Of a stretch of DNA of 64,000 nucleotides, positions 1-64,000 are shown in pieces. Each line of letters begins with the position of its first letter. Positions within the stretch are counted from its first letter, which is position 1. The stretch comes from Auanema rhodensis (taxonomy: Eukaryota > Animalia > Nematoda). Made by a program: the position numbers and the translations under genes. The notes under the pieces are model-generated. The model searched no databases and had not been told where the DNA came from. It worked only from the letters and a program-made list of their open reading frames with translations. The stretch lies in the NCBI GenBank assembly GCA_964057225.1, contig OZ059900.1, positions 5,456,001 through 5,520,000 of the forward strand. Direction: 5' to 3'.

Positions 1-3000
1 GCCAGGACTTCCAATTTTATGTGAACAGTTAACTATACTACCTAAGTATCTAAAGAAAGTGATCTTGATTTGTAACTTGGTGCCCGTTAAAGATAGAAGA
101 ATACTGTACATTTTAATAAATTCTCCATGGTCATATTAGTCTAAAAACACTATCTTATTGTGTTTGATGCATGGTAGCCAGGACTTCCAATTTTATGTGA
201 ACAGTTAACTATACCACCTAAGTATCTAAAGAAAGTGATCTTGATTTGTAACTTGGTGCCCGTTAAAGATAGAAGAATACTGTACATTTTAATAAATTCT
301 CCATGGTCATATTAGTCTAAAAACACTATCTTATTGTGTTTGATGCATGGTAGCCAGGACTTCCAATTTTATGTGAACAGTTAACTATACCACCTAAGTA
401 TCTAAAGAAAGTGATCTTGATTTGTAACTTGGTGCCCGTTAAAGATAGAAGAATACTGTACATTTTAATAAATTCTCCATGGCCATATTAGTCTAAAAAC
501 ACTATCTTATTGTGTTTGATGCATGGTAGCCAGGACTTCCAATTTTATGTGAACAGTTAACTATACCACCTAAGTATCTAAAGAAAGTGATCTTGATTTG
601 TAACTTGGTGCCCGTTAAAGATAGAAGAATACTGTACATTTTAATAAATTCTCCATGGTCATATTAGTCTAAAAACACTATCTTATTGTGTTTGATGCAT
701 GGTAGCCAGGACTTCCAATTTTATGTGAACAGTTAACTATACTACCTAAGTATCTAAAGAAAGTGATCTTGATTTGTAACTTGGTGCCCGTTAAAGATAG
801 AAGAATACTGTACATTTTAATAAATTCTCCATGGTCATATTAGTCTAAAAACACTATCTTATTGTGTTTGATGCATGGTAGCCAGGACTTCCAATTTTAT
901 GTGAACAGTTAACTATACCACCTAAGTATCTAAAGAAAGTGATCTTGATTTGTAACTTGGTGCCCGTTAAAGATAGAAGAATACTGTACATTTTAATAAA
1001 TTCTCCATGGTCATATTAGTCTAAAAACACTATCTTATTGTGTTTGATGCATGGTAGCCAGGACTTCCAATTTTATGTGAACAGTTAACTATACTACCTA
1101 AGTATCTAAAGAAAGTGATCTTGATTTGTAACTTGGTGCCCGTTAAAGATAGAAGAATACTGTACATTTTAATAAATTCTCCATGGTCATATTAGTCTAA
1201 AAACACTATCTTATTGTGTTTGATGCATGGTAGCCAGGACTTCCAATTTTATGTGAACAGTTAACTATACCACCTAAGTATCTAAAGAAAGTGATCTTGA
1301 TTTGTAACTTAGTGCCCGTTACAGATAGAAGAATACTGTACATTTAAATAAATTCTCCATGGTCATATTAGTCTAAAAACACTATCTTATTGTGTTTGAT
1401 GCATGGTAGCCAGGACTTCCAATTTTATGTGAACAGTTAACTATACCACCTAAGTATCTAAAGAAAGTGATCTTGATTTGTAACTTGGTGCCCGTTAAAG
1501 ATAGAAGAATACTGTACATTTTAATAAATTCTCCATGGTCATATTAGTCTAAAAACACTATCTTATTGTGTTTGATGCATGGTAGCCAGGACTTCCAATT
1601 TTATGTGAACAGTTAACTATACCACCTAAGTATCTAAAGAAAGTGATCTTGATTTGTAACTTGGTGCCCGTTAAAGATAGAAGAATACTGTACATTTTAA
1701 TAAATTCTCCATGGTCATATTAGTCTAAAAACACTATCTTATTGTGTTTGATGCATGGTAGCCAGGACTTCCAATTTTATGTGAACAGTTAACTATACCA
1801 CCTAAGTATCTAAAGAAAGTGATCTTGATTTGTAACTCGGTGCCCGTTAAAGTTAGAAGAATACTGTACATTTTAATGAATTCTCCATGGCCATATTAGT
1901 CTAAAAACACTATCTTATTGTGTTTGATGCATGGTAGCCAGGACTTCCAATTTTATGTGAACAGTTAACTATACCACCTAAGTATCCGAAGAAAGTGATC
2001 TTGATTTGTAACTCGGTGCCCGTTAAAGTTAGAAGAATACTGTACATTTTAATGAATTCTCCATGGCCATATTAGTCTAAAAACACTATCTTATTGTGTT
2101 TGATGCATGGTAGCCAGGACTTCCAATTTTATGTGAACAGTTAGCTATACCACCTAAGTATCCGAAGAAAGTGATCTTGATTTGTAACTCGGTGCCCGTT
2201 AAAGTTAGAAGAATACTGTACATTTTAATGAATTCTCCATGGCCATATTAGTCTAAAAACACTATCTTATTGTGTTTGATGCATGGTAGCCAGGACTTCC
2301 AATTTTATGTGAACAGTTAGCTATACCACCTAAGTATCCGAAGAAAGTGATCTTGATTTGTAACTCGGTGCCCGTTAAAGTTAGAAGAATACTGTACATT
2401 TTAATGAATTCTCCATGGCCATATTAGTCTAAAAACACTATCTTATTGTGTTTGATGCATGGTAGCCAGGACTTCCAATTTTATGTGAACAGTTAGCTAT
2501 ACCACCTAAGTATCTAAAGAAAGTGATCTTGATTTGTAACTCGGTGCCCGTTAAAGTTAGAAGAATACTGTACATTTTAATGAATTCTCCATGGCCATAT
2601 TAGTCTAAAAACACTATCTTATTGTGTTTGATGCATGGTAGCCAGGACTTCCAATTTTATGTGAACAGTTAACTATACCACCTAAGTATCCGAAGAAAGT
2701 GATCTTGATTTGTAACTCGGTGCCCGTTAAAGTTAGAAGAATACTGTACATTTTAATGAATTCTCCATGGCCATATTAGTCTAAAAACACTATCTTATTG
2801 TGTTTGATGCATGGTAGCCAGGACTTCCAATTTTATGTGAACAGTTAGCTATACCACCTAAGTATCCGAAGAAAGTGATCTTGATTTGTAACTCGGTGCC
2901 CGTTAAAGTTAGAAGAATACTGTACATTTTAATGAATTCTCCATGGCCATATTAGTCTAAAAACACTATCTTATTGTGTTTGATGCATGGTAGCCAGGAC

Positions 3001-6000
3001 TTCCAATTTTATGTGAACAGTTAGCTATACCACCTAAGTATCCGAAGAAAGTGATCTTGATTTGTAACTCGGTGCCCGTTAAAGTTAGAAGAATACTGTA
3101 CATTTTAATGAATTCTCCATGGCCATATTAGTCTAAAAACACTATCTTATTGTGTTTGATGCATGGTAGCCAGGACTTCCAATTTTATGTGAACAGTTAG
3201 CTATACCACCTAAGTATCTAAAGAAAGTGATCTTGATTTGTAACTCGGTGCCCGTTAAAGTTAGAAGAATACTGTACATTTTAATGAATTCTCCATGGCC
3301 ATATTAGTCTAAAAACACTATCTTATTGTGTTTGATGCATGGTAGCCAGAACTTCCAATTTTATGTGAACAGTTAGCTATACCACCTAAGTATCCGAAGA
3401 AAGTGATCTTGATTTGTAACTCGGTGCCCGTTAAAGTTAGAAGAATACTGTACATTTTAATGAATTCTCCATGGTCATATTAGTCTAAAAACACTATCTT
3501 ATTGTGTTTGATGCATGGTAGCCAGGACTTCCAATTTTATGTGAACAGTTAACTATACCACCTAAGTATCTAAAGAAAGTGATCTTGATTTGTAACTCGG
3601 TGCCCGTTAAAGATAGAAGAATACTGTACATTTTAATAAATTCTCCATGGCCATCTTAGACTAAAAACACTATCTTATTGTGTTTGATGCATGGTAGCCA
3701 GGACTTCCAATTTTATGTGAACAGTTAGCTATACCACCTAAGTATCCGAAGAAAGTGATCTTGATTTGTAACTCGGTGCCCGTTAAAGTTAGAAAAATAC
3801 TGTACATTTTAATGAATTCTCCATGGTCATATTAGTCTAAAAACACTATCTTATTGTGTTTGATGCATGGTAGCCAGGACTTCCAATTTTATGTGAACAG
3901 TTAGCTATACCACCTAAGTATCCGAAGAAAGTGATCTTGATTTGTAACTCGGTGCCCGTTAAAGTTAGAAGAATACTGTACATTTTAATGAATTCTCCAT
4001 GGTCATATTAGTCTAAAAACACTATCTTATTGTGTTTGATGCATGGTAGCCAGGACTTCCAATTTTATGTGAACAGTTAACTATACCACCTAAGTATCTA
4101 AAGAAAGTGATCTTGATTTGTAACTCGGTGCCCGTTAAAGATAGAAGAATACTGTACATTTTAATAAATTCTCCATGGCCATCTTAGACTAAAAACACTA
4201 TCTTATTGTGTTTGATGCATGGTAGCCAGGACTTCCAATTTTATGTGAACAGTTAGCTATACCACCTAAGTATCCGAAGAAAGTGATCTTGATTTGTAAC
4301 TCGGTGCCCGTTAAAGTTAGAAAAATACTGTACATTTTAATGAATTCTCCATGGTCATATTAGTCTAAAAACACTATCTTATTGTGTTTGATGCATGGTA
4401 GCCAGGACTTCCAATTTTATGTGAACAGTTAACTATACCACCTAAGTATCTAAAGAAAGTGATCTTGATTTGTAACTTGGTGCCCGTTAAAGATAGAAGA
4501 ATACTGTACATTTTAATAAATTCTCCATGGTCATATTAGTCTAAAAACACTATCTTATTGTGTTTGATGCATGGTAGCCAGGACTTCCAATTTTATGTGA
4601 ACAGTTAACTATACCACCTAAGTATCCGAAGAAAGTGATCTTGATTTGTAACTTGGTGCCCGTTAAAAATAGAAGAATACTGTACATTTTAATGAATTCT
4701 CCATGGTCATATTAGTCTAAAAACACTATCTTATTGTGTTTGATGCATGGTAGCCAGGACTTCCAATTTTATGTGAACAGTTAACTATACCACCTAAGTA
4801 TCCGAAGAAAGTGATCTTGATTTGTAACTCGGTGCCCGTTAAAGATAGAAAAATACTGTACATTTTAATGAATTCTCCATGGTCATATTAGTCTAAAAAC
4901 ACTATCTTATTGTGTTTGATGCATGGTAGCCAGGACTTCCAATTTTATGTGAAGAGTTAACTATAACACCTAAGTATCCGAAGAAAGTGATCTTGATTTG
5001 TAACTCGGTGCCCGTTAAAGATAGAAGAATACTGTACATTTTAATGAATTCTTCATGGTCATATTAGTCTAAAAACACTAACTTAATGGGTTTGATGCAT
5101 GGTAACCAAGACTTCCAATTTTATGTGAACAGTTAACTATACCACCTAAGTATCCGAAGAAAGTGATCTTGATTTGTAACTCGGTGCCCGTTAAAGATAG
5201 AAGAATACTGTACATTTTAATGAATTTTCCATGGCCATATTAGTCTAAAAACACTATCTTATTGTGTTTGATGCATGGTAGCCAGGACTTCCAATTTTAT
5301 GTGAACAGTTAACTATACCACCTAAGTATCTAAAGAAAGTGATCTTGATTTGTAACTCGGTGCCCGTTAAAGATAGAAGAATACTGTACATTTTAATAAA
5401 TTCTCCATGGTCATATTAGTCTAAAAACACTATCTTATTGTGTTTGATGCATGGTAGCCAGGACTTCCAATTTTATGTGAACAGTTAACTATACCACCTA
5501 AGTATCCGAAGAAAGTGATCTTGATTTGTAACTCGGTGCCCGTTAAAGATAGAAGAATACTGTACATTTTAATGAATTTTCCATGGCCATATTAGTCTAA
5601 AAACACTATCTTAATGTGTTTGATGCATGGTAGCCAGGACTTCCAATTTTATGTGAACAGTTAACTATACCACCTAAGTATCTAAAGAAAGTGATCTTGA
5701 TTTGTAACTCGGTGCCCGTTAAAGATAGAAGAATACTGTACATTTTAATGAATTCTCCATGGTCATATTAGTCTAAAAACACTATCTTATTGTGTTTGAT
5801 GCATGGTAGCCAGGACTTCCAATTTTATGTGAAGAGTTAACTATACCACCTAAGTATCCGAAGAAAGTGATCTTGATTTGTAACTCGGTGCCCGTTAAAG
5901 ATAGAAGAATACTGTACATTTTAATGAATTCTCCATGGTCATATTAGTCTAAAAACACTAACTTAATGGGTTTGATGCATGGTAACCAAGACTTCCAATT

Positions 6001-7169
6001 TTATGTGAACAGTTAACTATACCACCTAAGTATCCGAAGAAAGTGATCTTGATTTGTAACTCGGTGCCCGTTAAAGATAGAAGAATACTGTACATTTTAA
6101 TAAATTCTCCATGGCCATCTTAGACTAAAAACACTATCTTATTGTGTTTGATGCATGGTAGCCAGGACTTCCAATTTTATGTGAACAGTTAGCTATACCA
6201 CCTAAGTATCCGAAGAAAGTGATCTTGATTTGTAACTCGGTGCCCGTTAAAGTTAGAAAAATACTGTACATTTTAATGAATTCTCCATGGTCATATTAGT
6301 CTAAAAACACTATCTTATTGTGTTTGATGCATGGTAGCCAGGACTTCCAATTTTATGTGAACAGTTAACTATACCACCTAAGTATCTAAAGAAAGTGATC
6401 TTGATTTGTAACTCGGTGCCCGTTAAAGATAGAAAAATACTGTACATTTTAATGAATTCTCCATGGTCATATTAGTCTAAAAACACTATCTTATTGTGTT
6501 TGATGCATGGTAGCCAGGACTTCCAATTTTATGTGAACAGTTAACTATACCACCTAAGTATCTAAAGAAAGTGATCTTGATTTGTAACTTGGTGCCCGTT
6601 AAAGATAGAAGAATACTGTACATTTTAATAAATTCTCCATGGTCATATTAGTCTAAAAACACTATCTTATTGTGTTTGATGCATGGTAGCCAGGACTTCC
6701 AATTTTATGTGAACAGTTAACTATACCACCTAAGTATCCGAAGAAAGTGATCTTGATTTGTAACTTGGTGCCCGTTAAAAATAGAAGAATACTGTACATT
6801 TTAATGAATTCTCCATGGTCATATTAGTCTAAAAACACTATCTTATTGTGTTTGATGCATGGTAGCCAGGACTTCCAATTTTATGTGAACAGTTAACTAT
6901 ACCACCTAAGTATCTAAAGAAAGTGATCTTGATTTGTAACTCGGTGCCCGTTAAAGATAGAAAAATACTGTACATTTTAATGAATTCTCCATGGTCATAT
7001 TAGTCTAAAAACACTATCTTATTGTGTTTGATGCATGGTAGCCAGGACTTCCAATTTTATGTGAAGAGTTAACTATAACACCTAAGTATCCGAAGAAAGT
7101 GATCTTGATTTGTAACTCGGTGCCCGTTAAAGATAGAAGAATACTGTACATTTTAATGAATTCTTCATG
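1..7169. repeat. 176-bp tandem satellite, left segment (~41 monomers, open at the window edge)
   Basis: GCCAGGACTTCCAATTTTATGTGAAC recurs at 1, 177, 353 and onward; monomers differ only by a few recurrent substitutions. Confidence 0.99.
7164..7169. repeat. Left target-site duplication TTCATG
   Basis: The same 6-mer flanks both ends of the element (also 23792-23797), and the satellite resumes in register after it; 6-bp TSDs are typical of Polintons. Confidence 0.97.
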
Positions 7170-7742
7170 AGTAGAGAGCCATGCCGAATTTACTAACCAC
7201 GCCCCCAAACAGTTGCTAAAAACATACTTTTGAGGGCGTCAGCTGCTAAAAACATACTTTTGGGGGCGTCAGCTGTCAAAATCATATTTTCGGCGTCAGC
7301 TGTCAAAAATATACTTTTCCTCCCGAGGCAGGCTCTCGAGCCTGCGCATGGATCAAAATGCATGATTTTTTTTTTAAATTATTTTTTAATGTATTATTTT
7401 AAATGAATTTTTATTATTTATATATTTGTTAATTGTATTTGTAAATATTTTTAAACTTATTTCTTTTTAAATGTATTTTTAATATTTATATATATTTCAA
7501 ATTGTATTTGTAAATATTATTATTTAATTGTTTCTTTTTAAATGTGTTTTTAATAATATTTCTTTTTAAATGTATTTAATATTTATATATTTTTTAATTG
7601 TATCTTTAAAACTGAATAAATTATTTCTCATATATATTGTTTTTTTATTTATTTAAATAAATTTAAAAGGTAATCAATATGTTCACCGTACCTCTTATGG
7701 GTTAATCAATGGAACTCATATCGAAGGTTAATTCGATAAGAA
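7170..7742 (+). repeat. Left terminal inverted repeat (~570-bp core, imperfect extension to ~7890)
   Basis: Reverse complement of 23219-23791; contains four ~30-bp CAGCTG/CAGTTG subrepeats (7208-7318) and hairpin GCAGGCTC-tc-GAGCCTGC (7328-7345). Confidence 0.95.
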
Positions 7743-8481
7743 CGATATGAAATACAAAAGTTAATGGAACACATATCGAAGGTTAATTCGATAAGATCGT
7801 TAAAACAGGTGCACTGACCCACACAAGAACCACATGGCAAACGTTTTGTTCATAAAAATATGATAAATAGCTGTACACCACATGTACCAAGTTGTCTAAT
7901 ATTTTCAAATTACATGAAAGAATAGTTTAAAGAACCTTTTTTTTTTTTAAATTTTATATTAGTATATTCTAATATACTAACTCAATAAAACACATATCGA
8001 AGGTTAATTCGATAGGATTCACAAACAATTGTGTTGTTTCCAATGGAACACATATCGAAGATTAATTCGATAAGATCGTTAAAACAGGTGCGCTGACCCA
8101 CACATGTACCACATGGCAAAAGTTTTGTTCATAAAAATATGATAAATAGCTGTACAGCACAAGTACCCATAACGCTAACGAATACTTACTATGCCAAGGG
8201 GTCATGGGTATATAGTTTTTAGTATCAAAAATGTTAATGGAACACATATCGAATATCAATTCGATAAGATTGGCGAAACAGATACGTTGACCTACAATGA
8301 ACCAAATGGCAAAGCGCTTGTTCATTAAAGTATAACAAATAGCTGTATAGCATATGCATCAAGATTTCTAATATTCTCAAATTACGTGGAAAGAAGAGTA
8401 TATAGAAAAAGTTTTAGTGTGTATATTACTAATATTCTAATACCCTAACTCAAAGAACACATATCGAAGATTAATTCGATA
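7719..8481. promoter_or_regulatory. Six palindromic TATCGAA-N6-TTCGATA boxes in subterminal repeats upstream of pPolB
   Basis: Copies start at 7719, 7774, 7995, 8053, 8247 and 8462, with two more at 23164 and 23223; the regulatory role is inferred. Confidence 0.55.
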
Positions 8482-8715
8482 AGATTGTTGAAACAGTTGC
8501 GCTGACCACAACAATACATGCGTATTTATTAACAGCGGATTGGCAACTGCCACTGTTGACAGCTGTAATATGATACAATGTTGAGTGTTGGCAACATTGT
8601 TACGTGACAATAAAACAACTGACTGTTCTTGCAATGAAGTGTAATATAAATGTGTAAAATGAAATATGGATAACTACCTCTCAGAGTTTGCATAATTTTA
8701 TTCTAACAAGATACA

Positions 8716-11700
8716 ATGGCTGCTAACAGGTTGTGTTTTTTCCTATTTTTTTTTTAAATTAAAATATTTATTTTCAGTTATAAGCGTGTATGTGAAGAGT
8801 TGGGGTTCGATTATGAGGAAATTTATCAACTCAGGTAATTTAACAATATTTTTAAAATATACATCTTTGTTTTTTTTTTTAGTAAGCGCATAAAACTTAC
8901 CGAGAGTGGTGGTGTTGAGCTGTGTGACCCCGCAATAACCACTTCCAATAGTGGTCCCTCGTCATCGAGGGTTATTGAAGTTATCACCTTGGATGACAGC
9001 GATAATGAGTAAGCTATCATATAATGAAAAAGCATGAAATTTTTTTTTTTCAGAGAATGGAATCCCGAGATGCCATCAACTAGTGGAGAACAATTAGGAG
9101 GCGGTTCATCCTTCAACGATGTTTGTCAAATAAAGGTACGAGCTTTTAACCTTTTTTTTTTTTTTTTTTTTTCATGTTACAATTCTTTTCACTCTATATA
9201 TTTTATTTGATTACATATCTTGAGCAATTTTGAATTCTGCCATCTATTTTTAAACAAATCATCATACATTTGGTGGCTTTTTGAAAAATAAAATAAAATC
9301 TTATCCCAAATCCATGCCATAATATCATTCATTAAATTTTTATTCATTAAAATACACTTAAATTTAAATATTTTGATGCTCAAAAACTGACACATTTAAT
9401 TATTTTGTATTTTTTAAATCACTTCACTCCATCTCTTTTATTTAATTTCATATTTTAAACAATTTTAAATTTTTACCACTACTTTATAATTTTTATTTAT
9501 TAAACTTTTTAATCATTAAATTACACTTAAATTTAAATATTGTGATGCTCAAAAACTGAAACATGAAATTGATTTATATTTTCTAAGCCATTTCACTTCA
9601 TCTCTTTTATTTAATCACATATCTTGAACAAATTTAAATTTCTATCACTTTTTCATAATTTCGTTTATTAAATTTTTAATCACTAAAAAACATTTAAATT
9701 TCAATATTGTGATGCTCAAAAACTGAAACATTTAAATATTTTGTATTTTCTAAACCATTTCACTTCATCTCTTTTATTTCTATATATTTTAAACAATTTT
9801 ATAATTCTACTATTATTTAATTTTTATTTATTAAATTTTTAAACATTAAAAAAAAAAAATGATGCTCAAAAACTGAAACATTTAAATATTTTGTATTTTT
9901 CTAATCGTTTTGAAACAAACTAAGCATATATTTGAAAACATTTCAATTAAATAAAAAAAAATAACGACTATAACAAACAAAGAGACATAATAATTTTAAG
10001 CAAAAGATGAAACAATTCATATATATTCTTAAAACTATTTTTATTTAAACTTTAAAAAAAAAAATAAAAAAGCATGTAAACTGTTATAAATGTTGTTTAT
10101 TATAGTGGTCACACCGGCGCATAAAACGCACCGGTCGTTTTACCAACGTGGTCGTTCGATCGCTCACGTTCCCACACTTGGAAAATGTTGATGAACCAAT
10201 GCATGTTATCATGCCGCGGTTATTCAACGAATTCCTTGATCGTTGTCTTGCTGAAAGCGGTGTGCCTGATAAGCAAAAAGCCTTATTTTGTTTATCAATT
10301 GAGCACCCTTCCTTTGAAAAGGGCTCCATATTTATGGACTTTCGTAGAAGGGAGCATCTGGATGGCGTAGCCATTATGAATGCCATCAGCAAGGTGCAGC
10401 AATCAAAACGAGAGGCTGTGATCAGCCAGGCAATGAATATTGAGATGTATGTGTTTGATGAAAGGCCAGCGCAGCCAAGCCTGATGCCTGGTGAAGGTAG
10501 AGTCGGGTTTTATTTTGACCCCGAACTCAAAATACCTGGAACCATTGCCAACACTGACTCACATTGTCTGGCTAGATCAGCAGTTGTGGGAATGTGGAAA
10601 GCTGACGAGCTGGACACTGAAGATGGCGATGAGAAGCGAAGGCTGCAAAACCTTCGTCGCAATTACATCTTATTGCCAAATCAGCCACACCATATCAATT
10701 TATTAAATAGGTGTGGTATTTCTGTAGATTTACCAAATTATAATTTAATTCATTTAAACATTATTGCCAGCTGTAATACAAACTATAAGTTTGTAGTATA
10801 TGCTAGACCGCCTGGACAGCGTATGTACACTATCCAGAAAATATTTAATGAAGCGGCTAGCAAATTGGTAACACTAGGTTACCGAAATAATCACTATGAT
10901 TGTATTACAGCTGGTAGTCGTTCGAAAATTTTTGATGGTATTATATGTCAACACTGTAAGTTATCTTACAATACAGTGTTGCATAGATGTAAAGCCAAAT
11001 GTAAAAAATGCCACACCTATAATTGTAATGCGATGGGGAATGTGGTTGAGAGTAGCGTGAGGTGTGATAGTTGTAGAGTTTTGTTTAAAACTCAACAATG
11101 CTTCGATAGGCATTTGCGAAAAGCCTGCCGAAAATTCAAGGTATTTTGTGAAAATTTAAAGTTGTACATAACAAGCTTAAATTCAGACATGTGTGGCGTG
11201 TGATCACTATCACATGGTCCGTGCTGATAGACCGCACAATTGCAATGAAAAATTCTGCAAAAAGTGCGGTCAGACAAAGCCTGAAGAGCACTCTTGTTGT
11301 TGGGTTCCACCTAACGACAAGAAGAAGGCTCAGCTAAAAAAGAAGCAAGAAAAATACAAGGTTTGTATTTAACATCTTTACAAGTGTAATGCTTACTTGT
11401 TTAAGATTATATTTTATGACTTTGAAACAGTTGTGTTAAAAAACGGCACAAATGTTCATGAATATGCAGATGAACAATGGCCCAATATGGTTGTGTATAA
11501 CAAATTTTGTGAAAGTTGTATAGATGCCAATTCCTGTGAGAAATGCACAACCAAGGAGGGTCATTTTGGGTACCAACAAGGTGATAGTGAATGGTCTGTA
11601 ACAGATCGTTTCCTTGATTGGTTACTCAACTTTTCTGAGAATGATAATGCAATTTTGATTGCGCACAACGGGTCGCGCTTTGACATACATTTCTTGGTGT

Positions 11701-14337
11701 CTAGGCTGATAAACCGTGGAATATATCCTGACCCCATTTTAAATGGGACCAAGATTATTAGCATGGTTGTCAAGCCATTAAGAGGTCAAAACATTAACCA
11801 TTTATGTTTTAAAGATAGTTATTTACTAGTGCCTTTACCCTTATCAGCGTTACCCAAGGCATTTGGTGTACCTGATATGAGTAAAGGACAATTCCCATAC
11901 CTCTTTAACCACCCAATAAATTATGGCAAAGTGCTACCATCCTTGCCACCAAAGCATTACTATTGTACTGCTAGAATGAAAGCAGAAGACCTAGCTTCAT
12001 TCAATATTTGGTATGAGGAGCGTAATCAAAGTGTGTTTGATTTTGATGAGGAGCTTCTGGAATATTGTAGGACAGATGTCCGTATTTTAACCAACTGTAT
12101 GAAAGTGTACATGAAGTTGGCCACCGCCACCACTGGCTGGAATCCTGTCATACAATGTATGACATTTGCCAGTTTCTCTTTATTCCAGGCAAGTTTTTTA
12201 AAATACAAGCATTTTCAAAACTAGTATATTACAGTTGAAAATGAACCACATTAAAGAGAACCAAGTGGGTATTCTGCCTGAGACTGGTTATTATGCCGGC
12301 CAGAAGCAGAGTATAATTGCCATAAAATACATTAAATGGCTAGAACTCGGATTAGGCCGCCCATTAATGCATAAACTTAATGGTGGTGAATTTGTTGTGA
12401 GAGTAGATGGCCAACGCTATCTACTTGACGCTTATGACAGTGTGGCTAATCACGGCTATGAGGTGAGTAATTTGTAATAAATGTAAAAAATGAAAAAATT
12501 TTGTAGTTTAATGGCTGTATCTATCATGGTTGCCCCCAGTGCACCAACAAGACTGCTATTGCACCAGGCAGAAATGGTGAAACAATGGAAGAGGTAACCA
12601 ATACTTTTTTTTAATCATTTTAACCTGAAACATTTAGGTTTATGAAAAAACCATGAAAAGGCTTGAAGCTATTCAAAGCCAGGGCATTAGTGTAACCACT
12701 GTGTGGGAACACGAAATTACTGCTCAAATGTCATCAAATGAGCAAATGGCAAATTTTATGAAGGACACTGAGGTTGTAACTCGATTGGCACCTCGAGATG
12801 CCTTCACCGGCGGCCGAACTCAAACATATAAGCTTTTGGCCCAAGCTTCGGATAGATACTCTCTAGAGTATGTGGACTTTTGTTCACTTTATCCATATGT
12901 AACGGCATTTGATGCCTATTACCCTGTGGGTAATCCTAAAGTGATTACTGAGGGCTTTGAAAGTTTTGAGGCATGCTGCCCATACAAGGGCCTTGTGAAA
13001 TGTGACGTGCTTGCACCCACAAATTTGTTGTATCCTGTATTAGGAACACGCATAGGCGGTAAATTAATTTTTACAAACTGCCGCACATGTGCAAACAGAG
13101 GCAAAAATGTAACATGCCCGCACCAAGATGATGAAGACGCTCGAAAGCTGCATCTGACTGTAACGCATGTAGAGCTCGAATGTGCCATACAGCGTGGCTA
13201 CAAAGTGCTTCATGTTTATGAGGTTTGGCACTGGGATGAATGGCAGCAAGGCGGCCTATTCAAGGATTTTGTACAAAAGTACATAAAAATTAAGCAAGAG
13301 GCATCGGGCTGGCCTAAGCCAAATATGACAGAGGCTGAAAAGGTATGTGTCATGAAAAGTATGGCATTAAATAGAATTTTACAGCTAAAATATCTCCAAG
13401 AGCACGAGGAGAACACTGGTGTTGCTCTGGAGAGCAACAAAATTGAAAAGAATGCGGCCATGCGTAGCATTGCCAAACTACAGCTGAATAGGTATGTAAA
13501 CTTTTAAAAATAAAAATTTACAAATTTGTTTATAGTGTATGGGGTAAAATGGGTCAAAGACCGGATAAAGCCCAAACCAAGATTATTGGTGTTGAGGATC
13601 CTGAAATTGGTAGGATCATAACTGATCCTGCAAGGGAACTCACGGGCTTCAAAATTGTGGACGATGTGGCGTACTGTACAACAGTGCCAGAAGACTCACA
13701 CCTGGCACCAGCGCCGTTTACAAATGTAGCCATAGCGGCTTATACAACCGCTCATGCAAGGCTACTATTGTATAAGGCAATGGAAAAAATTGGAAAGAAC
13801 TTGGTGTATACAGGTAATTTTATACTTTGTATACAATTTAAACGTACATCATTTAGACACCGATTCTCTAATTTATTTAAAATGCCTCGATCAGCCTGAT
13901 CCAATTGAGGATATGAAGGGTGAATGGTTAGGTAAACTAACCTCAGAAATACCCGATGGTTGGTCAATGACCAAATTTGTTTCACCAGCTGCAAAAGTTT
14001 ATAGTTATGAGCTAGTAAATGCAGCTGGTCAGGTCAAGTATATCACCAAGGCAAAGGGAGTGGTAAGTATAAAAATATATTATTGAGAAACTTTTTAAAA
14101 TTACAGACGCTGGACCACACGGCAGCCACCGTGGTAAACTATCAAAGTATGGAGCGATTGGTTCGAGGACTCGTGATGGATGGAGAAAAATTGGTTTTAA
14201 AAACCAAAACAACGTTATTAAAGAGGCAGCTTGGTGCCATATCCACGATGGACATGACAAAGAGTACCAAGGTCGTAATGGATAAACTTTGTTATCTAGA
14301 CGATTTTAGTACTTTACCCTATGGTTATTGTGAATAA
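8716..14337 (+). CDS. pPolB: Protein-primed family B DNA polymerase, 14 exons, ~1370 aa (N-terminal/terminal-protein region, vOTU-like protease, Cys-rich region, exonuclease, Vsr-like insertion, polymerase)
   Basis: Exons 8716-8729, 8778-8834, 8883-9008, 9054-9135, 10106-11140, 11187-11360, 11406-12188, 12235-12462, 12507-12593, 12638-13342, 13385-13491, 13536-13813, 13857-14062, 14107-14337 join into one frame. Motifs: YDFET, AHNGSRFD, YCRTDV, DFCSLYP, KLQLNSVWGK, YTDTDS, KAKG, C-terminal TLPYGY. The first four exons are less certain than the rest. Confidence 0.93.
9340..9905. repeat. Degenerate ~150-170-bp tandem repeat inside pPolB intron 4 (9136-10105)
   Basis: Anchor GATGCTCAAAAACTGA at 9375, 9544, 9711 and 9861 with similar flanking sequence. 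Confidence 0.8.
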
Positions 14338-14475
14338 TTTTTAATATATTTGAATTTATAAATTTTATTATCGCGTGTATATTTGTATATGGTTGTATTT
14401 ATAGATTTTTATGTATAGTTGTATTAATAAATTTTATTCTTCTCATCAAATGTTTTAAAGAGTTTATTACATACA

Positions 14476-15810
14476 TTACAAACTGGTATCAATATATGGA
14501 GCACGATTGTTGTCAATTGAAAGAATAGAGTCATATTCTGCATAAACAATAGCATATAAACCCTCTTGCGGCGTTTGTTGACCAAATTCCAATTTCAGGG
14601 CCACATTACCTTGTCGTATAACATCAAATAACTCGGACGAGTGTACAGTCGGTGAAATATCAAATACAAAAAATGTGAAGCCGGTTTTATACATTGCTGG
14701 TGTAATACCATTGGATGAATCTGTACGACCAAGACCCAAACCCTCCAACATGTCAATATATGCTGTGGCATAGGAAGAACGCCATTCTAAATTATAAGGG
14801 CGGGTAGGTATTACCCGATTGTTGAGCGTCAAGTATATATTTTTCAATTCAAACGGTTTAAAGTTGAATGGCGAATGTTTAAAAGTACCATTATAGGCGT
14901 GTGCGCCGACAAGACCTACTACAACACGTTTCGGTGTATGCGACGTGAATAATATGTTATTGGGTGAATCCAAACGGCCTCCTTCTATGAAATAAGAGCG
15001 CATTTTCACTGACGTCATGGGGTAGTGTATTCGTTCCTTTACAAGTTTATCTTCTATAGCCATAGCTAATCCAGCGTTTAGATCAAACTCTTGAATAAGC
15101 AAGTGCACATCGTTGATATCTATTTTCAGGTTTGGAAACTCCTCCTTCATTGCAGCATCCTTGCTTTCATTATTCCATCCAAGTGTGTCAATTAAGAAAT
15201 TATCACGGTTTGGATATGCAGTTAGCTCCATTTTTGAATAGTTTACAAACAGTCGTTCCTGATTGAATAAGTCGATACTGATGGGAGCAGCCATCTCACA
15301 CAATATGCCATTTTTAACAAGCCCTTGTCGCGCTCTAAAGCCAGGACTGGCTGCATTATCTATATATCTATCCGCATAATAGCCTGATATGGCAAGTTTG
15401 CTCTCTTTAACATCGTTGCTATACATTAGAATATTCTCAATATATGTTTTGTAGGCATGATTTACGGTAGAGTCATACACGCTAACATCACCAATTTTTA
15501 AATGATACGAGTGTATCAAACTGGCTGCAAATTGTTGGCATGGTGCAAAAACAAGGTTGTCTGGTACTGGATCACCGTTTGTGGTTACAATTTTGAATTT
15601 TACATTCAACCAACACCTTCTCAGATTAAGAAATGATTTGGAATTTTGGGCTATAACAAATTCCCATGGTCCTTGAGGAAGAAAAGTATTTTTTAAAGGA
15701 ACTTGTACAGTACGAGTGGATTCAACACCTAATGCCGACGCCGGTATGTCACTATAATTAATATTAGGTAAAAGTGCTTGTGCTGATTTTGAATCTATCA
15801 ATTTAGCCAT
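14476..15810 (-). CDS. Polinton double jelly-roll major capsid protein, 444 aa
   Basis: Typical size; motifs PKRVVVGLV, AYNG..SPFNFKPF, LTLNNRVIP, GFTFFVFDISP, IVYAEYDS; element context. Confidence 0.92.
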   Translation of the reverse strand: MAKLIDSKSAQALLPNINYSDIPASALGVESTRTVQVPLKNTFLPQGPWEFVIAQNSKSFLNLRRCWLNVKFKIVTTNGDPVPDNLVFAPCQQFAASLIHSYHLKIGDVSVYDSTVNHAYKTYIENILMYSNDVKESKLAISGYYADRYIDNAASPGFRARQGLVKNGILCEMAAPISIDLFNQERLFVNYSKMELTAYPNRDNFLIDTLGWNNESKDAAMKEEFPNLKIDINDVHLLIQEFDLNAGLAMAIEDKLVKERIHYPMTSVKMRSYFIEGGRLDSPNNILFTSHTPKRVVVGLVGAHAYNGTFKHSPFNFKPFELKNIYLTLNNRVIPTRPYNLEWRSSYATAYIDMLEGLGLGRTDSSNGITPAMYKTGFTFFVFDISPTVHSSELFDVIRQGNVALKLEFGQQTPQEGLYAIVYAEYDSILSIDNNRAPYIDTSL

Positions 15811-16263
15811 TTAAATACGATACGACCGCTCACGAGTTATGCACAGACGCTTATGAGGTTTTGTGGTTTTGCGTCGTCGCCGCTTGCCCAAACCGGTAAG
15901 ATCTCGTATAGCCTGCCGGCCGGCTGTTTTAAGAGTTTGCTTGATATTATCGCCCTTGAGCACCCCATCAACAATTTCATTGCTAGTTTTTAGCAACTGG
16001 CCGCCAAGAGGTGAATTTACAACTGGACTATTGCTTACAGCACTGGATAATGCATTCCTTCCAGCATTGATGAGATTTTGGGCTATAGGTGATTGAATAA
16101 TGCGTGGTAAAAACGATGCCAATGTTGCCAGTATACCACCCAGGCCATGACCTCTCTGCATACCACGTTGAAACATCATTCCACTAAATGGCGCCCCACC
16201 CATTTGTTGATTCAAAAGTGTTGTCCATTGAATTGAGTTCAAGTCTAGAAGAAGGTGTGGCAT
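15811..16263 (-). CDS. Basic virion core-like protein (~150 aa)
   Basis: QRGHGLGGILATLASFL motif, Arg/Lys-rich tail (GLGKRRRRKTTK), directly upstream of the major capsid gene; first ATG at 16263. Confidence 0.8.
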   Translation of the reverse strand: MPHLLLDLNSIQWTTLLNQQMGGAPFSGMMFQRGMQRGHGLGGILATLASFLPRIIQSPIAQNLINAGRNALSSAVSNSPVVNSPLGGQLLKTSNEIVDGVLKGDNIKQTLKTAGRQAIRDLTGLGKRRRRKTTKPHKRLCITRERSYRI

Positions 16264-16313
16264 ATTGAACCGCACGTGCGCAATACAAAAGTTACACTAG
16301 ATCATTTTACTAA

Positions 16314-16769
16314 ATGTATTCGTCTGAAATAGCGTCACTATTGCGATCTGTCCGCATCACTCGAAAACTATTCCTCGGTGTATTTAGCGCGGATACTCTA
16401 CCCAAAACACGTCGAAAGAACTTTGCACTTGTTGTAAATACTGACACACACGATAAACCGGGCACACATTGGCAAGTCATCTTTGTACGTAATGATCAAG
16501 CCTACTTTTTCTGTAGCTTGGGTTATAAAATGAACAAGTACATTCGTCATTATCTGGCCAAATATAAAAATGTAAAAGTTAATACTTGCAAACCACAACG
16601 CATAATTGAATACACTTGTGGTGGTTATGCAATATTTGTAATACTAATGTTGTCAGCTGGTAATACATTTGAAAGCATTTGTTCATTTTTTAAACTATTA
16701 CAAAACGATGATGTCTTTATTAAAGCGTTTATGCATAAAGTATTCGACTATAAATTATCTAGCATATGA
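16314..16769 (+). CDS. Adenain-like cysteine maturation protease, 151 aa
   Basis: FLGVF, VVNTD..PGTHW (catalytic His), Q.....TCGGY (oxyanion Gln and catalytic Cys). Confidence 0.93.
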   Translation: MYSSEIASLLRSVRITRKLFLGVFSADTLPKTRRKNFALVVNTDTHDKPGTHWQVIFVRNDQAYFFCSLGYKMNKYIRHYLAKYKNVKVNTCKPQRIIEYTCGGYAIFVILMLSAGNTFESICSFFKLLQNDDVFIKAFMHKVFDYKLSSI

Positions 16770-16815
16770 TCAACCTCGCCATTAAAACGTCACCTGCTAC
16801 ATTAGGTGGTCAGTT

Positions 16816-16986
16816 ATGAATATTCCCTGTCACTGTGAATTATGTATAAGATACACGTTGGAACAATCTGTGCCAACACCCCTGTACAAAAAGATTTTGA
16901 AACGTATTTCAGTGCCATTCATTAAAGGAATATCTCTGGGACTAGGCTTTTGTACAACACTAGTCATTATTCCACTCATTATATAA
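16816..16986 (+). CDS. 56-aa putative tail-anchored membrane microprotein
   Basis: MNIPCHCELCIRYTLEQSVPTPLYKKILKRISVPFIKGISLGLGFCTTLVIIPLII*; fills the gap between two co-oriented genes and is below the ORF-track cutoff. Confidence 0.55.
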   Translation: MNIPCHCELCIRYTLEQSVPTPLYKKILKRISVPFIKGISLGLGFCTTLVIIPLII

Positions 16987-17027
16987 AAGTGAGTTGACTG
17001 TGTGTGGTTGTTTTTTATTTTCCTCTA

Positions 17028-17492
17028 ATGGAACTTTTATGTAACAAGTATTGTGTTACGTGCAAGGAAATATTTTCATCAGCCAAGCATTTTAGTGATC
17101 ACGTATTAAAAAGACATGACGGGATTCAACCCGTATGTAACAGTTATATCAGCAATGCTGACTTTATTCAAAAATATGGACATTTGGATGGTGTTCGTAG
17201 ACGTTTGTGCCCTTATTGTAGTGAAACTTTTGGAACAAGATTCAATTGTCAGCGTCATATTCGGCGTCTTCATAATAGTAATGGAACGAATGGTAAAGAT
17301 GGTGATGGAAATGATACCAGCGAACCCTCTGAAAAAACTGAGGAGTTTGTACAGTCAACCGAACCAAAACGATGCCGCTGCAATAGTAACCGAGAATATT
17401 CACAACACGAGCCGCGCATCGAACAAAACGGCGCTGAACTACCTTTTAAACCTTCGAAAATCGTAATGTGGTCTTGTATAACTGTTGAATAA
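17028..17492 (+). CDS. Two-finger C2H2 zinc-finger protein (~154 aa)
   Basis: CVTCKEIFSSAKHFSDHVLKRH and CPYCSETFGTRFNCQRHIRRLH; first ATG at 17028. Confidence 0.82.
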   Translation: MELLCNKYCVTCKEIFSSAKHFSDHVLKRHDGIQPVCNSYISNADFIQKYGHLDGVRRRLCPYCSETFGTRFNCQRHIRRLHNSNGTNGKDGDGNDTSEPSEKTEEFVQSTEPKRCRCNSNREYSQHEPRIEQNGAELPFKPSKIVMWSCITVE

Positions 17493-17497
17493 AACAT

Positions 17498-18355
17498 TTA
17501 TTTCACATTTTTAACATGTAATGTAACAACTGTAGAACCATAATTAAATTGCATAGGGCGGCCAAATTCATCTAAAATTTCAATACGTATAGTATCGAGT
17601 GTTTGCTTAGTGATTGGTACATAACGAATAGGATTAAATGTTTTGGCAATCATTTTACCAAATTCGGTGGGAGGTGGTACAGGTAAACATGCAAGTAAAT
17701 TAGCTTTCACATTACCGAGAATGGAATATTCTACAATATCACAATATATATACATTGTATTAATGTTATTTGAAAAATCAATGGGGCGCCTGGCTATTAA
17801 CGTGTCGTTGATAATTTTATTCTCAAAGCCAAGAAAATATGCGAGAGCATCACCGAGTGTTGCATTCAATAAGAGCCGCTTACTTGTTACAAACTCTATG
17901 CGTTGTAGTGTTTTGTTAAACCGAAACGTGGCGTCTGCCAGCATTTCCTTGACAAGTTTAGCCTCAGCTTGTCGATTATTATACCACTTTTTCACATCTT
18001 CATCTTTATCTATTAAACCCTTTATACGTGCTTCTTCCTCAGCTCCAAGAGGTTTAGTGCTGCTAGCAATAAATTGTTCTTTTCCAGCATTGATTCCGCG
18101 TATTATTTCATCACCATTTGCATAGTTACCTTTGGGCAAGTGCAGAATAAACTTTCTGTTGGAAAAACGTAGTGTATAAGAAAGATTTTCTTGTACATTT
18201 AATATCGAACACGGAAAAATTATGTCTGTCAGCCCAATGCAATATCTGTTATTGCGTAGCCTTAATGTTTCAGGTAACCTGGTAAGAAACACTGATGAGG
18301 TATTACTTTTTTCAGAGTCAACTGATGACGGCAAAGTAATGTAAAAGTCATCCAT
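17498..18355 (-). CDS. Minor capsid (penton) protein, ~285 aa
   Basis: N-terminal DDFYITLPS; C-terminal YIYCDIVE...LL..P...PIRYVP...IRIEILDEFG.P.....G...VTLH, typical of Polinton minor capsids. Confidence 0.9.
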   Translation of the reverse strand: MDDFYITLPSSVDSEKSNTSSVFLTRLPETLRLRNNRYCIGLTDIIFPCSILNVQENLSYTLRFSNRKFILHLPKGNYANGDEIIRGINAGKEQFIASSTKPLGAEEEARIKGLIDKDEDVKKWYNNRQAEAKLVKEMLADATFRFNKTLQRIEFVTSKRLLLNATLGDALAYFLGFENKIINDTLIARRPIDFSNNINTMYIYCDIVEYSILGNVKANLLACLPVPPPTEFGKMIAKTFNPIRYVPITKQTLDTIRIEILDEFGRPMQFNYGSTVVTLHVKNVK

Positions 18356-18434
18356 CACAGACCACCACCTGATGCGTGCGCACTAGTATAAATGAAATCA
18401 TTTGCATTATAGGTACATTTACGAGTGGTTGATT

Positions 18435-19082
18435 ATGGTTTTCAGCTTCAAACTACCCAGTCAGACAACTGTAATAGGGGCAACGCAATGTGGTAAAACT
18501 ACCCTTATAAAACGTATATGTGAAAATACTGAAAAGTTTTTCAACGTCCCCATTGATAGAATATTCTGGTTCAGTCAATGTGGAGCATCGTCAGGTGTTC
18601 CATTAAATGATGAGCGTTTAATAGTTATTCAAGGACCACCTGATCCGGATATAATAAAAGAGCAAAAGGGAATAAACACCATACTAGTGCTGGATGATTT
18701 GATGAATTTTTTCTCATCGAATAAAGCGGCTAAAGAATTACTCAACAACATTTTTACAGTGTGGGCACATCACTGGAATTTGGCAGTGTTTAATCTTGTG
18801 CAAGCTGCATTTCAGCTAGACAGGACCAGTCGAATTAATAGTACATATATAATACTGATGAAAAGTCATTCGGATATATTACAAATACGTAATTGTCTGC
18901 AACAATTATTTGGCCCCCGCTTTAAAAATGCTCTAGAAGCATATGATGATGCAATGTCTACACCCTATAGTCATTTACTGATTGACAACCATCCTTTAAC
19001 AAATGAGAAACAGCGTATACTATCAGATATAACAGCGGAGCACCCTATTGTTTATGTAGCCAGAAATATATTCAGTGTTTAA
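18435..19082 (+). CDS. A32/FtsK-like genome packaging ATPase (~215 aa)
   Basis: Walker A GATQCGKT, Walker B ILVLDDLM, HHWNL..F.LVQ, SRINSTY, PYSHLLID. Confidence 0.93.
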   Translation: MVFSFKLPSQTTVIGATQCGKTTLIKRICENTEKFFNVPIDRIFWFSQCGASSGVPLNDERLIVIQGPPDPDIIKEQKGINTILVLDDLMNFFSSNKAAKELLNNIFTVWAHHWNLAVFNLVQAAFQLDRTSRINSTYIILMKSHSDILQIRNCLQQLFGPRFKNALEAYDDAMSTPYSHLLIDNHPLTNEKQRILSDITAEHPIVYVARNIFSV

Positions 19083-19094
19083 TGTGCATGTTCA

Positions 19095-19403
19095 ATGAGT
19101 GGTCGTATTTTGTCAAATTACAACTTTTTATCTTCTTGTGCCAAAACCCCTTGTTCTGTTTCCTCATTTTCTTTTTCACAAATTGAAATTATTGTTGAAA
19201 TTGTATTTAATATTGTGAAAAATAATAATTTTCTCTTAACTAACAAGGAATATAAAACCCTTTTGCCCATATCCTCATTATTACGTCAAATAGCTTTGAT
19301 ACGCACACCCGAAAAGGCTAAAACTTTATTGGCAACGATTTCACACAAACAATTGAAAACAATAGTTTCATGTGGAATTGCTTATTTTGGTTTTAAAAGA
19401 TGA
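19095..19403 (+). CDS. Polinton hypothetical protein, 102 aa
   Basis: ATG-initiated ORF tightly packed between the ATPase and the next ORF (ATGA overlap). Confidence 0.7.
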   Translation: MSGRILSNYNFLSSCAKTPCSVSSFSFSQIEIIVEIVFNIVKNNNFLLTNKEYKTLLPISSLLRQIALIRTPEKAKTLLATISHKQLKTIVSCGIAYFGFKR

Positions 19404-20137
19404 AACTCAATCATAAATATCGTCTAATCCCTGTGGATGATGAAACGCTGAATATAGACAAGTTTGATGCTGAATTGAAGCTCTTACGAGAGAATAAATC
19501 TATACCCGATTATAAAAAGGCTGAACTATACGAAGACTTGATTACCCGTCTCAAAAACTATAGAGAAAGCATAGATGCGCCTATATCAGTACAAGTGGAA
19601 AATGCTGATCCACCATTATTGCCAGAATACAAGCTGCCACGAAAGTATAACGATCTGTGGGAACGATTTCCAGAGGTGCGTACAAACAAAAATAACCAAC
19701 TTGTGATTAATAATGAGCCCGTACCAAACACAAATATTACAAAAATTTTGGATTTTGTACTGGATAAAACAAAAACGGAACCCAATGGATTCTCAGTATT
19801 AGCCAAATTCTTAGCCAGTAATGGGGTCTCTAGCCCTAACAAGAAGGCAAAAAATGTAGAGCCTGCCGTCAGTAACAAGGATTCAGTTGATCCCGTGCCT
19901 ACATCCACATCGGCTGTCACAGACTTGGATGCTACTATTAATATATTACCTAGAACACCACGTCATCGTAAGGCTGTTATTCGATATTCACCCTCTCCGC
20001 GTCGTACATTCAAATCCAAAGCTATAAATAAAAAGGCAAAACCCGCTGACACTGGTGAATCATATTACACACCTCAGGCGGGAGAAACACAGAATGGCAA
20101 AGGCCGTAAACGATTCTACATTAGATTATGGAAGTAA
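19400..20137 (+). CDS. Polinton hypothetical protein, 245 aa (possible virion protein, C-terminal QNGKG site)
   Basis: Long ORF overlapping both neighbours; N-terminal KYRLIP, basic Pro/Ser-rich C-terminal half. Confidence 0.78.
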   Translation: MKLNHKYRLIPVDDETLNIDKFDAELKLLRENKSIPDYKKAELYEDLITRLKNYRESIDAPISVQVENADPPLLPEYKLPRKYNDLWERFPEVRTNKNNQLVINNEPVPNTNITKILDFVLDKTKTEPNGFSVLAKFLASNGVSSPNKKAKNVEPAVSNKDSVDPVPTSTSAVTDLDATINILPRTPRHRKAVIRYSPSPRRTFKSKAINKKAKPADTGESYYTPQAGETQNGKGRKRFYIRLWK

Positions 20138-21161
20138 TGTTTTGGAGAACATTTATTATAATATTAAGCATCCAGCTTCTTATACGTCTGCCAAAAATCT
20201 ATTATTGGAAGCGCGAAAGCATGGCATTGCAAAAGCACAAGTTGAAAGTTTTTTGCAAGACTCTGAAACTTTTACACGTCATAAACCAACCAGACTGCAT
20301 ATGCAGACTAAAAAGACTAGAGGCTGTGGTCGATTCCTAACAATGCAAGCAGATTTGGTTGATATGCAAAAATATAAAAAATCAAATGACGGCTATGCTT
20401 ACATGTTGACCATGATTGATGTTTATACACGCATGTTATATGTTAGGCCTTTGAAAACTAAAGGTGGTTTAGAGGTTGCTACTGCATTTGAAAATGTATT
20501 CAAGGATTTTATACCAATCCAACTAATAACGGATAACGGTGCAGAGTTTTATAATAGTCATTGTGAAAAACTATTCAAAAAATTTGCCATACTGCATGGA
20601 TCAACAAGTTCACCACAAAAGGCGGCAATGGTGGAGCGAGCAAATAGAACTTTAAAAACGCGCATGATGAAATATCTCTATTACAAGAATAATCATCGAT
20701 GGATTGATATACTAGATGACTTGGTCGAAGGAATAAACAAATCTTATAATCGGTCGATTAAAATGCGCCCCGTAGATGTTACAGCAAATATATTCGTTGA
20801 AGAATATGCACCAGCTGTTCGCAACCGATTCAAAATTGGTGATAATGTTCGCATAAGCAAGAACAGGCGTACTTTTGAAAAAAGTTACGAGTCTGGATAT
20901 ACAATGGAACTATTCACAATTGATGAGATTGTAGCCGGGAACCCAACCGTGTATAAACTTGTAGATTATAATGGTGAACGTATAAAGGGAATATTCTATG
21001 AGCCTGAACTTGTGTTGGCTACTAATAAAAGCAACCAGTACTATATTGAGAAAGTTTTGAAAGAGCGTACACGAAATGGTAAACGCCAAGTGTTTGTAAA
21101 ATGGAGTGGCTATCCCGACAACTTTAATGAATGGATAGATGCAGAAAATTTAAATGTATAA
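20094..21161 (+). CDS. Retroviral-like (RVE) integrase with C-terminal chromodomain-like module (~355 aa)
   Basis: D-D-E triad in QADLVD, ITDNGAEF and MVERANRTLK; C-terminal YYIEKVL...VFVKWSGYPDNFNEWI. Confidence 0.95.
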   Translation: MAKAVNDSTLDYGSNVLENIYYNIKHPASYTSAKNLLLEARKHGIAKAQVESFLQDSETFTRHKPTRLHMQTKKTRGCGRFLTMQADLVDMQKYKKSNDGYAYMLTMIDVYTRMLYVRPLKTKGGLEVATAFENVFKDFIPIQLITDNGAEFYNSHCEKLFKKFAILHGSTSSPQKAAMVERANRTLKTRMMKYLYYKNNHRWIDILDDLVEGINKSYNRSIKMRPVDVTANIFVEEYAPAVRNRFKIGDNVRISKNRRTFEKSYESGYTMELFTIDEIVAGNPTVYKLVDYNGERIKGIFYEPELVLATNKSNQYYIEKVLKERTRNGKRQVFVKWSGYPDNFNEWIDAENLNV

Positions 21162-21204
21162 TTTTTCACTGTTGTTGTAAACAATTGTATTAATAATAAA
21201 TGAT

Positions 21205-22306
21205 TTATTTGATCAATCGTTCATATTGTAACAATAAAAACCAGCAAAACATAAAAGCCAAGACAATGATATAACCTATAATTATAAACTGATTAATATT
21301 TAAATTTTTAATGCTTACCAGTTGGTTAGAGAGTCGGCTGTTGATGGATAATTTCAAACTTCGAAAGCTGGAAAAAAAAATGTTACGGCTAAGAAAATTT
21401 AAATATAACATAACAAAATCAACCAACTGTCCATTAAACAGTTTGTGCTTGTTGTAGTCAAAACGATGGATCAAAACGGATAAGCATATTCAAGTTGAGC
21501 GCCTGTTGACTTAATTTAAAGTAGAACACATTCTGCTTATAACCAAAAGACTTGACAGTTGACTCATCAGTATAAATGGCAATGTAACCCATATTATTCA
21601 ACAATTGTTTTGATGACATGCTAGAATAGGAACGCATCTGTAAAAGAAAAAATAATAATTAGAATTAATAATTTTATAATCTCACATTGATTGTTGAATT
21701 TTCAGGTTTATAATGACGGAAAACTTTTAAAAGCCCTAAGGCATCATTCCTCGCTCTACACTTGACACAGAGGCTGAAACAGTGGTACTCGTCTACGACT
21801 TGCAATGTATCCCTACAAGTTTTGCAGAGACATATTGGTCTCATAACTACAGGCTGTTGTGGAGAGCTATCCTTTGAGATTTGTACCTGCTTTTTTGGTG
21901 TGTCTAAACAAAAAATAATTAATAACAAAAATAAAACCTTACCAAAGAATGTGGCAGCAAAGTTGGGTCCTGGTGTGGGTGGTCTTGGAACATCCGGTTC
22001 CGGTGTCGAAGGTACAATATTCTCTACATCAACAAGAGCGGAACGCTTCATGTTTGTAGCCCAATTGGAGGCTTTTCCTAAACAACAACGAACTTTTACG
22101 TCTAGGGTCCAAGTAGAGTAGAGGAAAGTCCTAGCAGCAGTCTGTTGACGTTGGATCAGATCGTCGGCTTGTTGGCAGAGGTGGATCGGCGAGAAGACTT
22201 GGTGGCGGAGCTGGATCGGAGAGTAGACTTGTTGACAGAGCTGGATCGTAGAGTCGACTTGTTGGCGGAGCTGAAATGCAAATTTCGGTCTAAAAAATTT
22301 TGCCAC
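21205..22306 (-). CDS. Spliced accessory gene of unknown function with a Cys cluster; ends uncertain
   Basis: Short GT-AG introns at 21904-21942 and 21638-21685 preserve the frame; CLCKTC...CVKC; ATG at 22306 or 22051. Confidence 0.55.
22150..22272. repeat. 30-bp tandem repeat, four copies
   Basis: GCTGGATCGGAGAGTAGACTTGTTGACAGA-like units. Confidence 0.8.
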
Positions 22307-23218
22307 CTTTTATACAAACTTTGTTGTAAAGCTCTACCCACTCCGCCTCTTTCACAAAACAGTTGACTGCTGTATGCGGCTTTTCTATTTGTTATATATT
22401 ACAACAAATATATGCATTTATACATTAATTAGCAGTTTGTTGCGCAAACAGCTGCCAAATGCGCTAAAATACACCGATTGCGCCAACAGTTGCCGGATTA
22501 ACAACCTGTAAACTATCCGCTTATTAATTACTTGTTACAGCATTCGATTTCGTAAATCCAAATATTTAACAATAATTCAACTCATTTGTGACAAGTCCTT
22601 ATACAATAACAACTGTCAGCCAAAATTGTGGAATATTACAATAGGATCGTTTAATATTGTATTCATATTCTTATTATAACAGCTGTGGTACACTCTTATT
22701 TTTATAGTTTAGGAAACACTAATTCAAAATGTTGGATCCTTCTGAGGAAACGCAGGATTGTTGCGAAAAACAGACTTGTACACATCCGATTACAAGTACA
22801 ACATTTCCAGACACTTTGTAAAAAAGAAACTCTTACAAAATGTTAACACATGTTCTAATTTTAAATGAAAATTTATTGTTCAATAAATATATTACGAAAC
22901 ATTTATTCTATTCTTGAACATAGTTATGAAATACATTAGCTATCAGAACATTTATAAACTATTAGGGCTACAACAACAATTACTTTAAAGTAACATTTTT
23001 GATGCTAAAAAGTTTGAAAATATTCGTATATACTCATGACCCCTTGGCATAGTAAGTATTCTTTAGCGTTATGGGTACATGTGGTGTACAGCTATTTATC
23101 ATATTTTTATGAACACAACTTTTGCCATGTGGTACATGTGTAGTGCACCTGTTTTAACAATCTTATCGAATTAACCTTCGATATGTGTTTCATTAAATTT
23201 AGTTTAAATATTTATTAC

Positions 23219-23791
23219 TTCTTATCGAATTAACCTTCGATATGAGTTCCATTGATTAACCCATAAGAAGTACGGTGAACATATTGATTAGCTTTTAAAA
23301 ATATTTAAATAAATAAAAAACAATATATATGAGAAATAATTTATTCAGTTTTAAAGATACAATTAAAAAATATGTAAATATTAAAATACATTTAAAAAGA
23401 AATATTATTAAAAATATATTTAAAAAGAAACAATTAAATAATAATATTTACAAATACAATTTAAAATATATATAAATATTAAAAATACATTTAAAAAGAA
23501 ATAAGTTTAAAAATATTTACAAATACAATTAACAAATATATAAATAATAAAAATTGATTTAAAAATAGATTAAAAAATAATTTAAAAAAAAAAAATCATG
23601 CATTTTGATTCATGCGCAGGCTCGAGAGCCTGCATCGGGAGGAAAAGTATATTTTTGACAGCTGACGCCGAAAATATGATTTTGACAGCTGACGCCCCCA
23701 AAAGTATGATTTTAGCAGCTGACGCCCTCAAAAGTATGTTTTTAGCAACTGTTTGGGGGCGTGGTTAGTAAATTCGGCATGGCTCTCTACT
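23219..23791 (-). repeat. Right terminal inverted repeat
   Basis: Reverse complement of 7170-7742 with scattered mismatches. Confidence 0.95.
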
Positions 23792-26700
23792 TTCATGGTC
23801 ATATTAGTCTAAAAACACTAACTTAATGGGTTTGATGCATGGTAACCAAGACTTCCAATTTTATGTGAACAGTTAACTATACCACCTAAGTATCCGAAGA
23901 AAGTGATCTTGATTTGTAACTCGGTGCCCGTTAAAGATAGAAGAATACTGTACATTTTAATGAATTTTCCATGGCCATATTAGTCTAAAAACACTATCTT
24001 ATTGTGTTTGATGCATGGTAGCCAGGACTTCCAATTTTATGTGAACAGTTAACTATACCACCTAAGTATCTAAAGAAAGTGATCTTGATTTGTAACTCGG
24101 TGCCCGTTAAAGATAGAAGAATACTGTACATTTTAATAAATTCTCCATGGTCATATTAGTCTAAAAACACTATCTTATTGTGTTTGATGCATGGTAGCCA
24201 GGACTTCCAATTTTATGTGAACAGTTAACTATACCACCTAAGTATCCGAAGAAAGTGATCTTGATTTGTAACTCGGTGCCCGTTAAAGATAGAAGAATAC
24301 TGTACATTTTAATAAATTCTCCATGGTCATATTAGTCTAAAAACACTATCTTATTGTGTTTGATGCATGGTAGCCAGGACTTCCAATTTTATGTGAACAG
24401 TTAGCTATACCACCTAAGTATCTAAAGAAAGTGATCTTGATTTGTAACTCGGTGCCCGTTAAAGTTAGAAGAATACTGTACATTTTAATGAATTCTCCAT
24501 GGCCATATTAGTCTAAAAACACTATCTTATTGTGTTTGATGCATGGTAGCCAGGACTTCCAATTTTATGTGAACAGTTAGCTATACCACCTAAGTATCCG
24601 AAGAAAGTGATCTTGATTTGTAACTCGGTGCCCGTTAAAGTTAGAAGAATACTGTACATTTCAATGAATTCTCCATGGCCATATTAGTCTAAAAACACTA
24701 TCTTATTGTGTTTGATGCATGGTAGCCAGGACTTCCAATTTTATGTGAACAGTTAGCTATACCACCTAAGTATCTAAAGAAAGTGATCTTGATTTGTAAC
24801 TCGGTGCCCGTTAAAGTTAGAAGAATACTGTACATTTTAATGAATTCTCCATGGCCATATTAGTCTAAAAACACTATCTTATTGTGTTTGATGCATGGTA
24901 GCCAGGACTTCCAATTTTATGTGAACAGTTAGCTATACCACCTAAGTATCCGAAGAAAGTGATCTTGATTTGTAACTCGGTGCCCGTTAAAGTTAGAAGA
25001 ATACTGTACATTTCAATGAATTCTCCATGGCCATATTAGTCTAAAAACACTATCTTATTGTGTTTGATGCATGGTAGCCAGGACTTCCAATTTTATGTGA
25101 ACAGTTAGCTATACCACCTAAGTATCTAAAGAAAGTGATCTTGATTTGTAACTCGGTGCCCGTTAAAGTTAGAAGAATACTGTACATTTTAATGAATTCT
25201 CCATGGCCATATTAGTCTAAAAACACTATCTTATTGTGTTTGATGCATGGTAGCCAGGACTTCCAATTTTATGTGAACAGTTAGCTATACCACCTAAGTA
25301 TCCGAAGAAAGTGATCTTGATTTGTAACTCGGTGCCCGTTAAAGTTAGAAGAATACTGTACATTTTAATGAATTCTCCATGGCCATATTAGTCTAAAAAC
25401 ACTATCTTATTGTGTTTGATGCATGGTAGCCAGGACTTCCAATTTTATGTGAACAGTTAGCTATACCACCTAAGTATCTAAAGAAAGTGATCTTGATTTG
25501 TAACTCGGTGCCCGTTAAAGTTAGAAGAATACTGTACATTTTAATGAATTCTCCATGGCCATATTAGTCTAAAAACACTATCTTATTGTGTTTGATGCAT
25601 GGTAGCCAGGACTTCCAATTTTATGTGAACAGTTAACTATACCACCTAAGTATCTAAAGAAAGTGATCTTGATTTGTAACTCGGTGCCCGTTAAAGATAG
25701 AAGAATACTGTACATTTTAATAAATTCTCCATGGCCATCTTAGACTAAAAACACTATCTTATTGTGTTTGATGCATGGTAGCCAGGACTTCCAATTTTAT
25801 GTGAACAGTTAACTATACCACCTAAGTATCTAAAGAAAGTGATCTTGATTTGTAACTTGGTGCCCGTTAAAGATAGAAGAATACTGTACATTTTAATAAA
25901 TTCTCCATGGTCATATTAGTCTAAAAACACTATCTTATTGTGTTTGATGCATGGTAGCCAGGACTTCCAATTTTATGTGAACAGTTAACTATACCACCTA
26001 AGTATCCGAAGAAAGTGATCTTGATTTGTAACTTGGTGCCCGTTAAAAATAGAAGAATACTGTACATTTTAATGAATTCTCCATGGTCATATTAGTCTAA
26101 AAACACTATCTTATTGTGTTTGATGCATGGTAGCCAGGACTTCCAATTTTATGTGAACAGTTAACTATACCACCTAAGTATCTAAAGAAAGTGATCTTGA
26201 TTTGTAACTCGGTGCCCGTTAAAGATAGAAAAATACTGTACATTTTAATGAATTCTCCATGGTCATATTAGTCTAAAAACACTATCTTATTGTGTTTGAT
26301 GCATGGTAGCCAGGACTTCCAATTTTATGTGAAGAGTTAACTATAACACCTAAGTATCCGAAGAAAGTGATCTTGATTTGTAACTCGGTGCCCGTTAAAG
26401 ATAGAAGAATACTGTACATTTTAATGAATTCTTCATGGTCATATTAGTCTAAAAACACTAACTTAATGGGTTTGATGCATGGTAACCAAGACTTCCAATT
26501 TTATGTGAACAGTTAACTATACCACCTAAGTATCCGAAGAAAGTGATCTTGATTTGTAACTCGGTGCCCGTTAAAGATAGAAGAATACTGTACATTTTAA
26601 TGAATTTTCCATGGCCATATTAGTCTAAAAACACTATCTTATTGTGTTTGATGCATGGTAGCCAGGACTTCCAATTTTATGTGAACAGTTAACTATACCA

Positions 26701-29700
26701 CCTAAGTATCTAAAGAAAGTGATCTTGATTTGTAACTCGGTGCCCGTTAAAGATAGAAGAATACTGTACATTTTAATAAATTCTCCATGGTCATATTAGT
26801 CTAAAAACACTATCTTATTGTGTTTGATGCATGGTAGCCAGGACTTCCAATTTTATGTGAACAGTTAACTATACCACCTAAGTATCCGAAGAAAGTGATC
26901 TTGATTTGTAACTCGGTGCCCGTTAAAGATAGAAGAATACTGTACATTTTAATGAATTTTCCATGGCCATATTAGTCTAAAAACACTATCTTAATGTGTT
27001 TGATGCATGGTAGCCAGGACTTCCAATTTTATGTGAACAGTTAACTATACCACCTAAGTATCTAAAGAAAGTGATCTTGATTTGTAACTCGGTGCCCGTT
27101 AAAGATAGAAGAATACTGTACATTTTAATGAATTCTCCATGGTCATATTAGTCTAAAAACACTATCTTATTGTGTTTGATGCATGGTAGCCAGGACTTCC
27201 AATTTTATGTGAAGAGTTAACTATACCACCTAAGTATCCGAAGAAAGTGATCTTGATTTGTAACTCGGTGCCCGTTAAAGATAGAAGAATACTGTACATT
27301 TTAATGAATTCTCCATGGTCATATTAGTCTAAAAACACTAACTTAATGGGTTTGATGCATGGTAACCAAGACTTCCAATTTTATGTGAACAGTTAACTAT
27401 ACCACCTAAGTATCCGAAGAAAGTGATCTTGATTTGTAACTCGGTGCCCGTTAAAGATAGAAGAATACTGTACATTTTAATAAATTCTCCATGGCCATCT
27501 TAGACTAAAAACACTATCTTATTGTGTTTGATGCATGGTAGCCAGGACTTCCAATTTTATGTGAACAGTTAGCTATACCACCTAAGTATCCGAAGAAAGT
27601 GATCTTGATTTGTAACTCGGTGCCCGTTAAAGTTAGAAAAATACTGTACATTTTAATGAATTCTCCATGGTCATATTAGTCTAAAAACACTATCTTATTG
27701 TGTTTGATGCATGGTAGCCAGGACTTCCAATTTTATGTGAACAGTTAACTATACCACCTAAGTATCTAAAGAAAGTGATCTTGATTTGTAACTCGGTGCC
27801 CGTTAAAGATAGAAAAATACTGTACATTTTAATGAATTCTCCATGGTCATATTAGTCTAAAAACACTATCTTATTGTGTTTGATGCATGGTAGCCAGGAC
27901 TTCCAATTTTATGTGAACAGTTAACTATACCACCTAAGTATCTAAAGAAAGTGATCTTGATTTGTAACTTGGTGCCCGTTAAAGATAGAAGAATACTGTA
28001 CATTTTAATAAATTCTCCATGGTCATATTAGTCTAAAAACACTATCTTATTGTGTTTGATGCATGGTAGCCAGGACTTCCAATTTTATGTGAACAGTTAA
28101 CTATACCACCTAAGTATCCGAAGAAAGTGATCTTGATTTGTAACTTGGTGCCCGTTAAAAATAGAAGAATACTGTACATTTTAATGAATTCTCCATGGTC
28201 ATATTAGTCTAAAAACACTATCTTATTGTGTTTGATGCATGGTAGCCAGGACTTCCAATTTTATGTGAACAGTTAACTATACCACCTAAGTATCTAAAGA
28301 AAGTGATCTTGATTTGTAACTCGGTGCCCGTTAAAGATAGAAAAATACTGTACATTTTAATGAATTCTCCATGGTCATATTAGTCTAAAAACACTATCTT
28401 ATTGTGTTTGATGCATGGTAGCCAGGACTTCCAATTTTATGTGAAGAGTTAACTATAACACCTAAGTATCCGAAGAAAGTGATCTTGATTTGTAACTCGG
28501 TGCCCGTTAAAGATAGAAGAATACTGTACATTTTAATGAATTCTTCATGGTCATATTAGTCTAAAAACACTAACTTAATGGGTTTGATGCATGGTAACCA
28601 AGACTTCCAATTTTATGTGAACAGTTAACTATACCACCTAAGTATCCGAAGAAAGTGATCTTGATTTGTAACTCGGTGCCCGTTAAAGATAGAAGAATAC
28701 TGTACATTTTAATGAATTTTCCATGGCCATATTAGTCTAAAAACACTATCTTATTGTGTTTGATGCATGGTAGCCAGGACTTCCAATTTTATGTGAACAG
28801 TTAACTATACCACCTAAGTATCTAAAGAAAGTGATCTTGATTTGTAACTCGGTGCCCGTTAAAGATAGAAGAATACTGTACATTTTAATGAATTTTCCAT
28901 GGCCATATTAGTCTAAAAACACTATCTTAATGTGTTTGATGCATGGTAGCCAGGACTTCCAATTTTATGTGAACAGTTAACTATACCACCTAAGTATCTA
29001 AAGAAAGTGATCTTGATTTGTAACTCGGTGCCCGTTAAAGATAGAAGAATACTGTACATTTTAATGAATTCTCCATGGTCATATTAGTCTAAAAACACTA
29101 TCTTATTGTGTTTGATGCATGGTAGCCAGGACTTCCAATTTTATGTGAAGAGTTAACTATACCACCTAAGTATCCGAAGAAAGTGATCTTGATTTGTAAC
29201 TCGGTGCCCGTTAAAGATAGAAGAATACTGTACATTTTAATGAATTCTCCATGGTCATATTAGTCTAAAAACACTAACTTAATGGGTTTGATGCATGGTA
29301 ACCAAGACTTCCAATTTTATGTGAACAGTTAACTATACCACCTAAGTATCCGAAGAAAGTGATCTTGATTTGTAACTCGGTGCCCGTTAAAGATAGAAGA
29401 ATATTGTACATTTTAATGAATTTTCCATGGCCATATTAGTCTAAAAACACTATCTTATTGTGTTTGATGCATGGTAGCCAGGACTTCCAATTTTATGTGA
29501 ACAGTTAACTATACCACCTAAGTATCTAAAGAAAGTGATCTTGATTTGTAACTTGGTGCCCGTTAAAGATAGAAGAATACTGTACATTTTAATAAATTCT
29601 CCATGGTCATATTAGTCTAAAAACACTATCTTATTGTGTTTGATGCATGGTAGCCAGGACTTCCAATTTTATGTGAACAGTTAACTATACCACCTAAGTA

Positions 29701-32700
29701 TCTAAAGAAAGTGATCTTGATTTGTAACTTGGTGCCCGTTAAAGATAGAAGAATACTGTACATTTTAATAAATTCTCCATGGTCATATTAGACTAAAAAC
29801 ACTATCTTATTGTGTTTGATGCATGGTAGCCAGGACTTCCAATTTTATGTGAACAGTTAACTATACCACCTAAGTATCTAAAGAAAGTGATCTTGATTTG
29901 TAACTTGGTGCCCGTTAAAGATAGAAGAATACTGTACATTTTAATAAATTCTCCATGGTCATATTAGACTAAAAACACTATCTTATTGTGTTTGATGCAT
30001 GGTAGCCAGGACTTCCAATTTTATGTGAACAGTTAACTATACCACCTAAGTATCTAAAGAAAGTGATCTTGATTTGTAACTTGGTGCCCGTTAAAGATAG
30101 AAGAATACTGTACATTTTAATAAATTCTCCATGGTCATATTAGACTAAAAACACTATCTTATTGTGTTTGATGCATGGTAGCCAGGACTTCCAATTTTAT
30201 GTGAACAGTTAACTATACCACCTAAGTATCTAAAGAAAGTGATCTTGATTTGTAACTTGGTGCCCGTTAAAGATAGAAGAATACTGTACATTTTAATAAA
30301 TTCTCCATGGTCATATTAGACTAAAAACACTATCTTATTGTGTTTGATGCATGGTAGCCAGGACTTCCAATTTTATGTGAACAGTTAACTATACCACCTA
30401 AGTATCTAAAGAAAGTGATCTTGATTTGTAACTCGGTGCCCGGTAAAGATAGAAGAATACTGTACATTTTAATGAATTCTCCATGGCCATATTAGACTAA
30501 AAACACTATCTTATTGTGTTTGATGCATGGTAGCCAGGACTTCCAATTTTATGTGAACAGTTAACTATACCACCTAAGTATCTAAAGAAAGTGATCTTGA
30601 TTTGTAACTTGGTGCCCGTTAAAGATAGAAGAATACTGTACATTTTAATAAATTCTCCATGGTCATATTAGTCTAAAAACACTATCTTATTGTGTTTGAT
30701 GCATGGTAGCCAGGACTTCCAATTTTATGTGAACAGTTAACTATACCACCTAAGTATCTAAAGAAAGTGATCTTGATTTGTAACTTGGTGCCCGTTAAAG
30801 ATAGAAGAATACTGTACATTTTAATAAATTCTCCATGGTCATATTAGACTAAAAACACTATCTTATTGTGTTTGATGCATGGTAGCCAGGACTTCCAATT
30901 TTATGTGAACAGTTAACTATACCACCTAAGTATCTAAAGAAAGTGATCTTGATTTGTAACTTGGTGCCCGTTAAAGATAGAAGAATACTGTACATTTTAA
31001 TAAATTCTCCATGGTCATATTAGACTAAAAACACTATCTTATTGTGTTTGATGCATGGTAGCCAGGACTTCCAATTTTATGTGAACAGTTAACTATACCA
31101 CCTAAGTATCTAAAGAAAGTGATCTTGATTTGTAACTTGGTGCCCGTTAAAGATAGAAGAATACTGTACATTTTAATAAATTCTCCATGGTCATATTAGA
31201 CTAAAAACACTATCTTATTGTGTTTGATGCATGGTAGCCAGGACTTCCAATTTTATGTGAACAGTTAACTATACCACCTAAGTATCTAAAGAAAGTGATC
31301 TTGATTTGTAACTTGGTGCCCGTTAAAGATAGAAGAATACTGTACATTTTAATAAATTCTCCATGGTCATATTAGACTAAAAACACTATCTTATTGTGTT
31401 TGATGCATGGTAGCCAGGACTTCCAATTTTATGTGAACAGTTAACTATACCACCTAAGTATCTAAAGAAAGTGATCTTGATTTGTAACTTGGTGCCCGTT
31501 AAAGATAGAAGAATACTGTACATTTTAATAAATTCTCCATGGTCATATTAGACTAAAAACACTATCTTATTGTGTTTGATGCATGGTAGCCAGGACTTCC
31601 AATTTTATGTGAACAGTTAACTATACCACCTAAGTATCTAAAGAAAGTGATCTTGATTTGTAACTTGGTGCCCGTTAAAGATAGAAGAATACTGTACATT
31701 TTAATAAATTCTCCATGGTCATATTAGACTAAAAACACTATCTTATTGTGTTTGATGCATGGTAGCCAGGACTTCCAATTTTATGTGAACAGTTAACTAT
31801 ACCACCTAAGTATCTAAAGAAAGTGATCTTGATTTGTAACTTGGTGCCCGTTAAAGATAGAAGAATACTGTACATTTTAATAAATTCTCCATGGTCATAT
31901 TAGTCTAAAAACACTATCTTATTGTGTTTGATGCATGGTAGCCAGGACTTCCAATTTTATGTGAACAGTTAACTATACCACCTAAGTATCTAAAGAAAGT
32001 GATCTTGATTTGTAACTTGGTGCCCGTTAAAGATAGAAGAATACTGTACATTTTAATAAATTCTCCATGGTCATATTAGTCTAAAAACACTATCTTATTG
32101 TGTTTGATGCATGGTAGCCAGGACTTCCAATTTTATGTGAACAGTTAACTATACCACCTAAGTATCTAAAGAAAGTGATCTTGATTTGTAACTTGGTGCC
32201 CGTTAAAGATAGAAGAATACTGTACATTTTAATAAATTCTCCATGATCATATTAGTCTAAAAACACTATCTTATTGTGTTTGATGCATGGTAGCCAGGAC
32301 TTCCAATTTTATGTGAACAGTTAACTATACTACCTAAGTATCTAAAGAAAGTGATCTTGATTTGTAACTTGGTGCCCGTTAAAGATAGAAGAATACTGTA
32401 CATTTTAATAAATTCTCCATGGTCATATTAGTCTAAAAACACTATCTTATTGTGTTTGATGCATGGTAGCCAGGACTTCCAATTTTATGTGAACAGTTAA
32501 CTATACCACCTAAGTATCTAAAGAAAGTGATCTTGATTTGTAACTTGGTGCCCGTTAAAGATAGAAGAATACTGTACATTTTAATAAATTCTCCATGGTC
32601 ATATTAGTCTAAAAACACTATCTTATTGTGTTTGATGCATGGTAGCCAGGACTTCCAATTTTATGTGAACAGTTAACTATACTACCTAAGTATCTAAAGA

Positions 32701-35700
32701 AAGTGATCTTGATTTGTAACTTGGTGCCCGTTAAAGATAGAAGAATACTGTACATTTTAATAAATTCTCCATGGTCATATTAGTCTAAAAACACTATCTT
32801 ATTGTGTTTGATGCATGGTAGCCAGGACTTCCAATTTTATGTGAACAGTTAACTATACCACCTAAGTATCTAAAGAAAGTGATCTTGATTTGTAACTTGG
32901 TGCCCGTTAAAGATAGAAGAATACTGTACATTTTAATAAATTCTCCATGGTCATATTAGTCTAAAAACACTATCTTATTGTGTTTGATGCATGGTAGCCA
33001 GGACTTCCAATTTTATGTGAACAGTTAACTATACCACCTAAGTATCTAAAGAAAGTGATCTTGATTTGTAACTTGGTGCCCGTTAAAGATAGAAGAATAC
33101 TGTACATTTTAATAAATTCTCCATGGTCATATTAGTCTAAAAACACTATCTTATTGTGTTTGATGCATGGTAGCCAGGACTTCCAATTTTATGTGAACAG
33201 TTAACTATACCACCTAAGTATCTAAAGAAAGTGATCTTGATTTGTAACTTGGTGCCCGTTAAAGATAGAAGAATACTGTACATTTTAATAAATTTTCCAT
33301 GGTCATATTAGTCTAAAAACACTATCTTATTGTGTTTGATGCATGGTAGCCAGGACTTCCAATTTTATGTGAACAGTTAACTATACCACCTAAGTATCTA
33401 AAGAAAGTGATCTTGATTTGTAACTTGGTGCCCGTTAAAGATAGAAGAATACTGTACATTTTAATAAATTCTCCATGGTCATATTAGTCTAAAAACACTA
33501 TCTTATTGTGTTTGATGCATGGTAGCCAGGACTTCCAATTTTATGTGAACAGTTAACTATACCACCTAAGTATCTAAAGAAAGTGATCTTGATTTGTAAC
33601 TCGGTGCCCGTTAAAGTTAGAAGAATACTGTACATTTTAATGAATTCTCCATGGCCATATTAGTCTAAAAACACTATCTTATTGTGTTTGATGCATGGTA
33701 GCCAGGACTTCCAATTTTATGTGAACAGTTAACTATACCACCTAAGTATCCGAAGAAAGTGATCTTGATTTGTAACTCGGTGCCCGTTAAAGTTAGAAGA
33801 ATACTGTACATTTTAATGAATTCTCCATGGCCATATTAGTCTAAAAACACTATCTTATTGTGTTTGATGCATGGTAGCCAGGACTTCCAATTTTATGTGA
33901 ACAGTTAGCTATACCACCTAAGTATCTAAAGAAAGTGATCTTGATTTGTAACTCGGTGCCCGTTAAAGTTAGAAGAATACTGTACATTTTAATGAATTCT
34001 CCATGGCCATATTAGTCTAAAAACACTATCTTATTGTGTTTGATGCATGGTAGCCAGGACTTCCAATTTTATGTGAACAGTTAGCTATACCACCTAAGTA
34101 TCCGAAGAAAGTGATCTTGATTTGTAACTCGGTGCCCGTTAAAGTTAGAAGAATACTGTACATTTTAATGAATTCTCCATGGTCATATTAGTCTAAAAAC
34201 ACTATCTTATTGTGTTTGATGCATGGTAGCCAGGACTTCCAATTTTATGTGAACAGTTAGCTATACCACCTAAGTATCCGAAGAAAGTGATCTTGATTTG
34301 TAACTCGGTGCCCGTTAAAGTTAGAAGAATACTGTACATTTTAATGAATTCTCCATGGCCATATTAGTCTAAAAACACCATCTTATTGTGTTTGATGCAT
34401 GGTAGCCAGGACTTCCAATTTTATGTGAACAGTTAGCTATACCACCTAAGTATCCGAAGAAAGTGATCTTGATTTGTAACTCGGTGCCCGTTAAAGTTAG
34501 AAGAATACTGTACATTTTAATGAATTCTCCATGGTCATATTAGTCTAAAAACACTATCTTATTGTGTTTGATGCATGGTAGCCAGGACTTCCAATTTTAT
34601 GTGAACAGTTAACTATACCACCTAAGTATCTAAAGAAAGTGATCTTGATTTGTAACTCGGTGCCCGTTAAAGATAGAAGAATACTGTACATTTTAATAAA
34701 TTCTCCATGGTCATATTAGTCTAAAAACACTATCTTATTGTGTTTGATGCATGGTAGCCAGGACTTCCAATTTTATGTGAACAGTTAGCTATACCACCTA
34801 AGTATCCGAAGAAAGTGATCTTGATTTGTAACTCGGTGCCCGTTAAAGTTAGAAGAATACTGTACATTTTAATGAATTCTCCATGGTCATATTAGTCTAA
34901 AAACACTATCTTATTGTGTTTGATGCATGGTAGCCAGGACTTCCAATTTTATGTGAACAGTTAACTATACCACCTAAGTATCTAAAGAAAGTGATCTTGA
35001 TTTGTAACTCGGTGCCCGTTAAAGATAGAAGAATACTGTACATTTTAATAAATTCTCCATGGTCATATTAGTCTAAAAACACTATCTTATTGTGTTTGAT
35101 GCATGGTAGCCAGGACTTCCAATTTTATGTGAACAGTTAGCTATACCACCTAAGTATCCGAAGAAAGTGATCTTGATTTGTAACTCGGTGCCCGTTAAAG
35201 TTAGAAGAATACTGTACATTTTAATGAATTCTCCATGGTCATATTAGTCTAAAAACACTATCTTATTGTGTTTGATGCATGGTAGCCAGGACTTCCAATT
35301 TTATGTGAACAGTTAACTATACCACCTAAGTATCTAAAGAAAGTGATCTTGATTTGTAACTCGGTGCCCGTTAAAGATAGAAGAATACTGTACATTTTAA
35401 TGAATTCTCCATGGTCATATTAGTCTAAAAACACTATCTTATTGTGTTTGATGCATGGTAGCCAGGACTTCCAATTTTATGTGAACAGTTAGCTATACCA
35501 CCTAAGTATCCGAAGAAAGTGATCTTGATTTGTAACTCGGTGCCCGTTAAAGTTAGAAGAATACTGTACATTTTAATGAATTCTCCATGGCCATATTAGT
35601 CTAAAAACACTATCTTATTGTGTTTGATGCATGGTAGCCAGGACTTCCAATTTTATGTGAACAGTTAGCTATACCACCTAAGTATCTAAAGAAAGTGATC

Positions 35701-37711
35701 TTGATTTGTAACTCGGTGCCCGTTAAAGTTAGAAGAATACTGTACATTTTAATGAATTCTCCATGGCCATATTAGTCTAAAAACACCATCTTATTGTGTT
35801 TGATGCATGGTAGCCAGGACTTCCAATTTTATGTGAACAGTTAGCTATACCACCTAAGTATCCGAAGAAAGTGATCTTGATTTGTAACTCGGTGCCCGTT
35901 AAAGTTAGAAGAATACTGTACATTTTAATGAATTCTCCATGGTCATATTAGTCTAAAAACACTATCTTATTGTGTTTGATGCATGGTAGCCAGGACTTCC
36001 AATTTTATGTGAACAGTTAACTATACCACCTAAGTATCTAAAGAAAGTGATCTTGATTTGTAACTCGGTGCCCGTTAAAGATAGAAGAATACTGTACATT
36101 TTAATAAATTCTCCATGGCCATCTCAGACTAAAAACACTATCTTATTGTGTTTGATGCATGGTAGCCAGGACTTCCAATTTTATGTGAACAGTTAACTAT
36201 ACCACCTAAGTATCTAAAGAAAGTGATCTTGATTTGTAACTTGGTGCTCGTTAAAGATAGAAGAATACTGTACATTTTAATAAATTCTCCATGGTCATAT
36301 TAGTCTAAAAACACTATCTTATTGGGTTTGATGCATGGTAGCCAGGACTTCCAATTTTATGTGAAGAGTTAACTATACCACCTAAGTATCCGAAGAAAGT
36401 GATCTTGATTTGTAACTCGGTGCCCGGTAAAGATAGAAGAATACTGTACATTTTAATGAATTCTCCATGGTCATATTAGTCTAAAAACACTATCTTATTG
36501 TGTTTGATGCATGGTAGCCAGGACTTCCAATTTTATGTGAAGAGTTAACTATACCACCTAAGTATCCGAAGAAAGTGATCTTGATTTGTAACTCGGTGCC
36601 CGGTAAAGATAGAAGAATACTGTACATTTTGATGAACTCTCCATGGCCATATTAGACTAAAAACACTATCTTATTGTGTTTGATGCATGGTAGCCAGGAC
36701 TTCCAATTTTATGTGAAGAGTTAACTATACCACCTAAGTATCCGAAGAAAGTGATCTTGATTTGTAACTCGGTGCCCGTTAAAGATAGAAGAATACTGTA
36801 CATTTTAATGAATTCTCCATGGTCATATTAGTCTAAAAACACTATCTTATTGTGTTTGATGCATGGTAGCCAGGACTTCCAATTTTATGTGAAGAGTTAA
36901 CTATACCACCTAAGTATCCGAAGAAAGTGATCTTGATTTGTAACTCGGTGCCCGGTAAAGATAGAAGAATACTGTACATTTTGATGAATTCTCCATGGCC
37001 ATATTAGACTAAAAACACTATCTTATTGTGTTTGATGCATGGTAGCCAGGACTTCCAATTTTATGTGAAGAGTTAACTATACCACCTAAGTATCCGAAGA
37101 AAGTGATCTTGATTTGTAACTCGGTGCCCGGTAAAGATAGAAGAATACTGTACATTTTGATGAATTCTCCATGGCCATATTAGACTAAAAACACTATCTT
37201 ATTGTGTTTGATGCATGGTAGCCAGGACTTCCAATTTTATGTGAAGAGTTAACTATACCACCTAAGTATCCGAAGAAAGTGATCTTGATTTGTAACTCGG
37301 TGCCCGGTAAAGATAGAAGAATACTGTACATTTTGATGAACTCTCCATGGCCATATTAGACTAAAAACACTATCTTATTGTGTTTGATGCATGGTAGCCA
37401 GGACATCCAATTTTATGTGAACAGTTAACTATACCACCTAAGTATCCGAAGAAAGTGATCTTGATTTGTAACTCGGTGCCCGGTAAAGATAGAAGAATAC
37501 TGTACATTTTGATGAACTCTCCATGGTCATATTAGTCTAGAAACACAATCTTATTCTGTTTGATGCATGGTAGCCAGGACTTCCAATTTTATGTGAACAG
37601 TTAACTATATCACCTAAGTATCTAAAGAAAGTGATCTTGATTTGTAACTCGGTGCCCGTTAAAGATAGAAGAATACTGTACATTTCAATGAATTCTCCAT
37701 GGCCATATTAG
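23792..37711. repeat. 176-bp tandem satellite, right segment (~79 monomers; first 6 bp are the TSD)
   Basis: Same monomer, in register with the left segment; the last monomers are more diverged; ends abruptly at ...GGCCATATTAG. Confidence 0.99.
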
Positions 37712-39843
37712 AAGTCTTACTTTTTAGTCGTTATTGAAACATTTCTTGTCAAAGTCTATCTTCTTAGTTGTTATTCACATATTTCTTTAGCAAAGTCTAT
37801 CTTCTTAGTTGTTATTCACATATTTCTGAGGGTAAGTCTCACTTCTTAGTTGTTATTGACACATTTCTTTGGCAAAGTCTTACTTCTTAGTTGTTATTGA
37901 CATATTTCTTTCGCAGAGTCTATCTTCTTAGTTGTTATTCACAAATTTCTTTGGCAAAGTCTATCTTCTTAGTTGTTATTGACACATTTCTTTGGCAAAG
38001 TCTTACTTCTTAGTTGTTATTGACACATTTCTTTGGCAAAGTCTTACTTCTTAGTTGTTATTGACACATTTCTTTGGCAAAGTCTATCTTCTCAGTTGTT
38101 ATTCACACATTTCTTTGGCAAAGTCTTACTTCTTAGTTGTTATTGACACATTTCTTTGGCAAAGTCTTACTTCTTAGTTGTTATTGACATATTTCTTTGG
38201 CAAAGTCTATCTTCTCAGTTGTTATTCACACATTTCTTTGGCAAAGTCTATCTTCTTAGTTGTTATTCACATATTTCTTTGGCAAAGTCTATCTTCTCAG
38301 TTGTTATTCACACATTTCTTTGGCAAAGTCTATCTTCTTAGTTGTTATTCACATATTTCTGAGGGTAAGTGTCACTTCTTAGTTGTTATTGACACATTTC
38401 TTTGGCAAAGTCTTACTTCTTAGTTGTTATTGACATATTTCTTTGGGTAAGTCTTACTTTTTAGTTGTTATTCACATATTTCTTTGGCAAAGTCTATCTT
38501 CTTAGTTGTTATTGACACATTTCTTTGGCAAAGTCTTACTTCTTAGTTGTTATTGACACATTTCTTTGGCAAAGTCTTACTTCTTAGTTGTTATTGACAC
38601 ATTTCTTTGGCAAAGTCTATCTTCTTAGTTGTTATTGACACATTTCTTTGGCAAAGTCTATCTTCTCAGTTGTTATTCACACATTTCTTTGGCAAAGTCT
38701 TACTTCTTAGTTGTTATTGACACATTTCTTTGGCAAAGTCTTACTTCTTAGTTGTTATTGACATATTTCTTTGGCAAAGTCTATCTTCTCAGTTGTTATT
38801 CACACATTTCTTTGGCAAAGTCTATCTTCTTAGTTGTTATTCACATATTTCTTTGGCAAAGTCTATCTTCTCAGTTGTTATTCACACATTTCTTTGGCAA
38901 AGTCTATCTTCTTAGTTGTTATTCACATATTTCTGAGGGTAAGTGTCACTTCTTAGTTGTTATTGACACATTTCTTTGGCAAAGTCTTACTTCTTAGTTG
39001 TTATTGACATATTTCTTTGGGTAAGTCTTACTTTTTAGTTGTTATTCACATATTTCTTTGGCAAAGTCTATCTTCTTAGTTGTTATTGACACATTTCTTT
39101 GGCAAAGTCTTACTTCTTAGTTGTTATTGACACATTTCTTTAGCAAAGTCTATCTTCTTAGTTGTTATTGACACATTTCTTTGGCAAAGTCTTACTTCTT
39201 AGTTGTTATTGACATATTTCTTTCGCAGAGTCTATCTTCTTAGTTGTTATTCACATATTTCTTTGGCAGAGTCTATCTTCTTAGTTGTTATTCACATATT
39301 TCTGAGGGTAAGTCTCACTTCTCAGTTGTTATTCACATATTTCTTTGGCAGAGTCTATCTTCTTAGTTGTTATTAACACATTTCTTTGGGTAAGTCTTAC
39401 TTTTTAGTCGTTATTGAAACATTTCTTGTCAAAGTCTATGTTCTTAGTTGTTATTAACACATTTCTTGTCAAAGTCCATCTTTTTAGTTGTTATTCACAT
39501 ATTTCTTAGGGTAAGTCTTACTTCTCAGTTGTTATTCACATATTTCTTTGGCAAAGTCTATCTTCTTAGTTGTTATTGACACATTTCTTTGGCAAAGTCT
39601 TACTTCTTAGTTGTTATTGACATATTTCTTTGGGTAAGTCTTACTTTTTAGTTGTTATTGAAACATTTCTTGTCAAAGTCTTTCTTCTTAGTTGTTTTTC
39701 ACATATTTCTTGTCAAAGTCTATCTTCTTAGTTGTAATTAACACATTTCTTGTCAAAGTCCATCTTTTTAGTTGTTATTCACATATTTCTTCGGGTAAGT
39801 CTTACTTTTTAGTTGTTATTGAAACATTTCTTGTCAAAGTCTT
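37712..39843. repeat. 41-bp minisatellite (~52 units) with a 574-bp (14-unit) higher-order duplication
   Basis: Unit AAGTCTTACTTCTTAGTTGTTATTGACACATTTCTTTGGCA; identical ORF-track peptides at 38156/38730 and 38178/38752 are offset by 574 = 14 x 41. Confidence 0.97.
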
Positions 39844-39898
39844 TTTGTATTTTTTATTTTTTTGTAGAAATAATGAATAATGTATTTTTGTAGAAATA

Positions 39899-42800
39899 AT
39901 GAATAAAGGTGGCCGCCCCAGAAAAGTGCTGCACTGGAAAACAAAAGCAAAATGTGTTGTCGCCGCTCAATCGTTCTAATTTTTCTGCTTTTTTTTAAGT
40001 GAAACAATTGCAAAATTCTGATAATGTCTCAACAAGTGAGTATGTTCCTGACCAATACATTGACAGTTTCATTGCTCCAAGCAATGAAAATGTCCAATTA
40101 TGCAATAAAGAAACTTATAATGATTTCGCACAGAAGGAATTAGTTTATTATGAGAGTAAGATTCCGTTGTTCTCACATTACTTATAATTTTTTTGAGAGT
40201 TTACTGGTTGGAAACTTGAACCTGCAAAGAAGGTGGTCAGCGAAAGTTTTAAAAAATTTGATTCCCATGTCGGTTACTGCTTTATATGCTTGAAATTTTC
40301 GTCAAATTTGAAACGACACTTAGTACCCCCTCCTTTTATTCTGATCTTACATAATATTTTTCAGAAAACACATTTAAATTGTTCAGGGCTAGATAATGGT
40401 GATAAGCTTGTTTACAATTTTCTCACTTATTCGAAGTTGAAAGAAAACGAAATTAGGATCAAGTTTTTGGAAAATCGGTTCATAAACAAAGAACTTTTTT
40501 TGTCTTTAACTGAAACAGTATCACCAAGAAACAAAGCAGTTCTCATTGAAGAGCTCGAAAAGTGCTTCAAAATATTATCATTTTTGTTTCAGTCTTCCTC
40601 TATAATTTAGGGTTGGGATCATATTCACACCTATGTGTTCCCGAACTTCTTTGACAAGTAGTATCTGGGATTTCACAGAAAAACAATCTTTTATGCTAAC
40701 CAGTGAAGAAACTAGCTCGACAGATGAAAGTCTTGAGTTAGAGGTATTGCTTAGGTGCAACTTTTATATACTCTATATTTCAAGAGGCTAATTTGTTGTC
40801 CGGTTTGTAATGAAGATGAATATACTATCGAAGTACCTCTTGGCAGAACCACAAGAACTGCTCGAAGTGCATTATCAACACATAATTTGAATAAAATGTT
40901 AATCATTGGGAAGCAACCACTTCTTTTTAAAATAATTGAACATATATCGCAATATGGATTGAAAGGAGAATCTTTTTATGGAGATAGTTTTGTGGTAAGG
41001 TTTTCTTCTTAGTTTTCAAGCTTCTTCTTTTTTATAGGCAAAGGCAAAAAACTCAAAACAAATTGGAACTGAAATAGTGAACTCAGTCTCTAAAATACTA
41101 TTATTCACATTTCGATTAAGAAAGGCAAAAATTTTTGAAATTCAAAATGTTTCTGAGCTAGATATACCATCAATATGCCAAGCTATAAACACTTATTATT
41201 TTCTCTATCTTAAGGTTATTAAGACAATTAAACTTTTCATTATCACGATTTACAGATTTATGACCGAGGGTCGATAATCAATTTTTTACGAAATATAGAA
41301 AGCTTTATTAGCATTTTGCCCGAAGTGTTCCCGTGAGATGGAATTGAAGCCGAAATTTTAAAACAGTTTGATTATTTCAGTGGCATGACAAGTTCTTTGA
41401 ATTACGTCACGAATGAAGCATTAATAGTACGCCGACTACAGTTTTTGAAAGCTAGAGTTTCTGCTGTGAGTTACTACTAACAAAATTACGATTAAAACTT
41501 TTGATTTAGAAAAATCTTATTAGCGACAGTTTTGCGCGCCATTCAAGAACAATACACTCTTACAAATATCTTTATGATATTTGTCAACCAATAAAGCGTT
41601 GGTTAAAAGAAATGATAGAAAGAAATAAGTGAGTTGTCTCACAAAACATTCAAGTTATATAAAAATAATATTATAGTTTGAGTGATTTGAAGAAACCCAC
41701 TTTGTTCAGAAGATTGGGAGCTGCTATCAATCTTCTCATCTTATTGGAAAATGGTCAACGACCAGAAGTACTAAGCAACAGTTAACAAAATTTAAATCGG
41801 ATTTTTAAGATTGCATATAAGTTACGTTACGAAGATTACAAGAAAATGGAAAAAATACCAAAAATAAGTGAACATAAATTTTACTTACCATTTCCCTTTA
41901 ACAAGTCTAGTCAATCAAATATGCAGGTACTTGATTAATCGAAATTGGTATGAGTGTCACAACTACTCCAGATTATCTTATCCGAAGAATTAGCTGATAT
42001 TCTTAACACTTATGTGAAAATTAGAATTGAAATGAGCCCTATAGGTATTTGTTTGGGTAGAACGTTTGATAAGTTTATATTTAGTTGAGAATCAATCAAA
42101 TTTACTTTTTACAAACTCAGATGGGAATTGCTTGAAAAATCTTATGCGAAGTGTAAGCTATAACTAGTTTTAAAACCGTTCATTCTTTTTTTAAGATCAG
42201 AGATATAGACAGATTTTATTTAAAAACTGGAAAGTTTGATGATTGGACTTTTCTTGCAGTACGAAACGCTGCTACTAACACAGAAGTAGGAGCTTTTTTA
42301 AATCTTGATTCTTCAAGGTTACCTGATGAATTGTTTCCTGCTGTTGGTTCAATGGGTCATTCTAAGAATATACACATACGGGTTTATACAAATATGTTTC
42401 AAAAATTCTATGTACTTTTTGTTTCAGCGATATCTGACGAATTCGGTGTACATAGCTAATATTGCTCATTCCTGGTTATTGAAAACGGCCATGCAAAGCG
42501 ATCCGTCTAACAATAATAATTTGAGCTGTTTGAATGATTTGTTTCAAGTAACGATAAGTTATTAAAAATTATGTACATATTTCTCAATACAGGACATTCC
42601 CCAAGATATCAATGAAGATCAAATGTCCTATTCCAATGAGAAAAACGAAAAAGAAATCGTTAGTTCGAATCGTGATTATTTAATCTTTTTTTTTTATAGC
42701 AGTCAACGACAATAGAAGATAACTGTCCCAATAATGATGATTGTACTCGTATTATCACACCGAAAAGCTGCATAATGAACGTTACTGAGCCTGTAGTCGA

Positions 42801-44466
42801 TGTTCAAAAAACGAATGATGCGAAAAAAATCGATTCTGTCGACATCAGTTCAGATAGTTCAAGAACGAAAACATTAAGAAATAGACATTCAGACAACAGG
42901 TCTTCAAGAATGACGTTTTCTGATGAAAATAGAGCAATTATAAAGTACAATATCCAGGTTATATCAAATATACATATTCAAATAATAAAATTGTAAATCA
43001 AATACCAATTTCAGGTTCTTTCAGCGTGTTTCAAAAATTACGATGGTGAACCAATGTCGATTTTGCTTAATGTAGTTGATGAGCAAATTGTTTCTAAGTC
43101 GGACACGAGACTGGTTAATTTTGCTACTAACAACTGGCCTTTGATTATCACAAAACCGTCAAAGTTGCCATCACTGATTAATACCGGGATTGGTTTTTCT
43201 TACTAGATTAACTTCATTAATTCAAAATATTTAGGAGTTTATGCATTAAAAAATATTGAACAAGGTACAGATGTTACAGCTTACTATTCAATTCAATTGG
43301 GAAACAAGCAAGAGTTAAGGTTTGATCTGGAAACAACAACAAACCTTATAAAAATTTGTATCTTTAGATCCAAAATTTCGCAACTAACAACAGACACATA
43401 CAGATTGTTTTATGAAAATAACGTAGCGTATGGTCATGTTGCTCTTGGCATTGAAACAAGTTTGGGTAAGTGAATTTCTGTAGTTTTCGGCTAAAGCTTC
43501 TTACTCAGTAAACGAAAATAAAATGAAACGACTAGCAGGACCAATTATAAACCATAGTTTGTTACACACAAATGTTAAAGTCAATGTTGAAAACTTGTTA
43601 CCTGAATATAAAACAGGTGAGTACAGGACACTATGATCTGTAATAAATATTTTGTTAAAGATGAAATAAAAAGCATGCTTGTGATGACTACAACTCGTGA
43701 AATCTTGAAAGGTGAACAATTGCTATGGTGCTACGTGCAAGAAAGAGATGCAAAAAGTGTAGATATACCGTACTTTTATGTGTGTCCTTGTGAAAAATGT
43801 TTGGGTAGATGCTTGTGTAAGAAATGCAAAGGAAAGATATATCACGACTTTAATATATCAGAAACTCGAACGAAAATTTTGACAAATTTTGTAGATGACG
43901 GGGTATTAAAATTATACATTAATTATTTAATTGTTTCTTTTCAGAAGGCCAAAACTTATACGATGAACTTGGAACAAATGCTCCTCTTGATATTAAAAAA
44001 CAGCAAAACGCGAAATGAAAGACAGGTAATGAAAAACAAATATAAAAATCAGGTGATAGTTTAGATGCGGAGTGCGAGTCTGGACAAAATAAAAAAACTT
44101 GTGGAAAGTTACACACAAACAAACTTCAATAAAAAACAATATGAAACATTTTTGAATAGCATTGTTGAAAATCAAATATTAGAATTGGTAGAATTAATTG
44201 TTTCAAAAGTGAAGGAATGCTTTCAAAATGAGAAAGCAGTGGTTACAGCAATTATTGACCTAATAGTGCCACTATTTGGAACATCGTTTATCATGATAAG
44301 ATCAGATACTATTATGGAATTTGTAGAAACAGCTAATAACTATGATAATACAGTTAGAGTGTATATGTTTGAAATATCTTGTTCTAATATTACTTTGTAC
44401 GAATTAGTACGCTTGGATAACATTGATCAATATGATAATTTGTTAACAATTTCATGTTCCTTCTAG
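39899..44466 (+). CDS. 25-exon AT-hook / C2H2-like finger / tyrosine recombinase / SET-domain fusion protein, ~1168 aa
   Basis: Exons 39899-39953, 40000-40155, 40198-40322, 40365-40561, 40611-40743, 40785-40994, 41038-41214, 41256-41332, 41381-41465, 41510-41628, 41677-41767, 41810-41926, 41972-42044, 42085-42152, 42196-42381, 42428-42547, 42593-42658, 42700-42957, 43015-43192, 43235-43319, 43368-43465, 43509-43616, 43661-43902, 43945-44025, 44065-44466 splice without stops. Motifs: GGRPRK; CFIC..NLKRHLKTH; NGQRPEIAYKLRYED; LFTNSDG; TFLAVRNAAT; MGHSKNIHIRRY; TGIGVYALKNIEQG; GPIINHS; REILKGEQLLWCY; CPCEKC..CLCKKC. Confidence 0.85.
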
Positions 44467-44645
44467 AAATATAGTTATGTAGTTTATTGTTGTACAAACA
44501 AGCCTGCCTCGAATACATAGTTTTATTGTTTTAAGTTTGAGTTATATTTTTTCTGAAGTGTTTGAATATTTTATGTTGCATAGAAGTGTTGTTGCTGATA
44601 AAATATTTTTGGTTATGCAACTTTCACATGAACTTGTTTAGAAAT

Positions 44646-45572
44646 TTTTATAAAATTTCAAGTATGTTCATAACTAGAGGTAATACAGTGTTAGTTAAAA
44701 GTAATACAATTTTCGTGCAGGCTCAGCCTTAGCAGTAATAAAACTTCTATTTTCAAGTTATGAACATCACATTGGAGTCATATATAACACTTCTATTTTA
44801 TACACTTAACACAAAACACAATAACACTTCTATTTTCAAGTTATGAACATCACATTGGAGTCATATAACAGGTTTGTTCATTCATATTATAAGTAGTTGA
44901 AAAAATTGTAATAGAAAGAAAATGTTCGACAGCACATTGTAAAAACTAGATGACTTTCTCACAAAACAGATCTCATCTCATAAGTCTTATTGATGATACA
45001 TTTGCTATCTCTCCTTTTATCTCTCATAATCTCGTTAACATTGAAGAATATTTTCTGAAAAATGAGAAAAAGAATATTTCTCTGAATATCTTTTCATCAC
45101 GAAAATTTAAAAAAATACTTTTTTAATCTTATTGATATATCAATCTTGAATTAGAGAGTTTCTAAAGGCATGTGTTAAAATGGTATAAAGATTTTCACTA
45201 TGACTAGGAATGTTTTATAAAATTTCAAGTATGTTCATAACTAGACGTAATACAGTGTTAGTCAAAAGTAATACAATTTTCGTGCAGGCTCAGCCTTAGC
45301 AGTAATAAAACTTCTATTTCCAAAGTTATGAACATCACATTGGAGTCATATAACAGGTTTGTTCATTCATATTATAAGTAGTTGAAAAAATTGTAATAGA
45401 AAGAAAAAGTTCGACAGCACATTGTAAAAACTAGATGACTTTCTCACAAAACAGATCTCATCTCATAAGTCTTATTGATGATACATTGCTATCTCTCCTT
45501 TCATCTCTCATAATCCCGTTAACATTGAAGAATATTTTCTGAAAAATGAGAAGAAGAATATTTCTCTGAATA
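44646..45572. repeat. Direct repeat pair (44646-45088 and 45213-45572)
   Basis: Near-identical ~360-bp blocks beginning TTTTATAAAATTTCAAGTATG; the first copy carries an extra ~80 bp that includes an internal duplication. Confidence 0.92.
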
Positions 45573-46045
45573 ACAAAGTCAGGAGCATCAAGCTAGAGCC
45601 ACGTAAGCGGCTCATTATTTTTTTCAGCCGTAAATGTTCTTTTGTTGAGTATTTCCATAGGGCGTTTACAGAAACAAATGACAACTGAGACTAAGTGAAT
45701 GCGAATTCTACGTAAATGCACGCTTGATTGTATTGCATTCCTGAATGAAAATAGTATTTTTAAATCCTATAATTAATTTAATCTTTGTCCTCAATCCTCC
45801 GATTTGGAATACATAGAAAGTTATAACATTTGGTCATTATAGCATTATATTTGTGATCCCACTATGAATGTGGTGGCTCAGCATGTCACCAAGATATATT
45901 TGTTTAGTTAGGTTTGTGGTAGTAGTTCATTTCAGTATTCACATTTTCATTTCTTATTAATCACTTGCGTATCTTGTTATCTATTTTTGGATGTTTTGCT
46001 CTCTCAACTATGTATTCATTTTAGACATTATATTTTTACTGGAAA

Positions 46046-48475
46046 ATGGATAAACAATTTTTTTGCTTGTCCATGATTTTATCTTGTGTAGTTTTTGCGT
46101 TCTCATCAAACATTTTACAAGAAAGTGTTTGTGGACTTAATTCATTTCCTTACCGGATAAGTATTAATAGAAATGGAACTCCAGGTTATTTTTAATTTTA
46201 ACTGAATTAGGAAAATGTATAATATTTTAGATCTACTATGCGCTAAACCAAGTTGCCAACTCGAACAATATGATCAAGTATTTAACTTTTATGAATTAAT
46301 TTTTGTTCTACTTTTCCTTTTTCTAAGAAGTGTGACTCATTTATGGAAACAGTGTGCGATGGTCTTTCACAATACACGTCAGGAATATCAGAAGTCAATA
46401 ATGGAACACATATCACGTATGTTCATCATTATAACATTTGTTCACTTGGTTTTCGTATATACAGCTTAAAAACCCAGTGTTGTGAGTTACAGTGGAAAAA
46501 CCGAGGAACTATTATCAGAGAATTCCCTCTGAGTAGCGGTGAAATGTATATAGTTCATGTGTCACTAACAGTAATCAGCTAGTCTTATACCTGTTCCAGG
46601 TTTGTAGGTGGATCTAAATTACTAAATGGAATAGAGTACTTTGATATAATCAAAGAAATTAGAAAGCATGTAGCAAAAAAAAGGTAATGCTGTTTGTTAA
46701 TGGATTTTATTCAAGTTGCTTCAGAGTTCAATACGTGATCACAATTATGAGGCTTCATTGTAACTGGTTAGATAAAAGTCAGAATAAACTTTTTGAAATA
46801 ATTTATTTCTGAACTCTTCTTTTTTCTAGAATCAGTAGTAATTCCAGATGTGAAGAAAAATATACGGAGGTATAATGAAAACGGATATGTTACTTTTTTT
46901 GGGAGACAATCACTTTGACAATATTGTATAAATTTTCAGAGTACCTCAAAACTTCTTCAAGATTGTTAAGATTTTTGATAAGAAATCTCCTTCGAGTGGA
47001 AGCTATTACAGAGATCAGTCAAGTTCGCTAACTGTTTTCAGGTTCTATCTAAATTTTTTGTCAGTTTTCCAACTCTTATAGTTAGACATAATCGGCAGAA
47101 TTACAAAAATAAAAAAATTACGCTTGAGAATACTTCACCCTTCGTTAAGTCTAGTTTGACTAATTTACAACACGGAAATGTTTGATATGAAATTAAATTG
47201 ATATGAAAATTGCTGAATTACAGAAAGCACGGGATATGAAGCCTTTAACTGAAAAAAAAATTTATAAGTTCAACGTACTTTCTAATTTAAATAAGCAACG
47301 CGATGAAAGTACTTATAAGAGAACAACAGTTAATAATTTTGATGATACGAACAATCCTCTTTTATATGATACCGCAAAAGCATTCAATGGTAAGTATTGA
47401 TAAATTTAATTTGAAGTGATTGTTATATCAAAAAGTATAAAACTTTATATTTAGTACAACCAGGCCAGAATTTCAAACCATCTCCAGTGGTTGAATATTC
47501 TTATGTTTATCCTAATACACAGGAAGCATATAGTTATGCTGCGGAGTATCCAAACTCACCATATGTTCCAACACATTTTAACTCTTATGTTCCTTCTTAC
47601 ACCTATAATAATGGCCTAAATACAATTTTCAATCGTATGCAATGTTTTAGTGGCAGAACTCAAGTAACATAGTCATATTTTTAATTTTGAGCGAAACATG
47701 TTCAGGTTGAAACCAGTGCTGGCTCAAAATTTATCAAAGACCTAAAAATTGGTGATTTGGTGATGACGGTTGAGGAATCCATGGTGATAGAATTCTTTTG
47801 AAACTTTTTACTGTTAATTTCAGGTAACATACTCTCCGGTGGTTATGTTCCTTCATAGATTGGACAACGAATTAGCAACTTTCATAACTCTAACATTGGT
47901 AAGGATGTGATCGCAATTCTTAATTTTTATATCTTTTATAGGCTAACAGTAATCAACTAAGTTTGACAGAACATCATTTGATTTATGTAACTTTATGCAA
48001 TCAAAACGGCATGCTGCGTTTGATCCCAGCCAAGGTATTTCCATTCATATTAAGTAAAAGCTTTCTGGCACTTTCAAGAATGTACGGATTGGTGACTGTG
48101 TTTTTGTTCTAAATGATCAAAAAGAGCTTCTGAGAAGTATGGTAGTGGATATATCTTCTGTAAGAATAACTTATAATATGTTTCCCGCCTGGTATACTTA
48201 ATTATAGCAAGTTTCTCAACTTTCAGATAACTGACCTCGGTATCTACTCTCCACTTACATTGTCTGGGGATATAATCGTGAACAACGTTTTGACGTCTTG
48301 TCATTCAAATTTGACATTAAAAACATTGCAACAAACTTTTTTTTTGATCTATCGATATTTGCAGTATATTTACAAATTTTTTGTTTTTGAAACAACTAGT
48401 CAGGAATACTTACCGTTCGGAGTTAATTATCTTAGTACTATTATTGATATATTTTTGCCTTCAGCATATTTTTAA
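46046..48475 (+). CDS. wrt-6: Warthog-family hedgehog-related protein (signal peptide, Wart domain, Hint/Hog domain), multi-exon
   Basis: MDKQFFCLSMILSCVVFAFS signal-like N-terminus; CGLNSFPY...LLCAKPSC; Hint domain MQ-CFSG..VET..DLKIGD..VTYSPVVMFLHR..LTEHHLIYV..GIYSPLT..GDIIVNNVLTSCHS. The wrt-6 paralogue call is from recalled similarity and is less certain than the family. Confidence 0.85.
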
Positions 48476-50173
48476 TCATTATTTACAACAATCATACTGC
48501 TATATGTTTTAATCGTTTGATGTGTTTCAAATAATCGTGACGTATATGCTAAGAACTAATTTATGAATTTCTATACTATGCGGATATTTCATTTAAATGC
48601 CACAAAAGCTCCAAAAAACTACGCAACATTGTATCAATTCCAATTTTTCACAGTATCTTAATGAATTAATGAATAAATCAAAAAGAATTGTAAAACACGT
48701 TAGAAAATGTGGCTTCAACCGTTTTTTAAACTTGTGAAAAATATACTGGAAACTGTAAACAACCAACTCAAGTGAGGATTATAGTTGATGAAAGAACTTT
48801 GTGTAGAATTAATGAGAAATATGAAAGAACATTGTAAACTGAAACTAGTCATTTCTATTGAAAAGTCATTTGGGGAATAGCTGTTGATTCTTACGCTAAT
48901 TCTATTTGACTCTAGTCTTATAAATTAGCCTGGATCATCAGCTCTTTACTCTTTGTTCACTTTTTCTATGTCATTGTATCTCAATTTCAACACATTTCTA
49001 TATTTCGATTCAATTTTTTAACAAAATAAGACAGTAAACCCATATATTAAAGCATGCTTTTATGGCTTTGTTTTATTGTAAAACAGATACTTTTGCTATT
49101 TTTTTGTATCCAAATTGTATAAAGATCTTTGTATAGCTTGTATGTACAACAATGATGAACATTTATGGGTTTATTCATAAACAACAGTTAAAAGTAAAAT
49201 ATGCATGACCTGAAGGATAGCATGAATATCAAAACAGTAATTTGTTCCTTTTAGCATTGCTGACTTTTTTTCATTTACATCTTGTAAAAAAAAGTTTGTA
49301 TACGTGAAACGATCACTCTACCTTTAGAATTTTTGATATGCGTCCTGATTTGTGGCTGGTGTTTTTTAATTTACTTACCAGCAGCCATTGCATGTTCCAG
49401 CGTTTGCCCGAAATGGATCATATCGTACATGCTGACAGTAAGCTGCTATTTTTTATTAATTTATAACATTTTTTTAAAATATCGATATTTTGTTCTATTG
49501 GAGCATTTTGAATAGAAGATGTATATTAAAATAAAGTCGAAAATGTAATCTTTCTGATACTGACGTAAAATCAGCAGCAAATTCAACTAATTTTTCTTAT
49601 ATTACAGAACGGTTCAAAATTCATGGTTTCCTAGAGTCTGATAGCCAATCAGAACAGGAAACATCACAGCCCGCTGGATTGAGTGGTCATATGCTTAAAC
49701 AGCCATTATTACGCTTTGATATTCTATGGAGAAAATGGACTAGCAAGCGTGTGGAAGATTAACTAGCCTTAATATATCTGATTTTATCATAATGTTTGTT
49801 TTTTATGAGTTTTCGCTTTAGATGTGGGATGAAATGCTATTTTAATTTCATTAACAATGAAAGATGTAATAAAAACTCATTTTATATACATGGAGATCTA
49901 CATCCATAACAATTTTGTTCTTATTTGATAGTATAAAGATATGTGAACAATATGTATTTTGCGAGGGTATTATTATTTGAAAAATAGAACAAAAATAAAG
50001 AAGAGAGAGTAAAAAAATATGATTTTTCTGATATCCTCGAAAAAACAGAAAAATACAAGTACAAGCGTTATAACTGTTTTTAGCTATTTGCTAATAAATA
50101 TGTTAAGTAGTACGTTAAAGATCTGTATATTCACTCCATGGATCATTCTGTTGACAAACTGATATAGGTGTCG

Positions 50174-50392
50174 CTATTGGCAATAAATGAAACATGCTAG
50201 ACCAAACCACTGGAAGAACAAAAAAGCAAATAGACCTGAAACAAAGAAAAGTACCAAATTTTGATATATAAAAATGCAGGATGGTTATGCTCTCTTACAC
50301 AATAAATGCTGTTGCTGTGGTGGCCAGCTTTGCTGCTTTTTCCTGTTTTTCCAGCAAATTATTAATTCTTGGATTTGTTGGTGACATTATAT
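50174..50392 (-). CDS. Two putative terminal exons (50299-50392, 50174-50235) encoding a hydrophobic C-terminal tail; upstream exons not resolved
   Basis: TTTCAG/TTCAG acceptors and a GTAAGA donor; reads ..MSPTNPRINNLLEKQEKQQSWPPQQQHLLCLFAFLFFQWFGLACFIYCQ*. Confidence 0.4.
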
Positions 50393-51752
50393 CTGAAGTA
50401 AATTAAAATTGCAAGAAAATTCATTAGAAAAAGTATATGAAAAACTTGCATTAATTTGTATTGAAAAGATTTTCTTGATATCTTATTACTGAAGTTAACT
50501 GAAAATTTCTTAATTGTCCAAAAAGTTCTATAAAAGAATCATAACAACATATTTATGATCACACCGAGTAATAATAACTATCATTTAAAGATGAAACAAA
50601 AATATTTTTCCAAGAAAACATGATAGTAGAATATCATTATGTAAATGAGCAATACGAGAATTGAAAATAAGAAAGTTTAGATATATATATATCAACAAAT
50701 TATTAGAACATTTTGTTTGACAATATTCGAAGAAGGTGAAAAACAAAACAAAAAATCTATGACAACGTTTTGTCTGATTTTACCGTTAGAAAAGGCGATC
50801 TATCTGTTATTATTTAATTACTTCAAAACAACTTTATAATTAGTCACCTAACAACTTATGAAGTAAGATATTATGAAAAAAAGAAAAATACATTGTTTCA
50901 ATCAAATTAGAACAATAATTATTTAAGTATTTTATACACAAATGATCATCTAAACTTTTGCTCTAAAAGACATTTTAAAATGTCATTTACGCCAACTCGA
51001 CATTCTAATCTTCATACAAATATCTGTATTATATTTTATACTTTGATGTGTAATGCTAACCGCAAGATGAAAAAAGTAGGTCACGGGTTTCTAGGCTAAA
51101 GGTTCGTAAGTGAAACAATCGTTGTCCTTGACTTCAATTTGAAAACGAGTGCAATTAGGTATTTAGGCTATAATACATGTGAACTAATACTTTGAATAGG
51201 GAATAATAAATAATTCACATTCACCTGTTTATCTATCAAGTCAGACCATTCTTAGGGGTGTTAATAGTTTGAAAAATACACAGTATGGCTAAAAAATGTG
51301 TTTTCAGTTTAAATGTCATATATTTCATACATCACAATATTTTATTTATATATAAATATTCTTAATATATGAAAGTTTGAAGTACCGACAAACATTCAAT
51401 GTTTAATGAAGTAACCTTAATGTTCCAAGACTTTTTTGGATTGTAGAGGATATATGAAACATTACTTTAATTGTGAATATAAAAATTGTATATGTGAATA
51501 TAAGAAAAATTTGATAGCAACAGAAATTTATTAAATTCAGTGCTTGAAGTATGGATCAGAAATGTCATACAACTGCAATAAAAAAACTTTAGGAGACCTT
51601 TTGTGAACCTAAAAAACGTTACATTCATTTTCAGTTTGTTGCAAACCACTTGACTTTCTGAAATTGTGTTTATAATAAAATTAAGAATACTCTGAAAATA
51701 AGTCTGCAGGTAACTAACTTACTATTAGAGGTTGTTCAAAACTCAGTACTCT

Positions 51753-54141
51753 CTAAGATTCATCTTCCAGGAGTTGCGTATTGTCTTTTGCTTCCTCGCA
51801 TTTTCCATTATCAGGAACACAGTCAGTTCTATAAATATAAACAATTATGCAGATATGCAGTTGATCTGTACGTTGTTTTTCTCCAACTTGGGATCCATTT
51901 TGGGTGATCAGTTTTATTAATAAGAGGACGAACTGTTGAACGATCAACTTTTCTCAAAGTTATAGGCAACTCCAAAATGTGGATACGTTTGGAAAATCGT
52001 CGAATATCGTGATAAACTCGACGTAATCTTGGTTGTATGACGCTTTGGATCGTATTCTCATCATGTAGATAATTGATTACTTGAGTTATATCATTCGAGA
52101 TTTGGGCCTCAGAAGATTCTTTTTCAACCTGTACTAGTTGTCGTTTCAGCTCATTTTCACAGTTTTGAACTAATAAAGAATTTTCTTTATTACAAATTGT
52201 TTGTTCAACATTCTTCTGCATGAGAGGGCTATCATCTTTTACTTCTGAATAGTTTTCCGTATTCGATGGTATGAGAAGTTGTGTACCTGTTGTTTCGTGA
52301 AGCTGAGCTGCACAACTGAGTATAGAAGTTTTAAGTTTAGTATGCACGCCGTTCTTATGTATATCTATTGATGTAGAAGATATGTTGTCATTTTTTCCAG
52401 TTGAACAGAGTTGTGAGGATGTTAACTTAGTTTTTTTTGATGAGTAACGATTATTTTTTTTACAATTATTCGGTTTATTTTCATATATGAATCCTCCAAT
52501 TATATTTGAGACCTTATTTGAAAATTCTGCATCAGTTGAATTCAAAAAGCTCTCCGGAATTTTTAAGCGATTAATCTTACGTATCTCTTTTGGTTGATCA
52601 CAGGTGTCATTCATATTAAAAGAGTAGTTAAGCTTCCCAACACGCTTAATTTTTTTGAACTTATTGTGTACTATCGTAGAGGACGATTGTTTTTCAATAG
52701 CCAAAATATCAGCTCTAACTAATAGTGTTCTAGGAGGAGCTGGTAAACTTATGCTCGCTGGGTATAGCTTCGGTGTACGCTCTGTTAAACGAAGATTGAG
52801 TCTTACACATTTTTCTGGTATAACTGACTTAGCTACATGAAAAAAACTACAATGTTGTATTGAGATTTCAGCTGCTCTTGTGACATAACGATTTTTCACT
52901 TGATAGTTAGCATCAATCAATTTTTGTTCAATCGTTTGTCCCAAAGGTAATAGCATTTTGCGATGAGTTCGGTTAGGGCGAATGCGAGTAGAGGTTGTTG
53001 AAAAGGTGGCTTTCAATGATATATTAAGGCGACTCCAGCAATATTCAACATTTTCCATTAAATATAAGTCTGGGGGAAAGAATTCTGAATGACATGAGAT
53101 GATAGTTTCCATATTTCCAATTTCAGTCTCAGGATATTCATTTCTCTCGTCAGTTTGAGATGCGATAAAGCTCTGTTCAGCTATATCTTGTTCTGAGCAC
53201 TTATTAACTGAATTATTGCAAATGGAGAACTGGCATGAAAATGATAATTGAAACACATTTTCCATTGAGATAACAGCTTCTGTCATTGAGGTTTGGTTCA
53301 TATGCTTAAGTGTTTCACTCAAATCTATGCGATCTACCTTTTCTTTCATAGTGTTATCCAACTCATGATCCATTGAAAGTCCCGAATCTGAGGAATTACT
53401 TAAAGTTCTGACGTATGGCCATCTGTCAGGTAAACGACAACTGGGAAATGATACGGGATAATTTTGCTCCCAATTTCTTGAGTTTTTTGTTTCGTTTTCA
53501 GCATTGATTCCACGAGATCGCAAAAGTTCATCTACACGATTATGGGCATTGAGAAGACGGTTATAAAAATCTTGTTCTTGAAGGTTCAGTTGTCCATTTC
53601 CCGTAGATTTATAATTTTGTGAATGTGAAGAAACCTCCTGTGTGTAACGCATGAAAGTAGGCTTTTCGGCATTTGTATTAACGCTATTCTTATCATCCGA
53701 AGGAGAGCGATTTGAATTTGTTATGTGTACTACTTTTGTTAATGGTAATACACAGCTTGTTCGTCGTTTGTACTGCATTCCATCCTTGTTTTTACATGTG
53801 TTGCTAGATCCTATTGAGAAAGAACTCTGCTTTGGTATATGGGGAATAAAACGACTACTAAAGCTGGGCCGATTGGAAGAATCCCGACTGCTCTCATGCA
53901 ATGTTTCATATTTCGGAGGCGATATTCCAGACGAAAATTTTCGATTTCGGAAAGAATTGACTTGTGATGATGATGTTAGGGTCTTTTGCGCTTCATCAGC
54001 AGATAATCTGGTGCTCATATTTCCATCGTCAAAGAGTCTAATTGATCTTGAAGAAATTGCTGAGAATGAATTATGTGAGCTTGAAGGTGATGAATAGCTA
54101 CTGTTCGACGTCAAACTCGGATGTTCAAAGCTTGAGTACAT
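51753..54141 (-). CDS. Uncharacterised Ser-rich, probably disordered protein (~780 aa; large exon 51872-54141 plus last exon 51753-51828)
   Basis: A 2.3-kb open frame in AT-rich DNA; a 43-bp GT-AG intron (51829-51871) links it to ..TDCVPDNGKCEEAKDNTQLLEDES*. No domain recognised. Confidence 0.75.
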
Positions 54142-57100
54142 GTAGAAATTGTTACTCAGAACGAATCAATACATTCAACAATTGATTGAAGAATTGGTTG
54201 AATAAAGAAATAATAGCAGTTGAAGTAAAATATTATGAACAAATAAAAAAGCTTAAAGTAAATTACACTGTCTTCGATATTTGGGCTATGTTGAAAATAG
54301 AATATTATTTTGCCCAGAGTAATTTGGACCTCAATAAAGAGGTTGAGCACTGTAAATAAAGCTGTTATTCAAAATATATTTAAGTTTTCGAATTATTAAT
54401 AAATATGTTCATCAAATGAACAATACAAAATGAAAAAGAGAACAATTAACAGATTTGGAGTAAAATATGTTTTTATATCAGTAAACAAAATTTAATCATG
54501 TTCATTGCAATAGAATGCTACAAATCAATAAAATATGTATCATATAATTTTTTCAACAATTCAATAATTAATTTATATTATTGATATGAAGTGCATTAAA
54601 TTGCAATAAAAAATAAAAAATGTAAGAAAAGGAATGAGAAAGAATTTCAAACGATGTGCGGAGAAATAAACGTAAAACAAAGTTCTGAGAATTGAAGAAG
54701 AAGATCGATAAATGTTTACTCACTTAATATTTTATTGAATAAACTTATTGTTTTAAAACTTAAAGGAAATACTTTTAAATGAAAAAACCTTAAAATTCTC
54801 CAAATAGAAATAACAAGTAATGCTGAATGATATCTTAAATTCATATAAATGTAAACGAACAAAAAAGAATATTTTGTTTCACTTCGTTCTTTAGCAATCT
54901 TTAGACCGTTTTATATTTGCAGCACTCAGTTTTACGCGTCTGTCCAGTTGTGCACAAAATCGTTTTAGCTGCGAAAAGATCAAATAATTGTAAAGTTTCG
55001 TACAACTTGATGCAAGATATTTTTAGAAAAAAATATAATATATTTGAGGAAAAAAAGTCTTAAAATCTTTGGTAACAATTGTTGTAGTCGGAATTCAGAG
55101 AAATACAACAATCAATAATTTCAAATTGTGAATTTTAATACAAAAATTAAAAAATTGCAGTTATCTCATGTAGGTATTTCAGAAAGATGAATAGAAAAAT
55201 CAATTAGTCTGCTCGTGGCCTGTGAAGAGCAGACTTGTCTTCTTTTTCAATTTTTCGAAAAATTTCCTGCATTGAAGAACAAAGCAAACATCTTAACTAA
55301 ATCAAGCAGAAAATGTTTCAAACTTAACAGAATGTTAAAGATTTATAAACTATAGGGAATAGGAGAACAACAAAAGTCTAAACTAAGTACTCATTTCATA
55401 GGCTGAAAAATAAATTTAAAATTTTATCATCTAATATGAGATTGAAATTAATGCTCAACTTTCATCAGAGTGTAGAAATGGGCTTTTTTTAATTGTGTTA
55501 TATGTTCACTATTAAGAAAAATACAAAGAAACTTATATTATTTATTAACGTTTTCATTACGTAAACTGAAAACTGAGCTATGTAGAGCTTGAAAAAAAAT
55601 CTGTTATAATTTTTTTCGAATTCAGTTAATGAAGCATAGTATATTGAAAACTTCTATTAACATTTTTGCCACTGTGTTTAATTTCGTTGTTCATTCATAA
55701 GTCAAATCAAAACCAATGATCGAATTCAAGTATATATTGATTTTGATTATGATATAATTAATCGATTGTATTTATATTATAGGAGGTACGTTATATGTGA
55801 GTGTGTTTTGTTTATGTTTTATCAAATTTATCGTTCACATTGCCCAACTTATAAATAAAACGTTTAGATAACAATTACTTTATTAATGTTAATGTATATA
55901 AGAAATAAAATAATAATATATACTACTATATACAGCATATAATTCATTAGCTTACACAAAAAAATCACCAACTATCGAAAACTATCTTCAATTGTAAATG
56001 AGAATAGGAGAGAAATGGAATAAATGTTATATAATGCATCTGGGATTGTGCCTCGTGATGATCGGCCTCGTGATGTTATAAGGAGAAATTTTATGTCAGT
56101 CTGTAATCTCTAGTTATAGCATACTATTTTCTCTACATCTCTAGTAAGCTGTTCTCTCTGTTCTATAATTATCTCTGCCGTCCAACTCACATGACCAACG
56201 GCAAAACGCCGTATCTGACATTGCGTGTGTATGTTTCTACACGAGTATGTCTCTGCTATACTTTTTGTGCTGATATAACAAATTGGTCTCAAATATTTGG
56301 TGACCGTTTGAAAATTAATAGTATTATTCTTGATTTCGTGAATCTTTTGTACATCTTTTTTTTCACAAAAAAATATTTTTTTATTCTTATTCAATCATGT
56401 ACATGCATTCTGAAAGCTTAAAAAATAAAATATAAGCGATGTGTGTTACTTATCGGGGCATATATGCATGTACTACGTATACAATACATAGCGTCAAGTA
56501 TGATATGTTCGCTCTGCTAAAGCAGCAGCTGTTCCCCTTGACCTCATACGACACCTGGTACATCCAGGCTGCGTTCAATGTCTTTCGCTCTCATCTCTTC
56601 CTTGTTTTGGACTCTAGGCGCTTACTATGTCACGGGACACATTCAATATTTTCCTCTATGACCCTCTCGCATTGTCTGTCTCTAAATCACGTCTGCTTCC
56701 TTACAATCGCGATAGGAAAGAACGATCCTGATGCTTGATGTATCTTTGATTTTTGAGTGTCGTTCGGTAGATCTGATTTTATTTTTATTTATCTAGTTTT
56801 TTAATGATGGAGAATATATTCAATGAATTATTTTTAAAATTATACATTTCTATTTTTTTTTTATTTTTCATCATTTTGTGAAATTCGAAAAACTCACAAT
56901 ACTCATTACTACTTCCACAAGTTATAACAAATTCTCATAAATGTTAACTAGGTATATGTTATGAGCATTTTTAGCAGAAAATGCCTTGAAACGATATTCT
57001 GAAAATATTTAAAGATCTACTTTATTGATAGCATCTACTTTATTGATTTTTTGAGTTGGGTACTTCATATGATGCACATGACATATGTGGCGCTATATAC

Positions 57101-57589
57101 AGCTTAGCATTGATATTTTGTTCGGACTAACGACATAGTTTGCTTTCATCCCACTTTGCAGACACACCACAAAAGCAAACATTTTGTGTTGTTTAACCTT
57201 TCAACTGGCTAGTAAATTTTGTCTTTTTTGGGATTACATACTGTGTAGTACGGTAAACAAAATTTATTTGAAAACTTAATTGTACATGTAGAGTTTGGTT
57301 AAAGTAACATAACTTTTTGTTTGTAGTTTAACCTGTCACTACAATTATGAATAAAGTGTTTGCATCTCCAAAACAACTTGTTCAGTCCTACCAACCATTC
57401 ATTCAAAGCAATATATTTTATCATATAAAGGATTTGTAGTAGTCTATCTGCAAACATCTTGTTATCCATTTGTAATAAGGAACTTGAACTTGAACTTTTG
57501 AAAGAAATGCTAAATTGTTTACTTGTTATTATCTTAATAACAATGCATAATAAAGAAGTGAAACATTTTCTGAAGTTATATGTTATAGG

Positions 57590-58495
57590 ATGTCGTTCTT
57601 TGATTTTCAAAAACCGAAAATGATTGATGTGAAAAAACGCCTTGGTATTTTGGAAAAACCAAGTATGGAAGATGGTACACTTCAAGATACAGCACCAGGT
57701 GAGCAAATTGAAGCTTTTAAACAAATTGTAGTTGAACACAGAATTTTTCAAAATTCGAACTATTTAAGGATCCTCAGCAGAATCATGGGTTGAGCTAGCT
57801 CCAAGTCGTAACAGTCTCTGCTCGTCAATTGAAGCTTGCGCTTTAGAAGAAAAAATGGAAAAAGATTCACGCTTAAGGTAATAAAAAAACAAAGCAGTTT
57901 AGATTAAAAAAAAATAAAAACATCCAGGAATCAGTTTTTAATTTATTTTGTTTGTTGTTTATGATGGTTCAGCAAGAAGTTAACAAAATATTATTGTTTT
58001 AGCCCAGTGTCAACGCAATCACCTATGGTAGAATTCGATAGTCTAGAACAAGTCAAATACAAGCTTATCCAAGATATGCTTCCACCTGGCAAACACACAG
58101 ATTGGATTTGGGATTGGAGCTCTCGTCCAGAAATTTTGCCTCCAAAGTATGAACAAATATATATAAATATCAATAATTACTAAAACTTAGATCTCACCGA
58201 CTTCGCCAATACGGTTCCAATTTGACAACACCCCCCAATTCACCGGAACCCGATTTTCCCGGAATAATTGCATATGAAAATAATAAGCCTATTTGTTCAT
58301 TCAGGCTTGTTGTAGGATTTATCGTATCAAACATTGTCACATTTGTTATTGGAGCAACTATCGGGTCAGTACCACTCTTACAAACCAAATATTCAGTTGA
58401 ATAAATGAAACTTTCAAAAAAAAATTTTTTTTTCTTTAAAACTTTTTTTCAGATTTGTTGTATGCAAGAAAATTATAAAACAGAAGCAAATTTAA
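57590..58495 (+). CDS. dct-1: BNIP3/NIX-like mitophagy receptor DCT-1, 5 exons
   Basis: [15 protein letters not shown]; [16 protein letters not shown] (LIR); [27 protein letters not shown]; [10 protein letters not shown]; C-terminal [25 protein letters not shown]. Confidence 0.93.
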
Positions 58496-59829
58496 TTTTC
58501 AAGGATATCTGATCCCGGAGAAGCCGATCATAATTCATAACAATTAGCGATCTACAAATGTGCTTCATTGTAAAAAAAATCAGCTTCCAGCTATCATATG
58601 TATATAAGCTTACTAAAAAACGAAAAAAAAAACTGTTTTCTTGCACTTCTCTTTCCTTCTTATTTAATTTTATTTGTTTTTTCCCAAACGTTTAAGATTT
58701 TTTCAAAATTTTAACTTTGGGCTCTTACTTTGAATTTCCTTACATCTCAGTTGCATTCATGTTTTTCCAACTATCTTTTGCATTCTTTGTTGTCAATCAC
58801 TTCAATCTTCATTCTGAACATACTTTCAGCTTTCCAGTTTATAGTCTCAATATTCATTTATACTTATACACATAATGCACACAAACTGCTGACCTGTGTA
58901 TGCATCTCCACCTATGTACATATATGCATGCATATGCAAACCTTTGCTATGTATAAAAATAATAATACAATTACGTCTTATCTTACTCTTGTTGTTCATT
59001 TTTTATAATTTGATCTGCAGGAAACACAGCATGACTTTGTTAGAGAGCTGTGTAACTTAAAAGTTAAGATGTAAAATCTAGTAAAATATATTCCAATGCG
59101 AAATGATAATTAACTACTTTTATTTATTTGTTTTGAACAATACACTATTTATTTGTATATATAAACAAAAGCATTGAAACAATAAAATTTTAAGTTTTTC
59201 ATACAATTTATTCACTCTCGTTGGCGTGTACTTCTTTATGACAGTTAATATTATAATAACTCAATTTACATGAACGAAAAATTCTTATTTCAATGATATA
59301 CTCATTTTAAATATAATTGTGTGCAGAAACAATAAATGTAATACATTTGTGGTATATTGCGATAAAATACTTCTACAAGTGGAACAATAATACTTTTAAA
59401 TTCAGCAGTATTGCAAGTTAGTTTTAATGAAAAACTGAAACAAAATAATCAAAAATAGTCGGCAATTAAGACATATGGCAAAATTCAGCCCTCAGAAAGA
59501 GTTGTGAATAGAATAAACTTAATAGAAGTTCGTAAAATTGAATCAACAAGATGTCAAAATAATTATAGATTCAAATATATTAAAATTAACGCCGTTTTTT
59601 AACGGCTTTTAGAGATATTAATATTATCGCAAGGTTTAGGCTATAACAAAACTATTGTTATATCATCGTAGTAATATATGACATTAAAAGGGCTTCGAAA
59701 CAATGTGAACATTATATCAAGCTATCTATGAAGACAAAATATACCTTAAACAGATACACAAATTGTGAATAAATATTTTGCATATTTTATGGATAAGATT
59801 TGGAAGCTAGTATAAATTCTGAAAAAGCG

Positions 59830-60743
<914 letters not shown>

Positions 60744-61953
60744 TCTGTAAAAGAATGTTTTTTTAAACAAAATAAATGAATATTGATCATTATATCAAGA
60801 AATGTATCCGACAAGTAGTTTGAAAGCGATAAATGCGTTCCTGTCAACTCATGCACATAATTCCTATTTCTTATGTATAAACATCGATGACTCATTTTAA
60901 GTAGAAAATCAGATTTCAAAAAGTAGTTTAAAACAATGAAACAATCATAAAATAAAAAAGATGAAGTATTTTAAATATTAATTATAGTGAAGACAGTATA
61001 GATTTGTCTTATGCATACTTTTATTCGACGTTCGCCGAATGAAAAATATGAAAACTATTGGGCAAAATGCCAAGTGAGTACTTAAAGACAATTTTGTAGT
61101 AATTTAGAAAGCCAATAGTTAGAAGTAATATTAAAGTTAGCTAACACAAGCGATTTAAAAAATGCCGTACAGTGATTTATTCGCCAGTATGTGTTTAACA
61201 AATCGATAATACTATGAGCTTTGTTGCTAAACAGAGTGCAAACGAATGTAGTGACACTAAGCAATCTACATGCGATTGAATAGGGCGACGCGCTGTCGTT
61301 ATCTAGTACTATTGATTGTTTGCCTTTTGAGGGCCCTTAACATTTTTCAGAATTACATTTATCGCTTTAATATTACTTCATGATTACTATGATATAAACT
61401 TCAAATAAAAAATATTACTAATATATTAAACATACATAAAGAGTAAAATTTGAAAAAAATTAAATTAGTAATATGTTTAACTAAATAAAATTCAAAATTC
61501 TACAAGATATGGTATCGCTTCTGATTATTATAAACTAGGTAAATGTACAAATATGCGTACGTCAAAACTGTGACTCACCCATACATTATGAAGTCATAAC
61601 TTAAAGTTTGTTTGAATAAAAGATAAATAGGATATGAACTTAGAAATAAACTAATAAATACATAATTTTTAAATTGAACCTGCTTCACTAGACACAGAGC
61701 ATTTTACTATTTATACAGCTATTACAGAGGGGTATAAGATTACTATTGTAATTAATATTTTATGAGATTATAGCTACAGAGCGCCAGATGTTTATGTAGA
61801 GATTATACACTAAACACAATCATATGTTCCTTTTCAGCAATAAATATTCTCATTGAAAACTTATTAAATATCTAACTAACTTTATTCTATCAACATATAT
61901 ATGGTACGCAATTTGGTAGTATGATTCTATGTATATATTAATTTGAAACTAAA

Positions 61954-64000
61954 CTATTGTGTTAAAATGAACCAAAATATTTTCTTTTCTACTTTTTGTT
62001 TGTCACTTTTTTTTGCATTTTTCTTCTTATGCCAGCAAGTCAACCATGGGTGGTGGACAATGTGGTTTATCGGCCTCAAGTTGTTTCCAAAGCAAAGCAG
62101 CTTTTCTTTCAGCAATAGATCCAATATGAATAACCGAAAGATTCTAAATATAGTTTTAATTAAATTCAAAGGAATAGTTAATACTTCATCTTCATCGTCA
62201 TTTTCCGCAATTACTTCAGTATCTTGTTTAATCTGAAAATAGAAATTCTTTACTTTTTATCGATTAAATTGTTCAACTTCTTTGCTAGGAATGATTAATG
62301 ATGGGGAATATGTATATGTAGATGAGCGGCTCGATTTCTGAAAAATTAAGCTTCATATTTACTTCCTTTATAATCAATACTTCTTGTCCAGTGATGGTTG
62401 TTGCTCTGGAAATTTTACTTTCCGTCAAGCACTGCTCGCAGGTATAAAGATTTGCAGTAGGCAGGACAACTGAGTCTACAGAATGTTTTTGTTCAACTAC
62501 CGGATGATATATATCCCTCTTCGAGGATGTAGTAGATATGCTTCTAATTGATCTAGGAGCAGCCACAACAATTGGAGAAGTAGGAGGAGTGAAATCCTTG
62601 TGACCCCATTCGTTTATGAATTGTCGAACATTCTTGACAACACGAACGGATTCAAACTTGTCTTAAAATTCATCGAATTGTACTAGTTAATAAACAATAT
62701 AATGCAAACTATTGTTGTTGGGAGTCGATCGAATTTGTGGAACTGAAGCCACGGCAATTGGGTACGGTTTTTGAACATCCTCTTGAGAATTTACTTCCTT
62801 ATCATTTGTTATTTTTGAAATGCCTCCACCGTATCTACTCAAAAGCTGAGAAACAGGCTGTTGGTGTTCAAATTCGACATCCTGAATCATAAACACTTGT
62901 TATATAGACTAGAAAAAAACTAACACTTTCGAATGGTTCTATAATTTGATTGCTTTCGTGGTGGTCCTTTGGCTGATGATGAACCTCATGATCATGAGAA
63001 TGATGTTCTCTGTGCACATGATGAACATTGCTATCTTGATGTTTTCCGTGCTCCTGATGAGCATGCTGATCATGAAGATGATGTTCTCTATGCACATTTG
63101 TATGACGATCAAGGTGCTCCACATGTTCTTTTTTAGAACGATCGTTATTATATTGATGATGTCTCATGTGTTTATGGCAAGGTTGATAATTATAGTGTTG
63201 TTGACGATGATGATCATGGTGATGATGATGATGTTCCATGTGTTCATGATGAGCACGGTGATCAAGGTGATGATGGTGTTCCATGTGTTCATGATGAGCA
63301 TGGTGATCATGGTGATGATGATGCTCCTTATGTTCATGATGAGCATGGTGATCATGGTGATGATGATGCTCCTTATGTTCATTATGAGCATGGTGATCAT
63401 GGTGATGATGATGCTCCTTATGTTCATGATGAGCATGGTGATCATGATGATGATGCTCCATATGTTCATTATGAGCATGACTATTATGATGATGATGTTT
63501 GATGTGTTCATGATCGGCGTGGTAGTTATGGTGAGGATGACGGTCAATGTGTTTATGATCTACGTGGAGATCATGGTGATGATGATGTTTGTTATGATCA
63601 TGGCTTGGTTGAATTTCATGCTCATTGTTTTGTACATGTTGATGTTGATTGTTAATGGCATGATCTTGAGGAATACGATGAATAACAACGTTGGTAGCTT
63701 CAGGATGATGATAAAGCTAAATTTTGAATCTTAAAGAAGTCAATGTAACAAAACGTCAAATTACAATTTCAGCTTGTCGATTGATACCCATGGCCTTTCC
63801 ATTTTCAAAACGAGAAAGGAGAGATTTCACAGCTAAAATATTTGTTTCAAAATAATTTGAAAAAATGTTTTTAATAAATTTGATGCAAATAATTTACATG
63901 GTCTGTTGACGTAATCCAGTTCGGAATCGTCATGAGATGTAATACACTGATGATCATTTTGTGGTGATGCTTTAAGCGTACTAACGGAACTACTTCTGCT
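61954..64000 (-). CDS. Multi-exon gene with a large histidine-rich repeat exon (5' end outside the window)
   Basis: Exons near 63766-63832 (VKSLLSRFE), 62924-63716 (His-rich, HHHHHDHHAHHEHKE repeats), 62730-62881, 62383-62661 and 61954-62232; some boundaries are approximate. Confidence 0.7.

Follow-up and report, generated by a model that had tools for sequence, protein, structure and literature searches.

Positions 39899-44466 (+) of the stretch of Auanema rhodensis DNA analysed here (64,000 nucleotides, hereafter the window) contain a gene that is intact, spliced and transcribed and encodes a multidomain protein of 1168 aa. The protein carries, in this order, a basic N-terminus with Cys/His motifs, a divergent tyrosine-recombinase-like (YR-like) region, a low-complexity linker, a SET domain, a Cys-rich cluster and a C-terminal domain. 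The gene was previously unlisted, and its combination of a recombinase-like region with a SET domain is apparently new: it could not be found described anywhere. Most likely, with moderate confidence, it encodes the recombinase of a family of Crypton-like DNA mobile elements living in the tandem-repeat DNA of this nematode.

Gene structure and transcription

The coding region and its start are as follows.

39899..44466 (+): whole coding region, 1168 codons and TAG (splice model).
39850..39906 (+): duplicated 26-nt segment with a TTTTTGTAG acceptor-like site and an ATG (repeat family D12, sequence reading).

The earlier note had described 25 exons, separated by GT-AG introns of about 39-57 bp and joined into one frame of about 1168 aa. 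This was reproduced by a dynamic-programming splice model built independently of the coordinates given there: one 1168-aa frame, 25 exons, 39899-44466 (+), with all 24 introns of the GT-AG type and each 39-57 nt long. Twenty-one short GT-AG introns are obligatory for the frame to be open from the ATG at 39899 to the TAG at 44464-44466. Three further in-frame introns (40323-40364, 43320-43367, 43903-43944) lead to 25 exons and exactly 1168 aa. The intron first chosen at 41910-41954 was dropped; it is set at 41927-41971, since an RNA contig is unspliced as far as 41920. In a tblastn search of the window, the model protein matched this locus alone. All motifs quoted in the earlier note are found in the spliced protein, in the order claimed (positions in aa, read from the spliced protein):

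N-terminal part: GRPRK 5, CFIC 98.
YR part: NGQRPE 470, FNKS 505, LAVR 581, MGHS 614, IRRY 622.
SET part: GIGVYA 829, INHS 905, GEQLLWCY 945, CPCEKC 969.

The start codon lies in the second copy of the duplicated 26-nt segment. Judged from its letters, the segment at 39850..39906 is a possible candidate for a trans-splice acceptor; no RNA of runs X1-X3 covers it. The exon 1 donor is weak (GTGTTG) and has no RNA support in these runs.

The RNA evidence consists of spliced contigs from three small public runs (X1-X3). They confirm 10 of the 24 junctions, namely 41767|41810, 42547|42593, 42658|42700, 42957|43015, 43192|43235, 43319|43368, 43465|43509, 43616|43661, 43902|43945 and 44025|44065. Junction 40994|41038 is backed by a loose contig end. 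The RNA-seq check of the 24 junctions proposed earlier is thus positive for these ten; exons 1-4 (39899-40743), 41038-41676 and 41972-42454 are uncovered in runs X1-X3, and no contig of these runs bridges 41920-42455. Depth is thin (2-5). Contigs of run X1 overlap from 42455 through 44417, and the chain of overlapping contigs begins inside the Tyr625 exon and continues via the linker and the SET exons into the last exon. The last YR exon is physically linked to the SET exons in RNA, and the claim that recombinase and SET domain belong to one gene holds at this join. Run X3 shows transcription and splicing of the upstream YR exons. Given the thin or absent 5′ coverage, a shorter transcript may start near 42400.

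Tyrosine-recombinase-like region

41678..42478 (+): tyrosine-recombinase-like region, aa 446-640, six exons (PF00589 profile).
41732..42137 (+): significantly aligned part, aa 464-556 (hmmsearch, hhalign; junction 41767|41810 in RNA).
42253..42433 (+): candidate second-half residues Leu581, Arg584, His616 and Tyr625 (low-stringency hhalign; global alignments with lambda Int and Cre).

The YR profile was built from 115 non-redundant PF00589 (phage-integrase-family) proteins, of which sample seeds were Pfam-checked. E. coli XerC/XerD, P1 Cre and lambda Int were taken from annotated records. A protein search gave near-identical XerD proteins, and a viral scan near-identical copies of Cre.

With the whole protein as target, the profile matches aa 464-556 (hmmsearch, 14.7 bits, E 8.2e-7). 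This part includes box I with Arg473, Lys507 at the hairpin, the next helix and the LF..G motif. Arg473 falls in the column of the catalytic arginine (Arg-I), and Lys507 one column off that of the lysine. Region 440-650 reaches 18.3 bits, a score attained by none of 5000 shuffles (maximum 9.1), and five control segments of the same protein give p 0.05-0.53. By hhalign, P is 1.7e-4. True YRs outscore decoys for the YR-like segment only, among the segments of the protein. At the level of these profiles, the first half of the domain is shown to be homologous to the phage-integrase family, the predicted box I arginine included.

The second half, where Arg-II, His-II and the Tyr nucleophile are expected, is left unaligned by the PF00589 HMM. 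Its blocks (LAVR, MGHS...Y) have PSSM p values of 0.38-0.52, no better than shuffled sequence; the best placements fall on Arg584, His616 and Tyr625, with chance-level scores. These three residues are in register only in low-stringency hhalign and in global alignments with lambda Int and Cre. The HxxR histidine position is occupied by leucine (Leu581), so catalytic competence is only putative. The tyrosine recombinase of the earlier note therefore stands for its first half, with Arg473 on the catalytic arginine, and not for its second half; for the whole domain, the call may be regarded as half proven.

Other searches with this region gave less. The profile columns of the N-terminal SAM-like core-binding domain are unaligned, and a Pfam scan of the exon pieces for aa 223-444 was empty; these pieces are short and thus weak evidence of absence. 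Scans of single exons, the YR exons among them, against Pfam, PHROGs, NCBIfam and PDB sequences gave no match, the pieces being too short. When aligned pairwise or globally with XerC, XerD, Cre and lambda Int, the protein gives no significant score, though the alignments are partly in register. Three narrower HMMs (4 sequences; XerD only; 60 Xer-like sequences) produced no match or scores of about 0-2 bits; the YR signal was obtained with the broader 115-sequence profile only. The 62-aa YR exon folded alone has a pLDDT of 57 and is unusable.

SET domain and other parts of the protein

43168..43758 (+): SET domain, aa 823-960 (local SET profile, shuffles, language-model features, RNA junctions).
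43783..43827 (+): Cys-rich post-SET-like cluster, aa 969-983, two CxCxxC units (sequence).
39908..39925 (+): GGRPRK, AT-hook-like GRP core with basic flanks, aa 4-9, exon 1 (sequence only).
40278..40373 (+): Cys/His motif C-x2-C-x9-H-x3-H, aa 98-115 (sequence reading).
42479..43116 (+): Ser/Asn/Asp-rich linker, aa 641-805 (composition).
44065..44463 (+): C-terminal 133-aa domain, last exon, predicted alpha/beta (AlphaFold).

The SET profile was built from Pfam-verified viral SET proteins, the seeds being PF00856 at E 2e-20 to 5e-11. It matches aa 823-960 (20.5 bits, E 1.6e-8; profile positions 23-126 of 137). Region 800-990 gives 25.2 bits, which no shuffle reached (0/5000), and this profile detects nothing in the other segments of the protein. 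The profile alignment places GIG (829-831), NHS (906-908) and GEQLLWCY (945-952) in register. PF00856 is also the family indicated by protein-language-model features for each of two non-overlapping pieces, and all four internal junctions of the domain are found in RNA. The SET domain proposed earlier is upheld: by sequence it is solidly predicted to be canonical, with all motifs for cofactor binding and catalysis. The post-SET-like cluster has six Cys at 969-983, and the NHSC Cys is a Leu (the usual zinc site is CxCx4C plus the NHSC Cys).

At the N-terminus, direct reading of GGRPRK (aa 4-9) finds a GRP core flanked by Arg/Lys, as in AT-hooks. The zinc finger of the earlier note is retained as a CxxC..HxxxH motif but not as a classical finger: the C2H2 spacing (C-x2-4-C-x12-H-x3-5-H) is not found, the central spacer being x9 instead of x12, and the motif itself arises only once the putative intron 40323-40364 is removed. 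This in-frame intron splits the motif and has no RNA support in runs X1-X3. Pfam found nothing on the exon piece of the motif. The linker junctions 42547|42593, 42658|42700 and 42957|43015 are in RNA. The C-terminal exon has an AlphaFold single-sequence pLDDT of 67; it has no PDB match at E <= 0.001, no Pfam match and no homologue in the protein search.

Genomic surroundings

37712..39858 (no strand): 41-bp minisatellite, about 52 copies, directly upstream (TRF, blastn, sequence).
44641..45572 (no strand): tandem duplication of about 485 bp, just 3′ of the stop codon (repeat families D1-D4, blastn).

The gene is located at the edge of a 37-kb satellite array; the same array holds a Maverick (TRF, blastn). 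Units of the minisatellite contain GTAAGT and TTTTTAG strings. The YR-like protein is the only mobility enzyme at the locus, with no RT, LTR or TIR. From 39843 to 47197, the flanks of the gene contain no further long ORF or repeat pair; no element ends, target duplication or second copy were found within the 64-kb window, and an Rfam scan of the window gave no match. An ordinary Hint-module gene lies about 2.7 kb downstream, so the gene could equally be a resident host gene.

Relatives and known systems

No relatives were found among 1.84 billion representative proteins, nor in contigs from viruses and metagenomes. The 62-aa YR exon retrieved repeat-protein noise only from the representative proteins; neither the SET open frame nor the last exon found a homologue in word-indexed protein searches; scans of viral and metagenome contigs with YR and SET exons gave no relative. 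No published description of a YR-SET fusion was found. The earlier statement that no nematode element of this architecture is described agrees with the literature and protein searches, which gave none.

SETMAR (Metnase) is a SET domain fused to a mariner transposase in primates, as a single domesticated host gene. Like the present protein, it combines a SET lysine methyltransferase and a DNA-processing enzyme of mobile-element origin in one polypeptide. It differs in having a DDE-type transposase and an N-terminal SET domain, whereas here the partner is YR-like and the SET domain C-terminal.

Cryptons (YR-only DNA transposons; CryptonF, S, A and I groups) resemble this locus in that a YR-type protein is the sole enzyme, with no reverse transcriptase, in that no terminal inverted or long direct repeats are seen, and in that the coding sequence contains introns. 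In CryptonF and CryptonS, the protein likewise has an extra C-terminal domain (GCR1_C or a conserved region), whereas animal Cryptons are reportedly without any C-terminal domain (PMC3212892). The SET domain sets the present protein apart, none being present in described Cryptons (0 mentions in PMC3212892), as does the Leu at the HxxR His position. No Crypton was found in Nematoda in a 2014 survey, and DIRS/PAT are the only YR elements documented so far in this phylum (PMC4157794). DIRS/PAT elements code for Gag and RT/RNase H and in some cases for a DNA methyltransferase-like domain as well, whereas the present gene has none of these beside it.

Host genes derived from DUF3504/Cryptons (ZMYM2-4, QRICH1, KCTD1, WOC) share with this gene a YR-derived domain with an incomplete catalytic set, a multidomain and intron-rich organization, zinc-finger-like motifs and chromatin connections (PMC3212892). 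In contrast, most of their R-H-R-Y tetrad is missing and a SET domain is absent; the present protein offers candidate residues for three of the four tetrad positions. Starships, the giant fungal elements with a YR 'captain', are likewise eukaryotic DNA elements driven by a YR and have repeatedly evolved targeting of particular genomic niches, rDNA being discussed at length (PMC11162782). They differ in being fungal, in their DUF3435-type captains, in lacking a SET fusion and in carrying large cargo, whereas no cargo is seen in the window here.

Nature of the gene

If the gene belongs to a Crypton-like element, the YR part would cut and rejoin DNA through Tyr625, and the element would, as has been proposed for Cryptons, leave as a circle and integrate site-specifically. 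The basic, Cys/His-containing N-terminal part would aid DNA binding. At the target, the SET part would methylate a lysine of nucleosomes or of a partner, and this methylation would either tether the enzyme to repeat chromatin or lay a repressive mark over the insertion. We infer, and only infer, that the protein may bind AT-rich DNA and write its own chromatin mark, as the earlier note proposed. Of the overall interpretation given there, the open frame, the splicing, the join, the SET domain and the first half of the YR stand; the second half of the YR and the canonical finger spacing do not. The location beside the Maverick-holding array speaks for a mobile element. The unaligned second half of the YR with its chance-level block scores (p 0.38-0.52), Leu581 at the HxxR His, the SAM-like core-binding domain that was not detected in the protein, and the element ends, target duplication and second copy that were not found in the window speak against it.

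A more specific version is possible but doubtful: an unreported nematode DNA element family in which a YR is permanently fused to a histone-type methyltransferase and homes to tandem arrays (rDNA, 5S, tRNA clusters, satellites). The SET domain would then read or write array chromatin to guide integration, or silence the new copy. The main rival, though unlikely, is a domesticated chromatin protein, whose YR-derived domain would have lost catalysis and become a DNA- or chromatin-binding module while an active SET domain methylates histones at repeat arrays. Such modules have a parallel in the DUF3504 of ZMYM2, KCTD1 and WOC, and Crypton YRs have repeatedly been domesticated with loss of the catalytic tetrad (Kojima and Jurka, PMC3212892). 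The Leu in place of the HxxR His, the statistically unrecognisable second half, the 24 host-style introns of an expressed gene, the normal host gene nearby and the lack of element termini in the window would all fit. Against it, candidate Arg584, His616 and Tyr625 occur at YR-like spacing and receive the best block placements, at chance-level scores.

Two further explanations concern the protein itself. In the first, the recombinase similarity would be spurious and the gene would encode a SET methyltransferase whose long N-terminal region has an unrelated fold. The empty scans of single YR exons (Pfam, PHROG, NCBIfam, PDB), the non-significant pairwise alignments to XerC, XerD, Cre and lambda Int, the empty XerD-only profile and the beta-rich appearance of the 62-aa exon (language-model features, low-confidence fold) would agree with this. 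It is nevertheless improbable: the broad PF00589 profile hits the whole protein at E 8e-7 exactly at the site predicted from the motifs, no shuffle of 5000 reaches the score, the other segments give no signal and hhalign concurs, whereas the exon pieces are too short for library scans and the 62-aa fold (pLDDT 57) is unusable. Less probable still is that two separate genes or transcripts, a YR-like one upstream and a SET one downstream, were merged by the open frame alone. RNA depth is mostly at 42455-44417 and 41920-42455 is bridged by no contig; however, the frame is open through all 25 exons, the contig chain runs from the Tyr625 exon via the linker into SET, the upstream YR exons are also transcribed and spliced (run X3), and 3′-biased coverage is usual for thin RNA data.

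Significance

That mobile elements can read chromatin is known, for instance from integrases that carry a chromodomain, and hosts have once fused a SET domain to a dead transposase, in SETMAR. A recombinase bringing its own lysine methyltransferase would, if confirmed, connect transposition with chromatin in a different way. If an unreported family is involved, it would be a mobile element with its own chromatin writer. Such a recombinase could also bear on how elements manage to occupy rDNA and satellites while leaving the host alive. As DNA-type tyrosine-recombinase elements are undocumented in nematodes, such elements would be extended to this phylum. The copy being intact and expressed, it offers a practical start for cloning and for assays of both activities.

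Gene structure and transcription

The exon structure of the locus at 39899-44466 (+) was rebuilt by a dynamic-programming search for GT-AG introns, in which the exon list of the earlier note was not used. That note had proposed a 25-exon, ~1168-aa fusion of a tyrosine recombinase (YR) with a SET lysine methyltransferase domain, here called the YR-SET gene. A single open frame, from the ATG at 39899 to the TAG at 44464-44466, requires the removal of 21 short introns; 3 additional candidate introns keep the frame. Removal of all 24 introns (39-57 nt; GT-AG in 24/24; acceptors T-rich in most) gives 25 exons and a product of 1168 aa, so that the proposed structure is reproduced by an independent splice model. 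Comparison of this model with the window by tblastn gives a single locus, 39899-44466.

RNA was taken from three small public runs (X1-X3) of one study, each of which contains parts of the window; their contigs are spliced and therefore RNA-derived. Ten of the 24 junctions that the earlier note had proposed to check by RNA-seq are found exactly in spliced contigs (41767|41810, 42547|42593, 42658|42700, 42957|43015, 43192|43235, 43319|43368, 43465|43509, 43616|43661, 43902|43945, 44025|44065), and an eleventh (40994|41038) is compatible with a loose contig end. The exons encoding recombinase box I and the recombinase Lys are transcribed and spliced (run X3). The depth over the gene is low (2-5). 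Coverage is absent from the three runs for exons 1-4, 41038-41676 and 41972-42454; the open frame is thus the only support for the exon with the AT-hook, for the intron within the finger motif and for the connection between 41920 and 42455. One first-choice intron was dropped, since an RNA contig continues to 41920, and the intron was set at 41927-41971.

SET domain

Single exons of the SET region gave no match in Pfam or PDB. PF00856 was indicated by protein-language-model features for two non-overlapping pieces of the region. Viral proteins served as SET seeds; they were collected by an alignment scan together with a pattern (RFINHSCxPN, back-translated) and verified as PF00856 by Pfam (E 2e-20 to 5e-11). 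The resulting 21-sequence profile aligns aa 823-960 with its positions 23-126 of 137 (20.5 bits, E 1.6e-8), with GIG, NHS and GEQLLWCY in register. The segment aa 800-990 reaches 25.2 bits, versus a maximum of 11.4 among 5000 shuffles, and the remaining segments of the same protein give no signal; the SET domain read in the earlier note is real. It is encoded by five exons, whose internal junctions are all present in RNA (4/4). The sequence retains intact motifs for cofactor binding and for the catalytic Tyr. Leu replaces the Cys of NHSC, and an unusual Cys cluster of two CxCxxC units follows the domain.

During seed collection, three IMG/VR viral contigs (L245, L247, L250) were noticed, in which the SET domain is C-terminal in longer proteins (~275 aa from the first Met) whose N-terminal parts are conserved across contigs.

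Recombinase-like domain

Library scans with single YR exons gave no match, pairwise comparison with E. coli XerC and XerD, P1 Cre and lambda Int was not significant, and narrow YR profiles found nothing or almost nothing on the protein. The early weak hints were all located on the motifs of the earlier note: the best colinear path of a four-family block score lies on them (p 0.06), and low-stringency hhalign, at P 0.056, brings Arg473, Lys507, Arg584, His616 and Tyr625 into register. In a third such hint, the YR segment is the only segment of the protein where real recombinases beat decoys.

A broader profile of 115 sequences was built by adding 77 viral integrases collected by an HxLRHTFAT pattern; five sample seeds match PF00589 (E 1e-34 to 1e-45). 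Against the whole protein, it gives 14.7 bits (E 8.2e-7) at aa 464-556, an alignment that includes box I, the hairpin region, the next helix and the LF..G motif, with Arg473 in the Arg-I column. The segment aa 440-650 scores 18.3 bits (shuffle maximum 9.1; control segments p 0.05-0.53), and hhalign with the broader profile gives P 1.7e-4. The profile leaves the domain's second half unaligned. Position-specific scores in that half equal chance (HxxR block p 0.38; H...Y block p 0.52), also with seeds not picked by the box II pattern, and the His of HxxR is Leu581. Because the broader profile matches the first half while the second half behaves in this way, homology of the YR-like region to the recombinase superfamily is supported by sequence comparison but catalytic competence is not. 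The superfamily assignment of the earlier note therefore stands; its second-half motifs receive no such support.

Other parts of the protein

As read from sequence, aa 4-9 (GGRPRK) match the core of an AT-hook. The Cys/His motif has a spacing of x9, not x12, contingent on a putative in-frame intron. The last exon is predicted to encode a 133-aa alpha/beta domain (pLDDT 67), for which no PDB match, Pfam match or homologue was found.

Genomic surroundings

The window is AT-rich (G+C ~32%).

Features surrounding the YR-SET gene (strand given where assigned)
1-7169 and 23794-37712: 176-bp satellite, homogeneous (97% matches between copies), making up most of the first 37.7 kb and broken only by one insertion of ~16.6 kb
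37712-39858: 41-bp minisatellite, ~52 copies, ending ~40 nt 5' of the YR-SET ATG
39850-39906: 26-nt duplication (acceptor and ATG) between minisatellite and YR-SET gene
44641-45572: tandem duplication of ~485 bp, 96-99% identical, beginning 175 nt 3' of the YR-SET stop codon
47197-48472 (+): multi-exon Hint-module gene, last pieces colinear with PF01079
51829-54141 (-): uninterrupted Ser-rich open frame of 770 aa
62868-63587 (-): His-rich repeat open frame of HHHDHHAHHEHKEH units, over a 45-bp tandem repeat

Many minisatellite units carry strings that resemble the splice consensus, GGTAAGT as donor and TTTTTAG as acceptor. Each copy of the 26-nt duplication contains TTTTTGTAG, AAATA and ATGAATAA; the frame of the first ATG closes after six codons, and the long one begins at the second ATG. 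This duplication could be a trans-splice acceptor region. The ~485-bp duplication contains repeated 48-nt units with AATAAA. The gene at 47197-48472 looks like a hedgehog-related 'hog' gene, a nematode type, judging by its PF01079 match (59 bits on the piece 48170-48472; Hint module from about 47942). Taken with the style of the introns, the Hint-module gene is in keeping with a nematode source. The 770-aa frame, which has no Pfam family, is unusual here in being uninterrupted, the other genes of the window being split by many short introns.

Relatives and interpretation

A YR exon compared with 1.84 billion representative proteins gave repeat noise only. A word-indexed protein collection and contigs of viral and metagenomic origin gave no match either, so that all of these collections lack the gene. 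Full-text literature searches for a recombinase-SET fusion returned nothing relevant. A 2014 survey of tyrosine-recombinase elements gives Nematoda without Crypton (PMC4157794); in the Crypton paper, the SET domain is unmentioned and animal Cryptons are stated to be without a C-terminal domain (PMC3212892).

Of the architecture in the earlier note, the SET domain and the assignment to the recombinase superfamily are real. That the two parts are separate genes is very improbable beside the three overlapping contigs of run X1 (42455-42855, 42838-43110, 43084-44417), which lead from the exon of the proposed catalytic Tyr to the last exon and take in the linker and every SET exon on the way; the uncovered stretch 41972-42454 lies upstream of this chain. 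A spurious recombinase similarity, to be weighed with the failed narrow searches on one side and the broader profile on the other, is improbable. We consider it rather likely that the gene, an intact copy, is the recombinase of a Crypton-like element family living in repeats, its recombinase activity, mobility and DNA binding being putative. Its domestication as a repeat-chromatin protein is a less likely reading. Next to the satellite and minisatellite on its 5' side stand two negative results: no second copy was found within the window (tblastn, repeat search), and neither terminal repeats nor other element genes were found around the gene in the window. Whether Crypton-like or domesticated, the gene would join a recombinase-type and a SET domain in a combination that is undescribed.
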